DNA of 64,000 bases from positions 5,467 to 69,466 of the forward strand of contig CAZETZ010000006.1 in the NCBI GenBank assembly GCA_964514735.1, read 5' to 3'. Shown one piece after another: positions 1 through 64,000 of the stretch. Numbering within the stretch: position 1 is the first letter of the stretch; each line of letters begins with the position of its first letter. A program made the translations under genes and the position numbers. Origin of the DNA: an uncultured Acidobacteriaceae bacterium (GTDB taxonomy: Bacteria > Acidobacteriota > Terriglobia > Terriglobales > Acidobacteriaceae). The notes under the pieces were generated by a model. It worked only from the letters and a program-made list of their open reading frames with translations. It was not told the origin of the DNA and searched no databases.

Positions 1-338
1 CGTTCCCGGACGAAGGCGAACAGGGCAAAGTTCACTGGCCAGAGAAAAGCCACGGCCTCTACCGCGATCCGCCCAGCGCCGGTGGCCGCAGTTGGGGCAG
101 CAAAAAATTCTATCGCGCGCTGCCCTAGGAACAGAACCAGCAGGGCAAATAGGACCCGGCTGGAATGAAAGCGGCTGACTAATAACATCCCTCCGCCAAA
201 CACAGCGTAGTAATAGAAGGTGATGGCTGAGGGAGCCAGCGGGATTAGACCGCTACGCAACAGCAGCGCAGTTGCGGCAAGGATCAGCGCTCCGGGGAAA
301 ACAAGCGACTTGAAAGTTTTGTGGTCCCAGATCTCCAC
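1..338 (-). CDS. partial (N-terminal part only) hypothetical multi-pass membrane protein, runs off the window
   Basis: The minus-strand frame from GTG (rc of 336-338) is open to position 1. It reads VEIWDHKTFKSLVFPGALILAATALLLRSGLIPLAPSAITFYYYAVFGGGMLLV... and is very hydrophobic. An in-frame TAA lies just upstream. It is not in the ORF track because it is truncated. Confidence 0.3.
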   Translation of the reverse strand, partial: MEIWDHKTFKSLVFPGALILAATALLLRSGLIPLAPSAITFYYYAVFGGGMLLVSRFHSSRVLFALLVLFLGQRAIEFFAAPTAATGAGRIAVEAVAFLWPVNFALFAFVRE

Positions 339-612
339 GCTGTAAGGGGCCCCTATTTCTGAGCGAGAATGAGGCCATTATCTCCGCTGGCCGGGCTGGT
401 GTTGAGTGACCGGCGGGGTTCCCGCCTCGAAATGTACTCCTGGAGAGGAATAGGCTAGTGATAGTTCTGGGCGGCGGGATTGGGTAGGTGCCGGTAGTGC
501 CAAGTTTTCAACTGTTTCCCAGAATGGGAAGGATAGCCCTTTGAGCGAGCGGTTCCATCTTGCCCTTACCCGGTTCGTGACTAACAATCGGAGTGTTTAT
601 TAAAGACATCTT

Positions 613-1299
613 ATGCGCATTCTGATTGCTGAAGACGACATTGCCTTGGCCAGTTTCGTTAAAAAAGGTTTGGAAGCGGAGCACTATGCGGCAGACGTAT
701 CCAGCGATGGGGAGCAGTCGCGCGCCATGGCGACCGAACTCGACTATGACTTGGTGGTGCTGGATCTCAACCTGCCGCGGCTGGATGGCGTGGCCGTGCT
801 GCGCTTTCTGCGCACCAAAAAGCCGAGTGTGCCGGTTTTGGTGTTGACCGGGCGCACGCGGGTGGAAGACCGGGTGCAGTGCCTGGATCTGGGCGCGGAC
901 GATTATCTGGTGAAGCCATTTTCCTTTACCGAGCTTTCGGCGCGAATCCGGGCGCTGCTGCGGCGCAGTCATTTGCCGGCCGAGTCGGTGCTGGCGGTGG
1001 ACGATTTGAAGCTGGACCGGGTGGAGCGGAAGGTCGAACGCGGGGGAAAAAGAATCGAGCTTACCTCCAAGGAGTTCGCCTTGCTTGAGTATCTGATGCG
1101 TAATGCCGGGCGGCGGATCACGCGGGCCATGATCATCGAGCATGTGTGGAATCTTTCCTTTGATACCTGTACCAACGTGGTGGATGTTTATGTCAACTAC
1201 CTCCGGCGGAAAGTGGATGATGGGCACGGAAAGCGGCTGATTCACACTATTCGCGGCGTGGGTTATGAATTGAGCGCGCACGCGGAGGCGAACGCTTGA
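613..1299 (+). CDS. OmpR/PhoB-family response regulator (receiver + winged-helix)
   Basis: Receiver motifs are MRILIAEDD, LVVLDLNLPRLDG and DDYLVKPF. The C-terminal winged helix reads LTSKEFALLEYLMRNAGRRITR...IHTIRGVGYEL. Confidence 0.9.
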   Translation: MRILIAEDDIALASFVKKGLEAEHYAADVSSDGEQSRAMATELDYDLVVLDLNLPRLDGVAVLRFLRTKKPSVPVLVLTGRTRVEDRVQCLDLGADDYLVKPFSFTELSARIRALLRRSHLPAESVLAVDDLKLDRVERKVERGGKRIELTSKEFALLEYLMRNAGRRITRAMIIEHVWNLSFDTCTNVVDVYVNYLRRKVDDGHGKRLIHTIRGVGYELSAHAEANA

Positions 1300-1976
1300 C
1301 GCCCGAAGTTGCCGCCCAGGAAGTCGCCGGCGAAAAGCGGCAGTTGGTTTCCGAGCTCTTTCATGCCTTGAGCCAGCCGATCACCGCCCTGCGCTGTTCC
1401 CTGGAGTTGGCCTTGCATACTCCGGCTTCCGTCCCTTCCAAAGAAAATCTGCAAGCCGCATTGGCGCACGCGGAGAAAATCGCGCAACTGGCTGGCGGCA
1501 TTCGTGAACTGATACAGGCCGATGATCCGGGGGATACGAAAACAGAACTGGTTCTGGAGGACTATCTTCGGGAAACCATTTCCGACCTGCAGCCGATCGC
1601 CGCCGCGGCACAAGTGCAAATGCGTCTTGGCGGGAGCCTGAGTGTCCGGGTCATGGCGGAGCCCAGGCGCTTGCAGCAGGCCTTGTTTTATTGGCTGGAA
1701 TTCGCCATCGCGTCCGCTTCCCCAGGGTCGGTCATGGACCTGCGCATGAGCGAACAAGACGGGCAGGCGGTGGTCACGCTGTCGGCGCCGCGCAAGCAGA
1801 TGGACCAAGCCGAGCTGCCATGCGCCGGCCCGGAGGGGGAAACCCAAGCGCAGAAGCTCAGCCGCCGCCTGGGTCTTGCGATTGCGGGGCGCATGTTTGA
1901 GAGCGTAGGGGGTGGATTGCAAGTGCAGGATGGCGGTCCGCTGCGTTTGCGATTTTACCTGCCGCGGGCCAGTTGA
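1296..1976 (+). CDS. histidine-kinase-like protein (DHp H-box present, no sensor or TM domain, degenerate ATP-binding boxes)
   Basis: The start overlaps the regulator stop. The H-box reads ELFHALSQPITALRCSLELAL. The C-terminal part only loosely resembles a HATPase domain (WLEFAIASASPGS; RRLGLAIAGRMFESVGGGL). Confidence 0.6.
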   Translation: MTPEVAAQEVAGEKRQLVSELFHALSQPITALRCSLELALHTPASVPSKENLQAALAHAEKIAQLAGGIRELIQADDPGDTKTELVLEDYLRETISDLQPIAAAAQVQMRLGGSLSVRVMAEPRRLQQALFYWLEFAIASASPGSVMDLRMSEQDGQAVVTLSAPRKQMDQAELPCAGPEGETQAQKLSRRLGLAIAGRMFESVGGGLQVQDGGPLRLRFYLPRAS

Positions 1977-2107
1977 GGAAATTCTCAATCAAGCAAGTTT
2001 TTCCCGAAATTCTGTTCTTGCCCATTCGTGGGAAAGATTTGCCGTCAACAGCGAATCCTAATCTGCGGCTAATCTCGTTCTTAACTCTCCAGACTTAAAT
2101 CGGTCCC

Positions 2108-3328
2108 ATGACCACATCTCTATGGCCTGCGCCCGATTCCGGCGGCGTGTTGGTGGCAAGTCCCAGTTCCTCCTTGCGCGAGCAAGTGCTTTCCAGTTTG
2201 CACGACCGGCACTGCCAGGTGCATGAGGCTTCCGGCGGGGCCGATGCTTTAACCAAGCTGGAGAATGGAAACTGGCAACTATTGTTTCTCGACCGCCGGC
2301 TACCGGACTTGGACGCGGAAGAGTTGATCGAAGTGATCAAACGCCGCTTTCCCGGAATTGAAGTGGTAGTGGTTGACTCCGATGGCGGAGCAGTGGTTCC
2401 AGCCTACGGACGGGCTGGCTGGCAGCAGCTCAAGCCGCACTTGCTGCGTTCGAAAGCGGAGAGTTCGCCGCTCCGGGCGCCCGGGGAAATTTCTGCGGTT
2501 CCATCCGACCAGGAATCCGATCCACTGCCGGGAATGATTGGACAGGCAGCGGCCATGCGGCGGGTCTACGAGTTGGTGCGGCGGGTCGCCCCGCGTTCGA
2601 CCACGGTGCTGATTACCGGAGCTACCGGGACCGGCAAAGAATTGGTGGCGCGCGCGGTCCATCGTTTAAGTCCGCGCTCCGCCAAGCCGTTCATGGTGGT
2701 CAATTGCGCGGCCATCCCCGAGGCGTTGCTGGAATCGGAGTTTTTTGGCTACACCCGGGGGGCTTTCACCGGCGCGGTGCAGGCCTATTCCGGGCGAATT
2801 CAGGCGGCCCAGGGGGGGACGCTTTTTCTCGACGAAATTGGCGAGTTGCCCTTGGGATTGCAGGCCAAGTTATTGCGCGTTCTCGACCAGAAGGAAGTCC
2901 AGCGCCTGGGGAGCAGTGAAAGCGTGCGGGTGGATGTGCGCATGGTGGCGGCCACCAACGCCGATCTGGCGGATGCGGTCCGCAAAAAGCTGTTTCGCGG
3001 CGATTTGTATTACCGCTTGGCGGCCTTCCCCTTGCATCTGCCGGGGCTGCGCGAGCGGGCCAGCGACATACCAACTTTGGCCCAACACTTTTTGCGGCAG
3101 ATTGCCCTGGAATCAAGAAGCCCCGCGCCGCCCTTGAGCGGCGATGCGGCCCGCGCCCTGGAACTGCATTCCTGGGAGGGCAATGTGCGCGAGCTTCAGC
3201 AGGTGATGGAGCGGGCCGCGATTCTGGCCTCCGGGCAGGAGGCGATCCTGCCCCAGCACCTTTATTTCGCCGGGGAGGACCGCAACCGGCCGCTCCGCGA
3301 GCCGGCCGCCGGCCGCGCCTCCGGGTAA
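2108..3328 (+). CDS. sigma-54-dependent activator (atypical receiver + AAA+), no C-terminal HTH
   Basis: Walker A is GATGTGKELVARAVH and the sigma-54 contact loop is GYTRGAFTGA. GNVRELQQVMERA lies close to the C-terminus, and the protein ends 35 aa later with no Fis-type HTH. The receiver retains LLFLDRRLPDLD, but the beta1 acidic pair is replaced (VLVASPSSS). Confidence 0.85.
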   Translation: MTTSLWPAPDSGGVLVASPSSSLREQVLSSLHDRHCQVHEASGGADALTKLENGNWQLLFLDRRLPDLDAEELIEVIKRRFPGIEVVVVDSDGGAVVPAYGRAGWQQLKPHLLRSKAESSPLRAPGEISAVPSDQESDPLPGMIGQAAAMRRVYELVRRVAPRSTTVLITGATGTGKELVARAVHRLSPRSAKPFMVVNCAAIPEALLESEFFGYTRGAFTGAVQAYSGRIQAAQGGTLFLDEIGELPLGLQAKLLRVLDQKEVQRLGSSESVRVDVRMVAATNADLADAVRKKLFRGDLYYRLAAFPLHLPGLRERASDIPTLAQHFLRQIALESRSPAPPLSGDAARALELHSWEGNVRELQQVMERAAILASGQEAILPQHLYFAGEDRNRPLREPAAGRASG

Positions 3329-3356
3329 GAAAAATCTTAGCTGCCAGGGAACAAGC

Positions 3357-3372
3357 TGGCAGCCGTGTTGCA
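3357..3372 (+). promoter_or_regulatory. candidate sigma-54 (-24/-12) promoter TGGCAG-N5-TTGCA
   Basis: tggcagccgtgttgca has GG at 3358-3359 and GC at 3370-3371, which is the canonical 12-nt register. It is intergenic, 17 nt upstream of the kinase ATG. Confidence 0.55.
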
Positions 3373-3387
3373 CGCAGCGCACTGTAT

Positions 3388-4632
3388 ATGGCCAGTCCCT
3401 CTGCCTCTCTCGCATTGTCTTCGGCGGTGCCGCAGCCGGAGTTGATTTCCCTGGAAGAACGCTCGCTGGTGCGGGCCTTTGCGCTGTTCACCGACGCGGC
3501 GGCCGCGCTGGAGCGGTCCTATGCGCAACTGCAGGGTGAAGTGGCGCGGATGCGGCGGGAACTGGAGGAAACCAACCGGGACCTGTCGCGAAGCCTGGAG
3601 AGCAACCAGCGCATGCAACAGCACCTGGACCGGATTGTGGAGGCGCTGCCCTGCGGGGTGCTGGTGGTTGAAGCCGGGGGACAGGTTTCGGTGGCCAACC
3701 CGGAGGCGCGGAAGTTGTTGGCGGCCCCGGACGGCCTTCCCCTTGCGGTGGTCGACCAGTTGCCGGATTGGGCGGTGGAGTTGCTGGAGCGCACTTCCGC
3801 CCAGTGGGGCGAGTCGGAGTTTGCCTGCGCCCAGGGCGAAACGGAATGGCTGGCGGCGCGCCGGGCGCAGTTGCCGGACGGCGAAGGGGGCAGCGCGATT
3901 TTTATCGTGCGCGACGCCAGCGAGTCCAAGCGGCTGGAGCGGGCGCAGGACGCGTTGCGGCGGCGGCAGGCGCTGGCCGAGATGTCCGCGCTGCTGGCCC
4001 ATGAGATCCGCAATCCCCTAGGCAGCCTGGAACTGTTTGCCGGCCTGCTGGCCGAAGCCGGGCTGGGCGGCGAAGCCGAGCAGTGGGTGGCCCATGTGCA
4101 GGCCGGACTGCGCATGCTGTCCGCGACCGTGAACAACGTTTTGCATTTTCACAGCCCGCCGCTGCTGGAGCTGGTGTCCACCGACCTGGGGCAGATGCTG
4201 CGCGCGATGGAAGAGTTTTTGCGTCCCCTGGCGCAACAAGCCCGGGTGCAAGTGGAACTGGAACATCAACTGGACGGAGTGCTGGTGGCCGCCGACCATC
4301 ATCGCCTGGAGCAGGTGGTATTGAACCTAGCGTTGAATGCGTTTCGCTTCCTGCCGCAGGGTGGCAAGGTCAACCTGCGCGGCACGGTGGACGAAAAACA
4401 GGACCCTCGCGTGGCCCGCCTGGAGATCCGGGATTCAGGGCCGGGGGTCGCGGCCGAGCATCTGGACCGCATCTTCGAGCCGGGATTTACCACCCGGCCG
4501 GGAAGTCCGGGACTGGGGCTTGCGGTCTGCAAAACCATCGTCGAGCAGCACGGAGGTCGTATCGCGCTGTCGAGCACGGCGAATGGCGCCACCTTCAGCC
4601 TGGAATTTCCGCTGCTGGAGGCGACGCGATGA
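3388..4632 (+). CDS. soluble sensor histidine kinase (coiled-coil/PAS-like N-terminus, HisKA, HATPase), FleS/FlgS-like by context
   Basis: H-box is LLAHEIRNPLGSLELF, N box LNLALNAFRF, G1 RDSGPGV and G2 PGLGLAVCKTIVEQHGGRI. No hydrophobic TM segment is seen. The stop overlaps the next gene's start (ATGA). Confidence 0.85.
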   Translation: MASPSASLALSSAVPQPELISLEERSLVRAFALFTDAAAALERSYAQLQGEVARMRRELEETNRDLSRSLESNQRMQQHLDRIVEALPCGVLVVEAGGQVSVANPEARKLLAAPDGLPLAVVDQLPDWAVELLERTSAQWGESEFACAQGETEWLAARRAQLPDGEGGSAIFIVRDASESKRLERAQDALRRRQALAEMSALLAHEIRNPLGSLELFAGLLAEAGLGGEAEQWVAHVQAGLRMLSATVNNVLHFHSPPLLELVSTDLGQMLRAMEEFLRPLAQQARVQVELEHQLDGVLVAADHHRLEQVVLNLALNAFRFLPQGGKVNLRGTVDEKQDPRVARLEIRDSGPGVAAEHLDRIFEPGFTTRPGSPGLGLAVCKTIVEQHGGRIALSSTANGATFSLEFPLLEATR

Positions 4633-6023
4633 AAGCACTGGCCATGGACCAGGAAGCGGGTCCGACAAATGTTCCAGCCGCGCCGCTGCCATTTCCCACC
4701 CGCTCGGAGCTGCATCAGGTGCTGGTGGTGGATGACGAAATCGGCATGCGCTCGGCGCTGGAGTCGAGTTTTCTGCGCCGGGGGTGGAAAGTGGAGAGCG
4801 CGGCCGGGGTGGGCGACGCGGTGGCGCGTTTTCGCCGCCATATGCATCCCCTGGTCATTACCGACATCCGCATGCCGGATGGCGACGGTTTTGCCGTCAT
4901 GCGCGAAGTCCGCGCCCTGGCCCCGCAGACCGCAGTGATCCTGCTGACGGCGTTTGGCAGCGTGCCGGATGCGGTGCACGCCATGCGCGACGGCGCCTTT
5001 GATTATCTGATCAAGCCGGTGGCGTTTGAGCCGCTAGAAAGCGCGGCCCGGCGGCTGTTGCAACAGGCGTCCCAGGCCGGGGTGGCCTTGGTGGGAAACG
5101 CCCCCGCTTGGCGGCGGGCGATCACGCGCGCCCAGCAGGTGGCGGCCACCGACGCCGATATTTTGCTGCAGGCCGAAAGCGGCGCCGGCAAGGAGCTGGT
5201 GGCGCGCATGATTCATGGGCTGAGTCCGCGGCGGGGGCGGCCTTTGGTGGCGGTGAACTGCGCGGCGTTTCCCGATACTTTATTAGAGAGCGAATTATTT
5301 GGCTATGCCAAGGGGGCCTTCACCGGCGCGGTGGGCAGCAAGCCGGGAAAATTCGAGCTGGCCCATGGGGGAACTTTGCTGCTCGATGAAGTGGGCGAGA
5401 TGCCTCTGCCGGTACAACCGAAACTTCTGCGGGCCTTGCAGGAGCGGGAGTTTGACCGCCTGGGGGACACCCGCCCGGTCAAGGTGGACATTCGCGTGAT
5501 TGCCACCACCAATCGCCCGCTGGAAGCCATGGTCAAGCAAGGCCAGTTTCGCGCCGACCTCTATTACCGGCTCAATGTAATCCCGCTCAGCCTGCCTCCC
5601 TTGCGCGAGCGGGGCGAAGACGTGCGCGCGCTGGCCCAGCACTTTACCCGGCTGTACGCGCCCGCGGGAAGGGCCCCGGCCCTGCGCGAGGAGTTCCTGG
5701 AGCGGCTGCAACGGTATGACTGGCCGGGGAACGTGCGCGAGCTGGCCAACCTGATGCGGCGCGCGCTGGCCCTGTCGCCGGAGGAAATCGGACTGGAAGT
5801 GCTGGATCCGATGGAGTTGCCGCCGGCCCTGCCCAGTGGCGCCCAGTTGCGGGCGGGAATTTCGCTGGCCGAGGCGGAACGGCGCTTGATCGAAGTGACG
5901 CTGGAAGCCACCGCGGGAAACCGCTCGCGGGCGGCGGAGATGCTGGGAGTCAGTTTACGCACCGTGCGCAACAAAGTCCGGGGCTACGGGCTGCCGGCAA
6001 GGAGCGACTATGTCCATGGTTGA
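4629..6023 (+). CDS. NtrC-family sigma-54-dependent response regulator (REC + AAA+ + Fis HTH), FleR/FlrC-like by context
   Basis: The start was chosen at ATG 4629 (ATGA overlap with the kinase). REC motifs are VLVVDDE, LVITDIRMPDGDG and DYLIKPV. AAA+ motifs are ESGAGKELVARMIH and GYAKGAFTGA. The HTH reads NRSRAAEMLGVSLRTVRNKVRGYGL. Confidence 0.9.
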   Translation: MKALAMDQEAGPTNVPAAPLPFPTRSELHQVLVVDDEIGMRSALESSFLRRGWKVESAAGVGDAVARFRRHMHPLVITDIRMPDGDGFAVMREVRALAPQTAVILLTAFGSVPDAVHAMRDGAFDYLIKPVAFEPLESAARRLLQQASQAGVALVGNAPAWRRAITRAQQVAATDADILLQAESGAGKELVARMIHGLSPRRGRPLVAVNCAAFPDTLLESELFGYAKGAFTGAVGSKPGKFELAHGGTLLLDEVGEMPLPVQPKLLRALQEREFDRLGDTRPVKVDIRVIATTNRPLEAMVKQGQFRADLYYRLNVIPLSLPPLRERGEDVRALAQHFTRLYAPAGRAPALREEFLERLQRYDWPGNVRELANLMRRALALSPEEIGLEVLDPMELPPALPSGAQLRAGISLAEAERRLIEVTLEATAGNRSRAAEMLGVSLRTVRNKVRGYGLPARSDYVHG

Positions 6024-6375
6024 TACCCCGATGACCGCGGTGTTGGGTCACTTTCTCGATCTCAGCGCCTATCGCGAGTCGCTCATCGGCTCGAACCTGG
6101 CCAACATCGATACCCCCAACTACCGGGCGCGCGACCTCAACTTCCGCCAGGAACTCGACCGCGCCGATGGCGGAGAGATGCAGTATGCCTCGTTCCATCC
6201 CCTGGCGCGGCCGGTGCGCGGTCTGGTGGAACGGCCCGATGGCAATAACGTCAGCCTGGAACGCGAGACCCTGCTGCTGGCCGAGACGCAGTTGAAGTTC
6301 AACATCGGGGTGCAGGTGTTGCGGGCGGAATTTCACCGGATCTCGAGCGCCATCCATGAAGGGAGCGCGGCATGA
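6010..6375 (+). CDS. flgB: flagellar basal-body rod protein FlgB
   Basis: Carries the N-terminal rod signature SNLANIDTPNYRARD. The 121-aa size and the position ahead of flgC fit. Confidence 0.9.
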   Translation: MSMVDTPMTAVLGHFLDLSAYRESLIGSNLANIDTPNYRARDLNFRQELDRADGGEMQYASFHPLARPVRGLVERPDGNNVSLERETLLLAETQLKFNIGVQVLRAEFHRISSAIHEGSAA

Positions 6376-6806
6376 ACCTGTTTGGCATGCTGGAACTGAG
6401 CGGGGGGGCGCTTTCCGCCGAACGGCAGCGGGCCGAAGTGGTCACCAGTAACATGGCCAATGCGGAGACCACCCGGACCGCCGAGGGCGGCCCCTACCGC
6501 AGGCAGTTGGTGGTGTTTCGCGCCCGCCGCGCCCCCGAGTTTCCCCTGATGCTGGCCGGGTTGCGGAACGTTTCTGCGCGCGGGGTGCGCGTAGACCAGG
6601 TGGTGAGCGATCCGGCGCCGGCCCTGCAACGCTACCAGCCGGGGCATCCGGACGCCGACGCCAAAGGCTACGTGGCCTATCCCGCGATCAATCCGGTCGA
6701 AGAGATGACCGACCTGCTGGGCGCGGTGCGTTCGTACGAGTTGAATGCCGCGGCGGTGCAGGCGGCCAAAAACATGATCCAGCAATCGCTGGACATACTG
6801 CGATAG
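6372..6806 (+). CDS. flgC: flagellar basal-body rod protein FlgC
   Basis: Motifs are SNMANAETTRTAEGGPYRR and the C-terminal YELNAAAVQAAKNMIQQSLDIL. Confidence 0.92.
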   Translation: MNLFGMLELSGGALSAERQRAEVVTSNMANAETTRTAEGGPYRRQLVVFRARRAPEFPLMLAGLRNVSARGVRVDQVVSDPAPALQRYQPGHPDADAKGYVAYPAINPVEEMTDLLGAVRSYELNAAAVQAAKNMIQQSLDILR

Positions 6807-6818
6807 AAAGGCGTTTCC

Positions 6819-7115
6819 ATGGCGGATCCAATTTCAAGCGTGCGGATGGCGGCCCCGGGCACGGGCGAAGCGGCGAAAAGCGCGGGGGGAAAAGAGTGGG
6901 GATTTCTCGAGACCTTGCGGGGCGCGATGGACCAGGTCAACCAGCTCCAGGGTACGGCGGATGCCAAGGTCTCGTCCGTGCTCGCAGGCAACGGCATGGA
7001 TGTGCACAGCGCCATGATTGCGGTGGAAAAGGCGGACCTCTCCTTCCAGCTGATGATGCAGGTGCGGAACAAGATTGTGGCCGCGTATCAGGAAGTTTCG
7101 CGCATGCAGTTCTGA
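6819..7115 (+). CDS. fliE: flagellar hook-basal body complex protein FliE
   Basis: 98 aa. The C-terminus reads AMIAVEKADLSFQLMMQVRNKIVAAYQEVSRMQF, typical of FliE. Synteny flgBC-fliE fits. Confidence 0.9.
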   Translation: MADPISSVRMAAPGTGEAAKSAGGKEWGFLETLRGAMDQVNQLQGTADAKVSSVLAGNGMDVHSAMIAVEKADLSFQLMMQVRNKIVAAYQEVSRMQF

Positions 7116-7219
7116 GCCGGAGCCGACCCGAGGGCCCCCGCGATTTCCCGGGAGCACAGGGGTGGGATGACGTCCAGCCCGTTTTTTTTAAGCGCTGGCG
7201 GTGAAGTCCATACAAGAAG

Positions 7220-8839
7220 GTGGCAGACGGGCCCAAATCGTTCAGCCAGGTCTTAAACCAGGCGGGGGAGATGCTGCGCGGTCTCAGCTTCGCGCAGCGT
7301 GTCATGTTGGCGGCCGGCGCGGTGTTGGTAGGGGCCACGCTCTGGGTGTTTGTGGGATGGATGGGAAAGCCGAAGATGGTCACGCTGTACTCCGGCCTGA
7401 AGCCGGGGGACGCGCAGGCCATGGGAGCGCGGCTGGCGGCCAAAAACATTGCCTATGAACTCTCCCCCGATGGCGCGACCCTCTCGGTCGCTGGGGAACA
7501 GTTGGATGCCGCGCGTCTGGAGACCGCGGCGCAAGGTTTGCCGCGCAATGCGCGCCTGGGGTTTGAGCTGTTTGATTCGCCCAACTGGGCGGGATCGGAT
7601 TTCACCGAAAAGGTGAACTATCAGCGGGCGCTCGAGGGCGAACTGGAGCGTACGCTGCAGACCCTCAGCGAGGTGGAGGCGGTACGGGTCCATCTGGTGC
7701 TGCCCCATGAATCCTTATTCACCGACCAGGAGAGCGAGGCCAAGGCCGCGGTCATCTTAAAGACCCGCGGAGGAAGGCTTTCCGAGCAGGCGCAAGCGGC
7801 CATCCCGCAATTAGTGGCCAGTGCGGTGGAGCAGTTGCGTCCGGAGAATGTGACCGTGGTCGACGCCGACAGCAACACCCCCTTGCTGCGCCCCCATGGG
7901 ATGGGCGGAGGACGCGCCGCCTATGATTTGGACGAAGAGCTGGCGAAAACCATCGTGCACACCCTCGAGCCGGTGGTGGGCGAAGGCCATGTGCGCGCCA
8001 GCGTGCATGTGGAATACGACCTCAGCACCAGCGAGGACACGCAGGAAATCTACGATCCGAAAACGACCGCCGCCCTGACCCAGCAAAAATCCGACGAGAA
8101 TCTGGGAGGAAGCGGCCCGGCGGGAGTGCCCGGCACCGCCAGCAATCTGCCCGCGGGGACGCAGGGCGCGGTCACGGTGGCCCCGGAAACCTCCACCTCG
8201 CACTCGGAGAGCGCGACCTTTGCCGTCAGCAAAAGCACCCGGCACGTTTCCCAGCCTCCGGGCCGCATTCGCCGCCTGGCGGCGGCCGTACTGGTGGATG
8301 ACGCGGTCGATGTCACCGGCCAGAACGGCAAGCAAACCGCGAACCGGCGCAAACGCAGCGCGGAGGAAATGAAACAGATCGAACAGCTCACCGCCGCCGC
8401 CATCGGCCTCGATAGCCAGCGGGGAGACCTGATTTCCATCCAGAACCTCTCGTTCCAGGAGCTGCCGGTGGAAGCCCCGGCCGCTGCCGGAAAGTGGGAC
8501 TGGGTCCGGCGCCTGCTACAGCAGTGGTCGTTTGTTCTGCGCTATGCCGGGATCGCGGCCTTGTTCCTGATTGTGTACCTGCTGATTCTGCGTCCGGTGA
8601 AGAAGCAAGTATTGACCGCCTTCCAGGAGTTGCCGGCTCGGCTCGCGCACACTCACAAGGAATTGGCCAAAGCGGAAGCCGCCACCCAGGCGGTGGAGAT
8701 CGAACTGCCGGGGGCCAGCGATCAGGCCCGGCGCGCCTCCGCGCTGAAGAAGCAGTTGGCGGACAAAGTGCGGCACGAGCCGGCCGCGGCCAGCCGTCTG
8801 GTACAGACCTGGATCCGTGACACAGGGAAAGAGACATGA
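7220..8839 (+). CDS. fliF: flagellar MS-ring protein FliF
   Basis: GTG start. It has an N-terminal TM segment (VMLAAGAVLVGATLWVFVGW) and YscJ/FliF motifs (FELFDSPNWAGSDFTEKVNYQRALEGELERTL). A second TM segment lies near the C-terminus. Confidence 0.92.
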   Translation: MADGPKSFSQVLNQAGEMLRGLSFAQRVMLAAGAVLVGATLWVFVGWMGKPKMVTLYSGLKPGDAQAMGARLAAKNIAYELSPDGATLSVAGEQLDAARLETAAQGLPRNARLGFELFDSPNWAGSDFTEKVNYQRALEGELERTLQTLSEVEAVRVHLVLPHESLFTDQESEAKAAVILKTRGGRLSEQAQAAIPQLVASAVEQLRPENVTVVDADSNTPLLRPHGMGGGRAAYDLDEELAKTIVHTLEPVVGEGHVRASVHVEYDLSTSEDTQEIYDPKTTAALTQQKSDENLGGSGPAGVPGTASNLPAGTQGAVTVAPETSTSHSESATFAVSKSTRHVSQPPGRIRRLAAAVLVDDAVDVTGQNGKQTANRRKRSAEEMKQIEQLTAAAIGLDSQRGDLISIQNLSFQELPVEAPAAAGKWDWVRRLLQQWSFVLRYAGIAALFLIVYLLILRPVKKQVLTAFQELPARLAHTHKELAKAEAATQAVEIELPGASDQARRASALKKQLADKVRHEPAAASRLVQTWIRDTGKET

Positions 8840-9855
8840 GCGTCGCGCAGAACGCGCCCAACGGGTTACGCAAGGCCGCCATCCTCCTGGTGCTGCTGGG
8901 CGAGGACGTGGCCAGTGAAATCTATCGCAACCTGCCGGAGGGCGAAGTTGAACAGCTGACCACTACCATCGCCGAACTCGAGTATGTGGACCCGCAGACC
9001 GCGATGGCGGTGCTGGAGGAGTATCACAACCTGGCGCTGACCCAGGACTACCTGGCGCAAGGCGGGACCGACTACGCCAAGAAGCTGCTGGTCAAGGCCT
9101 TTGGCGAAGACGGCGCGCGCCAGCTCTTGCAGCAGGTGACGCACACCGCGGAGATGAGCGCCGCCAAACTCGATTCGCTCCAGAAAGCCGACCCGCAGCA
9201 ACTGGCCAAGTTTCTGGAGACCGAACATCCACAGACCATCGCCCTGATCCTGGCCCACCTGGACTCCAAGCAGGCCTCGGCCTTGCTGATGAAGTTTCCC
9301 GAAGAGCTGCGCGCCGAATCCATCCGGCGGCTGGCCCAGTTGCGGCAGTTTTCTCCCGAGATCGCGCAGAAAGTTTCCATGGCTTTGCATAAGCGTTTGG
9401 AAGCGTTGGGGGAGCAGCACCGGCGGGCCTATGCCGGAGTGCAGGGCGTGGCCGACCTGCTCAACCGGCTGGACCCGGTCACCACCAAAGTAATTTTGGA
9501 GACCATCGAGCGCGATGACCCCAAGCTGGCTTTAGGCATCCGCAACCTGATGTTCACTTTCCAGGATTTGCTGGGAGTGCCGGAAACCGCCATTCGGGAG
9601 ATTTTGGGAGGATTGGACAAGAAGAACCTGGCCATGGCTTTGCGCGGGGCCGATGAAGAACTCAAGAACTATATTTTCAAGTCCATGTCCTCGCGCGCGG
9701 TGGAAATGCTCAAAGAAGACATGGAAGTGCTCGGGCCGGTGCGCTCGCGGGACGTGATCAAAGCGCAACAGGAGGCGGTGGCGGTGGCCCGCAAGCTGGA
9801 GGCGGAAGGGAAGATCACGCTGGGAACGGAGGGAGAAGACGAGTATGTCGTCTAG
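8836..9855 (+). CDS. fliG: flagellar motor switch protein FliG
   Basis: Motifs are GLRKAAILLVLLGEDVASEI, MFTFQDL and the C-terminal SSRAVEMLKEDME...QQEAV. Confidence 0.95.
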   Translation: MSVAQNAPNGLRKAAILLVLLGEDVASEIYRNLPEGEVEQLTTTIAELEYVDPQTAMAVLEEYHNLALTQDYLAQGGTDYAKKLLVKAFGEDGARQLLQQVTHTAEMSAAKLDSLQKADPQQLAKFLETEHPQTIALILAHLDSKQASALLMKFPEELRAESIRRLAQLRQFSPEIAQKVSMALHKRLEALGEQHRRAYAGVQGVADLLNRLDPVTTKVILETIERDDPKLALGIRNLMFTFQDLLGVPETAIREILGGLDKKNLAMALRGADEELKNYIFKSMSSRAVEMLKEDMEVLGPVRSRDVIKAQQEAVAVARKLEAEGKITLGTEGEDEYVV

Positions 9856-10486
9856 CCCGGCGTTGGGTCTGAAAACCAAAGTCGAGACCCGGCCGTTTCC
9901 CTATGCCGATGCGGCTGGGACCGCGCCGCTGACCGCCTCGCAAGCGGACCCTCCGAACTTTTCCCAGGCGCGGCAGGAGCCGGAGGTCCTGGAGGCCGCG
10001 CGGCGGGAAGGGGAAGCGCGGGCCCGGCAAACCTTCGAGCAGGAGTTAGAAAGCGTCCGCAACAATATTCGACTCGCCCTGGTGAATTTCGAGAAAGAAC
10101 GGAAGACGTATTTTCAAAACGTGGAAAGCGAAGTGGTGCAATTGGCGCTCAGCATCGCGGGCAAAGTGTTGCACCGCGAGGCCCAGGTGGACCCGCTATT
10201 GCTGGCGGGAATTGTGCGGGTGGCGCTGGACCGGATGGAAAGCAAAACCAAAATTGTGGTGCGCGTGCATCCTTTGTATGCGGCCGATTGCCGGGCTTTT
10301 TTTGCCCACGCCATGGAGCCGCGCCAAGTTCCGGAAATCGAAGAAGACCCTGGAGTCGAGCCGGAACAATGTGTGCTGCAAACCGAGCTGGGAACCACCC
10401 AACTGGGAATCGAAGTCCAGTTGAAGGAGATTGAACAGGGGCTGATGGATTTGCTGGCGCAGCGTCCGCAGGCGGAGGGTTCGTAA
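9845..10486 (+). CDS. fliH: flagellar assembly protein FliH
   Basis: Carries a FliH-type C-terminal domain (VVQLALSIAGKVLHREAQVDPLLLAGIVRVALDRM). The position between fliG and fliI fits. Confidence 0.8.
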   Translation: MSSSPALGLKTKVETRPFPYADAAGTAPLTASQADPPNFSQARQEPEVLEAARREGEARARQTFEQELESVRNNIRLALVNFEKERKTYFQNVESEVVQLALSIAGKVLHREAQVDPLLLAGIVRVALDRMESKTKIVVRVHPLYAADCRAFFAHAMEPRQVPEIEEDPGVEPEQCVLQTELGTTQLGIEVQLKEIEQGLMDLLAQRPQAEGS

Positions 10487-11793
10487 TGGCAGACCTGCTG
10501 GCCCCGTATTTTTCTCGCGTCAATTCCTGCTCCGCCTTGCGCTGGACCGGGCGGGTCACGCAGGTGAGCGGACCATTGGTGGAATCGCAGGGCCCGTACT
10601 GCTCGGTGGGGGAACTGTGCCAGATCATCGATGCCGGCGGCCATGTTTTTCCGGGTGAGATCGTCGGGTTCCGGGGGAGCACGGTTTTATCCATGCCCCT
10701 GGAGCGGCCGGCCGGGGTCCGTTATGGGGACCGGGTGCTCACTTGGGGATCGCGTCCCATGCTGCGCCTGGGAAACGATCTGCTCGGCCGGGTGGTGGAT
10801 GGGATGGGCGAACCCCTGGATTCCTTGGGGCCATACGCGGGATGGGACTATCAAGCGATCGATGCGGGCGCCCCGCTGCCTTTGGCGCGGGAGATGATTC
10901 ACGAGCCGATTGGTTGCGGCATCCGCGCGGTGGATGGATTTCTGACTTGCGGACGCGGCCAGCGGCTGGGCATTTTTGGCGGAAGCGGGGTGGGCAAAAG
11001 CACGCTGATCGGCATGATGGCGCGGAACACCAGCGCGGACATGACCGTGGTGGCGCTGATTGGAGAACGCGGACGCGAGGTGCGTCATTTTCTGGAAGAC
11101 GCGTTGGGCGAACAGGGGCGCAAGCGTTCGGTGGTGGTGGTCTCGACCTCCGACCAGTCGCCGTTATTGCGCATACGGGCCGCGCTGGCGGCGACCGCGG
11201 TGGCGGAATATTTTTGCGGACGCGGAAGTAACGTCCTATTAGTGGTGGACTCCCTGACCCGGCTGGCCATGGCACAACGGGAAATTGGACTGGCTGCGGG
11301 AGAGCCGCCGACTTCCAAAGGCTATACCCCGTCGGTCTTTACCCTGCTGGCACGCCTGATCGAAAGGGCGGGAAAGTTCCACCGGGGAAGCATTACCGCG
11401 TTCTACACCGTCTTGATGGAAGGAGATGACCAGCAAGACCCGTTGGTGGATGGCGCGCGCGCCCTGCTCGACGGACATATCGTGCTGGACCGCCGCCTGG
11501 CAGGGCAAAGTCATTATCCGCCGATTGCGGTACTGGACAGTATCAGCCGGCTCATGTCCCATGTGGCCTCGCCCGCGCACCTGAGGAAGGCGCAGGGCTT
11601 GCGGCGGTTGCTGGCGGCCTACACAGCTTCGGAAGACCTGGTCCGGATCGGCGCCTATCAAAGAGGGGCGGACCTGGTGCTCGATCAGGCCATGGCTGTG
11701 ATGCCGGAGTTGAACAGCTTTTTGCAGCAAACTCCCAGCGAAGCTGGGGCCTTGGAGCAAACCGTGAAGCGGCTGCTGGCCATTGCCGCCTGA
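10486..11793 (+). CDS. fliI: flagellum-specific ATPase FliI
   Basis: Walker A is GGSGVGKSTL and Walker B is LLVVDSLTRLAMAQREI. It also has the F1/T3SS ATPase signature SITAFYTVLMEGDD. Confidence 0.95.
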   Translation: MADLLAPYFSRVNSCSALRWTGRVTQVSGPLVESQGPYCSVGELCQIIDAGGHVFPGEIVGFRGSTVLSMPLERPAGVRYGDRVLTWGSRPMLRLGNDLLGRVVDGMGEPLDSLGPYAGWDYQAIDAGAPLPLAREMIHEPIGCGIRAVDGFLTCGRGQRLGIFGGSGVGKSTLIGMMARNTSADMTVVALIGERGREVRHFLEDALGEQGRKRSVVVVSTSDQSPLLRIRAALAATAVAEYFCGRGSNVLLVVDSLTRLAMAQREIGLAAGEPPTSKGYTPSVFTLLARLIERAGKFHRGSITAFYTVLMEGDDQQDPLVDGARALLDGHIVLDRRLAGQSHYPPIAVLDSISRLMSHVASPAHLRKAQGLRRLLAAYTASEDLVRIGAYQRGADLVLDQAMAVMPELNSFLQQTPSEAGALEQTVKRLLAIAA

Positions 11794-11797
11794 AGCC

Positions 11798-12244
11798 ATG
11801 GCCTTCCGCTTTCCACTCGAGACACTCCTGCGCTTGCGCCGCAGTGTGGAGCGCCAGCAGGAGTTGCTGTTGCTGCGAGCGGTGCAGGAAGTCGTCGCCG
11901 TCACCCAGGACATGGCAATGTTGGACCACTCGATTTCCGCCATTCGAGAAAGCGAATATCAAGAAGCGGGGCCGACCGTGCGGGCGGCACAACTCCACTT
12001 TGACGCGGTGCGGTGCGCGGTCCTGCGCGCGCGGCGGCGGGAGTTGGAAGCGGTCCTGGCGCAACGTCAACAGACGCGGACACGGCGCCAAGCCGAGTTT
12101 CAGGCGGCCCACCGTGATCGCGAGGCCATCGAGGTCCTCCGCGAAGAACACCTGCAAAGCTATCGCCGGGACCAAACCCGGCAGCAACAAAAGCAGCTCG
12201 ATGATATGTTTCTGTTGCGCCGGGAATATCTGCGGCGCAGATAA
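11798..12244 (+). CDS. fliJ: flagellar export chaperone/stalk protein FliJ
   Basis: The start was taken at ATG 11798 (MAFRFPLETLLRLRR...). It is a coiled-coil protein of about 148 aa directly after fliI. Confidence 0.75.
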   Translation: MAFRFPLETLLRLRRSVERQQELLLLRAVQEVVAVTQDMAMLDHSISAIRESEYQEAGPTVRAAQLHFDAVRCAVLRARRRELEAVLAQRQQTRTRRQAEFQAAHRDREAIEVLREEHLQSYRRDQTRQQQKQLDDMFLLRREYLRRR

Positions 12245-12393
12245 CTTTGCCCGGACCTAGGCAAGGCTTTCCAGTCCATAAGCCCTGAGAAGTCTCTTCA
12301 CCCCGAGCGCGATGGATCGGCAGAATGGGTGTTTTCTTCAATCCAAAGAACTTACCCGGATGGAGCAGGAAGTTTCCGAAAGTCCGCGGCCTG

Positions 12394-12408
12394 TGGTGCA
12401 TGGATTGC
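12394..12408 (+). promoter_or_regulatory. candidate sigma-54 promoter TGGTGC-N5-TTGC
   Basis: tggtgcatggattgc has GG at 12395-12396 and GC at 12407-12408, the correct register. It lies in the 178-nt fliJ-fliK gap, 15 nt before the fliK ATG. Confidence 0.45.
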
Positions 12409-12422
12409 GATGACAGCAATCT

Positions 12423-14456
12423 ATGGAAACAGTGCCAGTCACACTTGGGGCGGTGCTTCCGGGAATAACGGGAGTGCCGCCTTTTTTCGCCAAAGGGACA
12501 GTGGCGAATACGATTGGTGGCGCGGCAATGGGAGGATTTCTCCAGGCACTGCAAAGTATGGTCGGGCAAAGCAGCGCGGGCGCAATACCTGCAAAGGAGG
12601 CTGCGCCCGCGCAGCAGGATAAAGTTGAGCAGGATAACGATAAAGACACCGTCAAAGATAAGAAAAATCAAGAAGCGAAGCCTTCCCCTCCTTTGGGATT
12701 TCTTGCCGCCGCACTCCCTCCGCCGGCAACCGCACCATTGCTTCTTCAGCCAACTGCGGCTGGGGGCGCCAAACCAAGTGGAGTCGAGAGCGCTGTGGCG
12801 ACTTTGCCGCAACCCGATGGGACCCAACTGAAATCCGCTCCGCTCGAAGCACGGACCTTCGTAACCGCTCAGCCCGATGTGAATGATGGAGCGCAGCCGG
12901 CAACTCCGGCTGCATCTGCGTCATGGTTGCTTGCTGCGAGCGAAACTGGACAGCCAAAAGAGAAAAGCGGAGCACGCGGACCCGAGACCGTCGCCGCTCC
13001 TCCAGCGGTGATGGCAGACAAAAAGTTGGCCGCCCCCGAACCTCTCCTACCTCCGCGAAACCTGCCGGACGACCTTTGCCCGGTGCAGTTGGCCCATGGT
13101 CAGCAGGCAGAGAAGAGCGGCGATCCAGTGTCCGCAGAGACGATTCACAACCTGAAGGACCGCCATGATGACAGGGTCCAGGAAAAAGCGAGCGAGCGGG
13201 CCGCACCTCTCGCGACGCCCCCACTCGGTCCCCCCATCTCGAATCTCTTGACCGTGGCTGCTTCCGTGGTATCGAAGGAGAGGCCACACTCAACCACCGG
13301 ACCAGTGTCGCTTCCAGAAAAACCACTGTATGCCCCACCCGCTACGGAGGTCCCGGTTCACACTACCCCGGAGACGGAGCCAGAAGTCCGGCCACTTGCC
13401 GTCAGTCCTGCAAACCCGCAGGACCTGCAAGTTCAGCCCGTTTCAGACCCAGGCGGTTCGCAGCCAATGCAATCATTCCAGCTTCTGAGCGACAGCGCGC
13501 TGAGCACGCAAGCCGCGGAAACCTGGGAACTACAACCAAAGGGCCCGGCTTCGCGGAAAGCCGGAACAGATTCCATCTCCGCAAAGGCCCAGGGGCCGCG
13601 GGTTGATGCAGACCTGCCTGTGGTCAAGCTTCAGGCGCGTATTCCGCTTCCGGCACAAGTCTCGAACTTGCCTGCCGGCGATGGCGCTCTTTCAGTCCTT
13701 CCCCCAACACTGAAATTCGAGGCCCGGCCGCAGGCGATCGTCCGGCCATCGGGGCATGATGTACAGCACGAGATCAAACCCGACGTGCCGCCCCAAAAGA
13801 CAGCGCCCGCGCCCGATGGTCATGATGCCGCGACCCCTGCTGTCACGTCGCCGCCAGCTCACCTGGCGCCGCTCGAACCTGTTCCCATCGGAGAAAAAAA
13901 CGCGAGCATCCCGCCGCAAACAGTCCCGGCCCCAAGTGTGAGTGGGCCGGCGGCGGCCATGCCCTCTTCACCTTCTTCGCCGGAAAAATCACAGCTCCCA
14001 GTTTCTTCGCCATCCGACGCGCCCATCCCGCCACCTTTGCCGAGCGACCGAATTCAGGCCGCACGCCTGCTCGACCGCCTGGGCCAGGCGGAGATGCATC
14101 TGGGGATGCGCACCGAGACTTTCGGAAGCATTCAGGTGCATACCGTGATACGCGACAGCCAGGTGGGACTCACCATCGGTAGCGAGCGGGGCGATTTGAA
14201 AACGTATCTGGCGGCTGAGGTTTCGGGACTGGAAGCCAGCCTGCGCCAGCACGATTTGCAATTTCGCGACGTCCGCTTCGTGTCCAACAGCTTTTCTCCG
14301 GGCGGCAATCCCTACGGTGGCTCCGGCTCACCCTCGCAATCGTTTCAACAGGGGCGTTCTTTTCCCCAGGGGACCGCCCGGTTTGTTTTGCCGGAAACCA
14401 GGAATGAAACGGAAGCCGTCAATCACGAACCAGCGGGACTCAGCGTCCATGCGTGA
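12423..14456 (+). CDS. fliK: flagellar hook-length control protein FliK (long, Pro-rich)
   Basis: The central region is Pro/Ala/Ser-rich. The C-terminal Flg_hook-type domain reads MHLGMRTETFGSIQVHTVIRDSQVGLTIGSERGDLKTYLAAEVSGLEASLRQHDL. It sits before flgD-flgE. Confidence 0.8.
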   Translation: METVPVTLGAVLPGITGVPPFFAKGTVANTIGGAAMGGFLQALQSMVGQSSAGAIPAKEAAPAQQDKVEQDNDKDTVKDKKNQEAKPSPPLGFLAAALPPPATAPLLLQPTAAGGAKPSGVESAVATLPQPDGTQLKSAPLEARTFVTAQPDVNDGAQPATPAASASWLLAASETGQPKEKSGARGPETVAAPPAVMADKKLAAPEPLLPPRNLPDDLCPVQLAHGQQAEKSGDPVSAETIHNLKDRHDDRVQEKASERAAPLATPPLGPPISNLLTVAASVVSKERPHSTTGPVSLPEKPLYAPPATEVPVHTTPETEPEVRPLAVSPANPQDLQVQPVSDPGGSQPMQSFQLLSDSALSTQAAETWELQPKGPASRKAGTDSISAKAQGPRVDADLPVVKLQARIPLPAQVSNLPAGDGALSVLPPTLKFEARPQAIVRPSGHDVQHEIKPDVPPQKTAPAPDGHDAATPAVTSPPAHLAPLEPVPIGEKNASIPPQTVPAPSVSGPAAAMPSSPSSPEKSQLPVSSPSDAPIPPPLPSDRIQAARLLDRLGQAEMHLGMRTETFGSIQVHTVIRDSQVGLTIGSERGDLKTYLAAEVSGLEASLRQHDLQFRDVRFVSNSFSPGGNPYGGSGSPSQSFQQGRSFPQGTARFVLPETRNETEAVNHEPAGLSVHA

Positions 14457-14465
14457 GAGGGAACA

Positions 14466-14708
14466 ATGAACGTCAATCCGATCAACCATGCCAGCAGCGG
14501 TTCAAATCCAACGAACAGCAATAACTCGGCGGTGCAAACCGACAACATGTTTCTGACCCTGCTCACCGAGCAATTGAAAGCGCAAAGTCCGTTCGATCCG
14601 GTGGACCCCGCGCAATTTGTAGGACAGTTGGTGCAATTCAATACGCTGGACCAGTTAATTCAGATCCGCCAGCTTTTGCAGCAAGCCGCAGGCACGTCAA
14701 CCCAATAA
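14466..14708 (+). CDS. flgD: minimal FlgD (hook-cap protein, N-terminal domain only, 80 aa)
   Basis: FLTLLTEQLKAQSPFDPVDPAQFVGQLVQFNTLDQL matches the conserved FlgD N-terminal motif. The ORF stops right after it, 24 nt before flgE. Confidence 0.75.
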   Translation: MNVNPINHASSGSNPTNSNNSAVQTDNMFLTLLTEQLKAQSPFDPVDPAQFVGQLVQFNTLDQLIQIRQLLQQAAGTSTQ

Positions 14709-14732
14709 CCACACTTCAACCAAGGAGTTCTC

Positions 14733-16262
14733 ATGCCAACTTTCTCGATCCCGCTGTCCGGGCTGACGACGGAATCAACCGCGTTGTCAGCCATTGCCAA
14801 CAATCTCGCCAACCTTAACACCACCGGATACAAAGATTCGGTGGTGCAGTTCCGCGACCTGTTTTATCAGAGCATTGGGACCAGCGGATCAGGCGACCCA
14901 ATTCAACTCGGGGCCGGGGCTGGTGTGGCCGCAACCTCGTCCTTGTTCACGCAAGGCAATGTCAACCCCACGGGTGTGGCCACCAATGTCGCGATTTCCG
15001 GCAGCGGTTTCTTTGTGACCCAGAATAACGGGGTGACCACCTACACCCGCGCGGGAGACTTTTCCGTCGACAAGAATGCCTTTCTGGTCACCGACGACGG
15101 ACAGCAGGTGCTGGGCTTCCCCTCGGTGAATGGCGCGATCACCACCGGGCAGGGGCTCAAGCCGCTGCAACTGGGGACAGGACAGATCAGCCCCCCGAAC
15201 CCCACCGGGAATGTGCAGATCAATACCAACCTGGATGCCACCGCCGCCGTGGGAGACACTTTCTCCACCCCCATCACCATCTTCGATTCCCTGGGCGCCA
15301 GCCACGTGCTGACATTTACCTTCACCAAGGCCGCGGCCAATGACTGGAACTACCGAATCTCCATCCCTCCCTCCGAACTCAATCCGGTGCTGGTTGGAGG
15401 GGTGCCGACCCCGCAAACCGGAATTCTGGCGACTGGGTCCTTGGGCTTTGACGGGAATGGGGTGTTGACCGCCACCGCCGCCGGCACAGCCGGCGCCCCC
15501 GCTTTCGCGGGGACCGGAAACGGGACCATGACTGGGGTCACGGCGGGAGGGGCGAGCGCGGCCCAGACCGTCACCATGACCGCAATCGATCCCACCCACT
15601 TCTCGGTCGTCGGTTCGGTCTCCGGTCCACTGGGCACGGCCACCGTGGGGACCCCGTTCACCTCCGGTCAAATCAATTTCACAATCAATGCCGGAGGCAC
15701 GGCCTTCGTCGCCGGAGACGCTTTCACCGTGGCCACAACCGCCGGCGCCTTGGGCAACGTCACTGCGATTCCGGTTAACGGATTTGCCGATGGCGCGGCC
15801 AACACGACTTTCAACTGGAATGTGCTCAACGGAACTGTGCCCGTAATCTCGCAGGTGGCGGCCGCAAGCAGCACCTCTTCCACCCAACAGGACGGGGCGG
15901 GGAGCGGATCGCTCGAGAGTTTTAATATCGGCAGCGATGGTCTAATCTCCGGAAGTTTCAGCAATGGCAAGACCGCCATTCTCGGGCAACTGGCGCTGGC
16001 CACATTTCCCAACGAACAAGGACTATTGCGCACCGGACGGAACGGATTCGCCGAGACCCTGGCTTCGGGACAAGCGGTGGTAGGTGCTCCCGGGACAGGC
16101 GGTCGTGGAACCTTGTCCGGTGGCGCGCTGGAGCTTTCCAACGTGGACATCGCCAGTGAGTTTGCCGCCATGATCGTCGCCCAACGCGGCTTCCAGGCCA
16201 ATGCGCGGGTGGTAACCACGTTCGATGAGGTGACCCAGGACACGATCAATTTGAAACGATAG
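14733..16262 (+). CDS. flgE: flagellar hook protein FlgE (with extra central module)
   Basis: The N-terminus reads LSAIANNLANLNTTGYK and the C-terminus LELSNVDIASEFAAMIVAQRGFQANARVVTTFDEV. A central Thr/Gly-rich insertion spans aa 251-337. Confidence 0.92.
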   Translation: MPTFSIPLSGLTTESTALSAIANNLANLNTTGYKDSVVQFRDLFYQSIGTSGSGDPIQLGAGAGVAATSSLFTQGNVNPTGVATNVAISGSGFFVTQNNGVTTYTRAGDFSVDKNAFLVTDDGQQVLGFPSVNGAITTGQGLKPLQLGTGQISPPNPTGNVQINTNLDATAAVGDTFSTPITIFDSLGASHVLTFTFTKAAANDWNYRISIPPSELNPVLVGGVPTPQTGILATGSLGFDGNGVLTATAAGTAGAPAFAGTGNGTMTGVTAGGASAAQTVTMTAIDPTHFSVVGSVSGPLGTATVGTPFTSGQINFTINAGGTAFVAGDAFTVATTAGALGNVTAIPVNGFADGAANTTFNWNVLNGTVPVISQVAAASSTSSTQQDGAGSGSLESFNIGSDGLISGSFSNGKTAILGQLALATFPNEQGLLRTGRNGFAETLASGQAVVGAPGTGGRGTLSGGALELSNVDIASEFAAMIVAQRGFQANARVVTTFDEVTQDTINLKR

Positions 16263-16285
16263 TCAAAGCGAAACTTGAACTTGCT

Positions 16286-16322
16286 CTGCCCTCGTCAATC
16301 GACGGGGGCAGGGGTAATTTTC
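16286..16322 (+). terminator. intrinsic terminator candidate after flgE
   Basis: The stem ctgccctcgtc / gacgggggcag is 11 bp with one G-U pair, and the loop is aatc. It is followed by gggtaatttt. Confidence 0.55.
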
Positions 16323-16485
16323 AAAGGACCTTAATGAACATCTTCCAATCTCTTCCCTCCTTTGCTCGTGAGATTCTTGTCCCGAGATCTTCGCCCGGAT
16401 CCACCCATGCTCTATGTGGTGTGGGGACAGTCATTTCAAGGTAGATCTTGAGGCGGAACCAAGCCCTGTGCTTTCCTAATTCCGC

Positions 16486-16501
16486 GCGGCATCTGACTTG
16501 C
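16486..16501 (+). promoter_or_regulatory. candidate sigma-54 promoter CGGCAT-N5-TTGCA
   Basis: cggcatctgacttgca has GG at 16487-16488 and GC at 16499-16500. It lies downstream of the flgE terminator and 34 nt upstream of ATG 16535. Confidence 0.6.
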
Positions 16502-16534
16502 ACTGCGAAGCGGTGGACTGAACTCACGCTGACT

Positions 16535-16819
16535 ATGGCGGGCGTTGCTGTTGCACCGAAACCCGAACCCGTACCTCCCACCGAGGACCCATCCGCCTGG
16601 GCGCATGTGGCCCACCTCCCCTGCCAGTTGACGGTTGATTTACCGGTGCCGGAATTTACCGTGGGGAATCTGGCCAACCTGGAAAGAGACAGCATTGTGG
16701 ATTCTCACTGGAATGTCACGCAGGATGTGCCGTTACGGGCCAATGGCGAACTGATCGCCTTAAGCGAGTTTGAAGTGTTGGGGGACAAGCTGGCGGTGCG
16801 CGTGACGGAACTGGCCTGA
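16535..16819 (+). CDS. fliN: flagellar motor switch protein FliN (short, SpoA domain only)
   Basis: The SpoA domain reads LPCQLTVDLPVPEFTVGNLANLERDSIVDSHW...LRANGELIALSEFEVLGDKLAVRVTEL. ATG 16535 is preferred over TTG 16448 because of the promoter position. Confidence 0.85.
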   Translation: MAGVAVAPKPEPVPPTEDPSAWAHVAHLPCQLTVDLPVPEFTVGNLANLERDSIVDSHWNVTQDVPLRANGELIALSEFEVLGDKLAVRVTELA

Positions 16820-16833
16820 GGGGAGATGCTCGG

Positions 16834-17124
16834 ATGGTTCAGGGAGCAAGAGTGGAACAAAAGCAAACGCGATGGACCATCGCCCGGCGCTGGATGCAGA
16901 AGTTGCTGGGAGGGCTGCGCGCGCGTCCGGAAAAGTTGTTGCGGCTGACGGAAACGTTGTCGCTTGGAGAACGGCGTTTTCTTGCGGTGGTCGAGTGCGA
17001 GCGGCAAAAATTCCTGATCGGGGGCACCGCCAGTTCTGTGTGTCTGCTGACCGAACTGGGAGCCGGGGGGCTCCGTGCCACCACCTCCGGCGCCGCCCAG
17101 CCCTGGGACGACGTATGGCCTTAA
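16834..17124 (+). CDS. FliO-like protein (no N-terminal TM helix seen)
   Basis: LRLTETLSLGERRFLAVVECERQKFLIGGTASSVCLLTEL resembles the conserved FliO core. It sits immediately before fliP and overlaps it by 10 nt. Confidence 0.5.
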   Translation: MVQGARVEQKQTRWTIARRWMQKLLGGLRARPEKLLRLTETLSLGERRFLAVVECERQKFLIGGTASSVCLLTELGAGGLRATTSGAAQPWDDVWP

Positions 17125-17867
17125 GAAAATTTTCCAAGTGGGCGCGCGTAGTGACGCTGGCAACCCTCTGGCTCCACGCCCCGTGTCTGTGGGCAGCCCG
17201 GCAGAAAGCCGGTGGCCTGCCCTGGACGGCCGGCGGCGCCAGTGGCTCGGTGCCGTGGAACATTGTTGTGCTGCTGACGCTGTTGACGGTGCTGCCGGCG
17301 CTGCTGCTGTCCATGACTCCGTTTGCCCGCTTGCTGGTGGTGTTTCACTTTTTGCGGCAGGCCCTGGGCACGCAGACCACTCCCAGCAATCAGACGCTGA
17401 TCGGCCTTTCCTTGATCCTCACTTTTTTTCTCATGCAGCCGGTGGGGGCGGCCATCGGGCAGGTTGCCATCGTTCCCTTTGAGCAAGGGCGGGTCGACGC
17501 GCTGGAGGCGGTGGAGCGCGGGGCCGGCCCGCTGCGGCAATTCATGTTGAAGTATGCGCGGGAAAAAGACCTGGCGTTGTTTCTGGAACTGGCCAGGGAA
17601 CCGCGGCCGGCCCGGCCGGAGGACGTGGCCATGCGGGTGGTGGTGCCGGCTTACATGCTGTCGGAGTTGCGCGCCGGCTTCCAGATCGGGGCGGCGCTGT
17701 ATCTGCCGTTTCTGGTGATCGACATGGTGGTGGCGGCGATTACCACTTCGATCGGCATGTTGCAGCTTCCGCCGGTGGTGATTTCGACGCCGCTGAAGTT
17801 GTTGCTGTTTGTCATGGTGGATGGGTGGAACCTGCTGGTGGGATCGCTGATGAAAAGTTTTGCCTGA
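17115..17867 (+). CDS. fliP: flagellar export apparatus protein FliP
   Basis: The start was taken at ATG 17115, which gives a signal-like N-terminus. Motifs are LLLSMTPFARLLVVFHFLRQALGTQTTPSNQ, ELRAGFQIGAALYLPFLVIDMVVA and LPPVVISTPLKLLLFV. Confidence 0.93.
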   Translation: MALRKFSKWARVVTLATLWLHAPCLWAARQKAGGLPWTAGGASGSVPWNIVVLLTLLTVLPALLLSMTPFARLLVVFHFLRQALGTQTTPSNQTLIGLSLILTFFLMQPVGAAIGQVAIVPFEQGRVDALEAVERGAGPLRQFMLKYAREKDLALFLELAREPRPARPEDVAMRVVVPAYMLSELRAGFQIGAALYLPFLVIDMVVAAITTSIGMLQLPPVVISTPLKLLLFVMVDGWNLLVGSLMKSFA

Positions 17868-17882
17868 GCGGGAGGTGCTCAC

Positions 17883-18152
17883 ATGTCGGCAGACCAAGTC
17901 GTGGAACTGGCGCGGCGGACGCTGGAAGTCGCGCTGTGGCTGGGCGCGCCGCTGCTGGTGATCGCCACCCTGGTCAGTGTGGGGATCAATATTGTGCAGG
18001 TCTTGACTTCGTTGCAGGAGTCCACGCTGTCGACGGTGCCGCGCCTGGCCGCGGTGGCGGTGGCCCTGTTTCTCCTGTTGCCGTGGATGGTGCGGCGGCT
18101 GGGGATGTTTACCGTGGCGCTGTTCTCCGACTTTCATCCGTTCGTGCGTTAG
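17883..18152 (+). CDS. fliQ: flagellar export apparatus protein FliQ
   Basis: 89 aa with two TM segments. Motif: GAPLLVIATLVSVGINIVQVLTSLQESTLSTVPRL. Confidence 0.93.
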   Translation: MSADQVVELARRTLEVALWLGAPLLVIATLVSVGINIVQVLTSLQESTLSTVPRLAAVAVALFLLLPWMVRRLGMFTVALFSDFHPFVR

Positions 18153-18160
18153 GGGAAGCC

Positions 18161-18931
18161 ATGGCCGCGCTGCAGCTCGATCAGGTGCTGGCAGCAATTG
18201 TCTTTGTGGGAGTGCGAATCGGCGGCGTGATGCTGTTTCCGCCGTTTTTGAACAGCGGCGGAATTCCTCTGCCCATGAAAGCCGGGCTGACGCTGGCGTT
18301 GACCGGGTTGTTGTTTCCCGTGGCCGGAGTGGTGGCGATCGCAAGCGATGCCATGGGTTGGGTGCGGGTGGTGGGAAGCGAGATGGTGATCGGATTGATG
18401 CTGGGCCTGGTCCTGCAAATGGTCTTCGAGGCGGCGCAGTTTGCCGGACAAGTGGTCGGTGTCCAGACCGGGTTTTCCTTGATTACCCTGCTCGATCCCC
18501 AGACCCAGGCGGATACGCCGGTGCTGTCCATCTTTCACCAACTGATCGTGCTGCTGATTTTTTTTCAGTTGAATGTGCATCACTGGCTGTTGCGCGGGCT
18601 GGCGGCGAGTTTCCGCTATCTGCCGCCCGGGGCGCCGCTGACCCGCCCCCTGGCGGGCGTCGTCCTGCTGCAGGCGGCAGGCAGCATTTTCCTGATCGGT
18701 GTCGAGATCGCGGCCCCGGTCATCGTGGCCACGGTGATCGCGGACATCGCGTTGGGATTTGTGGGAAAGGCGTCTCCGCAATTACCGGTGGTGCTGGTGG
18801 GGCTCTCGGTCAAAAACATTTTGGGGCTGGCGGTGCTGGCGGCGTCTTTGACTTGGTGGCCGGGGATCTTCGAACACCATTTCGCCTCCGCTATCGCTTT
18901 GGGAGAACGGCTGCTGCATTACGCGAGGTAA
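18161..18931 (+). CDS. fliR: flagellar export apparatus protein FliR
   Basis: The start was taken at ATG 18161 (MAALQLDQVLA...). It is a polytopic membrane protein with the motif FAGQVVGVQTGFSLITLLDPQ. Synteny fliPQR fits. Confidence 0.9.
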   Translation: MAALQLDQVLAAIVFVGVRIGGVMLFPPFLNSGGIPLPMKAGLTLALTGLLFPVAGVVAIASDAMGWVRVVGSEMVIGLMLGLVLQMVFEAAQFAGQVVGVQTGFSLITLLDPQTQADTPVLSIFHQLIVLLIFFQLNVHHWLLRGLAASFRYLPPGAPLTRPLAGVVLLQAAGSIFLIGVEIAAPVIVATVIADIALGFVGKASPQLPVVLVGLSVKNILGLAVLAASLTWWPGIFEHHFASAIALGERLLHYAR

Positions 18932-18937
18932 AGCAGG

Positions 18938-20011
18938 GTGCCAGAGAGTAACCGGACAGAAAAACCGACACCGCGACGGCGGCAGAAAGCGCGGGAGAAA
19001 GGGCAGGTCGCGCGCAGCCGCGACCTGATCAGCAGTTGCGCCGCCATGTCCGGGTTGCTGGTGCTGGCGGCCCAGGTCCCCGCCTTTGCCGGCCGCTGGC
19101 GCATGTTGCTGGCGCGCGCCCTGGCCGGGGCCCCGGCGCTGGAGATGGGAAGCACTGCCTCGCTGCTGAATTGGGGTGGTTCCCTGATGTTGCAGACAGC
19201 GGGACTGGTATTGCTGTTGAGCTGGGTAACGGCCATGGCTGCGGCCCTGGCCCAAGGCGGGCTGGTGTTTGCGCCGGCGGCGCTGCAACCCAGCTTTGCC
19301 CGGCTCAGCCCGGCGGCGCGGGTGGAGCAATTGTTTTCTCTTCCCGCCGTGGGACGCATGTTGAAGTCGCTGCTGCCGGTGGCCGCGATTGTGTTTCTGT
19401 CGGTCACGCTGCTGATGCGGGATTGGGGAGCGCTGCCTGGGTTGCTGCACCGCAACGCGCGCGGGTTGGCCGGGTTTGGACTGGGCCGCATGTTCGAGAT
19501 CGCCTGGAAAGCGGCGCTGGTGCTGCTGCTCTGGTCGGGGGTGGACTATCTGCTGGAGCGGCAAAAAATCGAAGGCGACCTGCGCATGAGCCGCCAGGAG
19601 CTGGCCGATGAGTACAAGGAAATCGAGGGACACCCGGCGATCAAGGGCCGCATCCGCCGCCTGCAACGGCAGATGCGCAAGCGGCGCATGCTCGAGGAAG
19701 TAAAAAAAGCTTCGGTGGTGATCACCAACCCCACCGAGTATGCCGTGGCGCTCGAGTATGGGCCTCTGCTTCCGGCCCCGAGGGTGGTGGCCAAAGGCCG
19801 CAATCTGGTGGCGCAGCAGATCAAAGAAATTGCCCGCTGGCAGGGCATTCCGTTGGTCGAGAACCCGCCGCTGGCCCATGCTTTGTATCGTGCCGTGGAA
19901 GTGGGCCAGGCGATCCCGCCCAAGCTGTACGCCGTGGTGGCGGGGATTCTGGCGGCAATTTTCCGCGCCCAGGAGCGCGCCGCAAAAACCGCCGCAGGAG
20001 GGGGACGCTAG
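18938..20011 (+). CDS. flhB: flagellar export switch protein FlhB
   Basis: The N-terminus reads NRTEKPTPRRRQKAREKGQVARSRDL. It has four TM segments. The autocleavage region reads VVITNPTEYAVALEY. Confidence 0.93.
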   Translation: MPESNRTEKPTPRRRQKAREKGQVARSRDLISSCAAMSGLLVLAAQVPAFAGRWRMLLARALAGAPALEMGSTASLLNWGGSLMLQTAGLVLLLSWVTAMAAALAQGGLVFAPAALQPSFARLSPAARVEQLFSLPAVGRMLKSLLPVAAIVFLSVTLLMRDWGALPGLLHRNARGLAGFGLGRMFEIAWKAALVLLLWSGVDYLLERQKIEGDLRMSRQELADEYKEIEGHPAIKGRIRRLQRQMRKRRMLEEVKKASVVITNPTEYAVALEYGPLLPAPRVVAKGRNLVAQQIKEIARWQGIPLVENPPLAHALYRAVEVGQAIPPKLYAVVAGILAAIFRAQERAAKTAAGGGR

Positions 20012-20014
20012 CCG

Positions 20015-22084
20015 ATGGCCGAGAACTCAATCTCGCTCCCCAACGCGCGCGGCGCGGCCGAGTGGGCCGTCCCCATCGGCGCGGTGAGCCTGGTATTCGT
20101 GATGCTGGTGCCGGTACCGGGGTTCCTGCTCGACCTGCTGCTGGCGACCAGCATCACGGCATCGGTCCTGGTGCTGCTTTCGGCCATCAACATTCTGCGC
20201 CCGGCGCAGTTCTCCGTGTTTCCCAGCTTGTTGCTGCTGCTCACCTTGTTCCGGCTCTCGCTCAACCTGGCTTCCAGCCGCCGCATTCTATTGCACGGTA
20301 ATGAAGGCGCAGGCGCGGCCGGGCATGTGATTGAGGCCTTCGGACAATTTGTGGTCGGCGGCAACTACGTGGTTGGCTTTGTGCTGTTTGTGGCCCTGAT
20401 TGCCATCCAGTACATCGTGGTCAGCCACGGCGCAGTGCGCACCGCCGAGGTCACGGCGCGCTTCACCCTCGATGCTCTGCCCGGCAAGCAGATGGCGATT
20501 GACGCCGACCTCAATGCCGGGCTGATTGATGAAGCCGCGGCGCGGGCGCGGCGAGAGCAAATCGCCCGCGAAGCGGAGTTCTATGGGGCGATGGACGGCG
20601 CGGCGCGTTTCAACCAGCGCGATTCCCTCGCCACCATCCTGATTACCGCGGTCAACATCGTGGCCGGGTTCCTGATCGGCGTCTTTCAGTTGGACATTCC
20701 TCTTCGCGAAGCGCTGAAGACCTATACCGTGCTCACCGTGGGCGACGGACTGGTCACCATGATCCCCTCGCTGCTGGTTTCGATGGCCGGGGGCATGGTG
20801 GTGACCCGCGCCTCCTCCGACGTCGGCCTCTCCGGAGACCTGGGCAAGCAGCTGTTCTCCAAGCGCCGTCCGCTGTGGATCGCTTCGGCGGTGATGCTGG
20901 CGCTGGCCGCCATCCCCGGACTGCCCAAGTTTTCCTTCCTGCTGCTGGGAGCGGTGGTCGGCGTCCTGGCCTGGCGGGCCCCGAAAGCCGATGCCGAAAA
21001 ACCCGCGCCTGCTCCGGGCGCGCCCGGCGCCCCGGAGAAAAAGCCGCAGGAGTCGCTCGAAGAGCTGCTCAAGCTGGACGAGTTAAGTCTCGAGGTCGGT
21101 TACGCGCTGGTGCCGCTGGTGGACAACGCGCAAGGCGGACAGTTGCTGGCCCGGGTAAAGGCGCTGCGCAACAATCTGGCGCTGCAACTGGGCTTCATCG
21201 TGCCTCCAGTGCACATCACCGACAACCCGCGCTTGAAGCCGCGCGAGTACGTGATCTCCATGCGCGGGGTGGAAGTGGCGCGCTGGGAGATGGTTGAAGA
21301 CCACATGCTGGCCATTAGCTCGGAGGCATCTCCGCCACCGCTGGCCGGCGTGCCCACCCGCGAGCCTGCATTCGGCGTGGCCGCGCTGTGGATTGCTCCG
21401 GCGTTGCAGAACCAGGCCCTGGCCTCCGGATACGCGGTGGTGGACCAGACTTCCGTGCTCGCTACCCACCTAGCCGAGGTCATCAAGCAACATGCCGCGG
21501 AGTTGCTGACCCGGCAGGAATCCAAGCGGCTGCTCGACCGCCTGGCGGAGAGTCATCCCAAGCTGGTGGAGGAACTGGTGCCCAAGCTGCTTAGCCTGGG
21601 GGAAGTACAAAAAGTTTTGCAGCAGCTTTTGCGGGAGCAGGTTTCGGTGCGCGACCTGCCCACCATCCTCGAAGCCTTGCTCGATTCCGCCGTGGTCAAT
21701 AAACATCCGGTGGCCCTGGTCGAGGCGGTGCGCCAGGCCCTGGGCCGCGCTTTGGTGAAACCGCTGCTCGGAGACGACGGCGGGCTGAAAGTGATCACCC
21801 TCGACGGCGGGATCGAAGAAGAGTTGGGCAAGGCGTTCAATCCGCAGACCGCGGCCGGCGCCGCCGCCGGGTTGGGGCCGTCGTTTGTGCGGCGCGTGCT
21901 CGATGGGCTGCGGAGTTTGGCGGGCGAGCAAGTGGCGGTGACCAGTCCGGTGCTGCTGTGTCCGACCCCGGCGCGCTTTCATTTGAAGCGCTTGCTGGAG
22001 CCGTTTTTGCCCAAGTTAGTGGTGTTGTCGCCGGGCGAGATTCCGGCCGCGGTGCCGGTGCAGTCGGTGGGGACGGTGCGCTAA
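20015..22084 (+). CDS. flhA: flagellar export gate protein FlhA
   Basis: 689 aa. It carries the FHIPEP motifs GNYVVGFVLFVALIAIQYIVVSHGAVRTAEVTARFTLDALPGKQMAIDADL and a cytoplasmic C-terminal domain. Confidence 0.95.
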   Translation: MAENSISLPNARGAAEWAVPIGAVSLVFVMLVPVPGFLLDLLLATSITASVLVLLSAINILRPAQFSVFPSLLLLLTLFRLSLNLASSRRILLHGNEGAGAAGHVIEAFGQFVVGGNYVVGFVLFVALIAIQYIVVSHGAVRTAEVTARFTLDALPGKQMAIDADLNAGLIDEAAARARREQIAREAEFYGAMDGAARFNQRDSLATILITAVNIVAGFLIGVFQLDIPLREALKTYTVLTVGDGLVTMIPSLLVSMAGGMVVTRASSDVGLSGDLGKQLFSKRRPLWIASAVMLALAAIPGLPKFSFLLLGAVVGVLAWRAPKADAEKPAPAPGAPGAPEKKPQESLEELLKLDELSLEVGYALVPLVDNAQGGQLLARVKALRNNLALQLGFIVPPVHITDNPRLKPREYVISMRGVEVARWEMVEDHMLAISSEASPPPLAGVPTREPAFGVAALWIAPALQNQALASGYAVVDQTSVLATHLAEVIKQHAAELLTRQESKRLLDRLAESHPKLVEELVPKLLSLGEVQKVLQQLLREQVSVRDLPTILEALLDSAVVNKHPVALVEAVRQALGRALVKPLLGDDGGLKVITLDGGIEEELGKAFNPQTAAGAAAGLGPSFVRRVLDGLRSLAGEQVAVTSPVLLCPTPARFHLKRLLEPFLPKLVVLSPGEIPAAVPVQSVGTVR

Positions 22085-22189
22085 GCCGGTCGTTGGTCTC
22101 AAGTCGTTGGTTGTTGGCCCGGCATGTCAGCGCTCCCAACCGCGAAGACGAACGGCCAAAGACCAACGACAGTATTCATGACGGTGTTT

Positions 22190-22981
22190 ATGAGCGAAGC
22201 CAGCAAGAAAGCCTATACCTCGTGGCAGGACGAGCAGGAACGCGAGCGCCTGCTGATGGAGCAGCTCCCCCAGGTGCGCTACATCGCGCGCCGTATCCAT
22301 GAGCGCCTGCCGCGGCATGTGCCCTTTGAAGATCTGGTCCACGCGGGAGTAGTCGGACTAATCGATGCCCTGCACAAATTCGACCGCGGCAAGCACGTGC
22401 AGTTCGGCTCCTATGCCAAGTTCCGCATTCGCGGCGCCATTCTCGACAGCCTGCGGGAGATGGACTGGAGCCCGCGCGACCTGCGGCGCAAGGCGAGGCG
22501 GCTGGAAGAGGCGCACAACAAGTTGCGCTCGGAGCTGGGGCGCAATCCGAGCGAACCCGAGCTGGCGATCGAGCTGGGAATGGACTTGCGCGGGTTGCAG
22601 TTGCTACTGGGAGAAATTAACGGACTGGAGGTCGGCAGCCTGCGGGTGATCTCTCCTCAAGACGGGCGGGAAGAGGACCTGTGCGACTACCTGCCGGACC
22701 AGCCGGAGGAGACCCCGCTGTTGTTATGTCTGCGTTCGGAGATGAAGGGGCTGTTGGCCAAAGCCATCGCGGACTTGCCGGACAAGGAACGCCAGGTGCT
22801 CGCCTTGTACTACTACGAAGAGCTCACCATGAAAGAAGTAGGCACGGTGTTAGGGGTGGGCGAGTCCCGGGTCTCGCAGATTCATTCGATGGCATTGGTC
22901 CGCTTGCGGGCGCGCATGAGTGAACTCACGCAAAGCGGGCAGGTTGCGGAACGCGTCCAGGGCGCGGCGGGAGGAGTGTAG
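22190..22981 (+). CDS. fliA: flagellar sigma factor FliA (sigma-28)
   Basis: Region 2 reads FEDLVHAGVVGLIDALHKFDRGKHVQFGSYAKFRIRGAILDSLRE. Region 4 reads ERQVLALYYYEELTMKEVGTVLGVGESRVSQIHSMAL. ATG 22190 is preferred, and ATG 22178 or 22124 are possible alternatives. Confidence 0.88.
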   Translation: MSEASKKAYTSWQDEQERERLLMEQLPQVRYIARRIHERLPRHVPFEDLVHAGVVGLIDALHKFDRGKHVQFGSYAKFRIRGAILDSLREMDWSPRDLRRKARRLEEAHNKLRSELGRNPSEPELAIELGMDLRGLQLLLGEINGLEVGSLRVISPQDGREEDLCDYLPDQPEETPLLLCLRSEMKGLLAKAIADLPDKERQVLALYYYEELTMKEVGTVLGVGESRVSQIHSMALVRLRARMSELTQSGQVAERVQGAAGGV

Positions 22982-22983
22982 CC

Positions 22984-23970
22984 ATGGTGGAGAAGATACT
23001 GGACCAGGGGCAAATCGATGCCATGGTGCTGGCCGCGCGCGGCGGCGCCACGCCGGAGGAAAAAACCAAACAGAAAAAAGTCGTTCCCTGGGACGTTCGC
23101 CAAGCGGCGCAAATCGGCCGCGAGCAGATGCACGCCATCAGCCTGCTGCATGAAGGTTTTGCCCGCAATCTGACCAATTCGGTTGGGGCCTATCTGCGGA
23201 TTGGGTTCAACGCCGCCCTGGTGTCGGCGGAACATCTTTCGTTTTCGGAGTTCTTGCAGCGCATCCCCGAGATGACCTACCTGGCCTCGCTCAAGTTGGA
23301 ACCGATGGCGGCCGTCGGGCTGCTGCAACTGGATCTGTCCGTGGCCTTTCCTTTGATTGACGTTCTGCTGGGGGGCGAAGGCAAGGGCGCGCCCCCGGCG
23401 CGCGAGATCACCGAGATTGAAGAACAAATCATCGAAACCGTGGTGCGCATCATTTGCCGCGAGTTGCAGCTTGCCTGGCAGGCAATGACCCTGGAATTCG
23501 AGTTTGAACGCAGGCAGCAGCCGCAACAGGTGCAGCAACTGATGCCGGCGGAAGAGAAGACCCTGTCCATGAGCTTTGAGATCACGGTGGCGGAAAGCCG
23601 GGGGACCATGAACCTGGTGGTGCCGGCCGTGGTCTCCAATGCTCTGTTACGCAAGCTTTCGGTGGGATGGGCGACGGCCAAGCGCAAGGCGCGGACCGAT
23701 TCCAGCCACCGTTTGCAGGACCGCATGTTGGGATGCGCGTTCCAGGCGGAGTTGTGCATGAATTCGGTCACAGTGCCGCTGCGTGAACTGTCCGGACTGG
23801 GACCAGGCGACTTGCTGGTGTTGCGGCGGCGGATTGAGTTGGCCGGAGATCTGGTGATTGGCGGCCAGGACATGTTTCAAGCCACCGTGGCGCGACGCGG
23901 GCCACAGCGGGCGGCCCAATTGCTGGGACGTTGTGCTCCGCCAGAATCCGCAAGGAAACATACCCCATGA
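22984..23970 (+). CDS. fliM: flagellar motor switch protein FliM
   Basis: The N-terminal CheY-P-binding-like peptide is ILDQGQIDAMV. The middle domain is CheC-like (LLQLDLSVAFPLIDVLLGG) and the C-terminus is SpoA-like. Confidence 0.88.
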   Translation: MVEKILDQGQIDAMVLAARGGATPEEKTKQKKVVPWDVRQAAQIGREQMHAISLLHEGFARNLTNSVGAYLRIGFNAALVSAEHLSFSEFLQRIPEMTYLASLKLEPMAAVGLLQLDLSVAFPLIDVLLGGEGKGAPPAREITEIEEQIIETVVRIICRELQLAWQAMTLEFEFERRQQPQQVQQLMPAEEKTLSMSFEITVAESRGTMNLVVPAVVSNALLRKLSVGWATAKRKARTDSSHRLQDRMLGCAFQAELCMNSVTVPLRELSGLGPGDLLVLRRRIELAGDLVIGGQDMFQATVARRGPQRAAQLLGRCAPPESARKHTP

Positions 23971-24833
23971 GTGCCTCCGATCCAGCCCCGCTGTTGGCCG
24001 AAGCCAGGGCTTACATGGAGCGCTGGGCCGGGAGTATGGCCCAGGTGCTCGGCCAGATCGCCGGCGCGGCCTTCGCCATCGAATCGACCGAAGCCGGGCC
24101 ACCGGATGCGGTGCCGCCCCACGACTCCGACCTGCACGCGCTGGTGGTTTCTTCGGGCACCCTGCGTGGAGAGCTGAGCCTCCGCTTTCCCAAGTCAGTC
24201 GCCCTCGGCCTGGCGCAGTTGTTATTGGGAGAGGCGCAGAATCCGGCCGCGGAGTTTACTTCCGAATACCGGGAAGCGGCGGAAGAATTGCTGCGGCAGA
24301 TTGCCGGCCATGCCTCCACTTCCTTGAAGGAACGATGGGGAGAAGTGCAGTTACGGATCGAAACCGGCAATCCCCCATCGTGGCCCCCGGGGGCCAGCGC
24401 GTGGATGAGTTCGGCCGCGGACACGCCGTTTCGGGTGTGGGCGGAGTGGCAATTGAGCGCGGCCCTGATCGCTGCCTTGCGTATGGCTGAAGCTAAGGCG
24501 CAGGTGCTGGCCAATGCGCAGGCCCAGCTCCCAGCGCCCGGAGCCGAGGACCCATCCCCGGCCCCGCCGCCGGGGAAGACGGCTGCCGCGGGGATGATCG
24601 GCAAGTTCATGGACGTGGAACTGGCCGTGACTTTGCGTTTTGGCGGACGGCGTATGCCGCTGCGGGAAGTTTTGGAATTGAATAGCGGCTCGGTGGTGGA
24701 GCTTGACCGGCAGGTGCAGGACCCGGCAGACCTGTTGCTCGACGGACGAGTCATCGCCCGCGGCGAAGTGGTGGTGGTGGACGGAAACTATGGTCTGCGC
24801 GTGCTCGAACTGGTGCCGCGGTCGGACCCCTAG
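23967..24833 (+). CDS. FliY-like long FliN paralogue (CheC-like N-domain without the phosphatase motif + SpoA domain)
   Basis: ATGA overlap with fliM. The C-terminal SpoA domain reads MDVELAVTLRFGGRRMPLREVLELNSGSVVELDRQVQDPADLLLDGRVIARGEVVVVDGNYGLRVLEL. I see no ExxN...P phosphatase motif in the N-terminal part. Confidence 0.8.
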   Translation: MSASDPAPLLAEARAYMERWAGSMAQVLGQIAGAAFAIESTEAGPPDAVPPHDSDLHALVVSSGTLRGELSLRFPKSVALGLAQLLLGEAQNPAAEFTSEYREAAEELLRQIAGHASTSLKERWGEVQLRIETGNPPSWPPGASAWMSSAADTPFRVWAEWQLSAALIAALRMAEAKAQVLANAQAQLPAPGAEDPSPAPPPGKTAAAGMIGKFMDVELAVTLRFGGRRMPLREVLELNSGSVVELDRQVQDPADLLLDGRVIARGEVVVVDGNYGLRVLELVPRSDP

Positions 24834-24842
24834 GGGCGGTCG

Positions 24843-25754
24843 ATGCGTATTTGGAATTGGGTCTCTGAAACCTGGCGGGCATGGGAGTCCACGCTGCCCC
24901 ATTGCGCGGAAGCCGGTTGCAGGGCAGGCAGCAAGCTTGGCCTACGCCGTGCCGGGCTGGAGTTACAAGGCCGGTGGTATTGCTCGCCGCAATGCGTAGA
25001 GAAGGCGGTGCGGCGCTATTTCATGCGCTCGGCGGTGGCCGTGCTGCCGACCCCGCGCGCACAGCACCGTATCCCGCTGGGGTTGTTGATGCTCTCGCGC
25101 GGAGAGCTGGAAAATTCCCAATTGCGTTCCGCGCTGGCCGCCCAGCGTTCTGACGGCGGGGGCAGGATCGGGGAGTGGCTGGTGAAGCTTGGCTACGCCA
25201 CCGAACCGCAAATTACAACTGCGTTGGGCCTGCAGTGGGCCTGTCCTGTAGTGCCCCCACCGCTGGCACGGGGCGATCTGGAAAGCGCCGGGTTGCTGCC
25301 CTACCGGCTGATGCAGCAGTTCCGCATGCTGCCGATTTATTTTTCCCGCGCCAACCGGGTGATTTATGTGGCCTTCTCCGAAAGCGTCGACTACACCGCG
25401 CTCTATGCCATTGAACAGATGTTGGAGTGCCGCAGCGAAGCTTGCGTAACCGGCAGTTGCGCCATGTCGCAGGCACTGGAAACTCTGGGCCGGGCCCGCC
25501 GTTCCGGAGAGCTCCTTTTTGAAGGATGGCGCAGCGTCGAAGAGATGGCGCGGACCACCTGTGGCTGCATGTTGAAAATGGGCGCCCGCACCATCCGGAC
25601 AGTGGCCTGCGGCGCCTACATTTGGGTGCGGCTTAAAGCAAACGACGAGCAGGTCGATCTCTTATTCCGGCGTACGGAAGCGCAACCCGGCGGGGTAGAG
25701 GCCGGGCAAGATGAGAAACCGCTCATACCTGCCCGCCCGAGCCGGGTCTCGTAA
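24843..25754 (+). CDS. Cys-motif (TRASH-like) + T2SSE_N/MshEN-like domain protein, putative c-di-GMP receptor
   Basis: The N-terminus reads HCAEAGC...WYCSPQCVEKAVRRYF. A tandem 24-aa motif follows: PLGLLMLSRGELENSQLRSALAAQ, spacer RSDGGG, then RIGEWLVKLGYATEPQITTALGLQ. After it comes a GspE-N-like region, LLPYRLMQQFRMLPIYFSRANRVIYVAFSESVDYTALYAIEQML. Confidence 0.65.
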   Translation: MRIWNWVSETWRAWESTLPHCAEAGCRAGSKLGLRRAGLELQGRWYCSPQCVEKAVRRYFMRSAVAVLPTPRAQHRIPLGLLMLSRGELENSQLRSALAAQRSDGGGRIGEWLVKLGYATEPQITTALGLQWACPVVPPPLARGDLESAGLLPYRLMQQFRMLPIYFSRANRVIYVAFSESVDYTALYAIEQMLECRSEACVTGSCAMSQALETLGRARRSGELLFEGWRSVEEMARTTCGCMLKMGARTIRTVACGAYIWVRLKANDEQVDLLFRRTEAQPGGVEAGQDEKPLIPARPSRVS

Positions 25755-25773
25755 ACTGTTTTCTTCCCAGCGG

Positions 25774-25800
25774 TAAAGTCTCGGTCCATGACGCCGATAG
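25774..25800 (+). promoter_or_regulatory. sigma-28 (FliA) promoter TAAA-N15-GCCGATAG upstream of cheY
   Basis: taaa at 25774-25777, an exactly 15-nt spacer, then gccgatag at 25793-25800. It is intergenic, about 100 nt before the cheY ATG. Confidence 0.65.
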
Positions 25801-25903
25801 AACCTGAGACGGCGGTGGTCGTGGTTCCGGGCAAGTGGGTTTTGGTTGTGGCCACCGCGATTGATCCAGCCGTCAAGCCCACGGAAAAACCAAGGTCAAG
25901 CCT

Positions 25904-26287
25904 ATGAACAAAGTGCGCGCTCTGATCGTGGACGATTCCTCAGTCATGCGGAAGATTGTGGAGCGTTCGCTTCGCCAAGCGGGAATCGATCTGGCCGAGG
26001 TCCGGGAAGCGGCGAATGGGGCGGAAGGGCTGGGTGCGCTGGGCGAAAGTTCCGTAGATCTGATCCTCTGCGACATCAATATGCCGGTGATGGATGGCAT
26101 CGAATTCCTGCGGCAAATCCAAAGCGTGCAGAACGCCAAGGGGGTCCCGGTGGTCATGATTACCACCGAGGGAAGCGAGTCGCATGTGGTCCAGGCCCTT
26201 TCCATCGGGGCCCGGGGTTATATCCGCAAGCCGTTCACTCCGGAGCAGGTCAAAGAACACGTGGTCCCCTTATTGGATAAAAAATGA
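25904..26287 (+). CDS. cheY: chemotaxis response regulator CheY
   Basis: 127-aa single receiver. Motifs are ALIVDDSSVMRK, LILCDINMPVMDG, VVMITTEG and GYIRKPFTPEQ. Confidence 0.92.
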   Translation: MNKVRALIVDDSSVMRKIVERSLRQAGIDLAEVREAANGAEGLGALGESSVDLILCDINMPVMDGIEFLRQIQSVQNAKGVPVVMITTEGSESHVVQALSIGARGYIRKPFTPEQVKEHVVPLLDKK

Positions 26288-26769
26288 ATTCACCAAAACA
26301 TGCACTTTCGCAGGAAGGAACCCCGGAGAGCTGGCTGCCGCTGCTGGAAGTAGCGGTGAGGGAAGTGTTCGAGATCATGCTGGGCTGCAAGCTGGAGCCG
26401 CTGGTCGAACTCAATTCCACCACCCTGGAGTTTACCGCGATGGTGGGGCTGGCTGGGCAACTGTGCGGCATCATCACCATGCGCAGCACGGCTAAATCCG
26501 CGGTGCTCATGGCGTCCAAGATGTTGGGAATCGATCCCAAGGAAGCCGACCAGCAGACCTGGGACGCGATGGGCGAGGTCACCAATATGGTGGCGGGAAA
26601 TTTCAAGAACAAACTCACCGGGCTGGGAGACAAGTGCATGCTGTCGGTGCCCACGGTGATTACGGGCGCGGACTACTCGTTTCATTCCCTGGCCGACGGC
26701 GGCCCCCTGGAAGTGATGTTTCTGTTTGAAGGATCGCCGCTGTTGATTTCGCTTGAGATCCACAGCTGA
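26284..26769 (+). CDS. cheX: CheX-type CheY-P phosphatase (CheC/CheX/FliY family)
   Basis: It has a single ExxN-x21-P site, DAMGEVTNMVAGNFKNKLTGLGDKCMLSVPTVI, which closely parallels the CheX active-site segment. It is 161 aa and overlaps the cheY stop. Confidence 0.8.
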   Translation: MNSPKHALSQEGTPESWLPLLEVAVREVFEIMLGCKLEPLVELNSTTLEFTAMVGLAGQLCGIITMRSTAKSAVLMASKMLGIDPKEADQQTWDAMGEVTNMVAGNFKNKLTGLGDKCMLSVPTVITGADYSFHSLADGGPLEVMFLFEGSPLLISLEIHS

Positions 26770-26928
26770 GCTGGCTGAGCGCGTTCGCGCTTGGCTGGGA
26801 ATAGTTTGCCCGCTGCCGCGTTTGTACCCGGCAATCCTGTTCCTGGCTATGCAGGATATTCTTCGCCTTTTGCTTCGCCTGCCGGCTTAAGCTCCACTGT
26901 CACAATCACTTTTCTTCTGCCGGCAACT

Positions 26929-26944
26929 TGGCCAACTGCGTGCT
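26929..26944 (+). promoter_or_regulatory. possible sigma-54 promoter TGGCCA-N5-GTGCT
   Basis: tggccaactgcgtgct has GG at 26930-26931 and GC at 26942-26943, the correct register. However, it sits only 7 nt before ATG 26950. Confidence 0.35.
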
Positions 26945-26949
26945 CCAGT

Positions 26950-27699
26950 ATGCGCGAGGGCCAATTCTTGAACAGCGGCTACTACGCGGCATGCGCCGGG
27001 CTTCGGACCCAGACTCAGGCGCTGGAATTCATCGCCAACAATCTCGCCAACATCAACACCGTAGGGTATCGCGGTCAACAGGCCACATTTCGCTCGTTTC
27101 TGGCTACCGCCCGGAACGCGGCCAACCCGCTGAACCGGGCCATCAATGATTTCAATATTCTCGGCGGAACCCGCTTGGACTTGAGTGTGGGGAATTTGCA
27201 GCCGACCGGCAACCCCTTTGACGTAGCGTTGGAGGGCGCCGGGTTCTTTGCCGTCCAGACCAGCGCGGGCACGATGTACACCCGCAACGGGAATTTTCAG
27301 GCCGCCGCCAACGGTCAATTGATCACTTCCGCGGGAGACTTGGTGCTGGGGGAAGACGGACCGATCACTGTGCCCAGCGGGGACATCGCCATCAGCGCGG
27401 ATGGAACTCTATCGTCGGCGGGAGCGGTGGTCGGAAAACTGAGAGTCGTGGATTTTCCGGCGGACGCGGGGCTGGTCCCGCAAGGGAATTCCTACTACGT
27501 CGGGCCTGATGCGATGGCCCAACCGGCCACCCGGGCCGATGTGCGGCAAGGCATGCTGGAATCCTCCAACGTCAATCCCGTGCTGGGGATGGTCAACCTG
27601 ATTTCCGTGCAGCGTCACGCCGACATGATGCAACGCGCGCTCTCCGCCTATTACAACGAATTCAACCGCGTGGCGACCAGCGACCTGCCACGCGTCTAG
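26950..27699 (+). CDS. flgF: flagellar proximal rod protein FlgF
   Basis: The N-terminus reads ALEFIANNLANINTVGYRG and the C-terminus MLESSNVNPVLGMVNLISVQRHADMMQRAL. The start is ATG 26950, or possibly TTG 26968 (see findings). Confidence 0.85.
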   Translation: MREGQFLNSGYYAACAGLRTQTQALEFIANNLANINTVGYRGQQATFRSFLATARNAANPLNRAINDFNILGGTRLDLSVGNLQPTGNPFDVALEGAGFFAVQTSAGTMYTRNGNFQAAANGQLITSAGDLVLGEDGPITVPSGDIAISADGTLSSAGAVVGKLRVVDFPADAGLVPQGNSYYVGPDAMAQPATRADVRQGMLESSNVNPVLGMVNLISVQRHADMMQRALSAYYNEFNRVATSDLPRV

Positions 27700-27720
27700 C
27701 TCGACAGGAGAAATCACAGG

Positions 27721-28512
27721 ATGTTTCGCGCGCTCTATACAGCAGCCAGCGGCATGATGGCGCAGCAGATGAACCTGGACAACGTGGCCAACAACCTGGC
27801 CAACTCCAGCACCGCCGGCTTTCGCCGGCGGCGGTTGCAGTTTCAGGACCTGGTTTATCAGAACCTGATTACCCCGGGAGCGGCCGCCACGCAACAAACA
27901 ACCATCGCCGCGGGACTGCAAATCGGACTGGGCGCTCGCAGCGCGGCCTCCGAGATCGTGCAGTTGCAAGGCGACTTCAATGCCACCGGGAATCCGCTGG
28001 ACCTCACCATTGCCGGACAGGGCTTCTTTCAGGTCACCATGCCAAACGGCGAAATCGCCTACACCCGCAGCGGCGCCTTTCATCTGGATGCGCAAGGAAA
28101 CGTGGTGACCGCGGACGGGAACCCGATTGAACCTGCCGTTACCATCCCCACCGGCGCGACTTCGATCACGGTTGGCTCGGATGGGACGGTGAGCGTGACC
28201 CAGCCAGGCCAGACCGCGGCGGCGCAAGTGGGGAGTATTCAATTGGCGCTGTTTCCCAATCCCGGCGGACTCAACAGCGTCGGCAACAATTTGTTTCTGG
28301 CCACTACGGCGTCGGGTGATCCGATCGTGGGGACGCCGGGCGGAACCGAAGGGCTGGGAAACATCCAGCAGGGATATCTGGAGCAGTCAAACGTGAACGT
28401 GGTCGAAGAATTTATTCAGATGATCCTGGCGCAACGGTCGTATGAAGCCAACTCCAAAGTGGTGCAGGCGGCGGACGAGATGTTTCAGCAGGTAAATAAT
28501 CTGTCGCGGTAG
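27721..28512 (+). CDS. flgG: flagellar distal rod protein FlgG
   Basis: The N-terminus reads MFRALYTAASGMMAQQMNLDNVANNLANSSTAGFR and the C-terminus YLEQSNVNVVEEFIQMILAQRSYEANSKVVQAADEMFQ. Confidence 0.93.
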   Translation: MFRALYTAASGMMAQQMNLDNVANNLANSSTAGFRRRRLQFQDLVYQNLITPGAAATQQTTIAAGLQIGLGARSAASEIVQLQGDFNATGNPLDLTIAGQGFFQVTMPNGEIAYTRSGAFHLDAQGNVVTADGNPIEPAVTIPTGATSITVGSDGTVSVTQPGQTAAAQVGSIQLALFPNPGGLNSVGNNLFLATTASGDPIVGTPGGTEGLGNIQQGYLEQSNVNVVEEFIQMILAQRSYEANSKVVQAADEMFQQVNNLSR

Positions 28513-28521
28513 GAGAGTGCC

Positions 28522-29331
28522 GTGAAGCTCGCGCGGTGGGTGGTCTGCTTGGCATGGAGCGCGGTGGTTTGCCCGGCCGCAGGACGAGAGGGCGTTGTGC
28601 GGCTGAATGAGAGGGCCGGAGTGGCGGGGGAGGCCATCCGGCTCTCCGATTTATTGCCGGCGGATGCGCCTGCGGCAGTTCGTGCCGCTGCGCTTTCGGT
28701 CGAACTTGCGCGGAGCCCGCAGTTGGGCAGCCCGCGGATTTTGTCGCGAGAGCAAATCGGGCGGGGCCTGCTTGGACATGCTGATTTGCCGGCGCGGTTC
28801 TCCATTCCCGAGCAGGTGACCATCGTCCGGCAAGGCTGGCCGATCAGACCCGGGTCGGTCCGGAAAGCGGTCCTTGATTTTGCAGGAAAACAGGACTGGG
28901 GCCTGGGGCCGAGTGACTCGGTTGCGCTGGAGTTATCTGGCAACCCGCAGGCTCTGGTTGAAGATCCTGGGCTGGCGGTGCAAAGCGCCGATGCAGACAA
29001 GCTTCGCCATCGATTGAGATTTGTAGTCCGCTGTATCCGCCCGCAAGCTTGCGGTGGATTTCTGGTATCGGCATCCTTACCCGCGGATTTTTCAAATGGT
29101 CTGCACCCTCGTACGGGCCTAGGGGCAAAGCCGAAACAGGGAGAAATTCTGGTCCGCGCAGGCCAACCGGCAGTGCTGAACATGCGCTCCGGCAACATGA
29201 GTATTTTTCTGCGAGTGGTCTGCTTGGAGCGTGGATCGATGGGTCAAACCATTCGCGCCCGCGAAGGAAACAGCCATCGGATTTTTCGCGCGCAAGTTGT
29301 GGGAGCGGGGGTTCTGCGGGCCAGGTTGTAA
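28522..29331 (+). CDS. flgA: P-ring assembly chaperone FlgA
   Basis: GTG start with a signal peptide. It has a SAF-like region and the FlgA C-terminus GEILVRAGQPAVLNMRSGNMSIFLRVVCLERGSMGQTIRAREGNSHRIFRAQVVGAGVL. Confidence 0.8.
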   Translation: MKLARWVVCLAWSAVVCPAAGREGVVRLNERAGVAGEAIRLSDLLPADAPAAVRAAALSVELARSPQLGSPRILSREQIGRGLLGHADLPARFSIPEQVTIVRQGWPIRPGSVRKAVLDFAGKQDWGLGPSDSVALELSGNPQALVEDPGLAVQSADADKLRHRLRFVVRCIRPQACGGFLVSASLPADFSNGLHPRTGLGAKPKQGEILVRAGQPAVLNMRSGNMSIFLRVVCLERGSMGQTIRAREGNSHRIFRAQVVGAGVLRARL

Positions 29332-29346
29332 CCCATAAGGAGCACG

Positions 29347-30033
29347 GTGATGAAAATGCATCTCCTGAGTTTCGCAATGTTGCTGTCCGCCGGGCTGGCG
29401 GACGCGCGAAACAACAAAATCGAGAACGAGAGTCTGGCTTCCTATCTGCAACGCATGCAGCAGGTAGCGCCAGACCTCAAGCCGGGTTCGACCGGTAGCT
29501 TATGGAACGACAATAGCAGGCTGGTGGGGGTTGCCTCCGACTATAAAGCGGCGCGGGTCGGAGATGTTGTGACCATCGTGGTCGTGCAAGACGTCACCGC
29601 GCAGAACGCGGGCGCGGTCGCCGCAGCCAGGACTTATACGGCGAACTCCGGGATTTCGGCCTTGCCTGCCGGCATAAAGACGACCAAGGTCTCAAGCCTG
29701 TTTTCGCCCAACTCGTCCGCCACCTTGTCCGGAAAGTCCTCCGCCAGCACAACTTCTACGCTGCGCACCCGGCTGGCCGGCCGGGTGGTAGCCGCGCTGC
29801 CGAACGGCCAGTTGGTGGTCGAAGCCGAGCGGGAAGTCACCATGAATAACGAGCGGCAGACGGTCCTGGTCCGAGGCTTGGTCCGGCCGGGCGACATCGC
29901 CCCCGACAATTCCGTGCTTTCGAACAATCTGGGGAACCTGGAACTGGAATTGAAGGGCAAGGGAGTGTTGAGCGATGGCACGCGGCCTCCTAACATTCTG
30001 GTTCGCTTGATGCTCAAGCTGGTTGGTTTCTAA
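29347..30033 (+). CDS. flgH: flagellar L-ring protein FlgH
   Basis: Motifs are GSLWNDNSRLVGVASDYKAARVGDVVTIVVVQD and NGQLVVEAEREVTMNNERQTVLVRGLVRPGDI. Confidence 0.88.
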   Translation: MMKMHLLSFAMLLSAGLADARNNKIENESLASYLQRMQQVAPDLKPGSTGSLWNDNSRLVGVASDYKAARVGDVVTIVVVQDVTAQNAGAVAAARTYTANSGISALPAGIKTTKVSSLFSPNSSATLSGKSSASTTSTLRTRLAGRVVAALPNGQLVVEAEREVTMNNERQTVLVRGLVRPGDIAPDNSVLSNNLGNLELELKGKGVLSDGTRPPNILVRLMLKLVGF

Positions 30034-30052
30034 CTTCTGGGAGAGTGCCGGC

Positions 30053-31156
30053 ATGGTCCGCTTATTCGTGCTCATCGGGTTGGTCCTCATACGGCCGTTG
30101 TATGCCGAAGAGACGGTGCAGAAAGCCTTGGTCCGCGACATCACCAGCGTGGAGGGCGTCCGGGAAAATCCTCTGCTTGGATACGGCATGGTGGTTGGAC
30201 TCCGCGGCACCGGGGACCGTCAACAGACCGTTTTCAGCACCCAGACGTTGGGAAATATCTTGCAGCGCATGGGAGTACAGATACAGCCCGGCGCCATCAA
30301 GGTGAATAATGTGGCCGCGGTCTTTGTGACCGCGACTTTGCCCCCCTTTGCTCGCCCGGGATCGAAGCTGGACATCACGGTTTCCTCGGTGGGCGATGCC
30401 AAAAGCCTGGAAGGAGGCCTGCTGCTGCTCACTCCTCTCTATGGCGCGGATGGAAAAATCTATGCCGAGGCGCAGGGGGCGTTGACCCTGGGTGGGTACA
30501 GCGCCGGGGGCTCCGGCAACACAAAACAACTGAACCATCCCACCGTGGCGCGTATTCCAGAAGGTGGGATGGTCGAACGGGATGTTTCTGTAGACCTGAG
30601 GCAGTTGGGCAAGCTTTCCTTATTATTAGGGGACCCTAACTTCACCACCGCGGAAGGGGTAGCGGGAGCAATTAACCATGACTTTCAGAAACCGGTGGCG
30701 ACGGCGGTGAATAGCGGGCGGGTGGAAATCGATCCCGCCCTGGCGGGGGCGTCAAGCATTCCGGCGTTGTTGTCGCGCGTAGAAAACCTGAGCGTGGAAG
30801 TGCACCGCCGGGCGCGGATCATCGTCAATGAACGCACCGGGACCGTGGTGATGGGAAAGGACGTGCGCCTGGGGGCGGTTTCCATCCTGCATGGGAATTT
30901 CTCGATTGAAATTGCAACGCAGCTCGGGGTTTCGCAGCCCGAGCCACTTTCCAAGGGCACGACCGAAGTAGTGCCGCAGACCGCGGTCAAGGCCGAGGAG
31001 GCGCCGGCCCGGCGCATTGAATTGACCGAAGGGGCACGGGTCGAGGAACTGGTCAACGGGTTGCAAAGAATCGGGGCGACGGCCCGCGATGTGATCGCTA
31101 TCCTGCAAGCCATAAAAGCTGCGGGCGCGCTTGAGGCCGAGCTGGAGGTGATTTGA
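30053..31156 (+). CDS. flgI: flagellar P-ring protein FlgI
   Basis: Start at ATG 30053. Motifs are VRENPLLGYGMVVGLRGTGD, KLDITVSSVGDAKSLEGGLLLLTPL and the C-terminal LQAIKAAGALEAELEVI. Confidence 0.93.
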   Translation: MVRLFVLIGLVLIRPLYAEETVQKALVRDITSVEGVRENPLLGYGMVVGLRGTGDRQQTVFSTQTLGNILQRMGVQIQPGAIKVNNVAAVFVTATLPPFARPGSKLDITVSSVGDAKSLEGGLLLLTPLYGADGKIYAEAQGALTLGGYSAGGSGNTKQLNHPTVARIPEGGMVERDVSVDLRQLGKLSLLLGDPNFTTAEGVAGAINHDFQKPVATAVNSGRVEIDPALAGASSIPALLSRVENLSVEVHRRARIIVNERTGTVVMGKDVRLGAVSILHGNFSIEIATQLGVSQPEPLSKGTTEVVPQTAVKAEEAPARRIELTEGARVEELVNGLQRIGATARDVIAILQAIKAAGALEAELEVI

Positions 31157-31557
31157 TGGATCTTTCCGCGCCCATTGCGACCGCCAAACCGCAAAGCGGA
31201 GAATCCGCGGACACGCAGAGGGTGGTGGCGGCCGCGCGGCAATTTGAAGCGGTGTTGCTCGAATCGTTCGTGCAGCCGCTGCAAGAGACCTTCTCCAGCT
31301 TGCCCGGCGGGGAGGATGGCCTGTCGGTCGGCGGGTATCGGGACATGGGAACCCAAGCCATGGCCTCGGCCCTGGCGCAAGCCGGAGGGCTGCACCTGGC
31401 CGAGATGGTAGTTCGTAACCTGTTGCATCTCCACAACCTACCGGGGAAGCTACGGCCATTGGTACAGGGGGACCCAATGGCATTCAAGGTTTTTGGCCGT
31501 ACGCCGATAGTAACTGAGAGTTCAGTCGGCAGCTTGGGGGAGATGAGAAAGCAATGA
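31156..31557 (+). CDS. flgJ: rod-binding FlgJ-like protein (no muramidase domain)
   Basis: AARQFEAVLLESFVQPLQETF matches the FlgJ N-terminal rod-binding motif. It is only about 133 aa with no glucosaminidase-like part. The start is TGATG-coupled to flgI. Confidence 0.7.
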   Translation: MDLSAPIATAKPQSGESADTQRVVAAARQFEAVLLESFVQPLQETFSSLPGGEDGLSVGGYRDMGTQAMASALAQAGGLHLAEMVVRNLLHLHNLPGKLRPLVQGDPMAFKVFGRTPIVTESSVGSLGEMRKQ

Positions 31558-31566
31558 ATTTGTAGT

Positions 31567-31593
31567 TAAAGTCTTCTAACCCGCTGTCGATAG
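31567..31593 (+). promoter_or_regulatory. sigma-28 promoter TAAA-N15-GTCGATAG upstream of flgM
   Basis: taaa at 31567-31570, a 15-nt spacer, then gtcgatag at 31586-31593, 36 nt before the flgM ATG. Confidence 0.6.
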
Positions 31594-31629
31594 TTCAATT
31601 GCAAGGACAATCTGGGTAGGGGAACTGCA

Positions 31630-31926
31630 ATGCGAATCGATGTTAACAACAAATTACGGGATGCAGGGAATATCGGGGAGGCCGAGCCCTCGGGTGCACG
31701 GGCGCAAGCCAATGCCCCGGCACGGAGCAACTTCGGCAATGACCGGGCGGAACTCTCGGGGGAGCAGGCACGGGTGCAGTCCCTGGCGGGTCAGGTGAAC
31801 GATGCGCCGGAGGTGCGGCAAGAAAAGGTGACGGCCCTGGGGCTGGCGATCCAGCAGGGCCGCTACAACGTGACTCCCGAGCAGACAGCGGCCGCGATGC
31901 TGGAGGACTTCCGCTCGGCGGCGTAA
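31630..31926 (+). CDS. flgM: anti-sigma-28 factor FlgM
   Basis: 98 aa. The C-terminus VRQEKVTALGLAIQQGRYNVTPEQTAAAMLEDF is typical of FlgM. Confidence 0.8.
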   Translation: MRIDVNNKLRDAGNIGEAEPSGARAQANAPARSNFGNDRAELSGEQARVQSLAGQVNDAPEVRQEKVTALGLAIQQGRYNVTPEQTAAAMLEDFRSAA

Positions 31927-31947
31927 CTCCAGCAGGGGACTTTGGCA

Positions 31948-32130
31948 ATGGCAGATTTCATGACAGAACGGCTGGATGCGATGAGCCGGGTGACGCTGGA
32001 CCTGCAAGCGGACGCGCGTGACCAGAATGCGGCGACGCGCCGGCGTGGGACCAAACCCGCGCCGGCCAAGGCGCAGCCGGAAGAACCGGCCGAACCCAGG
32101 CCCAATCACGAATTCGATCAGATGGCGTGA
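31948..32130 (+). CDS. small hypothetical protein (60 aa) between flgM and the flgN-like gene
   Basis: ATG 31948 is preceded by GGGGA 8 nt upstream. G/C preference at the third codon position is strong. The sequence is charged and Pro-rich (..RRRGTKPAPAKAQPEEPAEPRPNHEFDQMA). I recognise no family. Confidence 0.35.
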   Translation: MADFMTERLDAMSRVTLDLQADARDQNAATRRRGTKPAPAKAQPEEPAEPRPNHEFDQMA

Positions 32131-32133
32131 TGC

Positions 32134-32547
32134 ATGGACGCGCGATCCTCCTCAGCCCTCGAGTGTCGGGCCCACCGGGTCTTGTTATGGCGCGAGTTAG
32201 CGGCCGCCTTGCAAAAGGCGCAGCGGGCGATTGTGATGGCGGACCCGAAGGGCATGGAAGCCGGTCTTTCCGCGCAGCACCAACTGTGCCTGGCGCTGAT
32301 TGCGCTGGGAAGTGTGGAGCGCGAGCAACTTTTGCCTGATGCGAACGCCGCCGCGCGGGCGCGCTGGAGCGCGCTGACCCGCGAGTTGCAGACGATGCAA
32401 GGCCGCAGCCAACACCTGGGGCGCGTGCAAGCGGCGCTGCTGCGGCGTTCGCAGCGGGCCCAGGAATTAATGGCGCGCCTGCTGGCGACCACCGCCGTCA
32501 CCTATGTTCCGCCGCTCATCCGTGCCACGGCGGCCGCTGGGAAGTAA
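32134..32547 (+). CDS. FlgN-like export chaperone (by position and helical character)
   Basis: A 137-aa helical protein directly upstream of flgK-flgL and downstream of flgM. Sequence similarity to FlgN is only impressionistic. Confidence 0.45.
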   Translation: MDARSSSALECRAHRVLLWRELAAALQKAQRAIVMADPKGMEAGLSAQHQLCLALIALGSVEREQLLPDANAAARARWSALTRELQTMQGRSQHLGRVQAALLRRSQRAQELMARLLATTAVTYVPPLIRATAAAGK

Positions 32548-32552
32548 ACCCT

Positions 32553-33926
32553 ATGTCAGGTCTTTTTGGATCGCTTTCGATCGCGGTGGGAGCGCTTCTG
32601 GCCGAGCAGACCGCCCAGGAAGTGACCGCCAACAATGTGGCCAATGCGAACACTCCAGGTTATTCGCGGCAGCGTCCGGATTTTGTGACCAAGGACCCGG
32701 TGGTGCTCGGCAACCTGACGCTGGGCACCGGCGTTCTGCTGCAAAAAATTGAGAGCTTGCGCGACCCGATTCTCGAACTGCGCATCCACGAAGAGACCCA
32801 GCAGCACGGAAGTCTGGACGCGTTTGTTTCCTCCATGCAGCAAGTGGAAGTGATGTTCAACAACCAGAGCAGCGGGGACCTAGGCCAGTTATTTTCCAAT
32901 TTCTTCGGCAGCTTGCAGCAGCTTTCCACCGATCCCGGCAGTCTGGCCCTGCGGCAGGGCGTGTTGACCACCGCGGGCAATCTGGCCAACGGCTTTCACA
33001 CCATGAACAACAACCTGCAAACCCAGCGTACCAATCTCGACCTGAACGTGGTGCAGGCGGTCACGCAGGTCAACACTCTGACCGCGCAGATCGCGCAGCT
33101 CAACGGCCAGATTTCCGGCCTGGAAAACCTGGGGAAAGAAGCCAACACTTTCGTGGACCAGCGCAACCAACTGATCAACCAGCTTTCGCAACTGGTGGAT
33201 GTTTCCGCCATCCAGAGTGATAATGGTCTGACCCTGACCACCTCCAACGGCACGGCGCTGGTCGCGGGCACCCGTAGTTTTGACTTCTCCACGCAGTTGG
33301 ATGTTTCCGGGGTGCACCACGTTTTTTCCCAAGCCAACGATCTCACCGGCAAGCTGACCAGCGGAAAGCTGGCGGGCTTGATTCAGGTGCGCGATCAGAA
33401 GATTCCTGGGCTGATCTCTCAACTGGATGGGCTCGCCGCCGGCTTTGCCAGCGCGGTGAATACCGCGCACCAGGCAGGGTTCGATCTCAATGGCAATGCC
33501 GGGGGGAATTTCTTTACGCCTCCGCCCGCCGGCGGACAAGGGGCGGCTGCCGGATTGCAGGTCGCAATCACCGATCCGGCGCTGATCGCGGGGAGCTCGG
33601 ATGGCAGTGCCGGCAGCAATGGCAACGTGCTGGCGCTGGCCGCGGTGCATGACCAGAATGTGGCCAATGGGCAGACGGCCACCGATTTCTATTCCAACCT
33701 GGTTTTCAGCGTAGGCAACGATGTTGCCAACGGGTCGGCCGAACAGGACGCATCGCAACTGGTGCTGCAGCAACTGCAAGACCAGCGGGGCAGTGTCTCT
33801 GGAGTCTCGCTCGACGAAGAAGCGACCAACTTGATCCAGTATCAGCGGGCCTTTGATGCGGCGGGTCGGATGGTCAGCACGGTGAACGAAATGCTGGATG
33901 TTGCCATTCACCTTGGGGAATACTAA
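32553..33926 (+). CDS. flgK: hook-associated protein 1 FlgK
   Basis: The N-terminus reads AQEVTANNVANANTPGYSRQR and the C-terminus GVSLDEEATNLIQYQRAFDAAGRMVSTVNEMLDV. Confidence 0.9.
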   Translation: MSGLFGSLSIAVGALLAEQTAQEVTANNVANANTPGYSRQRPDFVTKDPVVLGNLTLGTGVLLQKIESLRDPILELRIHEETQQHGSLDAFVSSMQQVEVMFNNQSSGDLGQLFSNFFGSLQQLSTDPGSLALRQGVLTTAGNLANGFHTMNNNLQTQRTNLDLNVVQAVTQVNTLTAQIAQLNGQISGLENLGKEANTFVDQRNQLINQLSQLVDVSAIQSDNGLTLTTSNGTALVAGTRSFDFSTQLDVSGVHHVFSQANDLTGKLTSGKLAGLIQVRDQKIPGLISQLDGLAAGFASAVNTAHQAGFDLNGNAGGNFFTPPPAGGQGAAAGLQVAITDPALIAGSSDGSAGSNGNVLALAAVHDQNVANGQTATDFYSNLVFSVGNDVANGSAEQDASQLVLQQLQDQRGSVSGVSLDEEATNLIQYQRAFDAAGRMVSTVNEMLDVAIHLGEY

Positions 33927-34822
33927 TGACCCTGCGAGTCAATCCCAACCAGACGCCTGATTTACTGGCGGCCCTGCAGACCGCGCAGCAGCAGCGGGAC
34001 GCGGCCCTGGAGCAACTGGCAACCGGGCGCCGTGTAAATAAGCCATCCGATGATCCGGCCGCCTCCGCGCAAGTCGTCGTCAATCACGATCTCAGCAGCC
34101 AGGTCGATTCCTTCCAAAGTTCTTCGAGCAGCCTCAGCGGCCAGCAGCAGACCGCGGACTCTACCTTGAGTTCCGTAGTCACCGCGCTGCAGCGCGCGAT
34201 CACGCTGGGAGTGCAGGGCGGCAACTCCGGCACCCTCTCCGACACCGACCGCAACGATATCGCAACCGAATTGCGCGCTGTCCAGACCCAGTTGGTGAGT
34301 CTGGCCAATGTGGCCTACCAAGGCAGGTTTATTTTTTCCGGAACCGAACAAGGGACCGCGCCCTACGTGGTGGACACAACTTCTCCTTCTGGAGTGCGCT
34401 ACGTGGGGAACACCGGGGTAAACACGGTGGCCATCGGCAACGGATATCAGTTGCAGGTCAACCTGCCGGGCCCGCAGCTATTCAGTTCGTCTCAGGGCAA
34501 CATGTTCCAGTCCATTCAAGATCTCATCACCGCCGTCACTACCAATACCGGAATTGATACGGCGGTCAGCGGAGTGCGGAAGGCGTTTGATTTTGTAACC
34601 TCACAGCGTGTCTTTTACGGAAATGGGTTGAACCAGATCCAGTCCCAGCAAACCTTCCTGGACACGCAGAAGACCCAGCTCAGCAGCCAGGAGAATGTCA
34701 TCGCCGGCGCAGACATCGCGGCAGCGGCCAGCCAGTTGGTCAATAGCGAGAATGCGCGCAACGCGACTTTGGCCGCGATCGGGCGGGTCTCGCAAACCAC
34801 CTTATTCGATTTTCTGAAGTGA
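33926..34822 (+). CDS. flgL: hook-associated protein 3 FlgL
   Basis: It has flagellin-like termini: LATGRRVNKPSDDPAASAQ and ADIAAAASQLVNSENARNATLAAIGRVSQTTLFDFL. Confidence 0.88.
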   Translation: MTLRVNPNQTPDLLAALQTAQQQRDAALEQLATGRRVNKPSDDPAASAQVVVNHDLSSQVDSFQSSSSSLSGQQQTADSTLSSVVTALQRAITLGVQGGNSGTLSDTDRNDIATELRAVQTQLVSLANVAYQGRFIFSGTEQGTAPYVVDTTSPSGVRYVGNTGVNTVAIGNGYQLQVNLPGPQLFSSSQGNMFQSIQDLITAVTTNTGIDTAVSGVRKAFDFVTSQRVFYGNGLNQIQSQQTFLDTQKTQLSSQENVIAGADIAAAASQLVNSENARNATLAAIGRVSQTTLFDFLK

Positions 34823-34836
34823 GCACAGGACCCCAT

Positions 34837-35226
34837 ATGCAAAACCAAAGCAAACATCAGAGTGGTATCGAACAATTTCGCAAGGGCGCTTACGGCGATG
34901 CCTTGCACCTGCTCAGCGAAGCCCTGCTGGAACAGGAAACCTGTGAACTATGGAACGATTGGGCGACGGCCCAAGCGGCTTGCGGACAGATGGAAGAAGC
35001 CAAAAAAGGATATCAGCGCGCGCTGCAACTGAATGTCAACGACAGTCAAAGCGCCGCCAACCTGGGTGTGCTGTTGTATGGTGAAGGAAAAATCAGCCAG
35101 GCAGTCCCCTTACTGGAAAGAAGCCTCGACGGGCTGGATGCAGCGCAACGCAAGCTCGTACTTGAGTTGCTGGAGCAGTCCGGAAAACATCCCGCAGCCA
35201 TCCACCGTCGGGCCGCGGGAAGTTAA
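34837..35226 (+). CDS. small TPR-repeat protein (about 130 aa)
   Basis: It has TPR-like repeats (YGDALHLLSEAL..., EEAKKGYQRALQLNVNDSQSAANLGVLLYGEGKISQAVPLLERSL). ATG 34837 has AGGA upstream, and an alternative GTG at 34819 overlaps the flgL stop. Confidence 0.6.
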   Translation: MQNQSKHQSGIEQFRKGAYGDALHLLSEALLEQETCELWNDWATAQAACGQMEEAKKGYQRALQLNVNDSQSAANLGVLLYGEGKISQAVPLLERSLDGLDAAQRKLVLELLEQSGKHPAAIHRRAAGS

Positions 35227-35591
35227 CGGCGACGCAGCATTTCCTGGGTTTGGACCCAGCCACTGGCCGCTTGCAGGTGAGCGCGATCGCGCTCGAGGCG
35301 CGCCTTTTCAGCGGCATAGCGTGCCTGCAATCCCGGCAACAGGAAGGCGAGATTTTCCAGGTGCTTCCGGTATTCTGCCCACGCCTCCGCCAACGAGGCA
35401 TCGCCGCTGTCGGATTTTGCCGCACGCAGTTGTTCCATCTTTCGCAATTCCGACGACAGGCGCAGCAGGTCGGCCGCTACAATTCGCAGTGGACCGGATT
35501 CCTGCTCCTGCGCCAATCTCAAGAAATGGGACAACTTGCGGTTCGTTTCCTGCACTTGTTGCAACCCGACAGGCGCCACTAGATGCTCCAA
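35223..35591 (-). CDS. helical 122-aa protein in the FliT position (after fliS)
   Basis: TTG start overlapping the fliS end. Codon usage looks coding. Synteny is fliD-fliS-X. I recognise no sequence motif. Confidence 0.4.
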   Translation of the reverse strand: MEHLVAPVGLQQVQETNRKLSHFLRLAQEQESGPLRIVAADLLRLSSELRKMEQLRAAKSDSGDASLAEAWAEYRKHLENLAFLLPGLQARYAAEKARLERDRAHLQAASGWVQTQEMLRRR

Positions 35592-36028
35592 CGCAGGGTT
35601 TTCTCAGGGGAGGGTTGCAGTACGGGGGTGGACGATGCGGGCAGTCCGGCGGCGCCTTGGGCCGAACGTTCCACTTGCACCCAGGCTTCACGCAACTCCA
35701 AAAGGATTTCAATTTGCCTGCGTAATTCCGCCGGCAAGACCCGTATCTGGGCCTGTAACAGGGAAACACGCAACGAGTAGTAGTAGTTGTCGAGGTTTCT
35801 GGCGACTTCCCCGCCCTGCTGCATATCCAATGTTCCCTGCAACTGGCCGACCACTCTCAAGGCGTGATCGAGCTCGTTGGTGCGGCGGGCCACGTCTTTT
35901 TTTTCCATGGCGGCAACGGCGCGCTGCAAGTCCTGGATGAGTTGTTCATAAAGCAGGATCACCAGCCGTATCGGCCCGGCGCTGTGTCCGTCGGTGCGGC
36001 GGTAGGCGGAGGATGCGTCCAGGGTCAT
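35579..36028 (-). CDS. fliS: flagellin-specific chaperone FliS
   Basis: Motifs are PIRLVILLYEQLIQDLQRA and ALRVVGQLQGTLDMQQGGEVARNLDNYYYSL. Confidence 0.9.
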   Translation of the reverse strand: MTLDASSAYRRTDGHSAGPIRLVILLYEQLIQDLQRAVAAMEKKDVARRTNELDHALRVVGQLQGTLDMQQGGEVARNLDNYYYSLRVSLLQAQIRVLPAELRRQIEILLELREAWVQVERSAQGAAGLPASSTPVLQPSPEKTLRWSI

Positions 36029-37647
36029 TTCGGCAGCGCTCCGAGTTCACTGGCGATCTGGCTCTGGATTAACGGCAACTGCTCCAGCGCAGCATTGACC
36101 TGGCTGAACTTGGTTATGAGTTGTTGCTGTGTGATGGCGAGCCGGTCTTCGAAATCGTTGATCTGCGCGCTCAATCCCTTGTCTGTGGTGGTGTTCTGGC
36201 TGAGTTCCAGGTTGATGAGCCCTTGGGTCGGATCGGTCAGGTTCGAAAGGTTGGCGCTAAGGGTCTGGGCGAACCCTTGGTTTGCCGGGTCCAGAGATTG
36301 AAAGAAGTTTTGGAAATCGGCGTTCTGCGCAATCGCCGGGTTGAGCTTGGTGGGATCCACGCTTAAGGTTCCGTCATTGGCAAGGTCTACGCCGATGGAT
36401 GCCAGGTTCACCAGCCCATTATTGCCGCTGATCGCATCAGTGATGCCGGTAAGCAGGCTCGACTGCAAAAGCCGCAGCGAACCGTTGGACTCTAGAGGCG
36501 GCGCGGAGGTGCCGTCCGAGGGCACGGAAAATTGTGCGTTGATGGACCCGATCAGTTGGTTGTAACTGGAGACAAAGTCGTTTACCGCCTGCGCGGCCTG
36601 GTTACTGTCGGGGGAGACATTGAGATGGATCTCTTCCTGCGAAGTATCACTGAGCAGATTGAGGGTGACACCAGGGACCACGCCAGTGACCGTATTACTG
36701 CTGCTGCTGACCGGAATGCCGTCGACGTTGAGGGACGCATTGGCCCCCGCGATCTGGTGGAACGTCAGCGGCGGGGCCGTGGTCGCGACCGTGAAGGTAT
36801 CGCCGGCTTGGAAATCTGTGTTACCGGCGGAGAGGGTGAAACCGATCTTTCCCGATGAAAAAGGCGTTCCGACGGTGGCGCTCCCCAAGGCTCCAGAGAC
36901 CGACCCGGTCACGGCGAAGTGAGTAGCGTCGGTTGCCGAGATGGTGATGGTCTCATTCGCGCTCGAAGTGCCTCCGCTCAGAGCTGAGATGGCGCCATCT
37001 CCCGTACCCGTATAAGAAGGAGTGCCGGCAGCGCCGCTCACCGTCAACGTAATGCTACCGGGTTGGCCGGTAGTATTGCTGACCAAGGCCAGACGCGAGC
37101 CGTTGGCATCATTAATGACGCTGGCGCTCACCCCAAGGTCATGGCTGTTGATATAAGAGGCCAGGCTGCTCAGGGTGTTGTTCCCAGGGCCGATGGTGAC
37201 CGAAGCGGCCTGGCCGTTGCCTACCTGCAAAGTAATCGTGCCCGGATTTAATGTGCCATTGGTCGGAACTACGTCGGTGTAGGCCGACGAGGTAGTGGCC
37301 AGATTGTGGATGACCACCACATGGTTCCCCGCCGTGGCAGTGGTCTGCGCGGTTGCGGCGAGCAAGCTTGGGTTCGATGAGACTGCGGCCTTGGCGGTAA
37401 GAGCGCCCAGCGGGTCCTTCAAAGCGCGGACCGTATCGGCAAAGCTACTCAGGTTGGCGTTGATCGCAGTCAACGCCGCGGCCTGGCTCGCTAGAGTGGA
37501 CCGTTGTCCTACCCAGACTTGTTCCGGGGCCCGGGCCGCGCCGATCAGCTGGCTGACGACGGAGTTGACGTCAATTCCCTGCCCCAGCCCTGAAGTGCTG
37601 GTTGAGTTATTCGGGCTTAGATTAAAACTGATTCCGGAACTTCCCAT
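36025..37647 (-). CDS. fliD: filament cap protein FliD
   Basis: The N-terminus reads GIDVNSVVSQLIGAARAPE and the C-terminus LSAQINDFEDRLAITQQQLITKFSQVNAALEQL. The IN motif reads LSSLASYINSHDLGVSASVINDANGSRLALVS. Confidence 0.9.
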   Translation of the reverse strand: MGSSGISFNLSPNNSTSTSGLGQGIDVNSVVSQLIGAARAPEQVWVGQRSTLASQAAALTAINANLSSFADTVRALKDPLGALTAKAAVSSNPSLLAATAQTTATAGNHVVVIHNLATTSSAYTDVVPTNGTLNPGTITLQVGNGQAASVTIGPGNNTLSSLASYINSHDLGVSASVINDANGSRLALVSNTTGQPGSITLTVSGAAGTPSYTGTGDGAISALSGGTSSANETITISATDATHFAVTGSVSGALGSATVGTPFSSGKIGFTLSAGNTDFQAGDTFTVATTAPPLTFHQIAGANASLNVDGIPVSSSSNTVTGVVPGVTLNLLSDTSQEEIHLNVSPDSNQAAQAVNDFVSSYNQLIGSINAQFSVPSDGTSAPPLESNGSLRLLQSSLLTGITDAISGNNGLVNLASIGVDLANDGTLSVDPTKLNPAIAQNADFQNFFQSLDPANQGFAQTLSANLSNLTDPTQGLINLELSQNTTTDKGLSAQINDFEDRLAITQQQLITKFSQVNAALEQLPLIQSQIASELGALPK

Positions 37648-37662
37648 ATTTTCCTGTGAAGC

Positions 37663-38007
37663 CTACAGGGCCACTTTCAATTTCTGCTCCGACTCGTGAA
37701 GAAGGTCTTCGATATTGCGCATGATGCGCAGGATTTCTTCCGGCGGGACCTGCCGTACAACCGTTCCATTCGCGGGGTCGGTGAAACGGTAGATCACATT
37801 TTGTTTATCGTCCAAAGTCACATTGAGTTGACTGGGCTGCGGAATTGCGGCTGGGGTCGCTTTCGAAGCCGCGGCTTCGGCCGGTGGAAAGTCCCGGCCT
37901 ACCACAGGATCGGGCGCGGCTTCGGCTTTTCGTTGAACCGAGCCGGTCTGTGCAGCTACGTTTCCCAGGTCCGCCAGGGTCGTGGCTTGGGTGAAATCGA
38001 TACGCAT
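37663..38007 (-). CDS. flaG: FlaG family protein
   Basis: LNVTLDDKQNVIYRFTDPANGTVVRQVPPEEILRIMRNI is a typical FlaG C-terminus. It lies between the flagellin genes and fliD. Confidence 0.8.
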   Translation of the reverse strand: MRIDFTQATTLADLGNVAAQTGSVQRKAEAAPDPVVGRDFPPAEAAASKATPAAIPQPSQLNVTLDDKQNVIYRFTDPANGTVVRQVPPEEILRIMRNIEDLLHESEQKLKVAL

Positions 38008-38031
38008 ACTAGGGCCCCTAACTGCAATTCA

Positions 38032-38058
38032 GTGCGGGGTGTTTGGCGCACCCCGCAC
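38032..38058 (-). terminator. perfect 10-bp hairpin between fliC-1 and flaG (terminator or attenuator candidate)
   Basis: gtgcggggtg (38032-38041), loop tttggcg, then caccccgcac (38049-38058). No clear U-tract follows on the minus strand. Confidence 0.4.
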
Positions 38059-38069
38059 GCAAGCGACTC

Positions 38070-39938
38070 CTACCGCAGAAGCGCAAGCACCTGCTGTTGA
38101 GTTTGGTTGGCCTGGGCCAGCGCGGAAATACCGGTCTGGTTCAGGATGGAGAACTTGGTCAAGTTCGCCACTTCTTGCGCGATGTCGGCGGAACGAATGC
38201 CGTCTTCGGCGGCGGTCAGGTTCTGCGTCTGGTTATTGATGACGTTGACGGCGCTCTGTAGGCGGTTGATGCCCGCGCCCAGGTCGCCGCGGATCGCGGC
38301 CACGTTGGCGACCGCCTGGTTGACATCGGTCAGCGCTTTTTTGGCGTTGGCGATGGCGGCTGTGTCATCCGCCCCAGTCAATGCGTCTCCCGCGATGCTG
38401 ACGTGGGAAGCCCCATGGTCGATGTTGGCTGCACCCAATCCACCAACTCCAACCGAGATGGTGCTGGCTCCGCCGCTGGTCGAATCGCTGAGGAAAATGT
38501 CAGTGGTGGTGGAACCGGTGGTCAGCGGATTGCTTAAAGTGCCGAGGACGGTTTCGGTGGTGGTGCTATCCACGGCGACATTGCCGTTCTTGGCCGGATC
38601 GACGATCACCAGGTGGCCATTGGTGGCGCCACTGGTACCGATATAAGCCTGCAAACCGGCAGCATCGGCAGGATTGTTGATGGCAGCCAGCAGGTCCCCG
38701 ATGGTCGATGCTCCGCCCGCGGTGAAGCTAAAGTTCTTGCCCCCGGCGTTGACACTAAAGATTGCGCCGTTGGTGAGGGCCGTAGCCGAGGTCAAGCTTC
38801 CCGTATTACCCACCAGTTGGTTGGTATCGGTAGTGGTACCGGCAATGGTCGGATTGGAAAACGATGTGGGTGCGCCCTGGACAGCCGCGCCCAGCACTGT
38901 GTCGGTGGTGCTTACGGTGAGATTGCCTCTGCCCTGCGGATCGGTGATCTGTAGAACACCGGCATTGAGGACAGCTTTCGCGCCCACAGTGGCGTCCGCG
39001 TTGATGGCGTTGACCAGGTCCTGCACGGTAGAACCCGACGCGTGAGTTTCGGTCGCCGCCGCGCCGGTGAGAATATCGCCGCCGGTAACCGCCAGGTTGC
39101 CATGCGAGGCGGTATCGATGATCTCAACCTGTCCGGTGGACAACAACTTCGCCTTGAGGCCGGTCAGCGCGCCGCCAGCGACTGTAAGGCCTGCCGCAGG
39201 GGTGCCGCCGTTAATGGCGTCGACCAGGTTTTGCACGGTGTTGGTGGTGCCGGCGCCGGTGGCAATTGTCGAGGTCAAGCTGCCATGCACGATGGTCAGG
39301 GTTTTGCTCGAGGTCAGAGTGGTGGCGCCGGTATACGGGCCGCCGCCGGAGCTGACCGTCGCATTGGGATTGGTGATGCCTGCCGTGGTGGCAGCGGTGA
39401 AGGTAAAAGTCGCCGTCCCGGAGGTGATGGTCAATTTCTGACCCACTGTCAAGGGGTCGGCCGCGCTTAAAGTCGTTCCATTGGGAGTGTCCTGTTCGTT
39501 CAAGTTCGGCGCCGTCGCGCTTTGGAACACAGCCGTACCGTTGAATGTGGTCTTGCCGCCAATGCGATCAATTTCAGCCTTGATGGCGGAAAATTCGGCA
39601 TCCAGCGCGCCACGTTGCGACTGCGAAACTGTACCGGTCGCGGCTTCCGTAGCCAGCGTGACTGCGCGGTTGAGCAGGGTCGTCACCTGGGCCAGCGCGC
39701 CGTCGGCCACTTGCAATTTGCCGACTCCGTCATTCGCGTTGCGGGAGGATTGTGTCAAAGCGGTAATGTTGGCGTGCAATCCATCCGCGATGGCCAGACC
39801 TGCGGCGTCGTCGGCTCCGGTGTTGATGCGCGATCCGGAAGAGAGACGGAAGAGGGTTTTCGATAGACCGGCACCTGTGATGGTCAGATTGTTCTGAGCA
39901 GCCAGGGACGGAATATTATTCAGGATACTAAGTGCCAT
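38070..39938 (-). CDS. fliC: flagellin (622 aa from ATG 39938)
   Basis: The N-terminus reads MALSILNNIPSLAAQNNLTIT...FRLSSGSRINTGADDAAGLAIADGL and the C-terminus NLTAAEDGIRSADIAQEVANLTKFSILNQTGISALAQANQTQQQVLALLR. Confidence 0.93.
   Translation of the reverse strand: MALSILNNIPSLAAQNNLTITGAGLSKTLFRLSSGSRINTGADDAAGLAIADGLHANITALTQSSRNANDGVGKLQVADGALAQVTTLLNRAVTLATEAATGTVSQSQRGALDAEFSAIKAEIDRIGGKTTFNGTAVFQSATAPNLNEQDTPNGTTLSAADPLTVGQKLTITSGTATFTFTAATTAGITNPNATVSSGGGPYTGATTLTSSKTLTIVHGSLTSTIATGAGTTNTVQNLVDAINGGTPAAGLTVAGGALTGLKAKLLSTGQVEIIDTASHGNLAVTGGDILTGAAATETHASGSTVQDLVNAINADATVGAKAVLNAGVLQITDPQGRGNLTVSTTDTVLGAAVQGAPTSFSNPTIAGTTTDTNQLVGNTGSLTSATALTNGAIFSVNAGGKNFSFTAGGASTIGDLLAAINNPADAAGLQAYIGTSGATNGHLVIVDPAKNGNVAVDSTTTETVLGTLSNPLTTGSTTTDIFLSDSTSGGASTISVGVGGLGAANIDHGASHVSIAGDALTGADDTAAIANAKKALTDVNQAVANVAAIRGDLGAGINRLQSAVNVINNQTQNLTAAEDGIRSADIAQEVANLTKFSILNQTGISALAQANQTQQQVLALLR
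38098..38291. repeat. 194-nt block matching 40177-40370 (3' ends of the two flagellin genes)
   Basis: The same sequence is read at an offset of 2079 nt. The antisense ORF translations (38107.. and 40186..) are identical for 62 codons. Confidence 0.85.
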
Positions 39939-40051
39939 TAGAGTTGCTCCTTGTTGGGGTTTGGTCCCGTCTCCTAGAACCCGCCTCCACAATCACTGGG
40001 GGAGCTGTTCTTTCTTGCCTACACGGAACCTTGCTTTGCCCATCACCACAG

Positions 40052-40078
40052 GCATCGGCAGATCGTAATGAGGCTTTA
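40052..40078 (-). promoter_or_regulatory. sigma-28 promoter for fliC-1 (TAAA-N15-GCCGATGC on the minus strand)
   Basis: The reverse complement of 40052-40078 is taaa gcctcattacgatct gccgatgc. It lies about 115 nt upstream of ATG 39938. Confidence 0.6.
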
Positions 40079-40148
40079 GTTTGCCTAGTCGAAAATGCCC
40101 AGTACCTACGTAACAGACGGTTTTATTACCCCTTTGAGGAACTCGTTC

Positions 40149-42008
40149 TCATCGCAGTAATGCCAGAACCTGCTGCTGAGTTTGGTTGGCCTGGGCCAGC
40201 GCGGAAATACCGGTCTGGTTCAGGATGGAGAACTTGGTCAAGTTCGCCACTTCTTGCGCGATGTCGGCGGAACGAATGCCGTCTTCGGCGGCGGTCAGGT
40301 TCTGCGTCTGGTTATTGATGACGTTGACGGCGCTCTGTAGGCGGTTGATGCCCGCGCCCAGGTCGCCGCGAATGGCGGCGATGTTGGCGACCGCCTGGTT
40401 CACATCGGTCAGCGCTTTTTTGGCGTTGGCGATCGATGCGGCGTCGTCGGCGCCCACCAGCGAATCCCCAGCGATGCTGACGTGGGAAGCTCCGTGGTCC
40501 AGATTGGCGGAACTCAGTCCGGGAACACCGACTGAAATCGTGCTGGCGCCGCCGGCCGTGGAGTCACTGAGGAAAATGTCAGTGGTCGCGGAACCGTTTG
40601 TGAGCGGATTACTCACCGTTCCAAATATGGTTTCGGTGGTTGTGCCGTCAATGGCCAGATTGCCATTCTTGCCAGGGTCAACAATAACCAGTTTTCCATT
40701 GGAGGAGCCGATCGTGCCGATATAAGCCTGCAACCCAGCCGGATCGGCGGGATTGTTAATGGCGGCAAGCAGGTCTCCTAAGGTCGAAGTGGGCCCGGCG
40801 GTGAAAGTGAACTTCTTGCCGCCCGCGTTGAAGCTGGTGATCGCGCCATTCGTAAGTGCGGTCCCTGAGGTCAGACCCGTAGCATTCCCCACCAGTTGAT
40901 TGACATCGGTGGTCGTACCGGAACTGGTTGGGTTGGTGAATGGAGTTGGAGCACCTTGGACCGCAGCTCCCAGCGCGGCGTCGGTAGTGCTGACGGTCAG
41001 GTTGCCGCGGCCCTGGGGGTCGGTAATTTTCAGGGCGCCGCCGGTCAGAACTGCCTTGGCCCCGACCACGGTGTCGGCGTTGATGGCGTTGATTAGATCT
41101 TGCACGGTTGAGGTGGCCGGCGAGTTGTTGAAGCTGGTGGTGCCGGCATTAATAATGTTGAAGCCGGTCACCGTGAGGTTTCCGCTCGCGCCCGTGTCCA
41201 CGATTTGAATTTGCCCACCCACCAGCGAGGCCTTCAGACCGGTGGTGGCGCCGGTCGTGGTGATTCCGGCGACGGTGGCGCCATTGATGGCGTTGATCAG
41301 GTCCTGGACCGTGTTCGTGGTGCCTGCGCCGGTGGCAAAGGTAGTGGTGACGCCGCCGCGCGCTACCGTCAGAGTCTTACTCGAGACCAGGGTGCCGGTT
41401 GGGGTCAATGCCGCGCCGGCGCTGATGGCGGAATTCGGGTTGATGCCTGTCCCCGTGGCGGCGGTGAAAGTAAAAGTCGAGGCCCCGGAAGTAATGGTGG
41501 TCTTCTGGCCGACTGTCAGCGGATCACTCGGACTCAGGTTCGTCACCGCGGCAGGACTGTCCTGCTCATTGAGGTTGGGCGCGGTGGCGCTCACAAATAC
41601 CGCCGTGCCGTTGAAGGTGGTTTTGCCGCCAATGCGGTCGATTTCCGCCTTGATGGCGGAAAACTCGGCGTCGAGTGCCTCGCGCTGGGACTGCGAAACG
41701 GTCCCGGTTGCGGCTTCAGTCGCCAGGGTGATGGCCCGGTCCAGCAACGTCGTAACTTGCCCGAGAGCGCCGTCGGCAACTTGCAGCTTACCCACGCCGT
41801 CATTGGCGTTGCGCGACGACTGAGTCAGGGCGGTGATGTTGGCGTGCAAGCCGTCCGCGATGGCCAGACCGGCGGCGTCATCGGCTCCGGTATTAATGCG
41901 TGAGCCGGAAGAGAGGCGGAATAGGGTCTTTTGCAAACCAGCCTGTGTGATGGTCAGGTTGTTCTGCGCGGCCAGGGATGGGATATTGTTCAGAATGCTT
42001 AATGACAT
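40149..42008 (-). CDS. fliC: flagellin (619 aa), tandem paralogue
   Basis: The N-terminus reads MSLSILNNIPSLAAQNNLTITQAGLQKTLFRLSSGSRINTGADDAAGLAIADGL. The C-terminal 60 aa or so are the same as in the first copy. Confidence 0.93.
   Translation of the reverse strand: MSLSILNNIPSLAAQNNLTITQAGLQKTLFRLSSGSRINTGADDAAGLAIADGLHANITALTQSSRNANDGVGKLQVADGALGQVTTLLDRAITLATEAATGTVSQSQREALDAEFSAIKAEIDRIGGKTTFNGTAVFVSATAPNLNEQDSPAAVTNLSPSDPLTVGQKTTITSGASTFTFTAATGTGINPNSAISAGAALTPTGTLVSSKTLTVARGGVTTTFATGAGTTNTVQDLINAINGATVAGITTTGATTGLKASLVGGQIQIVDTGASGNLTVTGFNIINAGTTSFNNSPATSTVQDLINAINADTVVGAKAVLTGGALKITDPQGRGNLTVSTTDAALGAAVQGAPTPFTNPTSSGTTTDVNQLVGNATGLTSGTALTNGAITSFNAGGKKFTFTAGPTSTLGDLLAAINNPADPAGLQAYIGTIGSSNGKLVIVDPGKNGNLAIDGTTTETIFGTVSNPLTNGSATTDIFLSDSTAGGASTISVGVPGLSSANLDHGASHVSIAGDSLVGADDAASIANAKKALTDVNQAVANIAAIRGDLGAGINRLQSAVNVINNQTQNLTAAEDGIRSADIAQEVANLTKFSILNQTGISALAQANQTQQQVLALLR
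40177..40370. repeat. second copy of the 194-nt identical flagellin 3' block
   Basis: See 38098-38291. Confidence 0.85.
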
Positions 42009-42288
42009 TTTGGGTGAGCCTCTCTATATGGTTTGGCCCTGGTCTACTTGGGAACGATCTCCAAATCATTGTTTGGAGGATGTGCCGGACTTTCCGAGAC
42101 CGGACCTTTATTTGCCTTCCACTACACGCATCGGCAGCCCAGAGGGCGCCATGTCCCTTCGAACAGTTACCCCGTACCTAAGTAATCGGGGGTGTGTTAC
42201 CGGAACCGAATTCACGTGTTTGGGCAGTTCTCCGATAGGAAGAGTGAGCACGGCTCGCAAGAACTTTGTGTGTCAACAAGGGCGCTGC

Positions 42289-42549
42289 ATGGTGCAACTG
42301 ACTCGCCTCAATAACCAACTGGTGATGGTGAACACGGACTTGATCAAGTTTGTGGAGCAGTCTCCGGATACGCTGATCACACTGGTGAATGGGGAGAAGT
42401 TCATGGTACGGGAAACCGCCGAGGAGATTGTCAGGCGGATCGTCGAATACCGGCGACTCTTGCTGCAAGGAGCTTCTCCCGTCTGGCAACCTGTCGAGGT
42501 CCAGCCCTTGACGGCAGCGGTTGCGGCAGGAAGGCATAGTAAGGAGTAA
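42289..42549 (+). CDS. flbD: flagellar protein FlbD
   Basis: MVQLTRLNNQLVMVNTDLIKFVEQSPDTLITLVNGEKFMVRETAEEIVRRIVEYRR matches the FlbD pattern. It sits directly before motA. Confidence 0.85.
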   Translation: MVQLTRLNNQLVMVNTDLIKFVEQSPDTLITLVNGEKFMVRETAEEIVRRIVEYRRLLLQGASPVWQPVEVQPLTAAVAAGRHSKE

Positions 42550-42555
42550 GGTGCG

Positions 42556-43377
42556 GTGGATAAAGCCACATGGGGCGGAATTTTCCTGGCAATTGGTGGG
42601 ATTGTGGCAGGGCTGCTGCTGGAAGGGGGAAATCTTTCCCAGGTGCTGCAACCGACCGCCGCCATGATTGTGTTCGGCGGAACTTTGGGCGCCGTGCTCA
42701 TTCAATTCCCACTGGGAGTTGTGCTCGATGCATTTCAGCGCCTGGCGCATGTATTTTTTGAGCCCAGGAACAATCCTCAGGACATTGTGGACCAACTGGT
42801 GAAGTATGCCTATCAGGCACGCCGCGCCGGGGTCATTTCCCTGGACACGGAGTTGGAAAAGATTCAGGACCCGTTTCTGAAGAAGTCTCTCATGTTGGCT
42901 GTGGATGGGACCGAACCCCAGGAACTCCGCAAGATGATGGAACTCGAAATTGACAACCAGGCCGAACATGACGAGAAAGTCCCGCATGTTTTCGAATCTG
43001 CGGGAGGGTTCGCGCCTACCATCGGCATTATTGGGGCCGTGCTGGGATTGATCCAGGTCATGCAGCACCTGGACAAAATCGATGAGGTCGGGCGCGGGAT
43101 CGCGGTCGCCTTTGTGGCCACGATCTATGGCGTGGGTTCCGCCAATCTGTTCTTTCTGCCGGCGGCGGGGAAAATGAAGATCCGCTTGCAGGGCGAACAG
43201 AACATCCGCGAGATGACGCTGGAAGGCGTGATCTCGATCCTGGAGGGAATCAACCCCCGCATGCTGGAGGCCAAGCTGGTTGGGTTCTTCGCCCAGATGC
43301 AGCGTGCTCAAACCGAGGAACCGAGGGAGAAAAAAGGTGCGACGACGGAACAAATCGGAGCGCCCCGCGAGTCATGA
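42556..43377 (+). CDS. motA: stator protein MotA
   Basis: GTG start with AAGGAG 9 nt upstream. TM1 reads GGIFLAIGGIVAGLLLEGG. The motif PTIGIIGAVLGLIQVM...VAFVATIYGVGSANLFFLP is typical of MotA/ExbB. Confidence 0.9.
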   Translation: MDKATWGGIFLAIGGIVAGLLLEGGNLSQVLQPTAAMIVFGGTLGAVLIQFPLGVVLDAFQRLAHVFFEPRNNPQDIVDQLVKYAYQARRAGVISLDTELEKIQDPFLKKSLMLAVDGTEPQELRKMMELEIDNQAEHDEKVPHVFESAGGFAPTIGIIGAVLGLIQVMQHLDKIDEVGRGIAVAFVATIYGVGSANLFFLPAAGKMKIRLQGEQNIREMTLEGVISILEGINPRMLEAKLVGFFAQMQRAQTEEPREKKGATTEQIGAPRES

Positions 43378-44107
43378 ACGTTGGCTGGTGTCCTACGCCG
43401 ACTTCATCACCTTGCTGTTCGCGTTTTTCGTGGTCCTGTATTCCACCGCTCAGGTGGACAAGCAGAAAGTTGGCAAGCTGGCGCTTTCCATTCAGGTAGC
43501 TTTCGATCAGTTGGGGGTATTTCCAGGCTCCGCAACGCCTTCGCCCACCCAAGGGATGTATCCACCGCCTGGGCAAACCATTCCCGCCGCCGGCGAGAGT
43601 AGTGAAGACATGACCTCCCTCCAGGGGGAATTGGAAAAATCACTCGGGGCAGAAATCGCCAGAAACGAAGTCGCCGTTCGCAAGGTCCCGGATGGCTTGG
43701 TCATCAGTTTGCGCGAGGTGGGATTTTTTGACAGCGGATCGGCCACCATGCAAGCGCATGCCGGCGATGCCTTTCGCCGGATCGCCGTACTTTTGCTGCG
43801 CTATCCACATCGGATCCGGATCGAGGGGCACACCGACGATGTGCCCATCCACAATTCTCAGTTCGCTTCAAATTGGGAACTCTCGACCGCGCGCGCGACC
43901 GCGCTGGTACAGACGCTGATTGATGAGTACCAGTTTCCACCGGAGCGACTCTCGGCGGCCGGGTACGCGCAATATCACCCTGTAGCCACAAACGACTCAA
44001 CTGAAGGCCGGGCCCAGAACCGCCGGGTGGATGTAGTGGTGTTGGGAAAACGGGTCACCGCGCCAGGCATGGGCGGACCGCTACAGCCTGCGGGCCCCCT
44101 TCAATAA
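43337..44107 (+). CDS. motB: stator protein MotB (OmpA-like C-terminal domain)
   Basis: GTG 43337. It has the plug/TM region HERWLVSYADFITLLFAFFVVLYS with the conserved Asp. The OmpA-like domain reads IRIEGHTDDVPI...NWELSTARATALV...NRRVDVVVL. Confidence 0.88.
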   Translation: MRRRNKSERPASHERWLVSYADFITLLFAFFVVLYSTAQVDKQKVGKLALSIQVAFDQLGVFPGSATPSPTQGMYPPPGQTIPAAGESSEDMTSLQGELEKSLGAEIARNEVAVRKVPDGLVISLREVGFFDSGSATMQAHAGDAFRRIAVLLLRYPHRIRIEGHTDDVPIHNSQFASNWELSTARATALVQTLIDEYQFPPERLSAAGYAQYHPVATNDSTEGRAQNRRVDVVVLGKRVTAPGMGGPLQPAGPLQ

Positions 44108-44142
44108 ACGGTCCATCACGCATCCTGCGCTAAATTTCCACC

Positions 44143-44169
44143 TCAACTCATGGCAGTAAATGCCGATAG
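44143..44169 (+). promoter_or_regulatory. weak sigma-28-like promoter TCAA-N15-GCCGATAG
   Basis: gccgatag at 44162-44169 is identical to the cheY promoter -10. The -35 is TCAA (3/4 match), with a 15-nt spacer. It lies 39 nt upstream of ATG 44208. Confidence 0.35.
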
Positions 44170-44207
44170 ATTGCGTAGGTCAGCTGTGGACTCATGGGAG
44201 AATTCTT

Positions 44208-44981
44208 ATGTGTGCTTTTCGCCGGGTGTTTGTCCTGCTTCTTTTCATGGTTGCGTTTAGCATCGCCCAGGAACGCGCTACGCCAGCGCACCCCACAACT
44301 GCGGCAACCGGCCACAACCCGTCCACGGAAAATGGAGCACTCACCGCGGAGCAAATATGGGCAGACCTCATGGAGGGAAACAAGCGCTTTGCATCCGGCA
44401 AAACAAAACTGCGCGAATTTCCCACACTGCGGCACACGCTGGCCGTTGGCCAACATCCGAAGGTTGTAGTGCTGGGCTGCTCGGACAGCCGATTGTCCCC
44501 TGAGCTGCTGTTCGACAAGAACCTGGGCGATTTATTCGTAGTCCGTTCTGCTGGGAATATTGCCGATCCCATCGAGTTAGGCAGCATTGAGTACGCGGTC
44601 GAGCACCTCGGCAGCAGCGTGCTCGTGGTGCTGGGGCATGAGAAGTGCGGGGCCGTGACCGCCGCCTGCTCGTCCGACAAGATGCCAAGCCCTAACTTGC
44701 AGGCGATTGTTGACAAGATCGAACCCGCAGTTACCCAGGCAAAGAGTTATGCCAAACCAGATGACCTGATCTCCCAGGCCGTCCTGGAAAATGTTCATCA
44801 GAGTGCCAAAGATGTACTCGCCAACAGTGAGCTGCTTCGTCACGCCCTGAAAGAGGGCAAGCTCACCATCATCGAGGCGGTTTACAAACTGGACTCCGGA
44901 GAAGTGGTCCGGCTGGGGAAACTCTCAGTCATGGCGCCCGTCTACAAGCTGGATGTGGGGGACGTGGTGCGCGTTCAATGA
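44208..44981 (+). CDS. secreted/periplasmic beta-class carbonic anhydrase
   Basis: ATG 44208 has GGAG upstream. The signal peptide reads MCAFRRVFVLLLFMVAFSIAQE. The zinc ligand motifs are GCSDSRLSPELLF and VLGHEKCGAV. Confidence 0.88.
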   Translation: MCAFRRVFVLLLFMVAFSIAQERATPAHPTTAATGHNPSTENGALTAEQIWADLMEGNKRFASGKTKLREFPTLRHTLAVGQHPKVVVLGCSDSRLSPELLFDKNLGDLFVVRSAGNIADPIELGSIEYAVEHLGSSVLVVLGHEKCGAVTAACSSDKMPSPNLQAIVDKIEPAVTQAKSYAKPDDLISQAVLENVHQSAKDVLANSELLRHALKEGKLTIIEAVYKLDSGEVVRLGKLSVMAPVYKLDVGDVVRVQ

Positions 44982-45053
44982 TCGGGCTTGCATTGGCCAT
45001 CCACTCTTGTATGAAGCCTGCTGAGCAACTCCGCTCCTCCCGGCATTTTTGAT

Positions 45054-45081
45054 TAAAGTCCCGCCCTGGCCGCGCCGATAA
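45054..45081 (+). promoter_or_regulatory. sigma-28 promoter TAAA-N16-GCCGATAA upstream of the first mcp
   Basis: taaa at 45054-45057 and a perfect gccgataa at 45074-45081. The spacer is 16 nt, one longer than consensus. Confidence 0.6.
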
Positions 45082-45140
45082 AGTGTCTTGGGTAACCATC
45101 CGGCCCGCCAATGCGCTTTGTCACGGATAAGGAGCGAAGC

Positions 45141-46865
45141 ATGAACCAGCTGAGTTTAAGAATGAAACTGGGCATTGGTTTCGGTACGCTGCTGTTGATT
45201 CTTACCGCCATGGGCATCGAGGCTTACCGCACCACCGACAAGCTCGGCACTCTTTCCGACGACGTCGAGGACAGGTCCCATAAAGTGGTCCTGGCCCAAA
45301 CCATCAGTCTGGCGGTGATGAAAGAAAGTTCCGGCACGCGCGGGTTTCTCCTTATTCACAGAGAGGACACCCTGGAGCGGTACGAGCAGGGTAAACGCGA
45401 GTACAAGGAAAGCATGGACGCTCTTTCCGGAATTGTGCGCTCGGAAGAAGGCAAGAGACTATTGGCTGAGGTACAGCGCTCTTACGATGCATTCCTCGCC
45501 ATTGTCGAGAACGAGATCGCGCTTTATCGCGCCGGCAAGATCAAACAAGCCATGGCCATCATATCGGGGCCGGCGTTAACCGCAAACAAAGAATTAGCCA
45601 AGGCGATTGACGACTATATCGCCCACGAAGAAAAGGCCAAAAAAGAGATCGTCGACGAACAAAATGCGACCGAGTCCGAAGCCCGGACCATTGCTTTGAG
45701 TTTGGCAGGGGTAGGCATTTTAGTGGGGCTGGGAGTCGCCGTCCTGACGGCCCGCTCCGTTACTGGGGCCATTTCGCGCATGGTCGCCGTGATCCAGGAA
45801 ATTGGCGCCAACAACCTGACCGTGGATGACCTGGAGATCAATTCTCAAGATGAAATCGGACAAGCCGGTCTCTCCCTGAACAGTATGAAAAACAGTTTGC
45901 GCGAGATCATGCAGAATATCGCGGGCACGGCCGAGCACGTGGCCAGCGCCAGCGAGGAGCTGTCGTCCTCGGCCACGCTACAGGCGCAGGGAGCGGAGAC
46001 GCAAACCAACCAGGCTGCCCAGGTGGCCACCGCCATGCAAGAGATGTCTTCCACCGTGTTGCAGGTGTCGGAAAACTCCAATAAGGCCGCGGAAGCTTCC
46101 CGCCAGGCGGCAGACACGGCGCGGCGTGGCGGCGCAATCGTGGAAGAGACTCTGAGCAAGATGCGCACCATCGCCGAGTCGGTCAGCGCCACGGCCAAGA
46201 AGATGGAGGAGTTGGGCAAGAGTTCTGACCAGATCGGGCGCATTGCCGGGGTGATTGACGACATCGCCGACCAGACCAACCTGCTTGCGCTCAACGCCGC
46301 CATCGAAGCCGCTCGCGCCGGGGAACAAGGCCGGGGGTTCGCGGTGGTCGCGGATGAAGTCCGCAAACTGGCGGAACGCACGACCACCGCTACCAAGGAA
46401 ATCGCGCAGATGATCCAGACCATTCAGGGAGAAACCAAAGCAGCCGTGATCGCGATGGAAGAAGGTACCAAGCAGGTGGAAGACGGGGTCAAGACCACCG
46501 GGCAGGCGGGAGATGCGCTGAAAGAAATTATTCACATGTCCGAGCAGGTAGGCGAGATGATCACCCACATTGCCACCGCCGCCACCGAGCAGTCCAGCGC
46601 TTCCGAAGAAGTGAACAACAATATGGACCAGATTGCCAAGCTGGTGAAGGAATCGGCGGATGGAGCGCAGCAATCCGCCAAGGCTTGTCAGGACCTTTCG
46701 GGTCTCGCGCTGGACATGCAGAAGATGGTTTCCAATTTCAAGCTGGGAGAAGGGCGCAACGGGGGACGCCGCGCTGGCAAGTCCGTCAGTGCGAGAAAGG
46801 TTGCGGCCATGGGGTCTTCCCTGCGAGAGGATGCAACCCATGCTTTTGCCGCCAGCGCACCCTAG
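45141..46865 (+). CDS. methyl-accepting chemotaxis protein (helical-bundle sensor, HAMP, signalling domain)
   Basis: ATG 45141 has AAGGAG upstream. It has two TM segments and a HAMP domain. The hairpin tip reads [43 protein letters not shown]. Confidence 0.92.
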
Positions 46866-46940
46866 ATTTTAGACGCTGATGGGCCGTTCAGCACAGGATT
46901 GAATGGGCCAAAACCTGGACATTGATCGGGAAGGGATTGC

Positions 46941-48674
46941 ATGAAGAATCTCGCCTTCAGAATGAAGCTCTTAATGCTGATCGGCACGGCTGTGGCCGGG
47001 CTGCTGATTTTTGGCGTGGTTTCCTATATGACGCTCAGCGAAGTCAAGGTCGGCGGGCCGATTTCGAACCAGCTCCGCGAGCACGTCGCGCTGGGAGGGG
47101 ACCTCTCGCCCGCCACTTTGGACATCAGCCTGGGGCGGTTGGTGGTTTACCGCATGTTAGACGAGACTGATCCGCAAAAACTTCAAGCCGAGGCCGACGA
47201 GTTCCACGAATTCAAAAAAGGTTACCTCGAAGCCCACGATAGGTGGACCAAGGAACTTCCGGACGGGAAATTAAGGCAACTGATTGCCGTCAATGTACAC
47301 GAGCCGGCGGTGCGATATCTGGATCGGGCCGAGACCGACTTTATTCCAGCAGTGCTTCGCGGCGACAAAGCGAAAGCCGAAGAGATCCGCGGTGCCATGA
47401 AAGCCGACTTCGAGGCGAACCAGGCGGCGGTGAGGGAAGCGGACAAATTGCGCGCCGACTTAGTAACGGAGATTAGCGGCCGCGCCGACCAGTCTGTGCG
47501 CAGCAGCTTCGTAATGCTGCTGGGGATCGGCATCGCCGTGGCTGTGGTTGTTTCTGTCCTGGGGCTGATGATGGCGAAAGGCATTCTTGGGCCGCTGCGC
47601 CAGACCATGCTTGTGCTTCAGGCGCTGGCGGCCAACGACCTTACGCAAAGCGTGAACGTGGATTCGACCGATGAGATCGGCGCCATGGGGAGCGCGCTGA
47701 ACCAGGCCATCGAAAATATTGCCAACACCGTCCAGGCGATGGCGGGAACAGCGGAACACGTGGCCAGCGCCAGCGAGGAGCTTTCCTCTTCCGCCGCTCA
47801 GCAGGCACAAGGGGCGGAAACCCAGAACAACCAGGCTGCGCAGGTCGCAACCGCGATGCAGGAAATGTCCTCGACCGTCCTGCAAGTCTCGGAAAACTCC
47901 AATCAGGCGGCCGAGGCCTCCAGCCAGGCGGCGGAAATCGCGCGAAAAGGCGGCTCGATCGTGGAGCAAACCTTGGCCAAAATCCGCGTGATCGCGGATT
48001 CGGTCGAGAGCACCGCCAGGAAAATGGAGGAGTTGGGCAAGAGTTCCGACCAGATCGGCCGCATTGCTGGAGTGATCGACGATATTGCCGATCAAACGAA
48101 CTTGTTGGCCCTGAACGCCGCCATCGAAGCCGCGCGGGCCGGAGAACAAGGGCGCGGGTTCGCGGTGGTGGCGGACGAAGTGCGCAAGCTGGCGGAGCGC
48201 ACCACCACCGCGACCAAAGAAATTGCCCAGATGATCAAGACCATCCAAAGCGAAACCAAGGTTGCGGTCGCCGCCATGAAAGAAGGAACGGCGCAAGTCG
48301 AAGAAGGAGTGACCACGACCAGTCAAGCCGGCGACGCATTGAAGGAGATCATCCGCATGTCCGAGCAAGTTGGGGAAATGATCACCCACATTGCGACCGC
48401 CGCCACCGAACAGTCCAGCGCCTCGGAAGAAGTAAACAAGAACATGGAACAAATCGCCCGTCTGGTGAAAGAGTCCTCCGACGGAGCCCAGCAATCTGCG
48501 AAAGCCTGTCAGGATTTGTCCGGGCTGGCGTTCGATTTGCAAAAAATGGTGGGGAACTTCCAGCTCAGGGAAAATTACGGTCAGAACCGGAAAAAACGCA
48601 AGCCGGCCAGCCCAACCAAGACATTGCCTTTCCAGGAAGGGTCCGGGAAAGCTCATGCCGCATCAGCACCCTAA
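46941..48674 (+). CDS. methyl-accepting chemotaxis protein (different sensor domain, near-identical signalling domain)
   Basis: It has the same hairpin tip motif. The periplasmic domain is unrelated in sequence to the first mcp. Confidence 0.92.
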
Positions 48675-48698
48675 AGCCCAGTTCGAGGAGAAAACATT

Positions 48699-49208
48699 AT
48701 GGAAACCGGTGTTAAGACAAGTGAATCGATCGGCAACACAGTGAACCTGCACAGTTCCAGCCAGGGGCGAGGTGAACTTTTGCAACTCGTTAGTTTTCAT
48801 ATTGGGGGCGAAGAATTCGGCCTGGACATTCTTCGCGTGCAGGAAATCATTCGTATCCAGGAGTTGACCCGGGTCCCCAATTCTCCAAACTTTGTAGACG
48901 GCGTCATCAACCTTCGCGGCAAGGTGATTCCCGTGATCGCGTTGCGAAAACGCTTTGGGCTGGAAGAGATTCCTCACGACAAACAGACGCGGATTGTGGT
49001 GGTCGAGGTACGCGGGACCGTGCTCGGCTTCATCGTGGACTCGGTTTCCGAAGTCCTGCGCATTCCCGCGGACACGGTTGAACCTCCCCCGCGCCTAGGG
49101 AAAGTGGAGCGGGAGTACGTCTCCGGCGTCGGCAAGCTGGACAACCGCCTGCTGATTCTCCTGGATGTAGACCGGCTGATGTCCGATGCCGATGAAGTTG
49201 CCGCATAG
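48699..49208 (+). CDS. cheW: chemotaxis coupling protein CheW
   Basis: The CheW domain reads LVSFHIGGEEFGLDILRVQEIIR...VINLRGKVIPVIALRKRFGL...IVVVEV. Confidence 0.92.
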   Translation: METGVKTSESIGNTVNLHSSSQGRGELLQLVSFHIGGEEFGLDILRVQEIIRIQELTRVPNSPNFVDGVINLRGKVIPVIALRKRFGLEEIPHDKQTRIVVVEVRGTVLGFIVDSVSEVLRIPADTVEPPPRLGKVEREYVSGVGKLDNRLLILLDVDRLMSDADEVAA

Positions 49209-49246
49209 ACAAGCCTGTGTGAATCCGCGCTTGACACCGGAGCATC

Positions 49247-51079
49247 GTGGACAACGAGTTCTCACAAGACGACAGTTTGGTGCAGGATTTCCTCATTGAA
49301 TCCGAGGAACTGCTCCAGGGGATGGACCAGGACATGGTCACGCTGGAGTCCACGCCCAACGACGCCGATTTGCTCAACCGAATCTTCCGTGCCCTGCACA
49401 CCATTAAGGGGACATCTGGCTTTTTGGGATATGAACCGGTCGTCCGTTTGGGCCATCGCGCGGAAGATGTGCTGAACAAATTGCGGCGCGGGGAAATCAG
49501 CCTTTCCCGCCGCATGATGGACGCATTGTTACAGACCCGCGACCAGTTGGGCATCATGTTGAACGACATCCGGCAGGGTGGACTGAAGCAATATGCCATT
49601 GATGGTCTGGTCCACGAATTAGAGTCGGTTCAAAAGGCGGAGGCCCCAGACGCCGCAACCACAGTGCCGGAAACTGTATCTACGTCTGCATCTATCCAAG
49701 ATACGGCTGTTTTAGAACCAGAAGTGATTCCCGCCGCCAACATCACTCCCAGTCAAGAAGGGAAGTCCGCTGAGGTGGCGCCGGTTGAAGCCTCTTTCGC
49801 TGTAGCGCCAGAGAAGGCGCAGGCCGCGGCAGCGTCCACAGGGACTAAAACGTCCGCGCCCGCCGCGGAGTCGGCCACCATGCGCGTGGATGTGCGCAAG
49901 CTGGACGAACTGATCAACCTGGTGGGCGAGCTGGTGCTGGAGCGCAATCGCCTGGTGCAGTTAAGCCGCGATGTTTCTAACGGGAAAATTTCGGGGGAGA
50001 GCCTGGATTCTGCTTTCAGCTTGTCCACCGCGCGGCTGAGCTTTCTCACCGAAGAATTGCAGGGCGCCGGGTTGCGCACGCGCATGGTGCCGATTGACGC
50101 CGTGTTCAAGAAATTTCCCCGCCTGGTGCGCGACGTGGCCCGCGCGGTGCAAAAAGACGTTGAGTTGATTGTCAAGGGCGAGGACACGGAAATTGACAAG
50201 ACGATGGTGGAGCTGATCGGCGATCCCTTGATTCACATCGTTCGCAACTCTCTCGACCACGGCCTGGAAAAACCGGACGTCCGCGAAGCCGCCGGCAAAC
50301 CGCGAAGCGGGACCATTCGCCTGGAAGCGGAACAGGAAGGCGACCAGATTGTCATCAGCGTGATCGACGATGGCGCCGGCATCGACCCCGACCGGGTGGC
50401 GCGCAAGGCGGTCGAGAAAGGCCTGACCACCGCGGAACGAGTGCGATCTCTGAGTAAGAAAGAAATTCTTGAATTTATCTTTTTGCCCGGCTTCAGCACG
50501 GTCGAAAAAGTCAGCGACCTCTCCGGGCGGGGCGTTGGCATGGATGTGGTGCGGACCAATTTGCGAAAAATGAACGGCACCGTGGACCTTGAAAGCCACG
50601 TAGGTTTCGGTACAACCATTCGCCTGCGCTTACCGTTGACCCTGGCAATCCTCCCCGTGCTGTTGGTTGAGGTGGCGCACGAGATCTATGGTCTCCCGCT
50701 GCGTTCGGTGGTGGAGACCGCGCGCATCGAGTCCCGCGAAGTGCATCTGGTCGAAGGCCACGAGGTCTTACGGCTGCGCGGCGCGACCTTGCCTTTGGTA
50801 CGGCTGGGAAAGATGTTCGCCTCCAATTCAGCGAACGGCGACTGCCCCAACGACAAGGTGGTCGTGCTAGGCATCGGTCAGCAACGTGTCGCCATCCTGG
50901 TCGACCACCTGGTTGGCCAGGAATCGACGGTGATCAAGCCGCTGGGTTCTTATTTACACAATTGTTCCAGTTTGGCGGGGGCCACCATCAGTGGAGATGG
51001 ACGCGTCCGCCTGGTCTTAGACCCCGCAGGGTTGCTCTTGACAGCCCAGGGAATTTCACAACAGGGAATGGCCTCATGA
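49247..51079 (+). CDS. cheA: chemotaxis histidine kinase CheA (P1, linker, P3-P4-P5)
   Basis: The Hpt domain reads RIFRALHTIKGTSGFLG. The HATPase motifs are IVRNSLDHGLE, DDGAGID and GRGVGMDVV. The C-terminus is a CheW-like domain. Confidence 0.93.
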   Translation: MDNEFSQDDSLVQDFLIESEELLQGMDQDMVTLESTPNDADLLNRIFRALHTIKGTSGFLGYEPVVRLGHRAEDVLNKLRRGEISLSRRMMDALLQTRDQLGIMLNDIRQGGLKQYAIDGLVHELESVQKAEAPDAATTVPETVSTSASIQDTAVLEPEVIPAANITPSQEGKSAEVAPVEASFAVAPEKAQAAAASTGTKTSAPAAESATMRVDVRKLDELINLVGELVLERNRLVQLSRDVSNGKISGESLDSAFSLSTARLSFLTEELQGAGLRTRMVPIDAVFKKFPRLVRDVARAVQKDVELIVKGEDTEIDKTMVELIGDPLIHIVRNSLDHGLEKPDVREAAGKPRSGTIRLEAEQEGDQIVISVIDDGAGIDPDRVARKAVEKGLTTAERVRSLSKKEILEFIFLPGFSTVEKVSDLSGRGVGMDVVRTNLRKMNGTVDLESHVGFGTTIRLRLPLTLAILPVLLVEVAHEIYGLPLRSVVETARIESREVHLVEGHEVLRLRGATLPLVRLGKMFASNSANGDCPNDKVVVLGIGQQRVAILVDHLVGQESTVIKPLGSYLHNCSSLAGATISGDGRVRLVLDPAGLLLTAQGISQQGMAS

Positions 51080-51972
51080 GTACAGCCGCAACTCCAGCCC
51101 GTTTGCCTGAAAAGCCGAGTGGTCCGCCGAATCCGCACTTGGTCAAGATACGTGATGTGGTCTATCAGGTCGCCGGAATTTTTCAGCCCGACAATAAACT
51201 GCGCTCGTTTGAAGACCGGGTCGCCAAGCGCATGCAGGTGCTCGCTGTTACCAGCTTCAAGGACTATTATGACTGCCTCACGGTGAAACCCATCCGGCAG
51301 GCGGAACTGATCGCGTTGCTGAACGAGATCACGATTGGAGAAACTTGTTTCTTCCGCAACCAGCCGCAGCTCGACGCCTTACACAACATCGTCCTGCCAA
51401 AGATCGTTGAAGCCCGCGCCAAGATACCCGTCAAAAATATGCGGATTTGGAGCGCGGGCTGTTCCACCGGCGAGGAGCCATACACCCTCAGCATGATCAT
51501 GCTGGAAGAGATTGCCGACCGCATGAAGGGGTGGACCTACGAAATTCATGCCACCGATTTGAATGAACGCTCTTTGGCGCATTGCAAGCACGGTGTTTAC
51601 GGCACTTACAGCACGCGGAACCTTACTCCTTACTTCAAGCAGAAATATTTTCAGGAGAAGGGCGAGGGGCTGCAAGTGACGCCGGAAGTAAAAGCCAAGG
51701 TCAATTTCAGCCGGGTCAATCTCTCCGACAATGCGCGGATGGCTTTTATGAAGGGCATGGACATTATCTTCTGCTGCAATGTCCTGATTTATTTCGATGT
51801 GACCTCCAAGCGCAGAGTGATCCAACATTTCTATAACAATCTGATGCCGCACGGACATTTTTTCCTCGGGCACTCCGAGTCGCTCTACGGAATCAGCGAC
51901 GACTTCCGCCTGGTGCACATGCCCTCCACCACCGCCTATGTGAAGACGGAGGTCCGGCAAGTTCAAAAGTAG
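51076..51972 (+). CDS. cheR: chemotaxis methyltransferase CheR
   Basis: ATGA overlap with cheA. Motifs are TCFFRNQPQLDAL, the SAM-binding IWSAGCSTGEEPYTLSM, and DIIFCCNVLIYFD. Confidence 0.92.
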   Translation: MSTAATPARLPEKPSGPPNPHLVKIRDVVYQVAGIFQPDNKLRSFEDRVAKRMQVLAVTSFKDYYDCLTVKPIRQAELIALLNEITIGETCFFRNQPQLDALHNIVLPKIVEARAKIPVKNMRIWSAGCSTGEEPYTLSMIMLEEIADRMKGWTYEIHATDLNERSLAHCKHGVYGTYSTRNLTPYFKQKYFQEKGEGLQVTPEVKAKVNFSRVNLSDNARMAFMKGMDIIFCCNVLIYFDVTSKRRVIQHFYNNLMPHGHFFLGHSESLYGISDDFRLVHMPSTTAYVKTEVRQVQK

Positions 51973-51980
51973 GAAACTCT

Positions 51981-52874
51981 ATGAGCCAAGAAACGCGCGG
52001 AAAACTGCTGACAAAACTCGAGAACATGGACAAGATGCCCACCTTGCCGGTGACATTGATGCCCCTGTTGCGCTATCTGGAGCAACCTGTGGAGAACGTG
52101 GACGTTCGCCAGGTCGTGGATTTGATTTCACAGGACAAGTCGTTGACTGCGCAATGCCTGCAAATGGCGAATTCCCCTCTGTTTGGCCGCTGGCAGAGCG
52201 TGGACAACATCAAGAGCGCGGTGGTATCGCTCGGACTTCAGCGCATGCGCGACATCGCGGTCTCCTGTTCGATGCTCACCTTGGTCCCCTCCGCGAGCAA
52301 GGTTGATCCGGTGGTTTTTTGGGAGCATTCGCTGGGCTGCGCGCTGGTCTGCCGCCAGTTCGCCCGCAAGATTAAATTTGCCGACCCGGAGAAGGCCTAT
52401 CTGGGCGGACTGCTTCACGATATCGGGATCGTCGCCCATCTCTGGGTGGTGCCGGAAGAATTTCAGCAAGTTTTGCAGACTGCCCAAGCCCAGCACGCCC
52501 CTTTACATTTGGTGGAATGCGACCAGTTGGGGGTGACCCATTGCCAGACAGGAAAGATGGTGGCGGAGAAATGGCATCTGCCCCCTGACCTGACCGCGGT
52601 CGTAGCCTGCCATCACGATTTAGAGAATACTCCGGCGCACCGCGACCTGGTGGCAGTAGTGGCGCTCAGCGATCTGCTGTGCCGCATGAGCGGCCTGGGA
52701 TATGGATATACCGAAGACCGGCAGGTGAATTTTCAGGAAGAAGCCGGCTTCAGCATGTTGCTGAAAGAATGTCCTGAACTGCAAACCCTTGACTGGGCGC
52801 GCTTCACCTTCGAACTCGAATCCTACATGGAAGACGTACATCAATTAGTGCGGCAACTCTATCGCCCGTCATGA
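51981..52874 (+). CDS. HDOD-domain protein
   Basis: Motifs are MPTLPVTLMPLLRYL, LISQDKSLTAQCLQMANSPLFGR, IKSAVVSLGLQRMRDIA, GGLLHDIGI and HH..E. The stop overlaps the cheB start. Confidence 0.85.
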   Translation: MSQETRGKLLTKLENMDKMPTLPVTLMPLLRYLEQPVENVDVRQVVDLISQDKSLTAQCLQMANSPLFGRWQSVDNIKSAVVSLGLQRMRDIAVSCSMLTLVPSASKVDPVVFWEHSLGCALVCRQFARKIKFADPEKAYLGGLLHDIGIVAHLWVVPEEFQQVLQTAQAQHAPLHLVECDQLGVTHCQTGKMVAEKWHLPPDLTAVVACHHDLENTPAHRDLVAVVALSDLLCRMSGLGYGYTEDRQVNFQEEAGFSMLLKECPELQTLDWARFTFELESYMEDVHQLVRQLYRPS

Positions 52875-53971
52875 TTCCAGAGCCCAACCCTGCGAAATCG
52901 ATCCGCGTGCTGGTCGCCGATGACAGTGCTTTCATGCGCACCGCCCTCACTCGAATGATCGAGTCCGATCCCAACCTGCGCGTCGGCGCCACCGCGCAAA
53001 CCGGGCAGGAAGCTCTGGATAAAGCCAGGGCGCTCAAGCCGGATGTGATCACGCTCGACGTCGAAATGCCGGGGATGAACGGACTGGAAACCCTAGAGCA
53101 CATCATGAAAGAGTGTCCGACGCCGGTAATCATGGTGAGTTCACTCACGCAAGAGGGAGCGGAGGTCACTCTCGAGGCACTGAACATCGGCGCGTTCGAC
53201 TACGTACCGAAACAGAATTCGTTCGTCTCGCTTGATATTGTCAAAATCCGCGAAGACCTGGTGAGCAAGATCAAGGCCGCCGCCGAAAGCAGGAAAAAAC
53301 GGCCCCTTCCTCGGAGCTTGAAGGAATCGGCCCCGCAGCGCAAAGTGCTACTGGCGAATCCTAAGAGCGCTGCGACGATCGTGGCCCTGGGCACCTCTAC
53401 TGGAGGGCCGAAGGCGTTGCAGGAGATGTTGCCCTTGCTCCCGGAGGACCTGAACGTTCCGGTTCTGATTGTGCAGCACATGCCCCAGGGATTCACCGGA
53501 CCGTTTGCCAAGCGGCTGGACGGCATCTGCAAGATAGCCGTGCGCGAAGCCATTCAGGAGGAGGAGATCCAGCCTGGCGTGGTATACATCGCGCCCGCCG
53601 GCCAGCACATGACGGTATACCGCAGGGGTACGTCAAAGGCTGCATTGCGCCTGGGACAAACTCCTGCCGGCTTGTTGCACACGCCCTCGGTAGACGTCAT
53701 GATGAATTCAGTCGCGGAAGTTTTTCGGGCCTCGACTTTGGGTGTCATCATGACTGGCATGGGCGCCGACGGGGCCAAGGGAATGGAGACGATCAAGCGC
53801 GAGGGCGGATTCAACCTGGGTCAGGATGAGGCAAGCTGTGCGGTATATGGCATGCCCCGCTCGGCGGCTGAAGCGGGAGTGCTGCACCGCGTCGTTCCGC
53901 TCTTGAAAATTCCGGAACAGATCCTGCAGATTGCGCACTACAAGGGAGCGGCAAGGGCTTCCAATGCGTAG
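52871..53971 (+). CDS. cheB: chemotaxis methylesterase/deamidase CheB (REC + esterase)
   Basis: REC motifs are IRVLVADDSAFMR and VITLDVEMPGMNG. The esterase region reads IVALGTSTGGPKAL, VQHMPQGFTGPFAKRLD, MTGMGADGAKG and QDEASCAVYGMP. Confidence 0.93.
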   Translation: MIPEPNPAKSIRVLVADDSAFMRTALTRMIESDPNLRVGATAQTGQEALDKARALKPDVITLDVEMPGMNGLETLEHIMKECPTPVIMVSSLTQEGAEVTLEALNIGAFDYVPKQNSFVSLDIVKIREDLVSKIKAAAESRKKRPLPRSLKESAPQRKVLLANPKSAATIVALGTSTGGPKALQEMLPLLPEDLNVPVLIVQHMPQGFTGPFAKRLDGICKIAVREAIQEEEIQPGVVYIAPAGQHMTVYRRGTSKAALRLGQTPAGLLHTPSVDVMMNSVAEVFRASTLGVIMTGMGADGAKGMETIKREGGFNLGQDEASCAVYGMPRSAAEAGVLHRVVPLLKIPEQILQIAHYKGAARASNA

Positions 53972-53978
53972 CGAGTTT

Positions 53979-54001
53979 TGCCGGGATGTATTTACCCGGC
54001 A
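53979..54001. terminator. 7-bp hairpin between convergent cheB and the receiver gene (weak bidirectional terminator candidate)
   Basis: tgccggg, a 9-nt loop, then cccggca. The 3' arm overlaps the last codons of the minus-strand gene. There is no good U-tract. Confidence 0.3.
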
Positions 54002-54474
54002 ATGACGACGTCCCGGATTTTTCGCATCAGCGAGTCGACAGAGAAGGGCTTTGGCAAATAGGCGGCCTTGCCCATATTTTCGTTTCTGGCCGTCTGGCTT
54101 TGCGGATAACCGGAAATAAAGATGGTTTTTAGGGTCGGATCGTCCTGCCTCAGCTCCCGGACCATGTCACAGCCGTTTCTTCCCGGCAACACCACATCGA
54201 CTACCAAGAGCTCCACCTCACCGGGGTGTTGACGAAATTGGCGGATCGCCTCCACTGCGCTGCGGGCCTTTAGAACCTGATATCCGGCCGCTTCGAGAAT
54301 TTCCGCAGTGACCTCGCGCACAAAACTCTCGTCTTCGACCAGAAGAATGCTTCCCTGCAACGGAGGCATATCTGCCCCAAAGGGCGGAGTAGGTGCGTCC
54401 GTTGGTGTTGCGGGGATGGTTGCGTTATTCACAGTACACCTCGACCGAAAGATGGAGTGCAGCTCCGCGTCCAA
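53992..54474 (-). CDS. stand-alone response-regulator receiver protein
   Basis: Motifs are ILLVEDESFVRE, LLVVDVVLPGRNG, IFISGY and YLPKPF. A Pro/Thr-rich N-terminal extension of about 40 aa precedes them. Confidence 0.85.
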   Translation of the reverse strand: MDAELHSIFRSRCTVNNATIPATPTDAPTPPFGADMPPLQGSILLVEDESFVREVTAEILEAAGYQVLKARSAVEAIRQFRQHPGEVELLVVDVVLPGRNGCDMVRELRQDDPTLKTIFISGYPQSQTARNENMGKAAYLPKPFSVDSLMRKIRDVVIAG

Positions 54475-54626
54475 TCGTGAAGCCCCTGACCATCAAAGGT
54501 CTGTGGCCGCAAAAGCTAGCCTCTAATTAAGGATGCGTTCCTATATTCGGGACGCTACGCATGCAGTGAACCATTTGCATGGCCGTTTTGGGAGTGAGCC
54601 CGGCGTTTTGTTCGGAATTGGTAGAA

Positions 54627-57134
54627 CTATTTTTCCCGCGTTAAGAGGGTGTGATGGGGATCGAGTACGACCTTTCGTGTGCCCGCAGGCGCCGTCAATC
54701 GAAAGCGGGTTTCTTCGTCGTCGGCGAAAACCTGCCCGATCAGTACATCCTTGCCTGCGACCACCGCGTAGATGGGGACCAGTGTGACCAGGTTATCGGG
54801 GATTTCCTTTTGCTTGATTTTGCCGCTAACGATCACACTGGCGCCGGTTTTGCCTTCCACCTTGACCTCATCCAGCTCAATCTGCGGGATCGCGGTTCCG
54901 TTCAGCCAGTTGTCATAAAACCAGTTGAGCGATTTGCTTCCTTCATACCAGAGTGGCTTGGCTAAGTCCTCTTCAAATGCATGCATCAGTAGGCGTGTGC
55001 TGAGCATGCGGCCCTCATATTGGTTTCTGACGCGGCGAAGGGTCCGGAGGAAAGGGTCGCTCGCCCCGGCGCTATGAGAGAATTTGCCGGTGAGGCGTTC
55101 CGCATCGAGCAACATATTGTGGAGCATGTAAAGCAGCCAGACCCCGCGCTCGTAACTGATCACTTCGTAGCCGTTGGGAAAATGAGAGGACGATAAGCGG
55201 TTGCCCAACGTTACCGGGCCTGCGCTCATCAGCGGTTCGCCGTCCTTGTTTTTTTGCAGCAGGTTGGAACGGTAATCTTCCAGGACAGCGTGAAACCGCG
55301 CCGGATCTTGCGTTTTCAACAGCATCAACGAGCTGTAGTCCGCCAAGGCTTCAATCAGCCACTGATCGCGATATCCATCCCAACTGACCAGGTCGCCCCA
55401 CCACTGGTGTGCGGTTTCATGCGCGATCACCGCATTGGTCATGGTCCGCGTGACCTTCTCCATGTTGAGCCGCGACTTTTCTCCTTCATTGAGGAAAGAA
55501 AAACTGGACAGGAATATCAGGCCCGGCCACCCTTGGCTGACGGACCCGGGCTTTTGCGTCATGGAAAGCGCATCGTAAGGGTAAGGTCCATAGGCGCGGG
55601 AGAAGAAATCAATCGCCTGGGCCGCTTCATCGGCCACGGCTTGAGCATTGCGCGCGGGCGAAGGAGGCGGTAAGGGGGCGATTTCAATCACCCTGGATTC
55701 CGGGCTTACACCCGTGAGCGCAGGAACCGTGGTTACGGTTTGCGCTTTCGCTTCAGGAAACGCCTTTTCCACTTGCCTGGAGGCATAGGTCTCGACCAAA
55801 ACGCTTCCAGCATGCGCGACCGCGCGTTCATATTTGCCCAGATTGAATCCCGCCATGGGAATTGGGCGCTCCGTGGTCCAGTGAGTGATTTGTTCCTCTT
55901 CCGCGCGATTGGGGACCCTTTCCGCGGCGCGCTTTCCGGTCGCGATCAGCGTCCATCCTGGCGGAGCGTGAAACTCCAGATCAAAATTGGACATTGCCGG
56001 GCGTTGGTTGGGATACCACGTGCCGCGCGCGCCGACGTACAAAAGCCCTCCACCTGCATCGGATAGCACGTCGCCCCCGTAGACGAAATGCAGGAGCGCA
56101 TGCTTTCCCGAGCGCAAAGGGCCTGGCAGTACCACGGCAATTTGATCGTTCCCCAGGCGGGACAGCTCGGTTCCATCGAGTGCCTGGTTGTGGATAAATT
56201 CGACCGGGCGTCCATCCACGTCCACTTCTTTAACCTGCAAGTAACGGGAGAGTTCAAACAACAAGGCGCGCGGGCAGTCCTGGTGAGCGTTCAACTGGAG
56301 CCACGCTTCCGCATTCAGTTGCGTGGGCGGGTTGATGGTTGCGCGGATCTTGTAAAGCGGGACGTCGAAATCGTCCGTTTCGGGATTCTGGCGTTCCGGC
56401 GATGCAAATGAGGTCCAAATGTCAAAAAAGGTGGCGCTCTCCATGCTTTTGTTCTGGCCGGCAAGAATTTGTTCGTCGGCGTGCGAGTTGTAGTAGAGGT
56501 CGAATGTCCCCAGTTTTCTGCCCTGGAGGCGCGCGTGCCAAAGCACGTTGGCTTCAGTTCTCGCATCCGGAAGAGGTTTTTCTTCCGTGGGGAGAAATCT
56601 GCTGAGGTCCATAAACAGTTGGAGTGCGTCCATTGGCGACAGATTGCGGGCCGTTTCGTCCCATTGCTGGACGAATTCAGCGGCCCCTCCGCTAGGCTGA
56701 AGGCTGGGCTTTAGCGCCGCGAAAGTATTGTCATCGAAACGAAAATAGGCGGTGGAAAATCTTTCTTCCAGAATGGCAGCGCCTGTAAACAATGCCATGG
56801 AGGCCCGCTCCGCGCGATCGGGCGGCGTCAGCAGGACCTCCGCGTCCCCCTCAAAAAAGGCCCCAGTGACGTGTCCGCTGACATCTTGGGTGAACGCGAT
56901 TGTGCCATCGTCCAAAGTGATGTGGATGGCTGCGCGATCGATGGCGGTCTCGCGTACATGGTAGACGCGGGATGGATCCAGTCCCACGCTGCGCAACTGT
57001 AGGTAGAGAGTTTCAGCCGGCCTTTGCGCAGGGCTAGACTGCTGGGACCGGGCGCTGGGGATGAAAATGAGGTTGATTGCCAAATAGAGGCTGACCGGGA
57101 GCGCAATCCTGGCATGTTTGATTACCTTTGTCAC
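54627..57134 (-). CDS. secreted M1-family (gluzincin) aminopeptidase-like metalloprotease
   Basis: It has a signal peptide. The HEXXH-X18-E motif reads VIAHETAHQWWGDLVSWDGYRDQWLIEALADY. Confidence 0.85.
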   Translation of the reverse strand: MTKVIKHARIALPVSLYLAINLIFIPSARSQQSSPAQRPAETLYLQLRSVGLDPSRVYHVRETAIDRAAIHITLDDGTIAFTQDVSGHVTGAFFEGDAEVLLTPPDRAERASMALFTGAAILEERFSTAYFRFDDNTFAALKPSLQPSGGAAEFVQQWDETARNLSPMDALQLFMDLSRFLPTEEKPLPDARTEANVLWHARLQGRKLGTFDLYYNSHADEQILAGQNKSMESATFFDIWTSFASPERQNPETDDFDVPLYKIRATINPPTQLNAEAWLQLNAHQDCPRALLFELSRYLQVKEVDVDGRPVEFIHNQALDGTELSRLGNDQIAVVLPGPLRSGKHALLHFVYGGDVLSDAGGGLLYVGARGTWYPNQRPAMSNFDLEFHAPPGWTLIATGKRAAERVPNRAEEEQITHWTTERPIPMAGFNLGKYERAVAHAGSVLVETYASRQVEKAFPEAKAQTVTTVPALTGVSPESRVIEIAPLPPPSPARNAQAVADEAAQAIDFFSRAYGPYPYDALSMTQKPGSVSQGWPGLIFLSSFSFLNEGEKSRLNMEKVTRTMTNAVIAHETAHQWWGDLVSWDGYRDQWLIEALADYSSLMLLKTQDPARFHAVLEDYRSNLLQKNKDGEPLMSAGPVTLGNRLSSSHFPNGYEVISYERGVWLLYMLHNMLLDAERLTGKFSHSAGASDPFLRTLRRVRNQYEGRMLSTRLLMHAFEEDLAKPLWYEGSKSLNWFYDNWLNGTAIPQIELDEVKVEGKTGASVIVSGKIKQKEIPDNLVTLVPIYAVVAGKDVLIGQVFADDEETRFRLTAPAGTRKVVLDPHHTLLTREK

Positions 57135-57173
57135 CTACATAGGCTCGCTGTTCCGTTGCTAGAATGCGCCATA

Positions 57174-58598
57174 ATGCGCACGCTTGTCACGCCCTTCCTC
57201 TTCATGCTGTGGATGCTGTCCGGAGTCCGTGCTTCGGCCGAGGTCATTCATCTTAAGAATGGCCGCAGCATCTGGGCGGACCACGTGCGGGAGGTGGGCA
57301 CGCGCGTGGAGTATGACCTCGGCGACGCTTCCTACGCCATTCCCAAATCTTCGGTTGAACGGATTGAAGTTGGCGGGCTTCCGCCCGGATACGCCACGGG
57401 AGGCGCTGCCTCCAACCACGATGTTCCCGCCTTTTCTCCGCCGGGCACGGTAAGGAATGAAGCGGAAATTGCGGGCAAGGTCATTCGAGATGGACAGGTG
57501 GACGGTGACGCGCTAGCGTCCCTGGAACAGCAAGGCGACCCCAAGAATTCCGCCGCCGGATATTTTCTTGCCGGAAAATTTGAATTTGACCGCGGCAACT
57601 TTGCCAAGGCCCGCGGTTACTTCGATACCGCGCTTCGTTTCGACGCGCAAAATCCTACCATTTTGAACTTTTATGCGGCCTTGCTGGTCCGCACCGGAAA
57701 TGCCGCGGAGGCCCTGCCTTACGCGCAGCGAGCGATCGAAGCCGCCCCTGAGTCGGCCGATACCCTTGCGGTTTTAGGATACGCGCAATTTGCCGCAGAC
57801 CGCTCCAAGGATGCGATCCAGAGCTGGAAACGTTCCTTGCAGATTCGGCCCGATGCGAACATACAAGCCTTGCTGGAAAAAGCGCAGCGCGAAGCTCAAG
57901 CCGAAGCCGACTTCTCGGAAAAAGAAAGCAGTCACTTCACCCTGCGGTACGAAGGCGGCCAAACCTCGGAATCATTCCGGCGTCAGTTGCTGGCTGCCCT
58001 GGAAGGGGACTACGAGGACTTGGCGCGCGAGTTAGGCAACACGCCGCGGGGCAGTATCCCAGTCGTTCTCTATACCGGACAAACCTTCTTTGATGTGACC
58101 CAGGCGCCGTCGTGGAGCGGGGCCATCAACGATGGGAAACTGCGGATTCCGGTGGAGGGCTTGAGTGCAATGACCTCCGAGTTGGCCCGGGTACTGAAAC
58201 ACGAGTTGGCCCATTCGTTTATAAATCAACTTTCGGCAGGCCGTTGTCCGCAATGGTTGCATGAGGGAATCGCGCAGGCGTTGGAACCCAAGACGTTGTC
58301 TTCGAACGGCAGGCGCCTGGCCCAGCTTTACGCGGCGCAGAAGGAAATTCCTTTCAATATGCTGGAAAGCAGCTTCATGCAGTTTTCGCCGGCGGAAGCG
58401 GTCCTGGCATACGATGAATCTTTAGCCGCGGTGCAATACATTGACGACACCTACGGCAGGGCTGATCTCAGGCGGATTTTGCAGCGTTTGGCTGAGGGCA
58501 GTTCCACCGAAGCCGCGCTTCGGTCCACCATCCATTCCGACTACGGTCAGTTGGAAACTGAGCTGGGCAAGTATCTAGCCGATAAGTACGGGAATTAG
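57174..58598 (+). CDS. secreted TPR-repeat protein with a C-terminal HExxH (MA-clan peptidase-like) domain
   Basis: Start at ATG 57174 with a signal peptide. TPR repeats are present (AKARGYFDTALRFDAQNP...). The HExxH region reads LKHELAHSFINQL...WLHEGIAQALE. Confidence 0.7.
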   Translation: MRTLVTPFLFMLWMLSGVRASAEVIHLKNGRSIWADHVREVGTRVEYDLGDASYAIPKSSVERIEVGGLPPGYATGGAASNHDVPAFSPPGTVRNEAEIAGKVIRDGQVDGDALASLEQQGDPKNSAAGYFLAGKFEFDRGNFAKARGYFDTALRFDAQNPTILNFYAALLVRTGNAAEALPYAQRAIEAAPESADTLAVLGYAQFAADRSKDAIQSWKRSLQIRPDANIQALLEKAQREAQAEADFSEKESSHFTLRYEGGQTSESFRRQLLAALEGDYEDLARELGNTPRGSIPVVLYTGQTFFDVTQAPSWSGAINDGKLRIPVEGLSAMTSELARVLKHELAHSFINQLSAGRCPQWLHEGIAQALEPKTLSSNGRRLAQLYAAQKEIPFNMLESSFMQFSPAEAVLAYDESLAAVQYIDDTYGRADLRRILQRLAEGSSTEAALRSTIHSDYGQLETELGKYLADKYGN

Positions 58599-58676
58599 CC
58601 CTTACAACCAACTCCCCCAACACTTGGTTTAAGCACGGATTTCGTGCTACCTTTCTGCCAATCACCGTAAATTTTC

Positions 58677-59429
58677 ATGCATTCTCTTTTCCATCACGAG
58701 GGAAGCGGTATCGATCCTCCTGAGCCGGTGAATGCCAAAGTACCCGAGCTTCATGGCGCGGAGCTGGCGGCGATGTATTACGGCGAACGGAGAGGGGGCG
58801 ACTTTTATGACTTTCTGCGTGTCACCCCCAACCGCGTGGTCTTTGGATTGCTTGATGTTGCTGGACGTTCCGAGCAAAACCGGGCGGTGGTGGCGGCCGC
58901 TCAAAAAACATTTCGCGAAAAGTCGGTCGAATTGTTGAGCGAAGAGTCGGTCAATGAAGCTGACGCCTTGACGGAGTTGTGCTTGCGGCTCAACCAAACC
59001 ATCCTGGAAGTGGAGGGCGGAGTGCGGTCCTGCCCTGCATTTGCAGGCTGTTACAACGAGGGCCTGGGAATTTTGTGTTACTTCAATGCGGGGCATACCC
59101 CGGCGCTGGTCCGCGATGGCGCCGGCATTTCTGAATTACCCGCAACCGGCTTGCCGTTGGGCTTATTTTCCCATGCCACCTGCGATGCACCCATGGCTGC
59201 CATTTCTCCTACTGGGGCATTGCTGTTGGTGTCACGCGGGGTCGTGGAAGGAAAGCGCAAAGGGGAAGAATTTGGGCTGGAGCGCGCAAAAGAGTCGCTT
59301 CAGCGGCCGGCCACATCGGCCAAGGATTTGTGCCGCTCCGTGATCGAAGATGTGCGGCAGTTTATGGGGACGCCGCCGACTCACAATGATGTAACCGCTT
59401 TGGCGTTGGCCCGCAGTCCATCGGGTTAA
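58677..59429 (+). CDS. PP2C/SpoIIE-type serine phosphatase domain protein (no sensor domain)
   Basis: Motifs are GGDFYDF, GLLDVAG, FNAGHTPALV, GLPLGLF and the C-terminal NDVTALAL. Confidence 0.8.
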   Translation: MHSLFHHEGSGIDPPEPVNAKVPELHGAELAAMYYGERRGGDFYDFLRVTPNRVVFGLLDVAGRSEQNRAVVAAAQKTFREKSVELLSEESVNEADALTELCLRLNQTILEVEGGVRSCPAFAGCYNEGLGILCYFNAGHTPALVRDGAGISELPATGLPLGLFSHATCDAPMAAISPTGALLLVSRGVVEGKRKGEEFGLERAKESLQRPATSAKDLCRSVIEDVRQFMGTPPTHNDVTALALARSPSG

Positions 59430-59457
59430 CCCCACAACCCCGAGCGGTATAGCCGCT

Positions 59458-61221
59458 CTATCTCTTTTTCCGTTTTGATTGGGCGGCCGGCCTGGGATCG
59501 TTCTTCGCCGCCGGGGCCAACTCCTCCGCTGTTAGAAAGTCGGGCGCAATGTCTGTGGGAATCCTCTGCAACTTATCGAGCGCGCGACGCAAGATAGGGC
59601 GCACGACCCCAAGCTCATCCAACATCTTCTTGGCCCCGCTATAGTCGCCGAGGGCTTCGACCGTCAGCAGCTCGTGATCGAGGTCGGTCACTGCCTGAAC
59701 AATTTTATCCATATTGATGCTGAAGCTATCGCCCTTGTCTTCGACGATAGCCCCCTTGTCCATCAGGTAGTTGAACTGGATTGCCATACCTTTGCCATGG
59801 GCCTCATTCAACCCGAAACGAAGACTGCGGAATGCGGACGCCAGATACGTGTTGTAGAGCTGGCGGCGCGCGGCATCGTCGGAAGGCAGGACCTTGGTCA
59901 GGGCCATTGCTTTGGCGTTCTCCATCATGTAATGCAGCGCGAACAGCCCGGTCACGTCGGCTTTCGCTTCCTCGATGGCGCTGTAAACATCTTTCAGCTC
60001 TTCCCGTGGAGTGGTTTCGCGGCCCTGTACGGTGATCTGGTGCGGGCCCAGGCCGTGCATCAATTCGTGGGCGAGGATATGGGTGAAAAAAAGTTCGAAG
60101 CTGACGTCCACCATTGCCTGCTTGGTCAGGGTACTGCGGGCGATCGGCAACAAGACGCTGCGAAATTTCGCTTCCTGCACATTTTTCAGCATCACCCGCT
60201 TGCTGCCCTTCTGCTGCACCACTCGGTCATCGTTGGGCAGATTATATGCGGCGGTCTGCACCCCATGCGCGCCGTCGCCCGAACTCATGATCTGGTCCAC
60301 CACGCGTATCGGGGCGCCGGCCCCCAGCTTGGGGTTACGGTATTGCGGATCAAGCGGAAGATTGTTTTCGATCTCTTGCAAATGTTGGGTGAATGCGGCC
60401 AACTTTGTGCTCTCTTCTTCGTCGCGCAAATTGATGTAGGCCTCGAATGCCGCCTTGTAACCGAATAATTCGTCGTTGTAGGTCTCGTAGGGGCCGATGG
60501 TAATGTCGAGCGGCGCATCCAGGTCCATCCAGGCCATGTCGCTCTGGTAGTAGTCGTTGGACAAAAAGGCGTCGGCTCGCGCGGAGAGGAACCTCTTGAG
60601 CGACTCGTTGTCCGTCAGCTCCGCCGCTTCACGCAGTAATCCTGCGACTTGGGTGAGGTCTTCTTTATATGCCTCGCTGTAAGGAACAATTTCGAGCTCC
60701 TTGTCTTTTCGCAGAATCACCGTGAAGAAACTCTTGGCCTGTTCCTGATCTTTCTCCGGCAGCACGGCCACCCAGCGCTCAAATTCGTCTTTACTCATAT
60801 CTTCCGGATAGAAATTGGCACCCAATGGCTTTCGCGGCGGAACTCCGGGTAAAAAAGCTTCGTATTCATCGAGCGCCGACCAGGGTCCTTTATTGATCCA
60901 GAAGTAACTGAGCCGGGCTTTGCCGAGGGTAGTTTTGTCCTTTTGCAGCTTGGCGTACTGAGCCCGATTTCCACTCCAGAACTGTTGCAGAAAGATGTCG
61001 TCGAGGGTCCGCGCCGCTTGAATCAGCTTGACCAGCGCCTGTTGGTCGCCGGATGAGAGCTTGGAAGTGTCGACGCGCAGTGGGGTGGGGGCGAACCGGG
61101 CGGCCATTTTTTCCAGCTCCGCTCGGCCAGGCAACGGCTTACTCTTGACTTTTGCGGCTTTGGCCGGCATATACAGGGACCCGAGTAGCAGCAGAATGAA
61201 GCAACCGGTGGAAATCCTCAT
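59458..61221 (-). CDS. secreted zinc metallopeptidase, dipeptidyl-peptidase III (M49)-like
   Basis: It has a signal peptide. The motifs HILAHELMHGLGPH and the downstream SAIEEAKADVTGLF resemble the two DPP III zinc motifs. The family call is tentative. Confidence 0.5.
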   Translation of the reverse strand: MRISTGCFILLLLGSLYMPAKAAKVKSKPLPGRAELEKMAARFAPTPLRVDTSKLSSGDQQALVKLIQAARTLDDIFLQQFWSGNRAQYAKLQKDKTTLGKARLSYFWINKGPWSALDEYEAFLPGVPPRKPLGANFYPEDMSKDEFERWVAVLPEKDQEQAKSFFTVILRKDKELEIVPYSEAYKEDLTQVAGLLREAAELTDNESLKRFLSARADAFLSNDYYQSDMAWMDLDAPLDITIGPYETYNDELFGYKAAFEAYINLRDEEESTKLAAFTQHLQEIENNLPLDPQYRNPKLGAGAPIRVVDQIMSSGDGAHGVQTAAYNLPNDDRVVQQKGSKRVMLKNVQEAKFRSVLLPIARSTLTKQAMVDVSFELFFTHILAHELMHGLGPHQITVQGRETTPREELKDVYSAIEEAKADVTGLFALHYMMENAKAMALTKVLPSDDAARRQLYNTYLASAFRSLRFGLNEAHGKGMAIQFNYLMDKGAIVEDKGDSFSINMDKIVQAVTDLDHELLTVEALGDYSGAKKMLDELGVVRPILRRALDKLQRIPTDIAPDFLTAEELAPAAKNDPRPAAQSKRKKR

Positions 61222-61365
61222 TCATCCTTCTCCTGGAGGCTGGGAGTGGAGCCGTCCATAATATCAGGGCGGCTTGCTGGATACGGCTGCTCTCCGGGGT
61301 TACAATCTCCTAAGGAGATTGATGCTGCGGAGGCGCCGATTTGGGCCCCGCCTTTCGTGGTGATT

Positions 61366-62433
61366 ATGCGAAAACTTCCCTTTGTGCTGGCCCTTGTTCT
61401 GTTGGCTCCTGCGGTCCGCCTCCGCGCCAATACCGTGGTTGAGGAAATTGTGGCGCGGGTCAACAATCAGATTATTACCCGCAGTGAATACGACCGCAGT
61501 AAGGAGCAGACCCGGGAGGAGGCGCAGCAACAAGACCCCGCGCGTGCCGACAAGGTCTACGCCGAGCACGAAAAGGATGTGTTGCGCGGTTTGATCGATC
61601 AGCAATTATTGCTGGAAAGAGGCAAGGACCTGGAGATCAACCCGGACACCGAGGTGATCAAGCGCTTGGATGAGATGCGCAAACAATTGAACCTCGGCAG
61701 CATGGATGATCTGGAAGAAGAGGCGCGGAAGCAAGGCATCTCCTTTGAAGAGTACAAGCAGAGCCTGAAGAACCAAATCATCACCCAGCAGGTCATTGGC
61801 CGCGAGGTTGGCTCGCGCATGAATCTGACCAAAGAAGACGAGCTGAAGTTTTACGAGGCACACAAGAGCGAGTTGGCCCGCCCGGAGGAGATCCGGCTCA
61901 GCGAAATCCTGGTAGCGACCAAGAGCGAGGACCCCCAGGCAATCGGCGCGGCCCAGGCCGTCGCCGAAGGGTTGCTGGCCGAAATCCGCAAGGGTACAAG
62001 TTTCGAGGATGCTGCCAAGAAGAGTTCCGAAGGACCAACCGCGAAACGCGGGGGCGATCTGGGATATTTCGCGCGGGGCAAGCTGGCAAAACAGTTGGAA
62101 GATACGACCTTTGCCATGAAGCCGGGCGATGTATCGGAGCCCATCCACACCAAGCAAGGTTTTGTATTGTTGAAGGTCACCGAACACCATCCGGCCGGGG
62201 TCCCGTCTTTCGCCGAAATCGAGCAAAAGATTCTAGACGCTCTCTACTCGGAACGCATCGAGCCGGCTTTGCGGGCTTATTTGACCCACCTGCGGGAAGA
62301 CGCCTTTATCGATGTCAAGGCAGGTTATATTGATACGGGAGCAAGCCCCAATCAGTCCAAGCCGATAGAAACGGCGAGCAAGGAAGCGGGCGCGAAGAAC
62401 CTGAAAAAGAAGAAGAAATTTTTGTTGTTCTAG
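61366..62433 (+). CDS. SurA-like periplasmic chaperone / parvulin-type peptidyl-prolyl isomerase
   Basis: ATG 61366 with a signal peptide. The SurA-N-like region reads IVARVNNQIITRSEYD. The PpiC domain reads IRLSEILV...GGDLGYFARGKL...VSEPIHTKQGFVLLKV. Confidence 0.85.
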   Translation: MRKLPFVLALVLLAPAVRLRANTVVEEIVARVNNQIITRSEYDRSKEQTREEAQQQDPARADKVYAEHEKDVLRGLIDQQLLLERGKDLEINPDTEVIKRLDEMRKQLNLGSMDDLEEEARKQGISFEEYKQSLKNQIITQQVIGREVGSRMNLTKEDELKFYEAHKSELARPEEIRLSEILVATKSEDPQAIGAAQAVAEGLLAEIRKGTSFEDAAKKSSEGPTAKRGGDLGYFARGKLAKQLEDTTFAMKPGDVSEPIHTKQGFVLLKVTEHHPAGVPSFAEIEQKILDALYSERIEPALRAYLTHLREDAFIDVKAGYIDTGASPNQSKPIETASKEAGAKNLKKKKKFLLF

Positions 62434-62459
62434 CCGGACGAATCTGGCGCGCTGCGAAT

Positions 62460-63536
62460 ATGAAAGAATTTTTTCTCTCCGATTGCGCTGGGCACGAGAA
62501 CCAGATTATTACCTCCACATTTGTTGTCGTCTCCAAGCAGGTAAAACCCAAAAAGTCCGGGGACCCCTACCTCGCGCTTACCCTCGGCGACCGTGCCGGT
62601 CACATCGAAGCCAAAATGTGGGACAACGTGGAAGAAGCCATCGGAACGTTTGAGCAGGAAGACTTCATCAAGGTCAAGGGCCTGGTCAACAAGTACAACC
62701 AGCGTTTCCAAATCACGATCCACAAAATACGCAAATTGCAGGATGCGGAAGTGGACTTTGGCGATTATCTTCCCAAGACCACGAAAGATATCGGGGAACT
62801 CTGGCAGACCCTTGCCGGCTTTGCTGCCAGCTTCCGCGACCCGCATTTGAAGGCCCTGGTGGAATCTTTCATGGCGGACCCGGACATCGCCGAGGCCTAC
62901 CGGACTGCCCCGGCGGCAAAGAGCTTGCATCACGCTTACATCGGCGGCCTTCTCGACCACGTGGTTTCTTTGTTCCGCTCTTGTGATCTGATGTGCCGCA
63001 ATTATCCTTCGATCAATCGCGATCTTCTGCTGACGGGCGCCTTTTTCCATGACATCGGCAAAATTCATGAGCTGGCGTATAACCGGGCTTTTACCTACAC
63101 CACACGCGGGCAGTTGCTGGGACACATGATTATCGAGTTGGAAATGTTGCAGGCCAAGATTGCGCAAATCCCTGGCTTCCCGGACCCGCTGAAAACGTTG
63201 CTGGAGCACCTGATCATCAGTCATCACGGACAATATGAATTTGGATCGCCGAAGCTCCCTATGTTTCCTGAAGCGCTCATGCTGCACTATCTCGACGACC
63301 TGGATTCGAAGATGGAGAGCATGCGGGTACATTTTGAGCGGGAAATCGGGTCCGAAGCGGCGTGGGCCGGGTACAACCCTTCGTTGGGCAGGCCGTTGCT
63401 GAATACCGAAAAATTTCTGGCAGGCAAGCCGGCGCTGGAGAAGCAGCCAGAAACGGCAGGTACCACGGAGCCGGAAGCATCGAAAGAGAAACCTGAGTCC
63501 AACCCGGTAACCGCTGATAATCTATTTGAATCTTGA
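62460..63536 (+). CDS. OB-fold + HD-domain nuclease (YhaM-like 3'-5' exoribonuclease family)
   Basis: It has an N-terminal OB fold (KSGDPYLALTLGDRAGHIEAKMWD). The HD motifs are HHAYIGGLLDHV, FFHDIGK and ISHHGQYEFGSPKLPMFPEALMLHYLDDLDSKM. Confidence 0.8.
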   Translation: MKEFFLSDCAGHENQIITSTFVVVSKQVKPKKSGDPYLALTLGDRAGHIEAKMWDNVEEAIGTFEQEDFIKVKGLVNKYNQRFQITIHKIRKLQDAEVDFGDYLPKTTKDIGELWQTLAGFAASFRDPHLKALVESFMADPDIAEAYRTAPAAKSLHHAYIGGLLDHVVSLFRSCDLMCRNYPSINRDLLLTGAFFHDIGKIHELAYNRAFTYTTRGQLLGHMIIELEMLQAKIAQIPGFPDPLKTLLEHLIISHHGQYEFGSPKLPMFPEALMLHYLDDLDSKMESMRVHFEREIGSEAAWAGYNPSLGRPLLNTEKFLAGKPALEKQPETAGTTEPEASKEKPESNPVTADNLFES

Positions 63537-63594
63537 TGCGTGCGCGCCTAATTCGCTTTTTTTCGAATCGTTCTGGCCAACGGAGAAAACCATT

Positions 63595-64000
63595 ATGAGA
63601 TCACGCTTCATGGTATTGACTTTGGGTCTGTGTTTCGTGCTGTTTGGTTGCAGCAGCAAGTCGGCGGATTCCGGGAGTGGAGGCAATGACGCCACTTCCG
63701 CTCCTGGTCCAGGGACCGAGAGCGCTGGTGGGAGCAGCAGCGCCGGCGCGGCAAAAAAGGCCGCGGCAGCCAAGACCATCGTAGTGCCGGCAGGGACGGT
63801 ACTCACCGTCCGGCTCGGACAGGCTGTGGGCTCGAAGATCAGCGAAACCGGGCAGTCTTTTTCCGCAACTCTGGCGGAGCCGGTGACGGTTGGCGGCGAA
63901 ACGGCAATCGCCAAAGGCGCCACGGCATCGGGCACGGTGGTAGATGCCAAACCACTCGGCCGATTCAAAGGCGGCGCGGTTTTGCAGTTGAAATTAGATT
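63595..64000 (+). CDS. partial lipoprotein, runs off the window
   Basis: ATG 63595 with lipobox MRSRFMVLTLGLCFVLFGC|SSK. A Gly/Ser/Ala-rich linker follows, then a beta-rich region. The frame is open to position 64000. It is not in the ORF track because no stop is reached. Confidence 0.5.
   Translation, partial: MRSRFMVLTLGLCFVLFGCSSKSADSGSGGNDATSAPGPGTESAGGSSSAGAAKKAAAAKTIVVPAGTVLTVRLGQAVGSKISETGQSFSATLAEPVTVGGETAIAKGATASGTVVDAKPLGRFKGGAVLQLKLD

Follow-up and report, generated by a model that had tools for sequence, protein, structure and literature searches.

The flagellar hook protein FlgE and the filament cap protein FliD of a soil acidobacterium, encoded in the window (the whole 64,000-nucleotide stretch of DNA that was analysed), share an 87-residue module, the core of an insert of ~85-90 residues that very likely belongs to a large, mostly phage-borne family of beta-sandwich inserts. 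Members of this family are self-contained inserts, present singly or in tandem, in unrelated host proteins. Both flagellar copies occur in many genomes of Terriglobia (Acidobacteriota), and the closest named relatives of the window are Terriglobales MAGs.

Module copies and their insertion sites

The positions of the two host genes and of the two module copies are listed in Table 1. Translation of the FlgE core and of the FliD core (36775-37035, minus strand) gave 87 residues each and reproduced exactly the two peptides quoted in an earlier note on this DNA. A recount also agreed with its 52 identical positions out of 87 in an ungapped comparison of FlgE residues 251-337 with FliD residues 205-291. 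The core borders given there stood, while the limits defined by indels in related proteins are slightly wider.

Table 1. Host genes and module copies in the window.
Feature	Position	Strand	Basis
flgE, flagellar hook protein, 509 aa	14733..16262	+	Pfam, PDB sequence match, gene neighbours
fliD, filament cap protein, 540 aa	36025..37647	-	Pfam, PDB sequence matches, gene neighbours
FlgE module copy, aa 251-341	15483..15755	+	Indel borders; core = 15483-15743
FliD module copy, aa ~203-291	36775..37041	-	Indel borders

In a BLASTP comparison of the full-length proteins with composition-based statistics, FlgE 243-340 aligned to FliD 197-294 with 56 of 98 residues identical and no gaps (E 9e-29), and only noise was found outside of the module. 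The earlier note had proposed a shuffling test. The observed local alignment score of 282 was about 29 SD above that of 2,000 composition-preserving shuffles (mean 50, SD 8, maximum 88), and the same kind of shuffling gave 10.7 +/- 2.9 ungapped identities (maximum 22) against the 52 observed. Both copies are about 60% T/S/G/A and nearly uncharged, a composition in favour of a chance likeness between two Thr/Ser/Gly/Ala-rich variable regions, but the probability of this explanation is negligible, as it is refuted by the composition-adjusted E value and by the distance from the shuffles. A family HMM also recovers hundreds of homologues that share sequence motifs, and the fold predicted for the module is a confident one. 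No third copy was found in the window by tblastn or by the family HMM run with --max over all six frames, in agreement with the earlier observation that the module is not seen in the two flagellins, FlgK, FlgL, or FliK.

The hook protein matches PF00460 (Flg_bb_rod), PF22692 (LlgE_F_G_D1), PF07559 (FlgE_D2), and PF06429 (Flg_bbr_C) in Pfam, all above cutoff, as well as TIGR03506 in NCBIfam (298 bits). Its top PDB sequence match is Salmonella FlgE (E 8e-46), and its gene lies between flgD on one side and fliN/O/P on the other. Residues 3-237 align to residues 2-243 of the Salmonella protein and residues 343-508 to residues 246-403, therefore about 105 extra residues are located within D2, at a site that is bridged by residues ~243-246 in Salmonella. 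Compared with P0174, a protein of 420 aa that is 87% identical elsewhere, the FlgE insert is a clean indel of 91 codons (273 nt). Microhomology at the junctions of this indel was not revealed, as the DNA alignment is too diverged (78.5% identity). A 25-nt imperfect direct repeat is present at the module borders, which may be explained by the similar Ala/Gly/Thr linkers found there.

FliD was identified by PF02465 (FliD_N, 62 bits) and PF07195 (FliD_C, 142 bits), by PDB sequence matches to the P. aeruginosa and E. coli proteins, and by the flanking genes fliS, flaG, and two flagellin genes. In this case, the insertion lies where the D3 region ends and the FliD_C region begins. The P. aeruginosa and E. 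coli FliD proteins align on both sides of residues ~213-295, with some 8-10 residues between, and a clean indel is evident against module-less FliD proteins of 452-465 aa (P0303, P0306, P0308, P0310). One further FliD (P0359) has a duplicated D3-like segment at the module's site, with the module itself missing, and the site therefore tolerates inserts. The module had previously been distinguished from the standard Flagellin_IN motif, and it indeed has no match to PF07196. This Pfam model also had no match at E<=1 on the FliD of the window; Flagellin_IN is annotated upstream of the module in relatives.

The family HMM, which has the copies from the window among its seed sequences, matched the FlgE copy with an E value of 4.6e-30 and the FliD copy with one of 2.5e-28. 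Among the best 120 FlgE homologues, one copy was found in 110, none in eight (413-421 aa), and two tandem copies in two (594 and 605 aa). For FliD, 31 of the best 120 homologues carry one copy (538-556 aa when full length) and 89 carry none. Copy number in close relatives is thus 0, 1, or 2 for FlgE and 0 or 1 for FliD. The earlier suggestion of a discrete cassette is borne out by these clean presence/absence patterns and by the lack of a counterpart in the solved FlgE and FliD structures, and alignment of orthologues places the module as an insertion outside the conserved core of both protein families. On one contig of 64.9 kb (ERZ25039539:contig_43974), a module-less FlgE is encoded together with a module-bearing FliD, which indicates that the two copies are gained or lost independently. 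The module may be dispensable, to judge only from the natural relatives with no copy, and the deletion and duplication variants provided by nature could be used for questions of hook mechanics, cap function, and the attachment of soil bacteria.

A scan of one genome per species returned 31 loci (25 FlgE and 6 FliD), all from Acidobacteriota, in MAGs labelled as Terriglobales, Acidobacteriaceae, Ca. Sulfotelmatobacter, and Ca. Solibacter. Two of these MAGs have both copies, and in DATIYF010000012 one contig holds the two, separated by ~22 kb, an arrangement like that of the window. Based on exact peptide patterns, the scan is incomplete and missed, for example, the FliD of CAVYRG010000001, which carries the module.

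The phage-borne family and its fold

To identify carriers of the module, the earlier note had proposed BLASTP and HMMER searches; it had missed the link to phages, which became evident in the profile search of a mostly phage-borne family. A word-indexed search with the alignment of the two copies gave eight fragmentary matches and missed the proteins of the window itself, and it was replaced by a profile search that covered 1.84 billion cluster representatives exhaustively. This search gave 2,308 matches at E<=1e-3, of which 796 also passed E<=1e-10. The motifs G.GNGT, ATVGTP[FY], and FTI.AG.T.F..GD.FT are characteristic of the family, and many members carry 2-9 copies of the module, often in tandem.

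Among the best 150 of the 2,308 matches, FliD proteins are the sole flagellar representatives, and the remaining matches make up four groups of host proteins. The first comprises gpD-type head-decoration proteins with modules inside the HDPD/phrog_49 match; in P0009, for example, the HDPD profile match is split at 2-507, with the module within. The second comprises tail sheath proteins (phrog_23/10581, PF04984), and the third comprises long tail-fibre-like proteins. The fourth group consists of proteins of 400-545 aa that match phrog_687, annotated as "structural protein", in which the module occupies residues ~26-111 after an N-terminal helix. Cultured phages that carry the module are Stenotrophomonas phages DLP_3, DLP_5, Summit, StM171, and Suso, Xanthomonas phage HXX_Dennis, Ralstonia phage RsoM2USA, and Pseudomonas phage Ab19. 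In the two phages inspected, HXX_Dennis and Summit, the gene with the module directly follows the tape-measure gene. The same position is occupied by the gene for P0078, the closest non-flagellar copy, which lies within a row of phage tail genes. A scan of IMG/VR found 20 viral loci with the module and 0 flagellar loci.

Searched alone, the module had nothing above threshold in Pfam, NCBIfam, or PHROGs, with only sub-threshold matches to Wzc_N and VCBS, and no Pfam model matched over the module in the family members that were scanned. Ig-like, FN3, and Big models of Pfam had no match at threshold, with sub-threshold matches to MG4, Cadherin, and Big_8 on family members, and there was no match at threshold to carbohydrate-binding families of Pfam or NCBIfam. 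A model of the domain would be of value for annotation, as more than 2,300 clusters match the profile and the family is without a Pfam or NCBIfam model.

Structure prediction, which had also been proposed earlier, gave a confident beta-sandwich that is predicted to fold alone. The isolated module was modelled by AlphaFold from a 75-sequence alignment as an all-beta domain of seven strands (pLDDT 93, pTM 0.81), and within a model of full-length FlgE its pLDDT was 84-97. The pTM of that whole model was 0.39, which makes the orientation of its domains unreliable, and none is claimed here. The positions conserved in the module correspond to the fold core of the whole family, with none beyond it. 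In BFVD, the best Foldseek match was a viral protein of 523 aa (TMq 0.82 at 50% identity), and another match was to a tail sheath protein. In the PDB, the best match was D2 of X. campestris FlgL, xcFlgL (5ziz_A; E 2e-4, TMq 0.64, rmsd 2.8, 91 columns), with further matches to the periplasmic domain of Wzc, Legionella FlgL, and Salmonella FlgK. The best PDB sequence found with the family profile was also xcFlgL (residues 155-238; hmmsearch E 0.026), with the NTG.G and GD.F motifs in register, and hhalign comparison of the family with xcFlgL D2 gave a probability of 51% and an E value of 1.5e-4. Sequence identity between the module and FlgL D2 is 16-19%. Since this similarity is marginal, homology of the module with the D2 domain of FlgL and FlgK is only probable.

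According to Hong et al. (PMC6155364), xcFlgL D2 is a variable accessory beta-sandwich that is shared with FlgK, faces outward in a model of the FlgL-flagellin assembly, and was proposed to reinforce the junction. Like D2 of FlgL (X. campestris, 5ziz) and FlgK (B. pseudomallei), the module is an accessory beta-sandwich of ~80-90 residues inserted in an axial protein, and, like that domain, it is common to two axial proteins and missing from orthologues elsewhere. The hosts are different, being the hook and cap proteins here and junction proteins there, and so is the context, which is a helical D1 in FlgL and FlgK but the beta D2 of FlgE and the FliD head for the module. A connection to phages is not mentioned in the passages of that report considered here.

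Other lineage-specific extra domains are D3-D4 of Campylobacter and Helicobacter FlgE and D4 of C. jejuni FliD, which are thought to stabilise or to mediate adherence, with function mostly unknown (PMC7316729). These resemble the module in being outer domains added to a conserved D0-D1-D2 scaffold, but they have no sequence relation to it and are not known to occur in both the hook and the cap protein, or in phages. The insert in Campylobacter FlgE is also located elsewhere (between residues ~185 and ~175-226 of the query), and the module site has ~13 residues in that protein. Extra outer domains on axial proteins (PMC6155364, PMC7316729) and a D2 common to FlgL and FlgK (PMC6155364) were already known. 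Literature searches turned up no paper on the presence of this module in the two flagellar proteins, and none on its link to phages.

Foldseek also matches the module to the periplasmic beta domain of Wzc, a tyrosine kinase co-polymerase (PF23607; 7nhs), with E values of ~1e-2 and TMq of 0.5-0.6, although the biological context is unrelated. Repeated matches of 14-23 bits to PF23607 were found on family members, under the gathering score of 27 bits; the FliD copy, with 16-20 bits, was likewise below it, and the FlgE copy had no match.

Phage virions display accessory Ig-like domains, such as Hoc of T4, and Fraser and colleagues reportedly described Ig-like domains on phage virions in 2006. Members of the present family are similar in that they are small beta domains on heads, sheaths, and tail proteins, often tandem, probably dispensable, and prone to shuffling. 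Unlike the Ig-like domains, the module is inserted inside host domains (HDPD, for example) rather than appended to them, and is also found in flagellar proteins. The origin of the outer domains of axial proteins is seldom traceable, and here a cassette can be followed through three settings, namely two axial proteins with variants of 0, 1, or 2 copies, a very large domain family on phage heads, sheaths, and tail tips, and, at the level of the fold, D2 of FlgL and FlgK. This suggests that genes for small surface domains able to fold by themselves have moved between phage virions and proteins whose folding has to follow type III export.

Age and relationship of the copies

The flgE and fliD genes belong to one flagellar cluster and are separated by 21 kb, an arrangement that could favour recent gene conversion, recent transfer between the two genes, or a chimeric assembly of this genome. 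The DNA of the two module copies makes such an event hardly credible, as it is only 64% identical, with 39% identity at third codon positions, and the same codon is used at 22 of the 52 identical residues. By the Nei-Gojobori method, pS was 0.68, dS ~1.8 (near saturation), dN 0.28, and dN/dS ~0.15. The third-position divergence and these values indicate that the copies are old and under purifying selection, and the near-saturated synonymous sites rule out a recent duplication or an assembly artefact. Both copies are furthermore found in many independent genomes and metagenomes. In addition, the FlgE copy of the window is 70% identical to some foreign FliD copies and 61% identical to its own FliD copy, which argues against concerted evolution as well as against recent conversion.

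Among FlgE orthologues, the module is conserved to the same extent as its surroundings (68%, compared with 64-68% for D1 and D2). Orthologous module copies follow their host genes, being 79-81% identical between the window and its closest relatives, and pairs of FlgE and FliD copies within one genome are 60-73% identical. Mean identity of the module is 68% between FlgE copies, 71% between FliD copies, 60% between FlgE and FliD copies, and 39-40% between flagellar and phage copies. The P0078 group and P0083 are closer and reach 65-67% identity to the flagellar copies, and both flagellar copies fall in one sub-lineage of the family with a group of phage tail proteins.

In the earlier note, the module was taken to have been exchanged between the hook and cap proteins. 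The comparison lends this no particular support, since the copies in a group of phage tail proteins are about as similar and a clade made up exclusively of FlgE and FliD copies was recovered in 0-2 of 100 bootstraps. Support for monophyly of the flagellar, FlgE, or FliD copies was likewise 0-2 of 100, from 84 alignment columns. A neighbour-joining tree with a single flagellar clade, sister to the phrog_687 proteins, was dropped after bootstrapping. Because the trees are without resolution, a direct exchange between FlgE and FliD, by one acquisition and a later copy within the genome in either direction, and two acquisitions from a phage pool are inseparable. The far greater diversity of the phage-borne copies, which is the only basis for a direction, would suggest movement from phage to flagellum.

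Possible role on the hook and cap

D2 of FlgE is the outermost domain of the hook in Salmonella, and D2-D3 of FliD form the head of the cap. An insert at either site should therefore face outward, and surface exposure of the module seems likely from the sites of insertion. Axial proteins pass through the flagellar type III channel in unfolded form, and the module therefore has to fold outside the cell without help.

The module is an old, movable accessory domain, and we consider it fairly probable that it faces outward on the hook and cap and is structural or decorative in nature; its specific role as a structural or decorative outer domain is more finely balanced, with about equal weight for and against. 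A role of this kind is favoured by the near-uncharged composition, rich in T/S/G/A, and by the coincidence of the conserved positions with the fold core. In this scenario, one sub-lineage of the family would have been grafted long ago into a loop of FlgE D2 in Terriglobia and, also long ago, into the head of FliD at its D3/D2 junction. Each copy would since have been passed on together with its host gene, maintained by purifying selection and now and then lost, gained, or duplicated in tandem. After type III export of FlgE and FliD, the module may fold autonomously and add an outermost, near-uncharged layer rich in Thr/Ser/Gly/Ala to the hook and the cap plate, perhaps providing extra lateral contacts or surface shielding outside of the assembly core. 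Such a role would be comparable to that of D2 in FlgL and FlgK and of the additional domains that FlgE and FliD have in epsilon-proteobacteria. However, positions that are conserved throughout the family say nothing of a role specific to the flagellum, and the same data would be compatible with a role in adhesion or one related to phages. Adhesion, glycosylation, and contact with a sheath, all suggested in the earlier note, would be conceivable. N-glycosylation at GNGT, the sole N-x-T sequon of the family motif, was also considered and was set aside, as FliD has GDGA.

The module could instead be an adhesin or glycan-binding domain with weak binding to polysaccharides or surfaces, like the Ig-like domains of phages, in which case the hook and the flagellar tip would serve as points of attachment. 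The family is found on exposed parts of phages (head-decoration, sheath, and tail tip proteins), its tandem arrays of 2-9 copies are reminiscent of avidity-type binders, and the FliD copy is located in the cap head. D4 of C. jejuni FliD, also lineage-specific, has been postulated as the basis of heparin binding (PMC7316729). We nevertheless regard this role as unlikely, given 0 matches at threshold to carbohydrate-binding or Ig families, the absence of a conserved patch outside the fold core, and the hook being a poor location for an adhesin.

Quite improbable is an interaction with phages, in which the flagellar copies would provide or imitate a docking site, by homotypic contact, for phages with this domain in a tail protein, or would act as a decoy captured from a prophage. 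The case is wholly circumstantial, and the domain is also found in head-decoration and sheath proteins, which have no contact with a receptor. Only a very slight chance is given to the more specific proposal of a flagellum-phage recognition surface, with homotypic docking of the tail tips of acidobacterial phages on the hook and cap, or a captured decoy; if true, flagellotropic phages and the flagellum would be engaged in an arms race of which the cassette is a sign. Some observations are consistent with a contact of this kind. The nearest non-flagellar copies, those with 65-67% identity, are part of a tail protein whose gene comes immediately after that of the tape measure, and the tail module of Stenotrophomonas phage Summit has an annotation based on similarity to phage Chi, which is flagellotropic. 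The contig that encodes P0078 is similar in GC content to the window, with 58.8% compared with 60.2%.

Copy number and insertion sites of the module in relatives

Two FlgE homologues, P0170 (594 aa) and P0212 (605 aa), carry two tandem copies of the module at the same site in domain D2. The tandem copies are 64% and 45% identical to each other within P0170 and P0212, respectively, so the duplications are old. In a 588-aa FliD homologue (P0359), a duplicated D3/Flagellin_IN-like segment replaces the module at the exact FliD insertion site, which thus seems to be a hot spot permissive for inserts. A close relative (ena:ERZ25039539:contig_43974; loci L035 and L037), whose FlgE and FliD are 87% and 78% identical to those of the window, encodes a FliD with the module and a FlgE without it. 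The module is not present in either of the two large flagellins of the window, each of which has a center of about 400 aa between Flagellin_N and Flagellin_C that lacks a Pfam match.

Borders of the FlgE module and neighboring genes

An imperfect direct repeat lies at both borders of the FlgE module, where its copies encode TAAGTAGA and TVATTAGA. This repeat may reflect periodicity of the linkers, act as a substrate for recombination, or have arisen by chance. Three long antisense ORFs overlapping flgE had no homology support; ORFs of this kind are commonly seen in coding DNA that is rich in GC.

The FlgD of the window lacks the C-terminal beta domains that are usual for this protein, and the same 80-aa gene is also found before flgE in relatives (L001 and L035). 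The Flg_hook match of the FliK-like protein scored 24.4 bits, under the Pfam cutoff.

Features of the flgE region, the flagellins and the phage Summit tail gene (window positions unless an accession is given)
Feature	Position	Strand	Remarks
FliK-like protein, proline-rich	12423-14456	+	677 aa; Flg_hook, sub-cutoff
FlgD	14466-14708	+	only 80 aa; PF03963 N-terminal region alone
Antisense ORF	14889-15887	-	overlaps flgE
Antisense ORF	15350-15661	-	overlaps flgE
Antisense ORF	15668-16249	-	overlaps flgE
25-nt direct repeat	15473-15497 and 15725-15749		76% identity
Large flagellin	38070-39992	-	640 aa; Flagellin_N + Flagellin_C
Large flagellin	40149-42008	-	619 aa; Flagellin_N + Flagellin_C
Tail gene, Stenotrophomonas phage Summit (L034)	MZ326862.1 14927-16510		module-bearing

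Module sequences in a PEP-CTERM protein and in phage Summit

The first ~26 residues of P0007, a 117-aa PEP-CTERM protein encoded on a 1-kb metagenome contig, are near-identical to the module core (SGSLGTATVGTPFTSGQINFTLNAG). A chimeric assembly or a fragment of the domain may account for this protein. In Stenotrophomonas phage Summit, the module is borne by a tail gene, and the remaining genes of the Summit tail module take their annotations from similarity to phage Chi, which is flagellotropic.

Follow-up and report, generated by a model that had tools for sequence, protein, structure and literature searches.

An MshEN-domain protein encoded with the flagellar switch genes of Terriglobia is a candidate c-di-GMP effector

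The analyzed window is a 64,000-nucleotide stretch of DNA from an uncultured Acidobacteriaceae bacterium that contains a flagellar gene cluster. The gene under study, henceforth referred to as the target gene, follows the genes encoding FliA, FliM and a FliY-like switch protein, and precedes cheY and cheX (Table 1). The original prediction described a 303-residue reading frame beginning 9 nt past the fliY-like gene; both the coordinates and the gap were reproduced. An independent gene call on a public contig returned the same gene, encoding an identical protein, with FliM, a FliMN_C protein, a Response_reg protein and CheX as its neighbors. The target reading frame is thus a genuine gene. The FliY-like protein directly upstream carries a FliN C-domain (FliMN_C, E = 6.5e-21) and a weak CheX-like N-domain.

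Table 1 Features of the window, with positions in nucleotides from its first letter.
Feature	Position	Strand	Basis
Multi-pass membrane GGDEF diguanylate cyclase, N-terminus	3–338	-	tblastn; cut by window edge
OmpR-type response regulator	613–1299	+	Pfam Response_reg and Trans_reg_C; divergent from GGDEF gene
FleQ/FleSR-like sigma-54 tier	about 2108–6023		
FliN	16448–16819		
FliA (sigma-28)	22124–22981	+	TIGR02479, E = 1e-71
FliM	22984–23970	+	PF02154, E = 4e-39; TIGR01397
FliY-like switch protein	23967 (or 23931)–24833	+	Pfam, NCBIfam, gene call
Target gene (303 aa, ATG start)	24843–25754	+	ORF list; identical protein called on public contig
N-terminal 4-Cys module (C21, C26, C47, C51)	24903–24995	+	Conservation, AF2 secondary structure
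MshEN_N, two tandem 24-residue units	25074–25235	+	NF053729, alignment to MshE 5HTL, per-position conservation
MshEN_C subdomain (aa 134–216, beta-beta-alpha-beta-alpha)	25242–25490	+	Pfam MshEN, PDB profile, Foldseek
C-terminal beta-alpha-beta-beta-beta module (aa 223–276)	25509–25670	+	Conservation, profile search, AF2
Sigma-28 consensus promoter before cheY	25774–25800	+	Exact match
cheY (next transcription unit)	25904–26287	+	Pfam, NCBIfam
cheX (next transcription unit)	26284–26769	+	Pfam, NCBIfam
FlgM, canonical/FlgM-like	31630–31926		

The sigma-28 promoter that had been proposed ahead of cheY was confirmed at the level of the consensus sequence (TAAA-N15-GCCGATAG) and lies 19 nt beyond the target stop. 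Six sigma-28 sites with at most one mismatch were found in the window, compared to 0.35 expected from shuffles, and comparable sites were located 3' of the homologs in 11 loci. This promoter likely marks the end of the transcription unit containing the target gene. A simple terminator scan revealed no convincing terminator after the target gene, and no Rfam match to c-di-GMP riboswitches or other RNAs was obtained in the window. As originally predicted, no PilZ gene was found: none of the 46 window ORFs scanned against Pfam contains a PilZ domain, the remaining core flagellar genes being assigned by position or tblastn only.

The target product is a predicted cytoplasmic protein composed of three modules, namely an N-terminal 4-Cys module, an MshEN domain and a family-specific C-terminal module. 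The AF2 model of the protein has a mean pLDDT of 78. Pfam and NCBIfam scans detected no ATPase domain in the 303-residue protein, in line with the original description. Matches to the PilB equivalog were limited to its N-domain (target residues 82–220 against model positions 5–140 of 564), and the protein does not belong to the GspE/PilB secretion ATPases because it lacks their C-terminal T2SSE ATPase domain (Walker A/B). An anti-sigma-28 identity for the target was also considered and set aside, since a FlgM-like gene is already present in the window.

The tandem 24-residue MshEN-like units originally placed at residues 78–131 were confirmed at residues 78–101 and 108–131, separated by the 6-residue spacer RSDGGG and preceded by His75-Arg76, which are invariant in the family. 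The NCBIfam model NF053729 (“c-di-GMP_motif”) matched residues 78–130 marginally (E = 9.4e-10), the score of 38.1 bits clearing the cutoff of 38 by only 0.1 bit, and it matched all 26 relatives tested with a best E of 2.2e-14. The Pfam MshEN model (PF05157) scored 15 bits on residues 134–216 of the window protein, under its gathering score of 23.1, and matched 22 of the 26 family members (best E = 1.3e-7, best score 32 bits). By these curated models the family belongs to the MshEN/T2SSE_N domain, with the window protein a marginal member. Recurrent weak Pfam matches to SymE_toxin (21/26 members) reflect motif-level similarity over just 16 residues within motif 2, and those to DUF4388/PATAN (8/26 members) reflect motif-level similarity to motif 1; neither was taken as an extra domain.

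Structural comparison gave the same assignment. A family profile searched against the PDB matched MshE (5HTL, E = 4e-12) and PilB N-domains (E down to 3e-13) over residues 80–220. The AF2 model places helices at residues 79–130 and a beta-beta-alpha-beta-alpha unit at 162–217, reproducing the two-subdomain MshEN fold of a four-helix N-subdomain and an alpha/beta C-subdomain. The top Foldseek match to this model was 5HTL (“MshE with cdg”, E = 7e-8), followed by c-di-GMP-bound PilF GSPII-B domains, with 5HTL, 9G1W and 8PDK all at a probability of 1.00.

Conservation of the ligand-contact positions was assessed in 201 family sequences using MshE numbering. In the first unit, L10 corresponds to L79 (198 sequences), G11 to G80 (199), L25 to L94 (200), L29 to L98 (199) and Q32 to Q101 (198). 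In the second, R38 corresponds to R/K108 (188 sequences), G40 to G110 (200), L58 to L128 (191) and Q61 to Q131 (all 201), while L39 is represented by I/L/V109 and L54 by V/I124. Conservation reaches at least 93% at ten of the 11 canonical contacts, both Gly and both Gln residues among them.

The canonical unit, RLGxx(L)(V/I)xxG(I/F)(L/V)xxxxLxxxLxxQ, occurs in two tandem copies with a 5-residue spacer, and the family departs from it in having Pro in place of the stacking Arg9 and a spacer of six residues in 183 of the 201 sequences. The published relaxed motif, applied here as [RKPN]hGxxhhxx[GAS]hhxxxxhxxxhxx[QNKRYWST], permits Pro at position 1. Unit 2 of the window protein fits this relaxed form fully and unit 1 misses it at position 11 alone, where it has Glu. 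Over the family as a whole, a unit typically misses at exactly one position, which is position 11 for unit 1 (168/201) and position 7 for unit 2 (192/201); the latter is Glu in these 192 members but Val in the window protein. Position 11 of motif 1, equivalent to I19 of MshE, is polar (Gln or Glu) in the family and Arg in the non-binding XpsE. Wang et al. attributed the loss of c-di-GMP binding by XpsE to eight substitutions (PMC5013675), of which the target family has only the one at the I19 position. Single motif deviations are tolerated by known binders such as NfrB (PMC8669469). Judged by profile, structural and per-position comparison, the MshEN fold and motif are conserved in the target family, and from this conservation we infer that the domain most likely binds c-di-GMP.

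The C-terminal module includes two invariant residues, W261 and R263, and was modeled on its own with a pLDDT of 84. A profile of this module, run over 1.84 billion representative proteins, retrieved 354 clusters, always with the module at the C-terminal end of proteins of ~ 300 residues. No other architecture or fusion turned up, and none to FliN. No significant match was obtained in a PDB fold search (best E = 0.03). Generic beta-alpha-beta-beta-beta matches to VOC/methylmalonyl-CoA epimerase half-domains and to URT1, at E values of 0.03 or above, were not treated as homology. The module therefore appears, by profile search, to be specific to the target family, and it is presumed to serve for output or docking.

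A homolog search returned 373 sequences, and the family as a whole covers 345 genomes at species level and 354 clusters (50% identity). The clusters whose source organisms were looked up came from MAGs assigned to Terriglobales or Acidobacteriia, with no cultured host among them. In the databases searched here the family was found in Terriglobia only, and all members combine all three modules. A fliN or fliY gene lies immediately upstream of the target homolog in 72 of the 78 loci with usable upstream sequence, and these linked loci span 35–55% protein identity. The intergenic distances mostly range from -8 to +25 nt, with a 4-nt overlap in 11 loci. One very divergent family member occurs in the order flhA-fliA-fliN-X-flgF, and in a MAG that carries two flagellar clusters, both contain a separate copy of the target gene. 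This synteny establishes that the flagellar linkage holds, and its persistence down to ~ 35% identity, together with the frequent 4-nt overlaps, strongly backs the earlier suggestion that the target gene is co-transcribed with the switch genes.

The target gene is also linked to a GGDEF gene. At the head of the window's flagellar cluster, the GGDEF fragment shows 47% identity by tblastn to residues 1–113 of the GGDEF protein of locus L014; its orthologs carry a PF00990 GGDEF domain (E about 1e-30) and an intact GGEEF sequence. The adjacent OmpR-type regulator is 78% identical to the regulator of locus L040. In the six of 78 loci without fliN/Y upstream, a membrane GGDEF gene with an intact GGEEF takes that place immediately upstream of the target homolog, with or without an OmpR-type regulator, and a membrane GGDEF gene lies within 6 kb of the target homolog in 12 of 80 loci. 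The OmpR-type regulator is directly upstream of the target homolog in L040, L046, L052, L073 and L082 with no switch genes between them, overlapping it by 13 nt in L082. Six more loci have the order GGDEF(-), regulator, fliM, fliN/Y, target. The GGDEF and OmpR-type pair at the head of the window's cluster is the pair found beside the target in other loci, and the window cyclase is a candidate source of c-di-GMP. Collectively, the domain content and genomic neighborhood suggest that the target most likely acts on the flagellar apparatus as a c-di-GMP effector of a non-PilZ type.

The original prediction had likened the N-terminal Cys cluster to TRASH/YHS-type fingers and raised the possibility of a metal signal, in which case the protein would be a metal-responsive sensor coupling metal availability to the motor. 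The pattern in the window protein is C21-x4-C26-x20-C47-x3-C51, the “x20” reported earlier being right when counted Cys to Cys (19 residues if counted up to Tyr46). The TRASH signature is C-x19-22-C-x3-C; C26-x20-C47-x3-C51 fits it, and the [YF]CSxxC element resembles FCS/TRASH fingers. However, the Pfam TRASH, YHS and zf-FCS models matched none of 26 members at E ≤ 5, a zinc-finger scan of the same members at that threshold gave one zf-MYND match only (E = 0.42), and a PDB profile search with the module returned nothing significant, the best match being an unrelated bacteriocin (E = 0.12). Between C26 and C47, 139 of 176 sequences have an x24 spacing; the 25 with x19-22 include the window protein. 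Placement of the family among the TRASH/YHS/zf-FCS metal-binding fingers is therefore unsupported, and with it the metal signal loses its basis. Among 201 sequences C47 and C51 are retained in 199, C21 in 187 and C26 in 176. In the AF2 model the module consists of a C-x4-C knuckle, a beta-hairpin and a [YF]C[AS]PQC element opening a helix, and in most members a basic stretch, RRLWRR, separates the two Cys pairs. Because four conserved Cys in a knuckle, hairpin and helix are typical of structural zinc, the module is probably a structural zinc site, and a metal sensor is considered highly improbable.

Gene order alone cannot separate an action on rotation from one on assembly or gene expression, and two further explanations were weighed. 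The target could sense c-di-GMP and thereby control whether flagella are made, at the level of gene expression or of assembly, and not the running motor; it would work with the OmpR-type regulator, FliA or the export apparatus, following a logic like that of FleQ or FlrA with the sensor as a separate protein. The loci in which the OmpR-type regulator directly adjoins the target, the six more in which it precedes fliM, fliN/Y and the target, and the location of the target in the same gene run as fliA all favor this explanation, and the RRLWRR stretch offers a possible binding site for nucleic acid or for an acidic partner. Nevertheless, fliN/Y adjacency is far commoner, often with overlapping genes, no DNA-binding domain was detected in the target family, and the classic regulatory slots are filled because FlgM and a FleQ/FleSR-like sigma-54 tier are already encoded in the window. 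We regard such a regulator as unlikely. The other explanation retains the C-ring location and dispenses with the ligand, making the target a c-di-GMP-independent structural or assembly accessory whose MshEN domain serves for protein docking only, comparable to the attachment of the degenerate N1 domain of XpsE/GspE to GspL or of Xanthomonas PilB to PilZ. Docking is a well-established function of T2SSE_N domains, and not all of them bind c-di-GMP, XpsE being one that does not (PMC5013675). Foldseek also matched the PilB(N)-PilZ complex 7LKO and XpsE 2D28, the motif deviates at Arg9, the I19 position and spacer length, and the tight coupling to fliN/Y suggests stoichiometric co-assembly; strong motif conservation could equally reflect a protein-protein interface. 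Against this, the retained Gly and Gln contacts matter for guanine recognition and not for the fold, seven of the eight XpsE-type inactivating substitutions are absent, and the recurrence of a GGDEF cyclase next to the target would be difficult to account for if c-di-GMP played no part. A docking-only role is accordingly judged improbable.

The preferred explanation, an MshEN-type c-di-GMP receptor made together with FliM and FliN/FliY and acting on the flagellum, is on balance probable. The target would be a soluble flagellar accessory protein, seen in Terriglobia only, that binds one c-di-GMP between its two 24-residue helix-loop-helix units as in V. cholerae MshE and E. coli NfrB. The ligand would plausibly be made by the membrane GGDEF cyclase whose gene heads the cluster, and ligand binding would change the contacts of MshEN_C, the C-terminal module (W261, R263) and/or the N-terminal Zn module with a flagellar partner. 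The most probable partner would be the FliM/FliN(Y) part of the C-ring. At high c-di-GMP the expected outcome would be altered motor output, as a brake or a rotational bias, or altered C-ring assembly; which partner is contacted, and in which direction the effect goes, are inferred. The more specific proposal, that the family is a third class of flagellar c-di-GMP effector which docks on the FliM/FliN(Y) C-ring via its novel and Zn modules and is fed by the cluster cyclase, is put forward tentatively.

MshEN has been characterized functionally in the ATPases of pili and secretion systems and in the glycosyltransferase NfrB. To our knowledge, every effector through which c-di-GMP acts directly on the flagellar motor uses PilZ. 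Literature searches returned no published description of an MshEN flagellar or switch protein or of an acidobacterial flagellar c-di-GMP receptor, and the only widespread c-di-GMP receptor domains recognized are PilZ, MshEN and, more recently, ComFB (PMC12448109). If the proposal is correct, the target family would extend MshEN signaling to the flagellum as a third class distinct from both PilZ brakes and FleQ-/FliI-type receptors. It would also constitute a self-contained local-signaling module for motility control in Terriglobia and offer an initial entry point into the transition between swimming and sessile lifestyles in soil Acidobacteria, which are abundant but little studied. The family brings two uncharacterized modules with invariant residues open to mutational testing, and the comparative case, built on hundreds of genomes, fliN/Y overlaps and a neighboring cyclase, is strong enough to justify cloning.

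The closest known relatives are the N-terminal MshEN domains of MshE, PilB and PilF (PF05157; 5HTL, 5ZFR, 8PDK), which share the two-subdomain fold, gave the best sequence and structure matches and have the same key Leu, Gly and Gln contacts. Unlike these proteins, the target lacks the ATPase domain, carries the 4-Cys and novel C-terminal modules, and is encoded in a flagellar cluster instead of a pilus or secretion cluster; relative to MshE it has Pro for Arg at motif position 1 and a 6-residue spacer. The PATAN (DUF4388) proteins PatA, PixG and PixE resemble the target family in being non-ATPase motility regulators, and the PATAN model weakly matches motif 1 of the family within residues 71–124. 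This match is sub-threshold and confined to the helical motif, however, and PATAN proteins, which contain REC domains, exert their action on type IV pili. MshEN fusions to CheA, CheX and REC, catalogued by Wang et al. in 2016 (PMC5013675), are like the target predicted to bring c-di-GMP into motility or chemotaxis signaling. These are fusions to known signaling domains and none was described as linked to a switch operon; no flagellar protein or acidobacterial example appears in the text and supplement of that study (PMC5013675).

The PilZ effectors YcgR, FlgZ and MotI/DgrA have the role proposed for the target, that of a small cytoplasmic receptor on the rotor or stator, and PilZ-type flagellar effectors are co-regulated with flagellar genes (PMC8669469). 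Their ligand-binding domain, PilZ with its RxxxR and D/NxSxxG motifs, is unrelated to MshEN, and no PilZ or PilZN domain was detected by Pfam in the target or its relatives (26 members), so that the likeness to PilZ brakes would be a functional analogy only. E. coli NfrB is a non-ATPase MshEN protein that binds c-di-GMP; its motif 1 starts with R-P-L-G as in the target, and its NCBIfam model matches the target at E = 1.9e-6. NfrB carries its MshEN domain at the C-terminus of a glycosyltransferase, is co-regulated with flagella as a class 3 gene product dependent on FliA, and is paired with a dedicated cyclase, DgcJ; it hinders motility indirectly via a secreted polysaccharide (PMC8669469). Whereas NfrB is a membrane glycosyltransferase, the target has no enzymatic domain, and its gene lies within the switch operon itself.

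The 303-aa open reading frame at 24843-25754 (+), which begins with ATG in the ORF listing of the window, is a real gene. The same gene, with an identical protein product, was called independently on a public contig, where it is flanked by FliM and FliMN_C-domain genes on one side and by receiver-domain and CheX genes on the other. The original prediction had described the product as an MshEN-like candidate c-di-GMP input to the flagellar motor, and it had placed the ORF, both 24-residue units (aa 78-131, nt 25074-25235) and the Cys motif at the correct coordinates. In the window, the gene starts 9 nt after the stop codon of the FliY-like gene, and in the 149-nt gap after its own stop the sigma-28 site claimed to precede cheY was found as an exact consensus match. 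Six sigma-28 sites with one mismatch or fewer were present in the window versus 0.35 expected from shuffles, which amounts to a first-draft map of the organism's class-3 regulon.

Features of the window, a complete flagellar and chemotaxis region
Feature	Coordinates	Strand	Remarks
GGDEF cyclase, N-terminus	3-338	-	cut by window edge
OmpR-type response regulator	613-1299	+	78% identity to the regulator of locus L040
FleQ/FleSR-like sigma-54 tier	~2108-6023	+	2108-3328, 3388-4632, ~4650-6023
flgBC, fliE to fliK, flgE
fliN, small canonical	16448-16819	+	separate gene, just before fliP
fliP to fliR, flhBA, fliA, fliM, fliY-like, MshEN gene, cheYX, flgF to flgL
FlhB	18938-20011		upstream of MshEN gene
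FlhA	20015-22084		upstream of MshEN gene
FliA	22124-22981		TIGR02479, E=1e-71
FliM	22984-23970		PF02154, E=4e-39
FliY-like	23967-24833	+	FliN C-domain, E=6.5e-21; N-domain weakly resembling CheX/CheC, E=2e-5, below Pfam cutoff
MshEN gene	24843-25754	+	303 aa
Sigma-28 site	25774-25799		perfect consensus TAAA-N15-GCCGATA, inside 149-nt gap
cheY	25904-26287		downstream of MshEN gene
cheX	26284-26769		downstream of cheY
Sigma-28 site	29066	-
Sigma-28 site	31484
Sigma-28-like site	31567-31592		one mismatch, precedes FlgM-like ORF
FlgM-like ORF	31630-31926	+	98 aa, typical C-terminal sigma-28-binding sequence, unannotated
Long ORF	32134-32547	+	no Pfam match; position expected for flgN
Long ORF	35033-35725	+	no Pfam match
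fliD and two flagellin genes		-
Tandem flagellins	38070-42008	-	unusually large (640 and 619 aa)
Flagellin gene	38070-39992	-	sigma-28 site 40053 (-) upstream
Long ORF	42178-43353	-	no Pfam match
motAB	42556-44107
Sigma-28 site	44143
Beta-class carbonic anhydrase	44160-44981	+	between motB and MCP/che operon
Two MCP genes, cheW, cheA, cheR, HDOD gene, cheB			chemotaxis part
HDOD protein gene	51981-52874	+	within cheA-cheR-HDOD-cheB operon

Residues 78-220 of the encoded protein constitute a complete MshEN (T2SSE_N) domain, as judged by fold and by profile models. The NCBIfam MshE-related model NF053729 ('c-di-GMP_motif') spans aa 78-130 (E=9.4e-10) with a score of 38.1 bits where the cutoff is 38, which is marginal taken alone, and was matched in 26/26 relatives tested (best E=2.2e-14). 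Pfam MshEN spans aa 134-216 below threshold in the window protein and was matched in 22/26 relatives, with scores reaching 32 bits. A family profile aligned over aa 80-220 with the MshE N-domain crystal structure 5HTL (E=4e-12) and with the PilB and PilF N-domains (E down to 3e-13). The best PDB match of the AlphaFold2 model (mean pLDDT 78, pTM 0.67) was likewise 5HTL ('MshE with cdg'), followed by c-di-GMP-bound PilF GSPII-B domains. No ATPase or other enzyme domain was found in the protein. Weak recurrent Pfam matches to SymE_toxin and DUF4388/PATAN were rejected as additional domains since both fall inside the MshEN_N units.

The c-di-GMP motif of Wang et al. consists of two units, RLGxxL(V/I)xxG(I/F)(L/V)xxxxLxxxLxxQ, and a 5-residue spacer, and was relaxed to [RKPN]hGxxhhxx[GAS]hhxxxxhxxxhxx[QNKRYWST] for database searches (PMC5013675). 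Unit 2 of the window protein (RIGEWLVKLGYATEPQITTALGLQ) fits the relaxed motif in full, and the sole misfit of unit 1 (PLGLLMLSRGELENSQLRSALAAQ) is at position 11; the spacer is 6 residues in 183/201 family sequences. Equivalents of the MshE contact residues, counted over the same 201 sequences, are highly conserved. In unit 1, L79 (MshE L10) was kept in 198, G80 (G11) in 199, L94 (L25) in 200, L98 (L29) in 199 and Q101 (Q32) in 198. In unit 2, R/K108 (R38) was kept in 188, G110 (G40) in 200, L128 (L58) in 191 and Q131 (Q61) in all 201, with I/L/V109 (L39) and V/I124 (L54) in nearly all. Position 7 of unit 2 is Glu in most members and Val in the window protein. Among the eight substitutions to which Wang et al. 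ascribed the loss of binding in XpsE (PMC5013675), only the I19 position is changed in the family (to Q or E). The stacking Arg9 is replaced by Pro in 200/201 sequences, and Pro is allowed at position 1 of the relaxed motif. An invariant H75-R76 pair, two residues upstream of unit 1, aligns with MshE R7, which belongs to the positive patch at the ligand site (PMC5013675). Because the contact residues are kept, the Pro is allowed and H75-R76 aligns with MshE R7, c-di-GMP binding by this domain is predicted to be likely.

Four Cys residues lie at aa 21-51, arranged as C-x4-C, a beta-hairpin and then [YF]C[AS]PQC where a helix begins. Of the 201 sequences, 199 retain C47 and C51, 187 retain C21 and 176 retain C26, and a basic RRLWRR stretch lies between the Cys pairs in most members. 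The earlier label 'TRASH-like' was not upheld: TRASH, YHS and zf-FCS had no Pfam match in any of 26 members even at E<=5, the module profile gave nothing significant against the PDB, and 24 residues separate C26 from C47 in 139/176 sequences and 19-22 in only 25/176, the window protein included. The module is read as a predicted family-specific structural zinc site. At the other end, a beta-alpha-beta-beta-beta module (pLDDT 84 when folded alone) spans aa 223-276, and its W261 and R263 are invariant. A profile search of 1.84 billion representative proteins found this module in 354 clusters (92 at E<=1e-10), invariably at ~residues 220-285 of ~300-aa proteins or in fragments, with no other architecture among them. 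Foldseek gave no significant structural relative (best E=0.03), the best matches being generic beta-alpha-beta-beta-beta units of VOC-type enzymes.

Relatives were found in 345 genomes by a scan using one genome per species. The best 80 of the 345 are all Acidobacteriota (Terriglobia, Terriglobales, Acidobacteriaceae or Sulfotelmatobacter labels), nearly all MAGs. Neighbourhoods were scored by tblastn with the window's neighbour genes, and linkage to flagellar genes was recovered: in 72/78 loci with upstream sequence the gene directly follows FliM and FliN/Y, which are usually preceded by FlhB, FlhA and FliA. Counted from the stop codon of fliN/Y, the first start codon of the ORF mostly lies between -8 and +25 nt, and 11 loci show a 4-nt overlap; in a very divergent member (fliPQR-flhB-flhA-fliA-fliN-X-flgFG) the start is at the fliN stop. 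The 3' neighbours differ (cheY-cheX, flgF-flgG, an HDOD gene or unrelated genes), and a sigma-28-like site lies downstream in 11 loci. The uncharacterised HDOD gene, a second recurrent signalling neighbour of the family, is directly 3' in L036 (~6976-7668), L047 (~1385-2071), L054 (~6958-7623) and L082 (6892-7659), loci of relatives in other genomes. MAG JABCZH01 carries two complete flhB-flhA-fliA-fliM-fliN/Y-MshEN-...-flgFG clusters with one paralog each (L023 and L079, 45% and 35% identity to the window protein), reflecting either a dual flagellar system or bin contamination.

Each of the six loci without fliN upstream has a divergently transcribed multi-pass membrane GGDEF gene directly upstream (PF00990 E~1e-30, GGEEF intact), either alone (L014, L019) or with an OmpR-type response regulator in between (L040, L046, L052, L073). 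Six more loci have the order GGDEF(-), regulator, fliM, fliN/Y, MshEN gene, and in a further divergent member the 3' end of such a regulator gene overlaps the MshEN gene, after which come HDOD, cheY and cheX. The flagellar cluster of the window is headed by the same GGDEF and regulator pair. This conserved pair, in which the regulator is transcribed divergently from the cyclase, or in L014 and L019 the cyclase alone, recurs beside the family in L009, L013, L014, L019, L020, L040, L042, L046, L050, L052, L053 and L073. The core of the original prediction, a candidate route of the MshEN type by which c-di-GMP could act on the flagellum, holds up and is strengthened by the cyclase link.

Elsewhere in the window, the first sigma-54 activator has a partial receiver match without an HTH_8 match, and REC, AAA and HTH_8 domains are all present in the second; in other bacteria, activators of the FleQ type themselves serve as c-di-GMP receptors. 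Two FliN-type genes, fliN and the FliY-like gene, are present. In the flagellins, long central regions separate the conserved N helices from the C helices, and the carbonic anhydrase gene occupies an unusual place for a motility region. The ORF at 42178-43353 (-) lies on the strand opposite motA, which it overlaps, and in view of the high G+C is probably spurious. As first observed, no PilZ domain was detected in the 46 window ORFs scanned, and no Rfam family, c-di-GMP riboswitches included, reached threshold in the window.

We consider it somewhat probable that the protein is a c-di-GMP-responsive flagellar effector. Co-made with the switch proteins, it most probably binds c-di-GMP through its MshEN_N subdomain and would relay the signal via MshEN_C, the C-terminal W/R module and/or the zinc module to a flagellar partner, with a brake, rotational bias or assembly as the possible outcome. 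The cluster-encoded membrane cyclase would be the obvious candidate source of the signal. The best guess for the partner is the FliM/FliN(Y) part of the C-ring because the fliN/Y adjacency is overwhelming and often overlapping; direct action there is proposed tentatively, at rather less than an even chance.

Loci in which the gene adjoins the regulator gene would also suit a role, together with the OmpR-type regulator, in controlling flagellar gene expression or assembly, but the fliN linkage is dominant and FlgM and a sigma-54 tier are already present in the window, and we regard this role as unlikely. T2SSE_N domains serve for docking in XpsE and Xanthomonas PilB, which is consistent with a docking or assembly factor independent of c-di-GMP; this is also improbable given that the family keeps its guanine-recognition residues and adjoins a cyclase gene. 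The metal signal originally envisaged was not borne out when tested through TRASH and YHS, making a metal sensor very improbable.

The protein is a member of the MshEN domain family, and likely of its functionally c-di-GMP-binding subset; it is not a PilZ protein, secretion ATPase, TRASH or YHS protein. Its own family is real, well conserved and uncharacterised, its database entries being named 'hypothetical protein' or 'T2SS protein E N-terminal domain' and nothing more specific, and no description of an MshEN protein tied to a flagellar switch operon was found in the literature searched. That MshEN might connect with motility signalling had been foreseen, as the earlier catalogue of Wang et al. 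includes fusions of MshEN with CheA, CheX and REC (PMC5013675). YcgR, FlgZ and MotI are alike in proposed role only. Among experimentally characterised proteins, the closest in logic is NfrB, a non-ATPase MshEN protein that shares its regulation with flagella and has a dedicated partner cyclase, but NfrB is an exopolysaccharide synthase.
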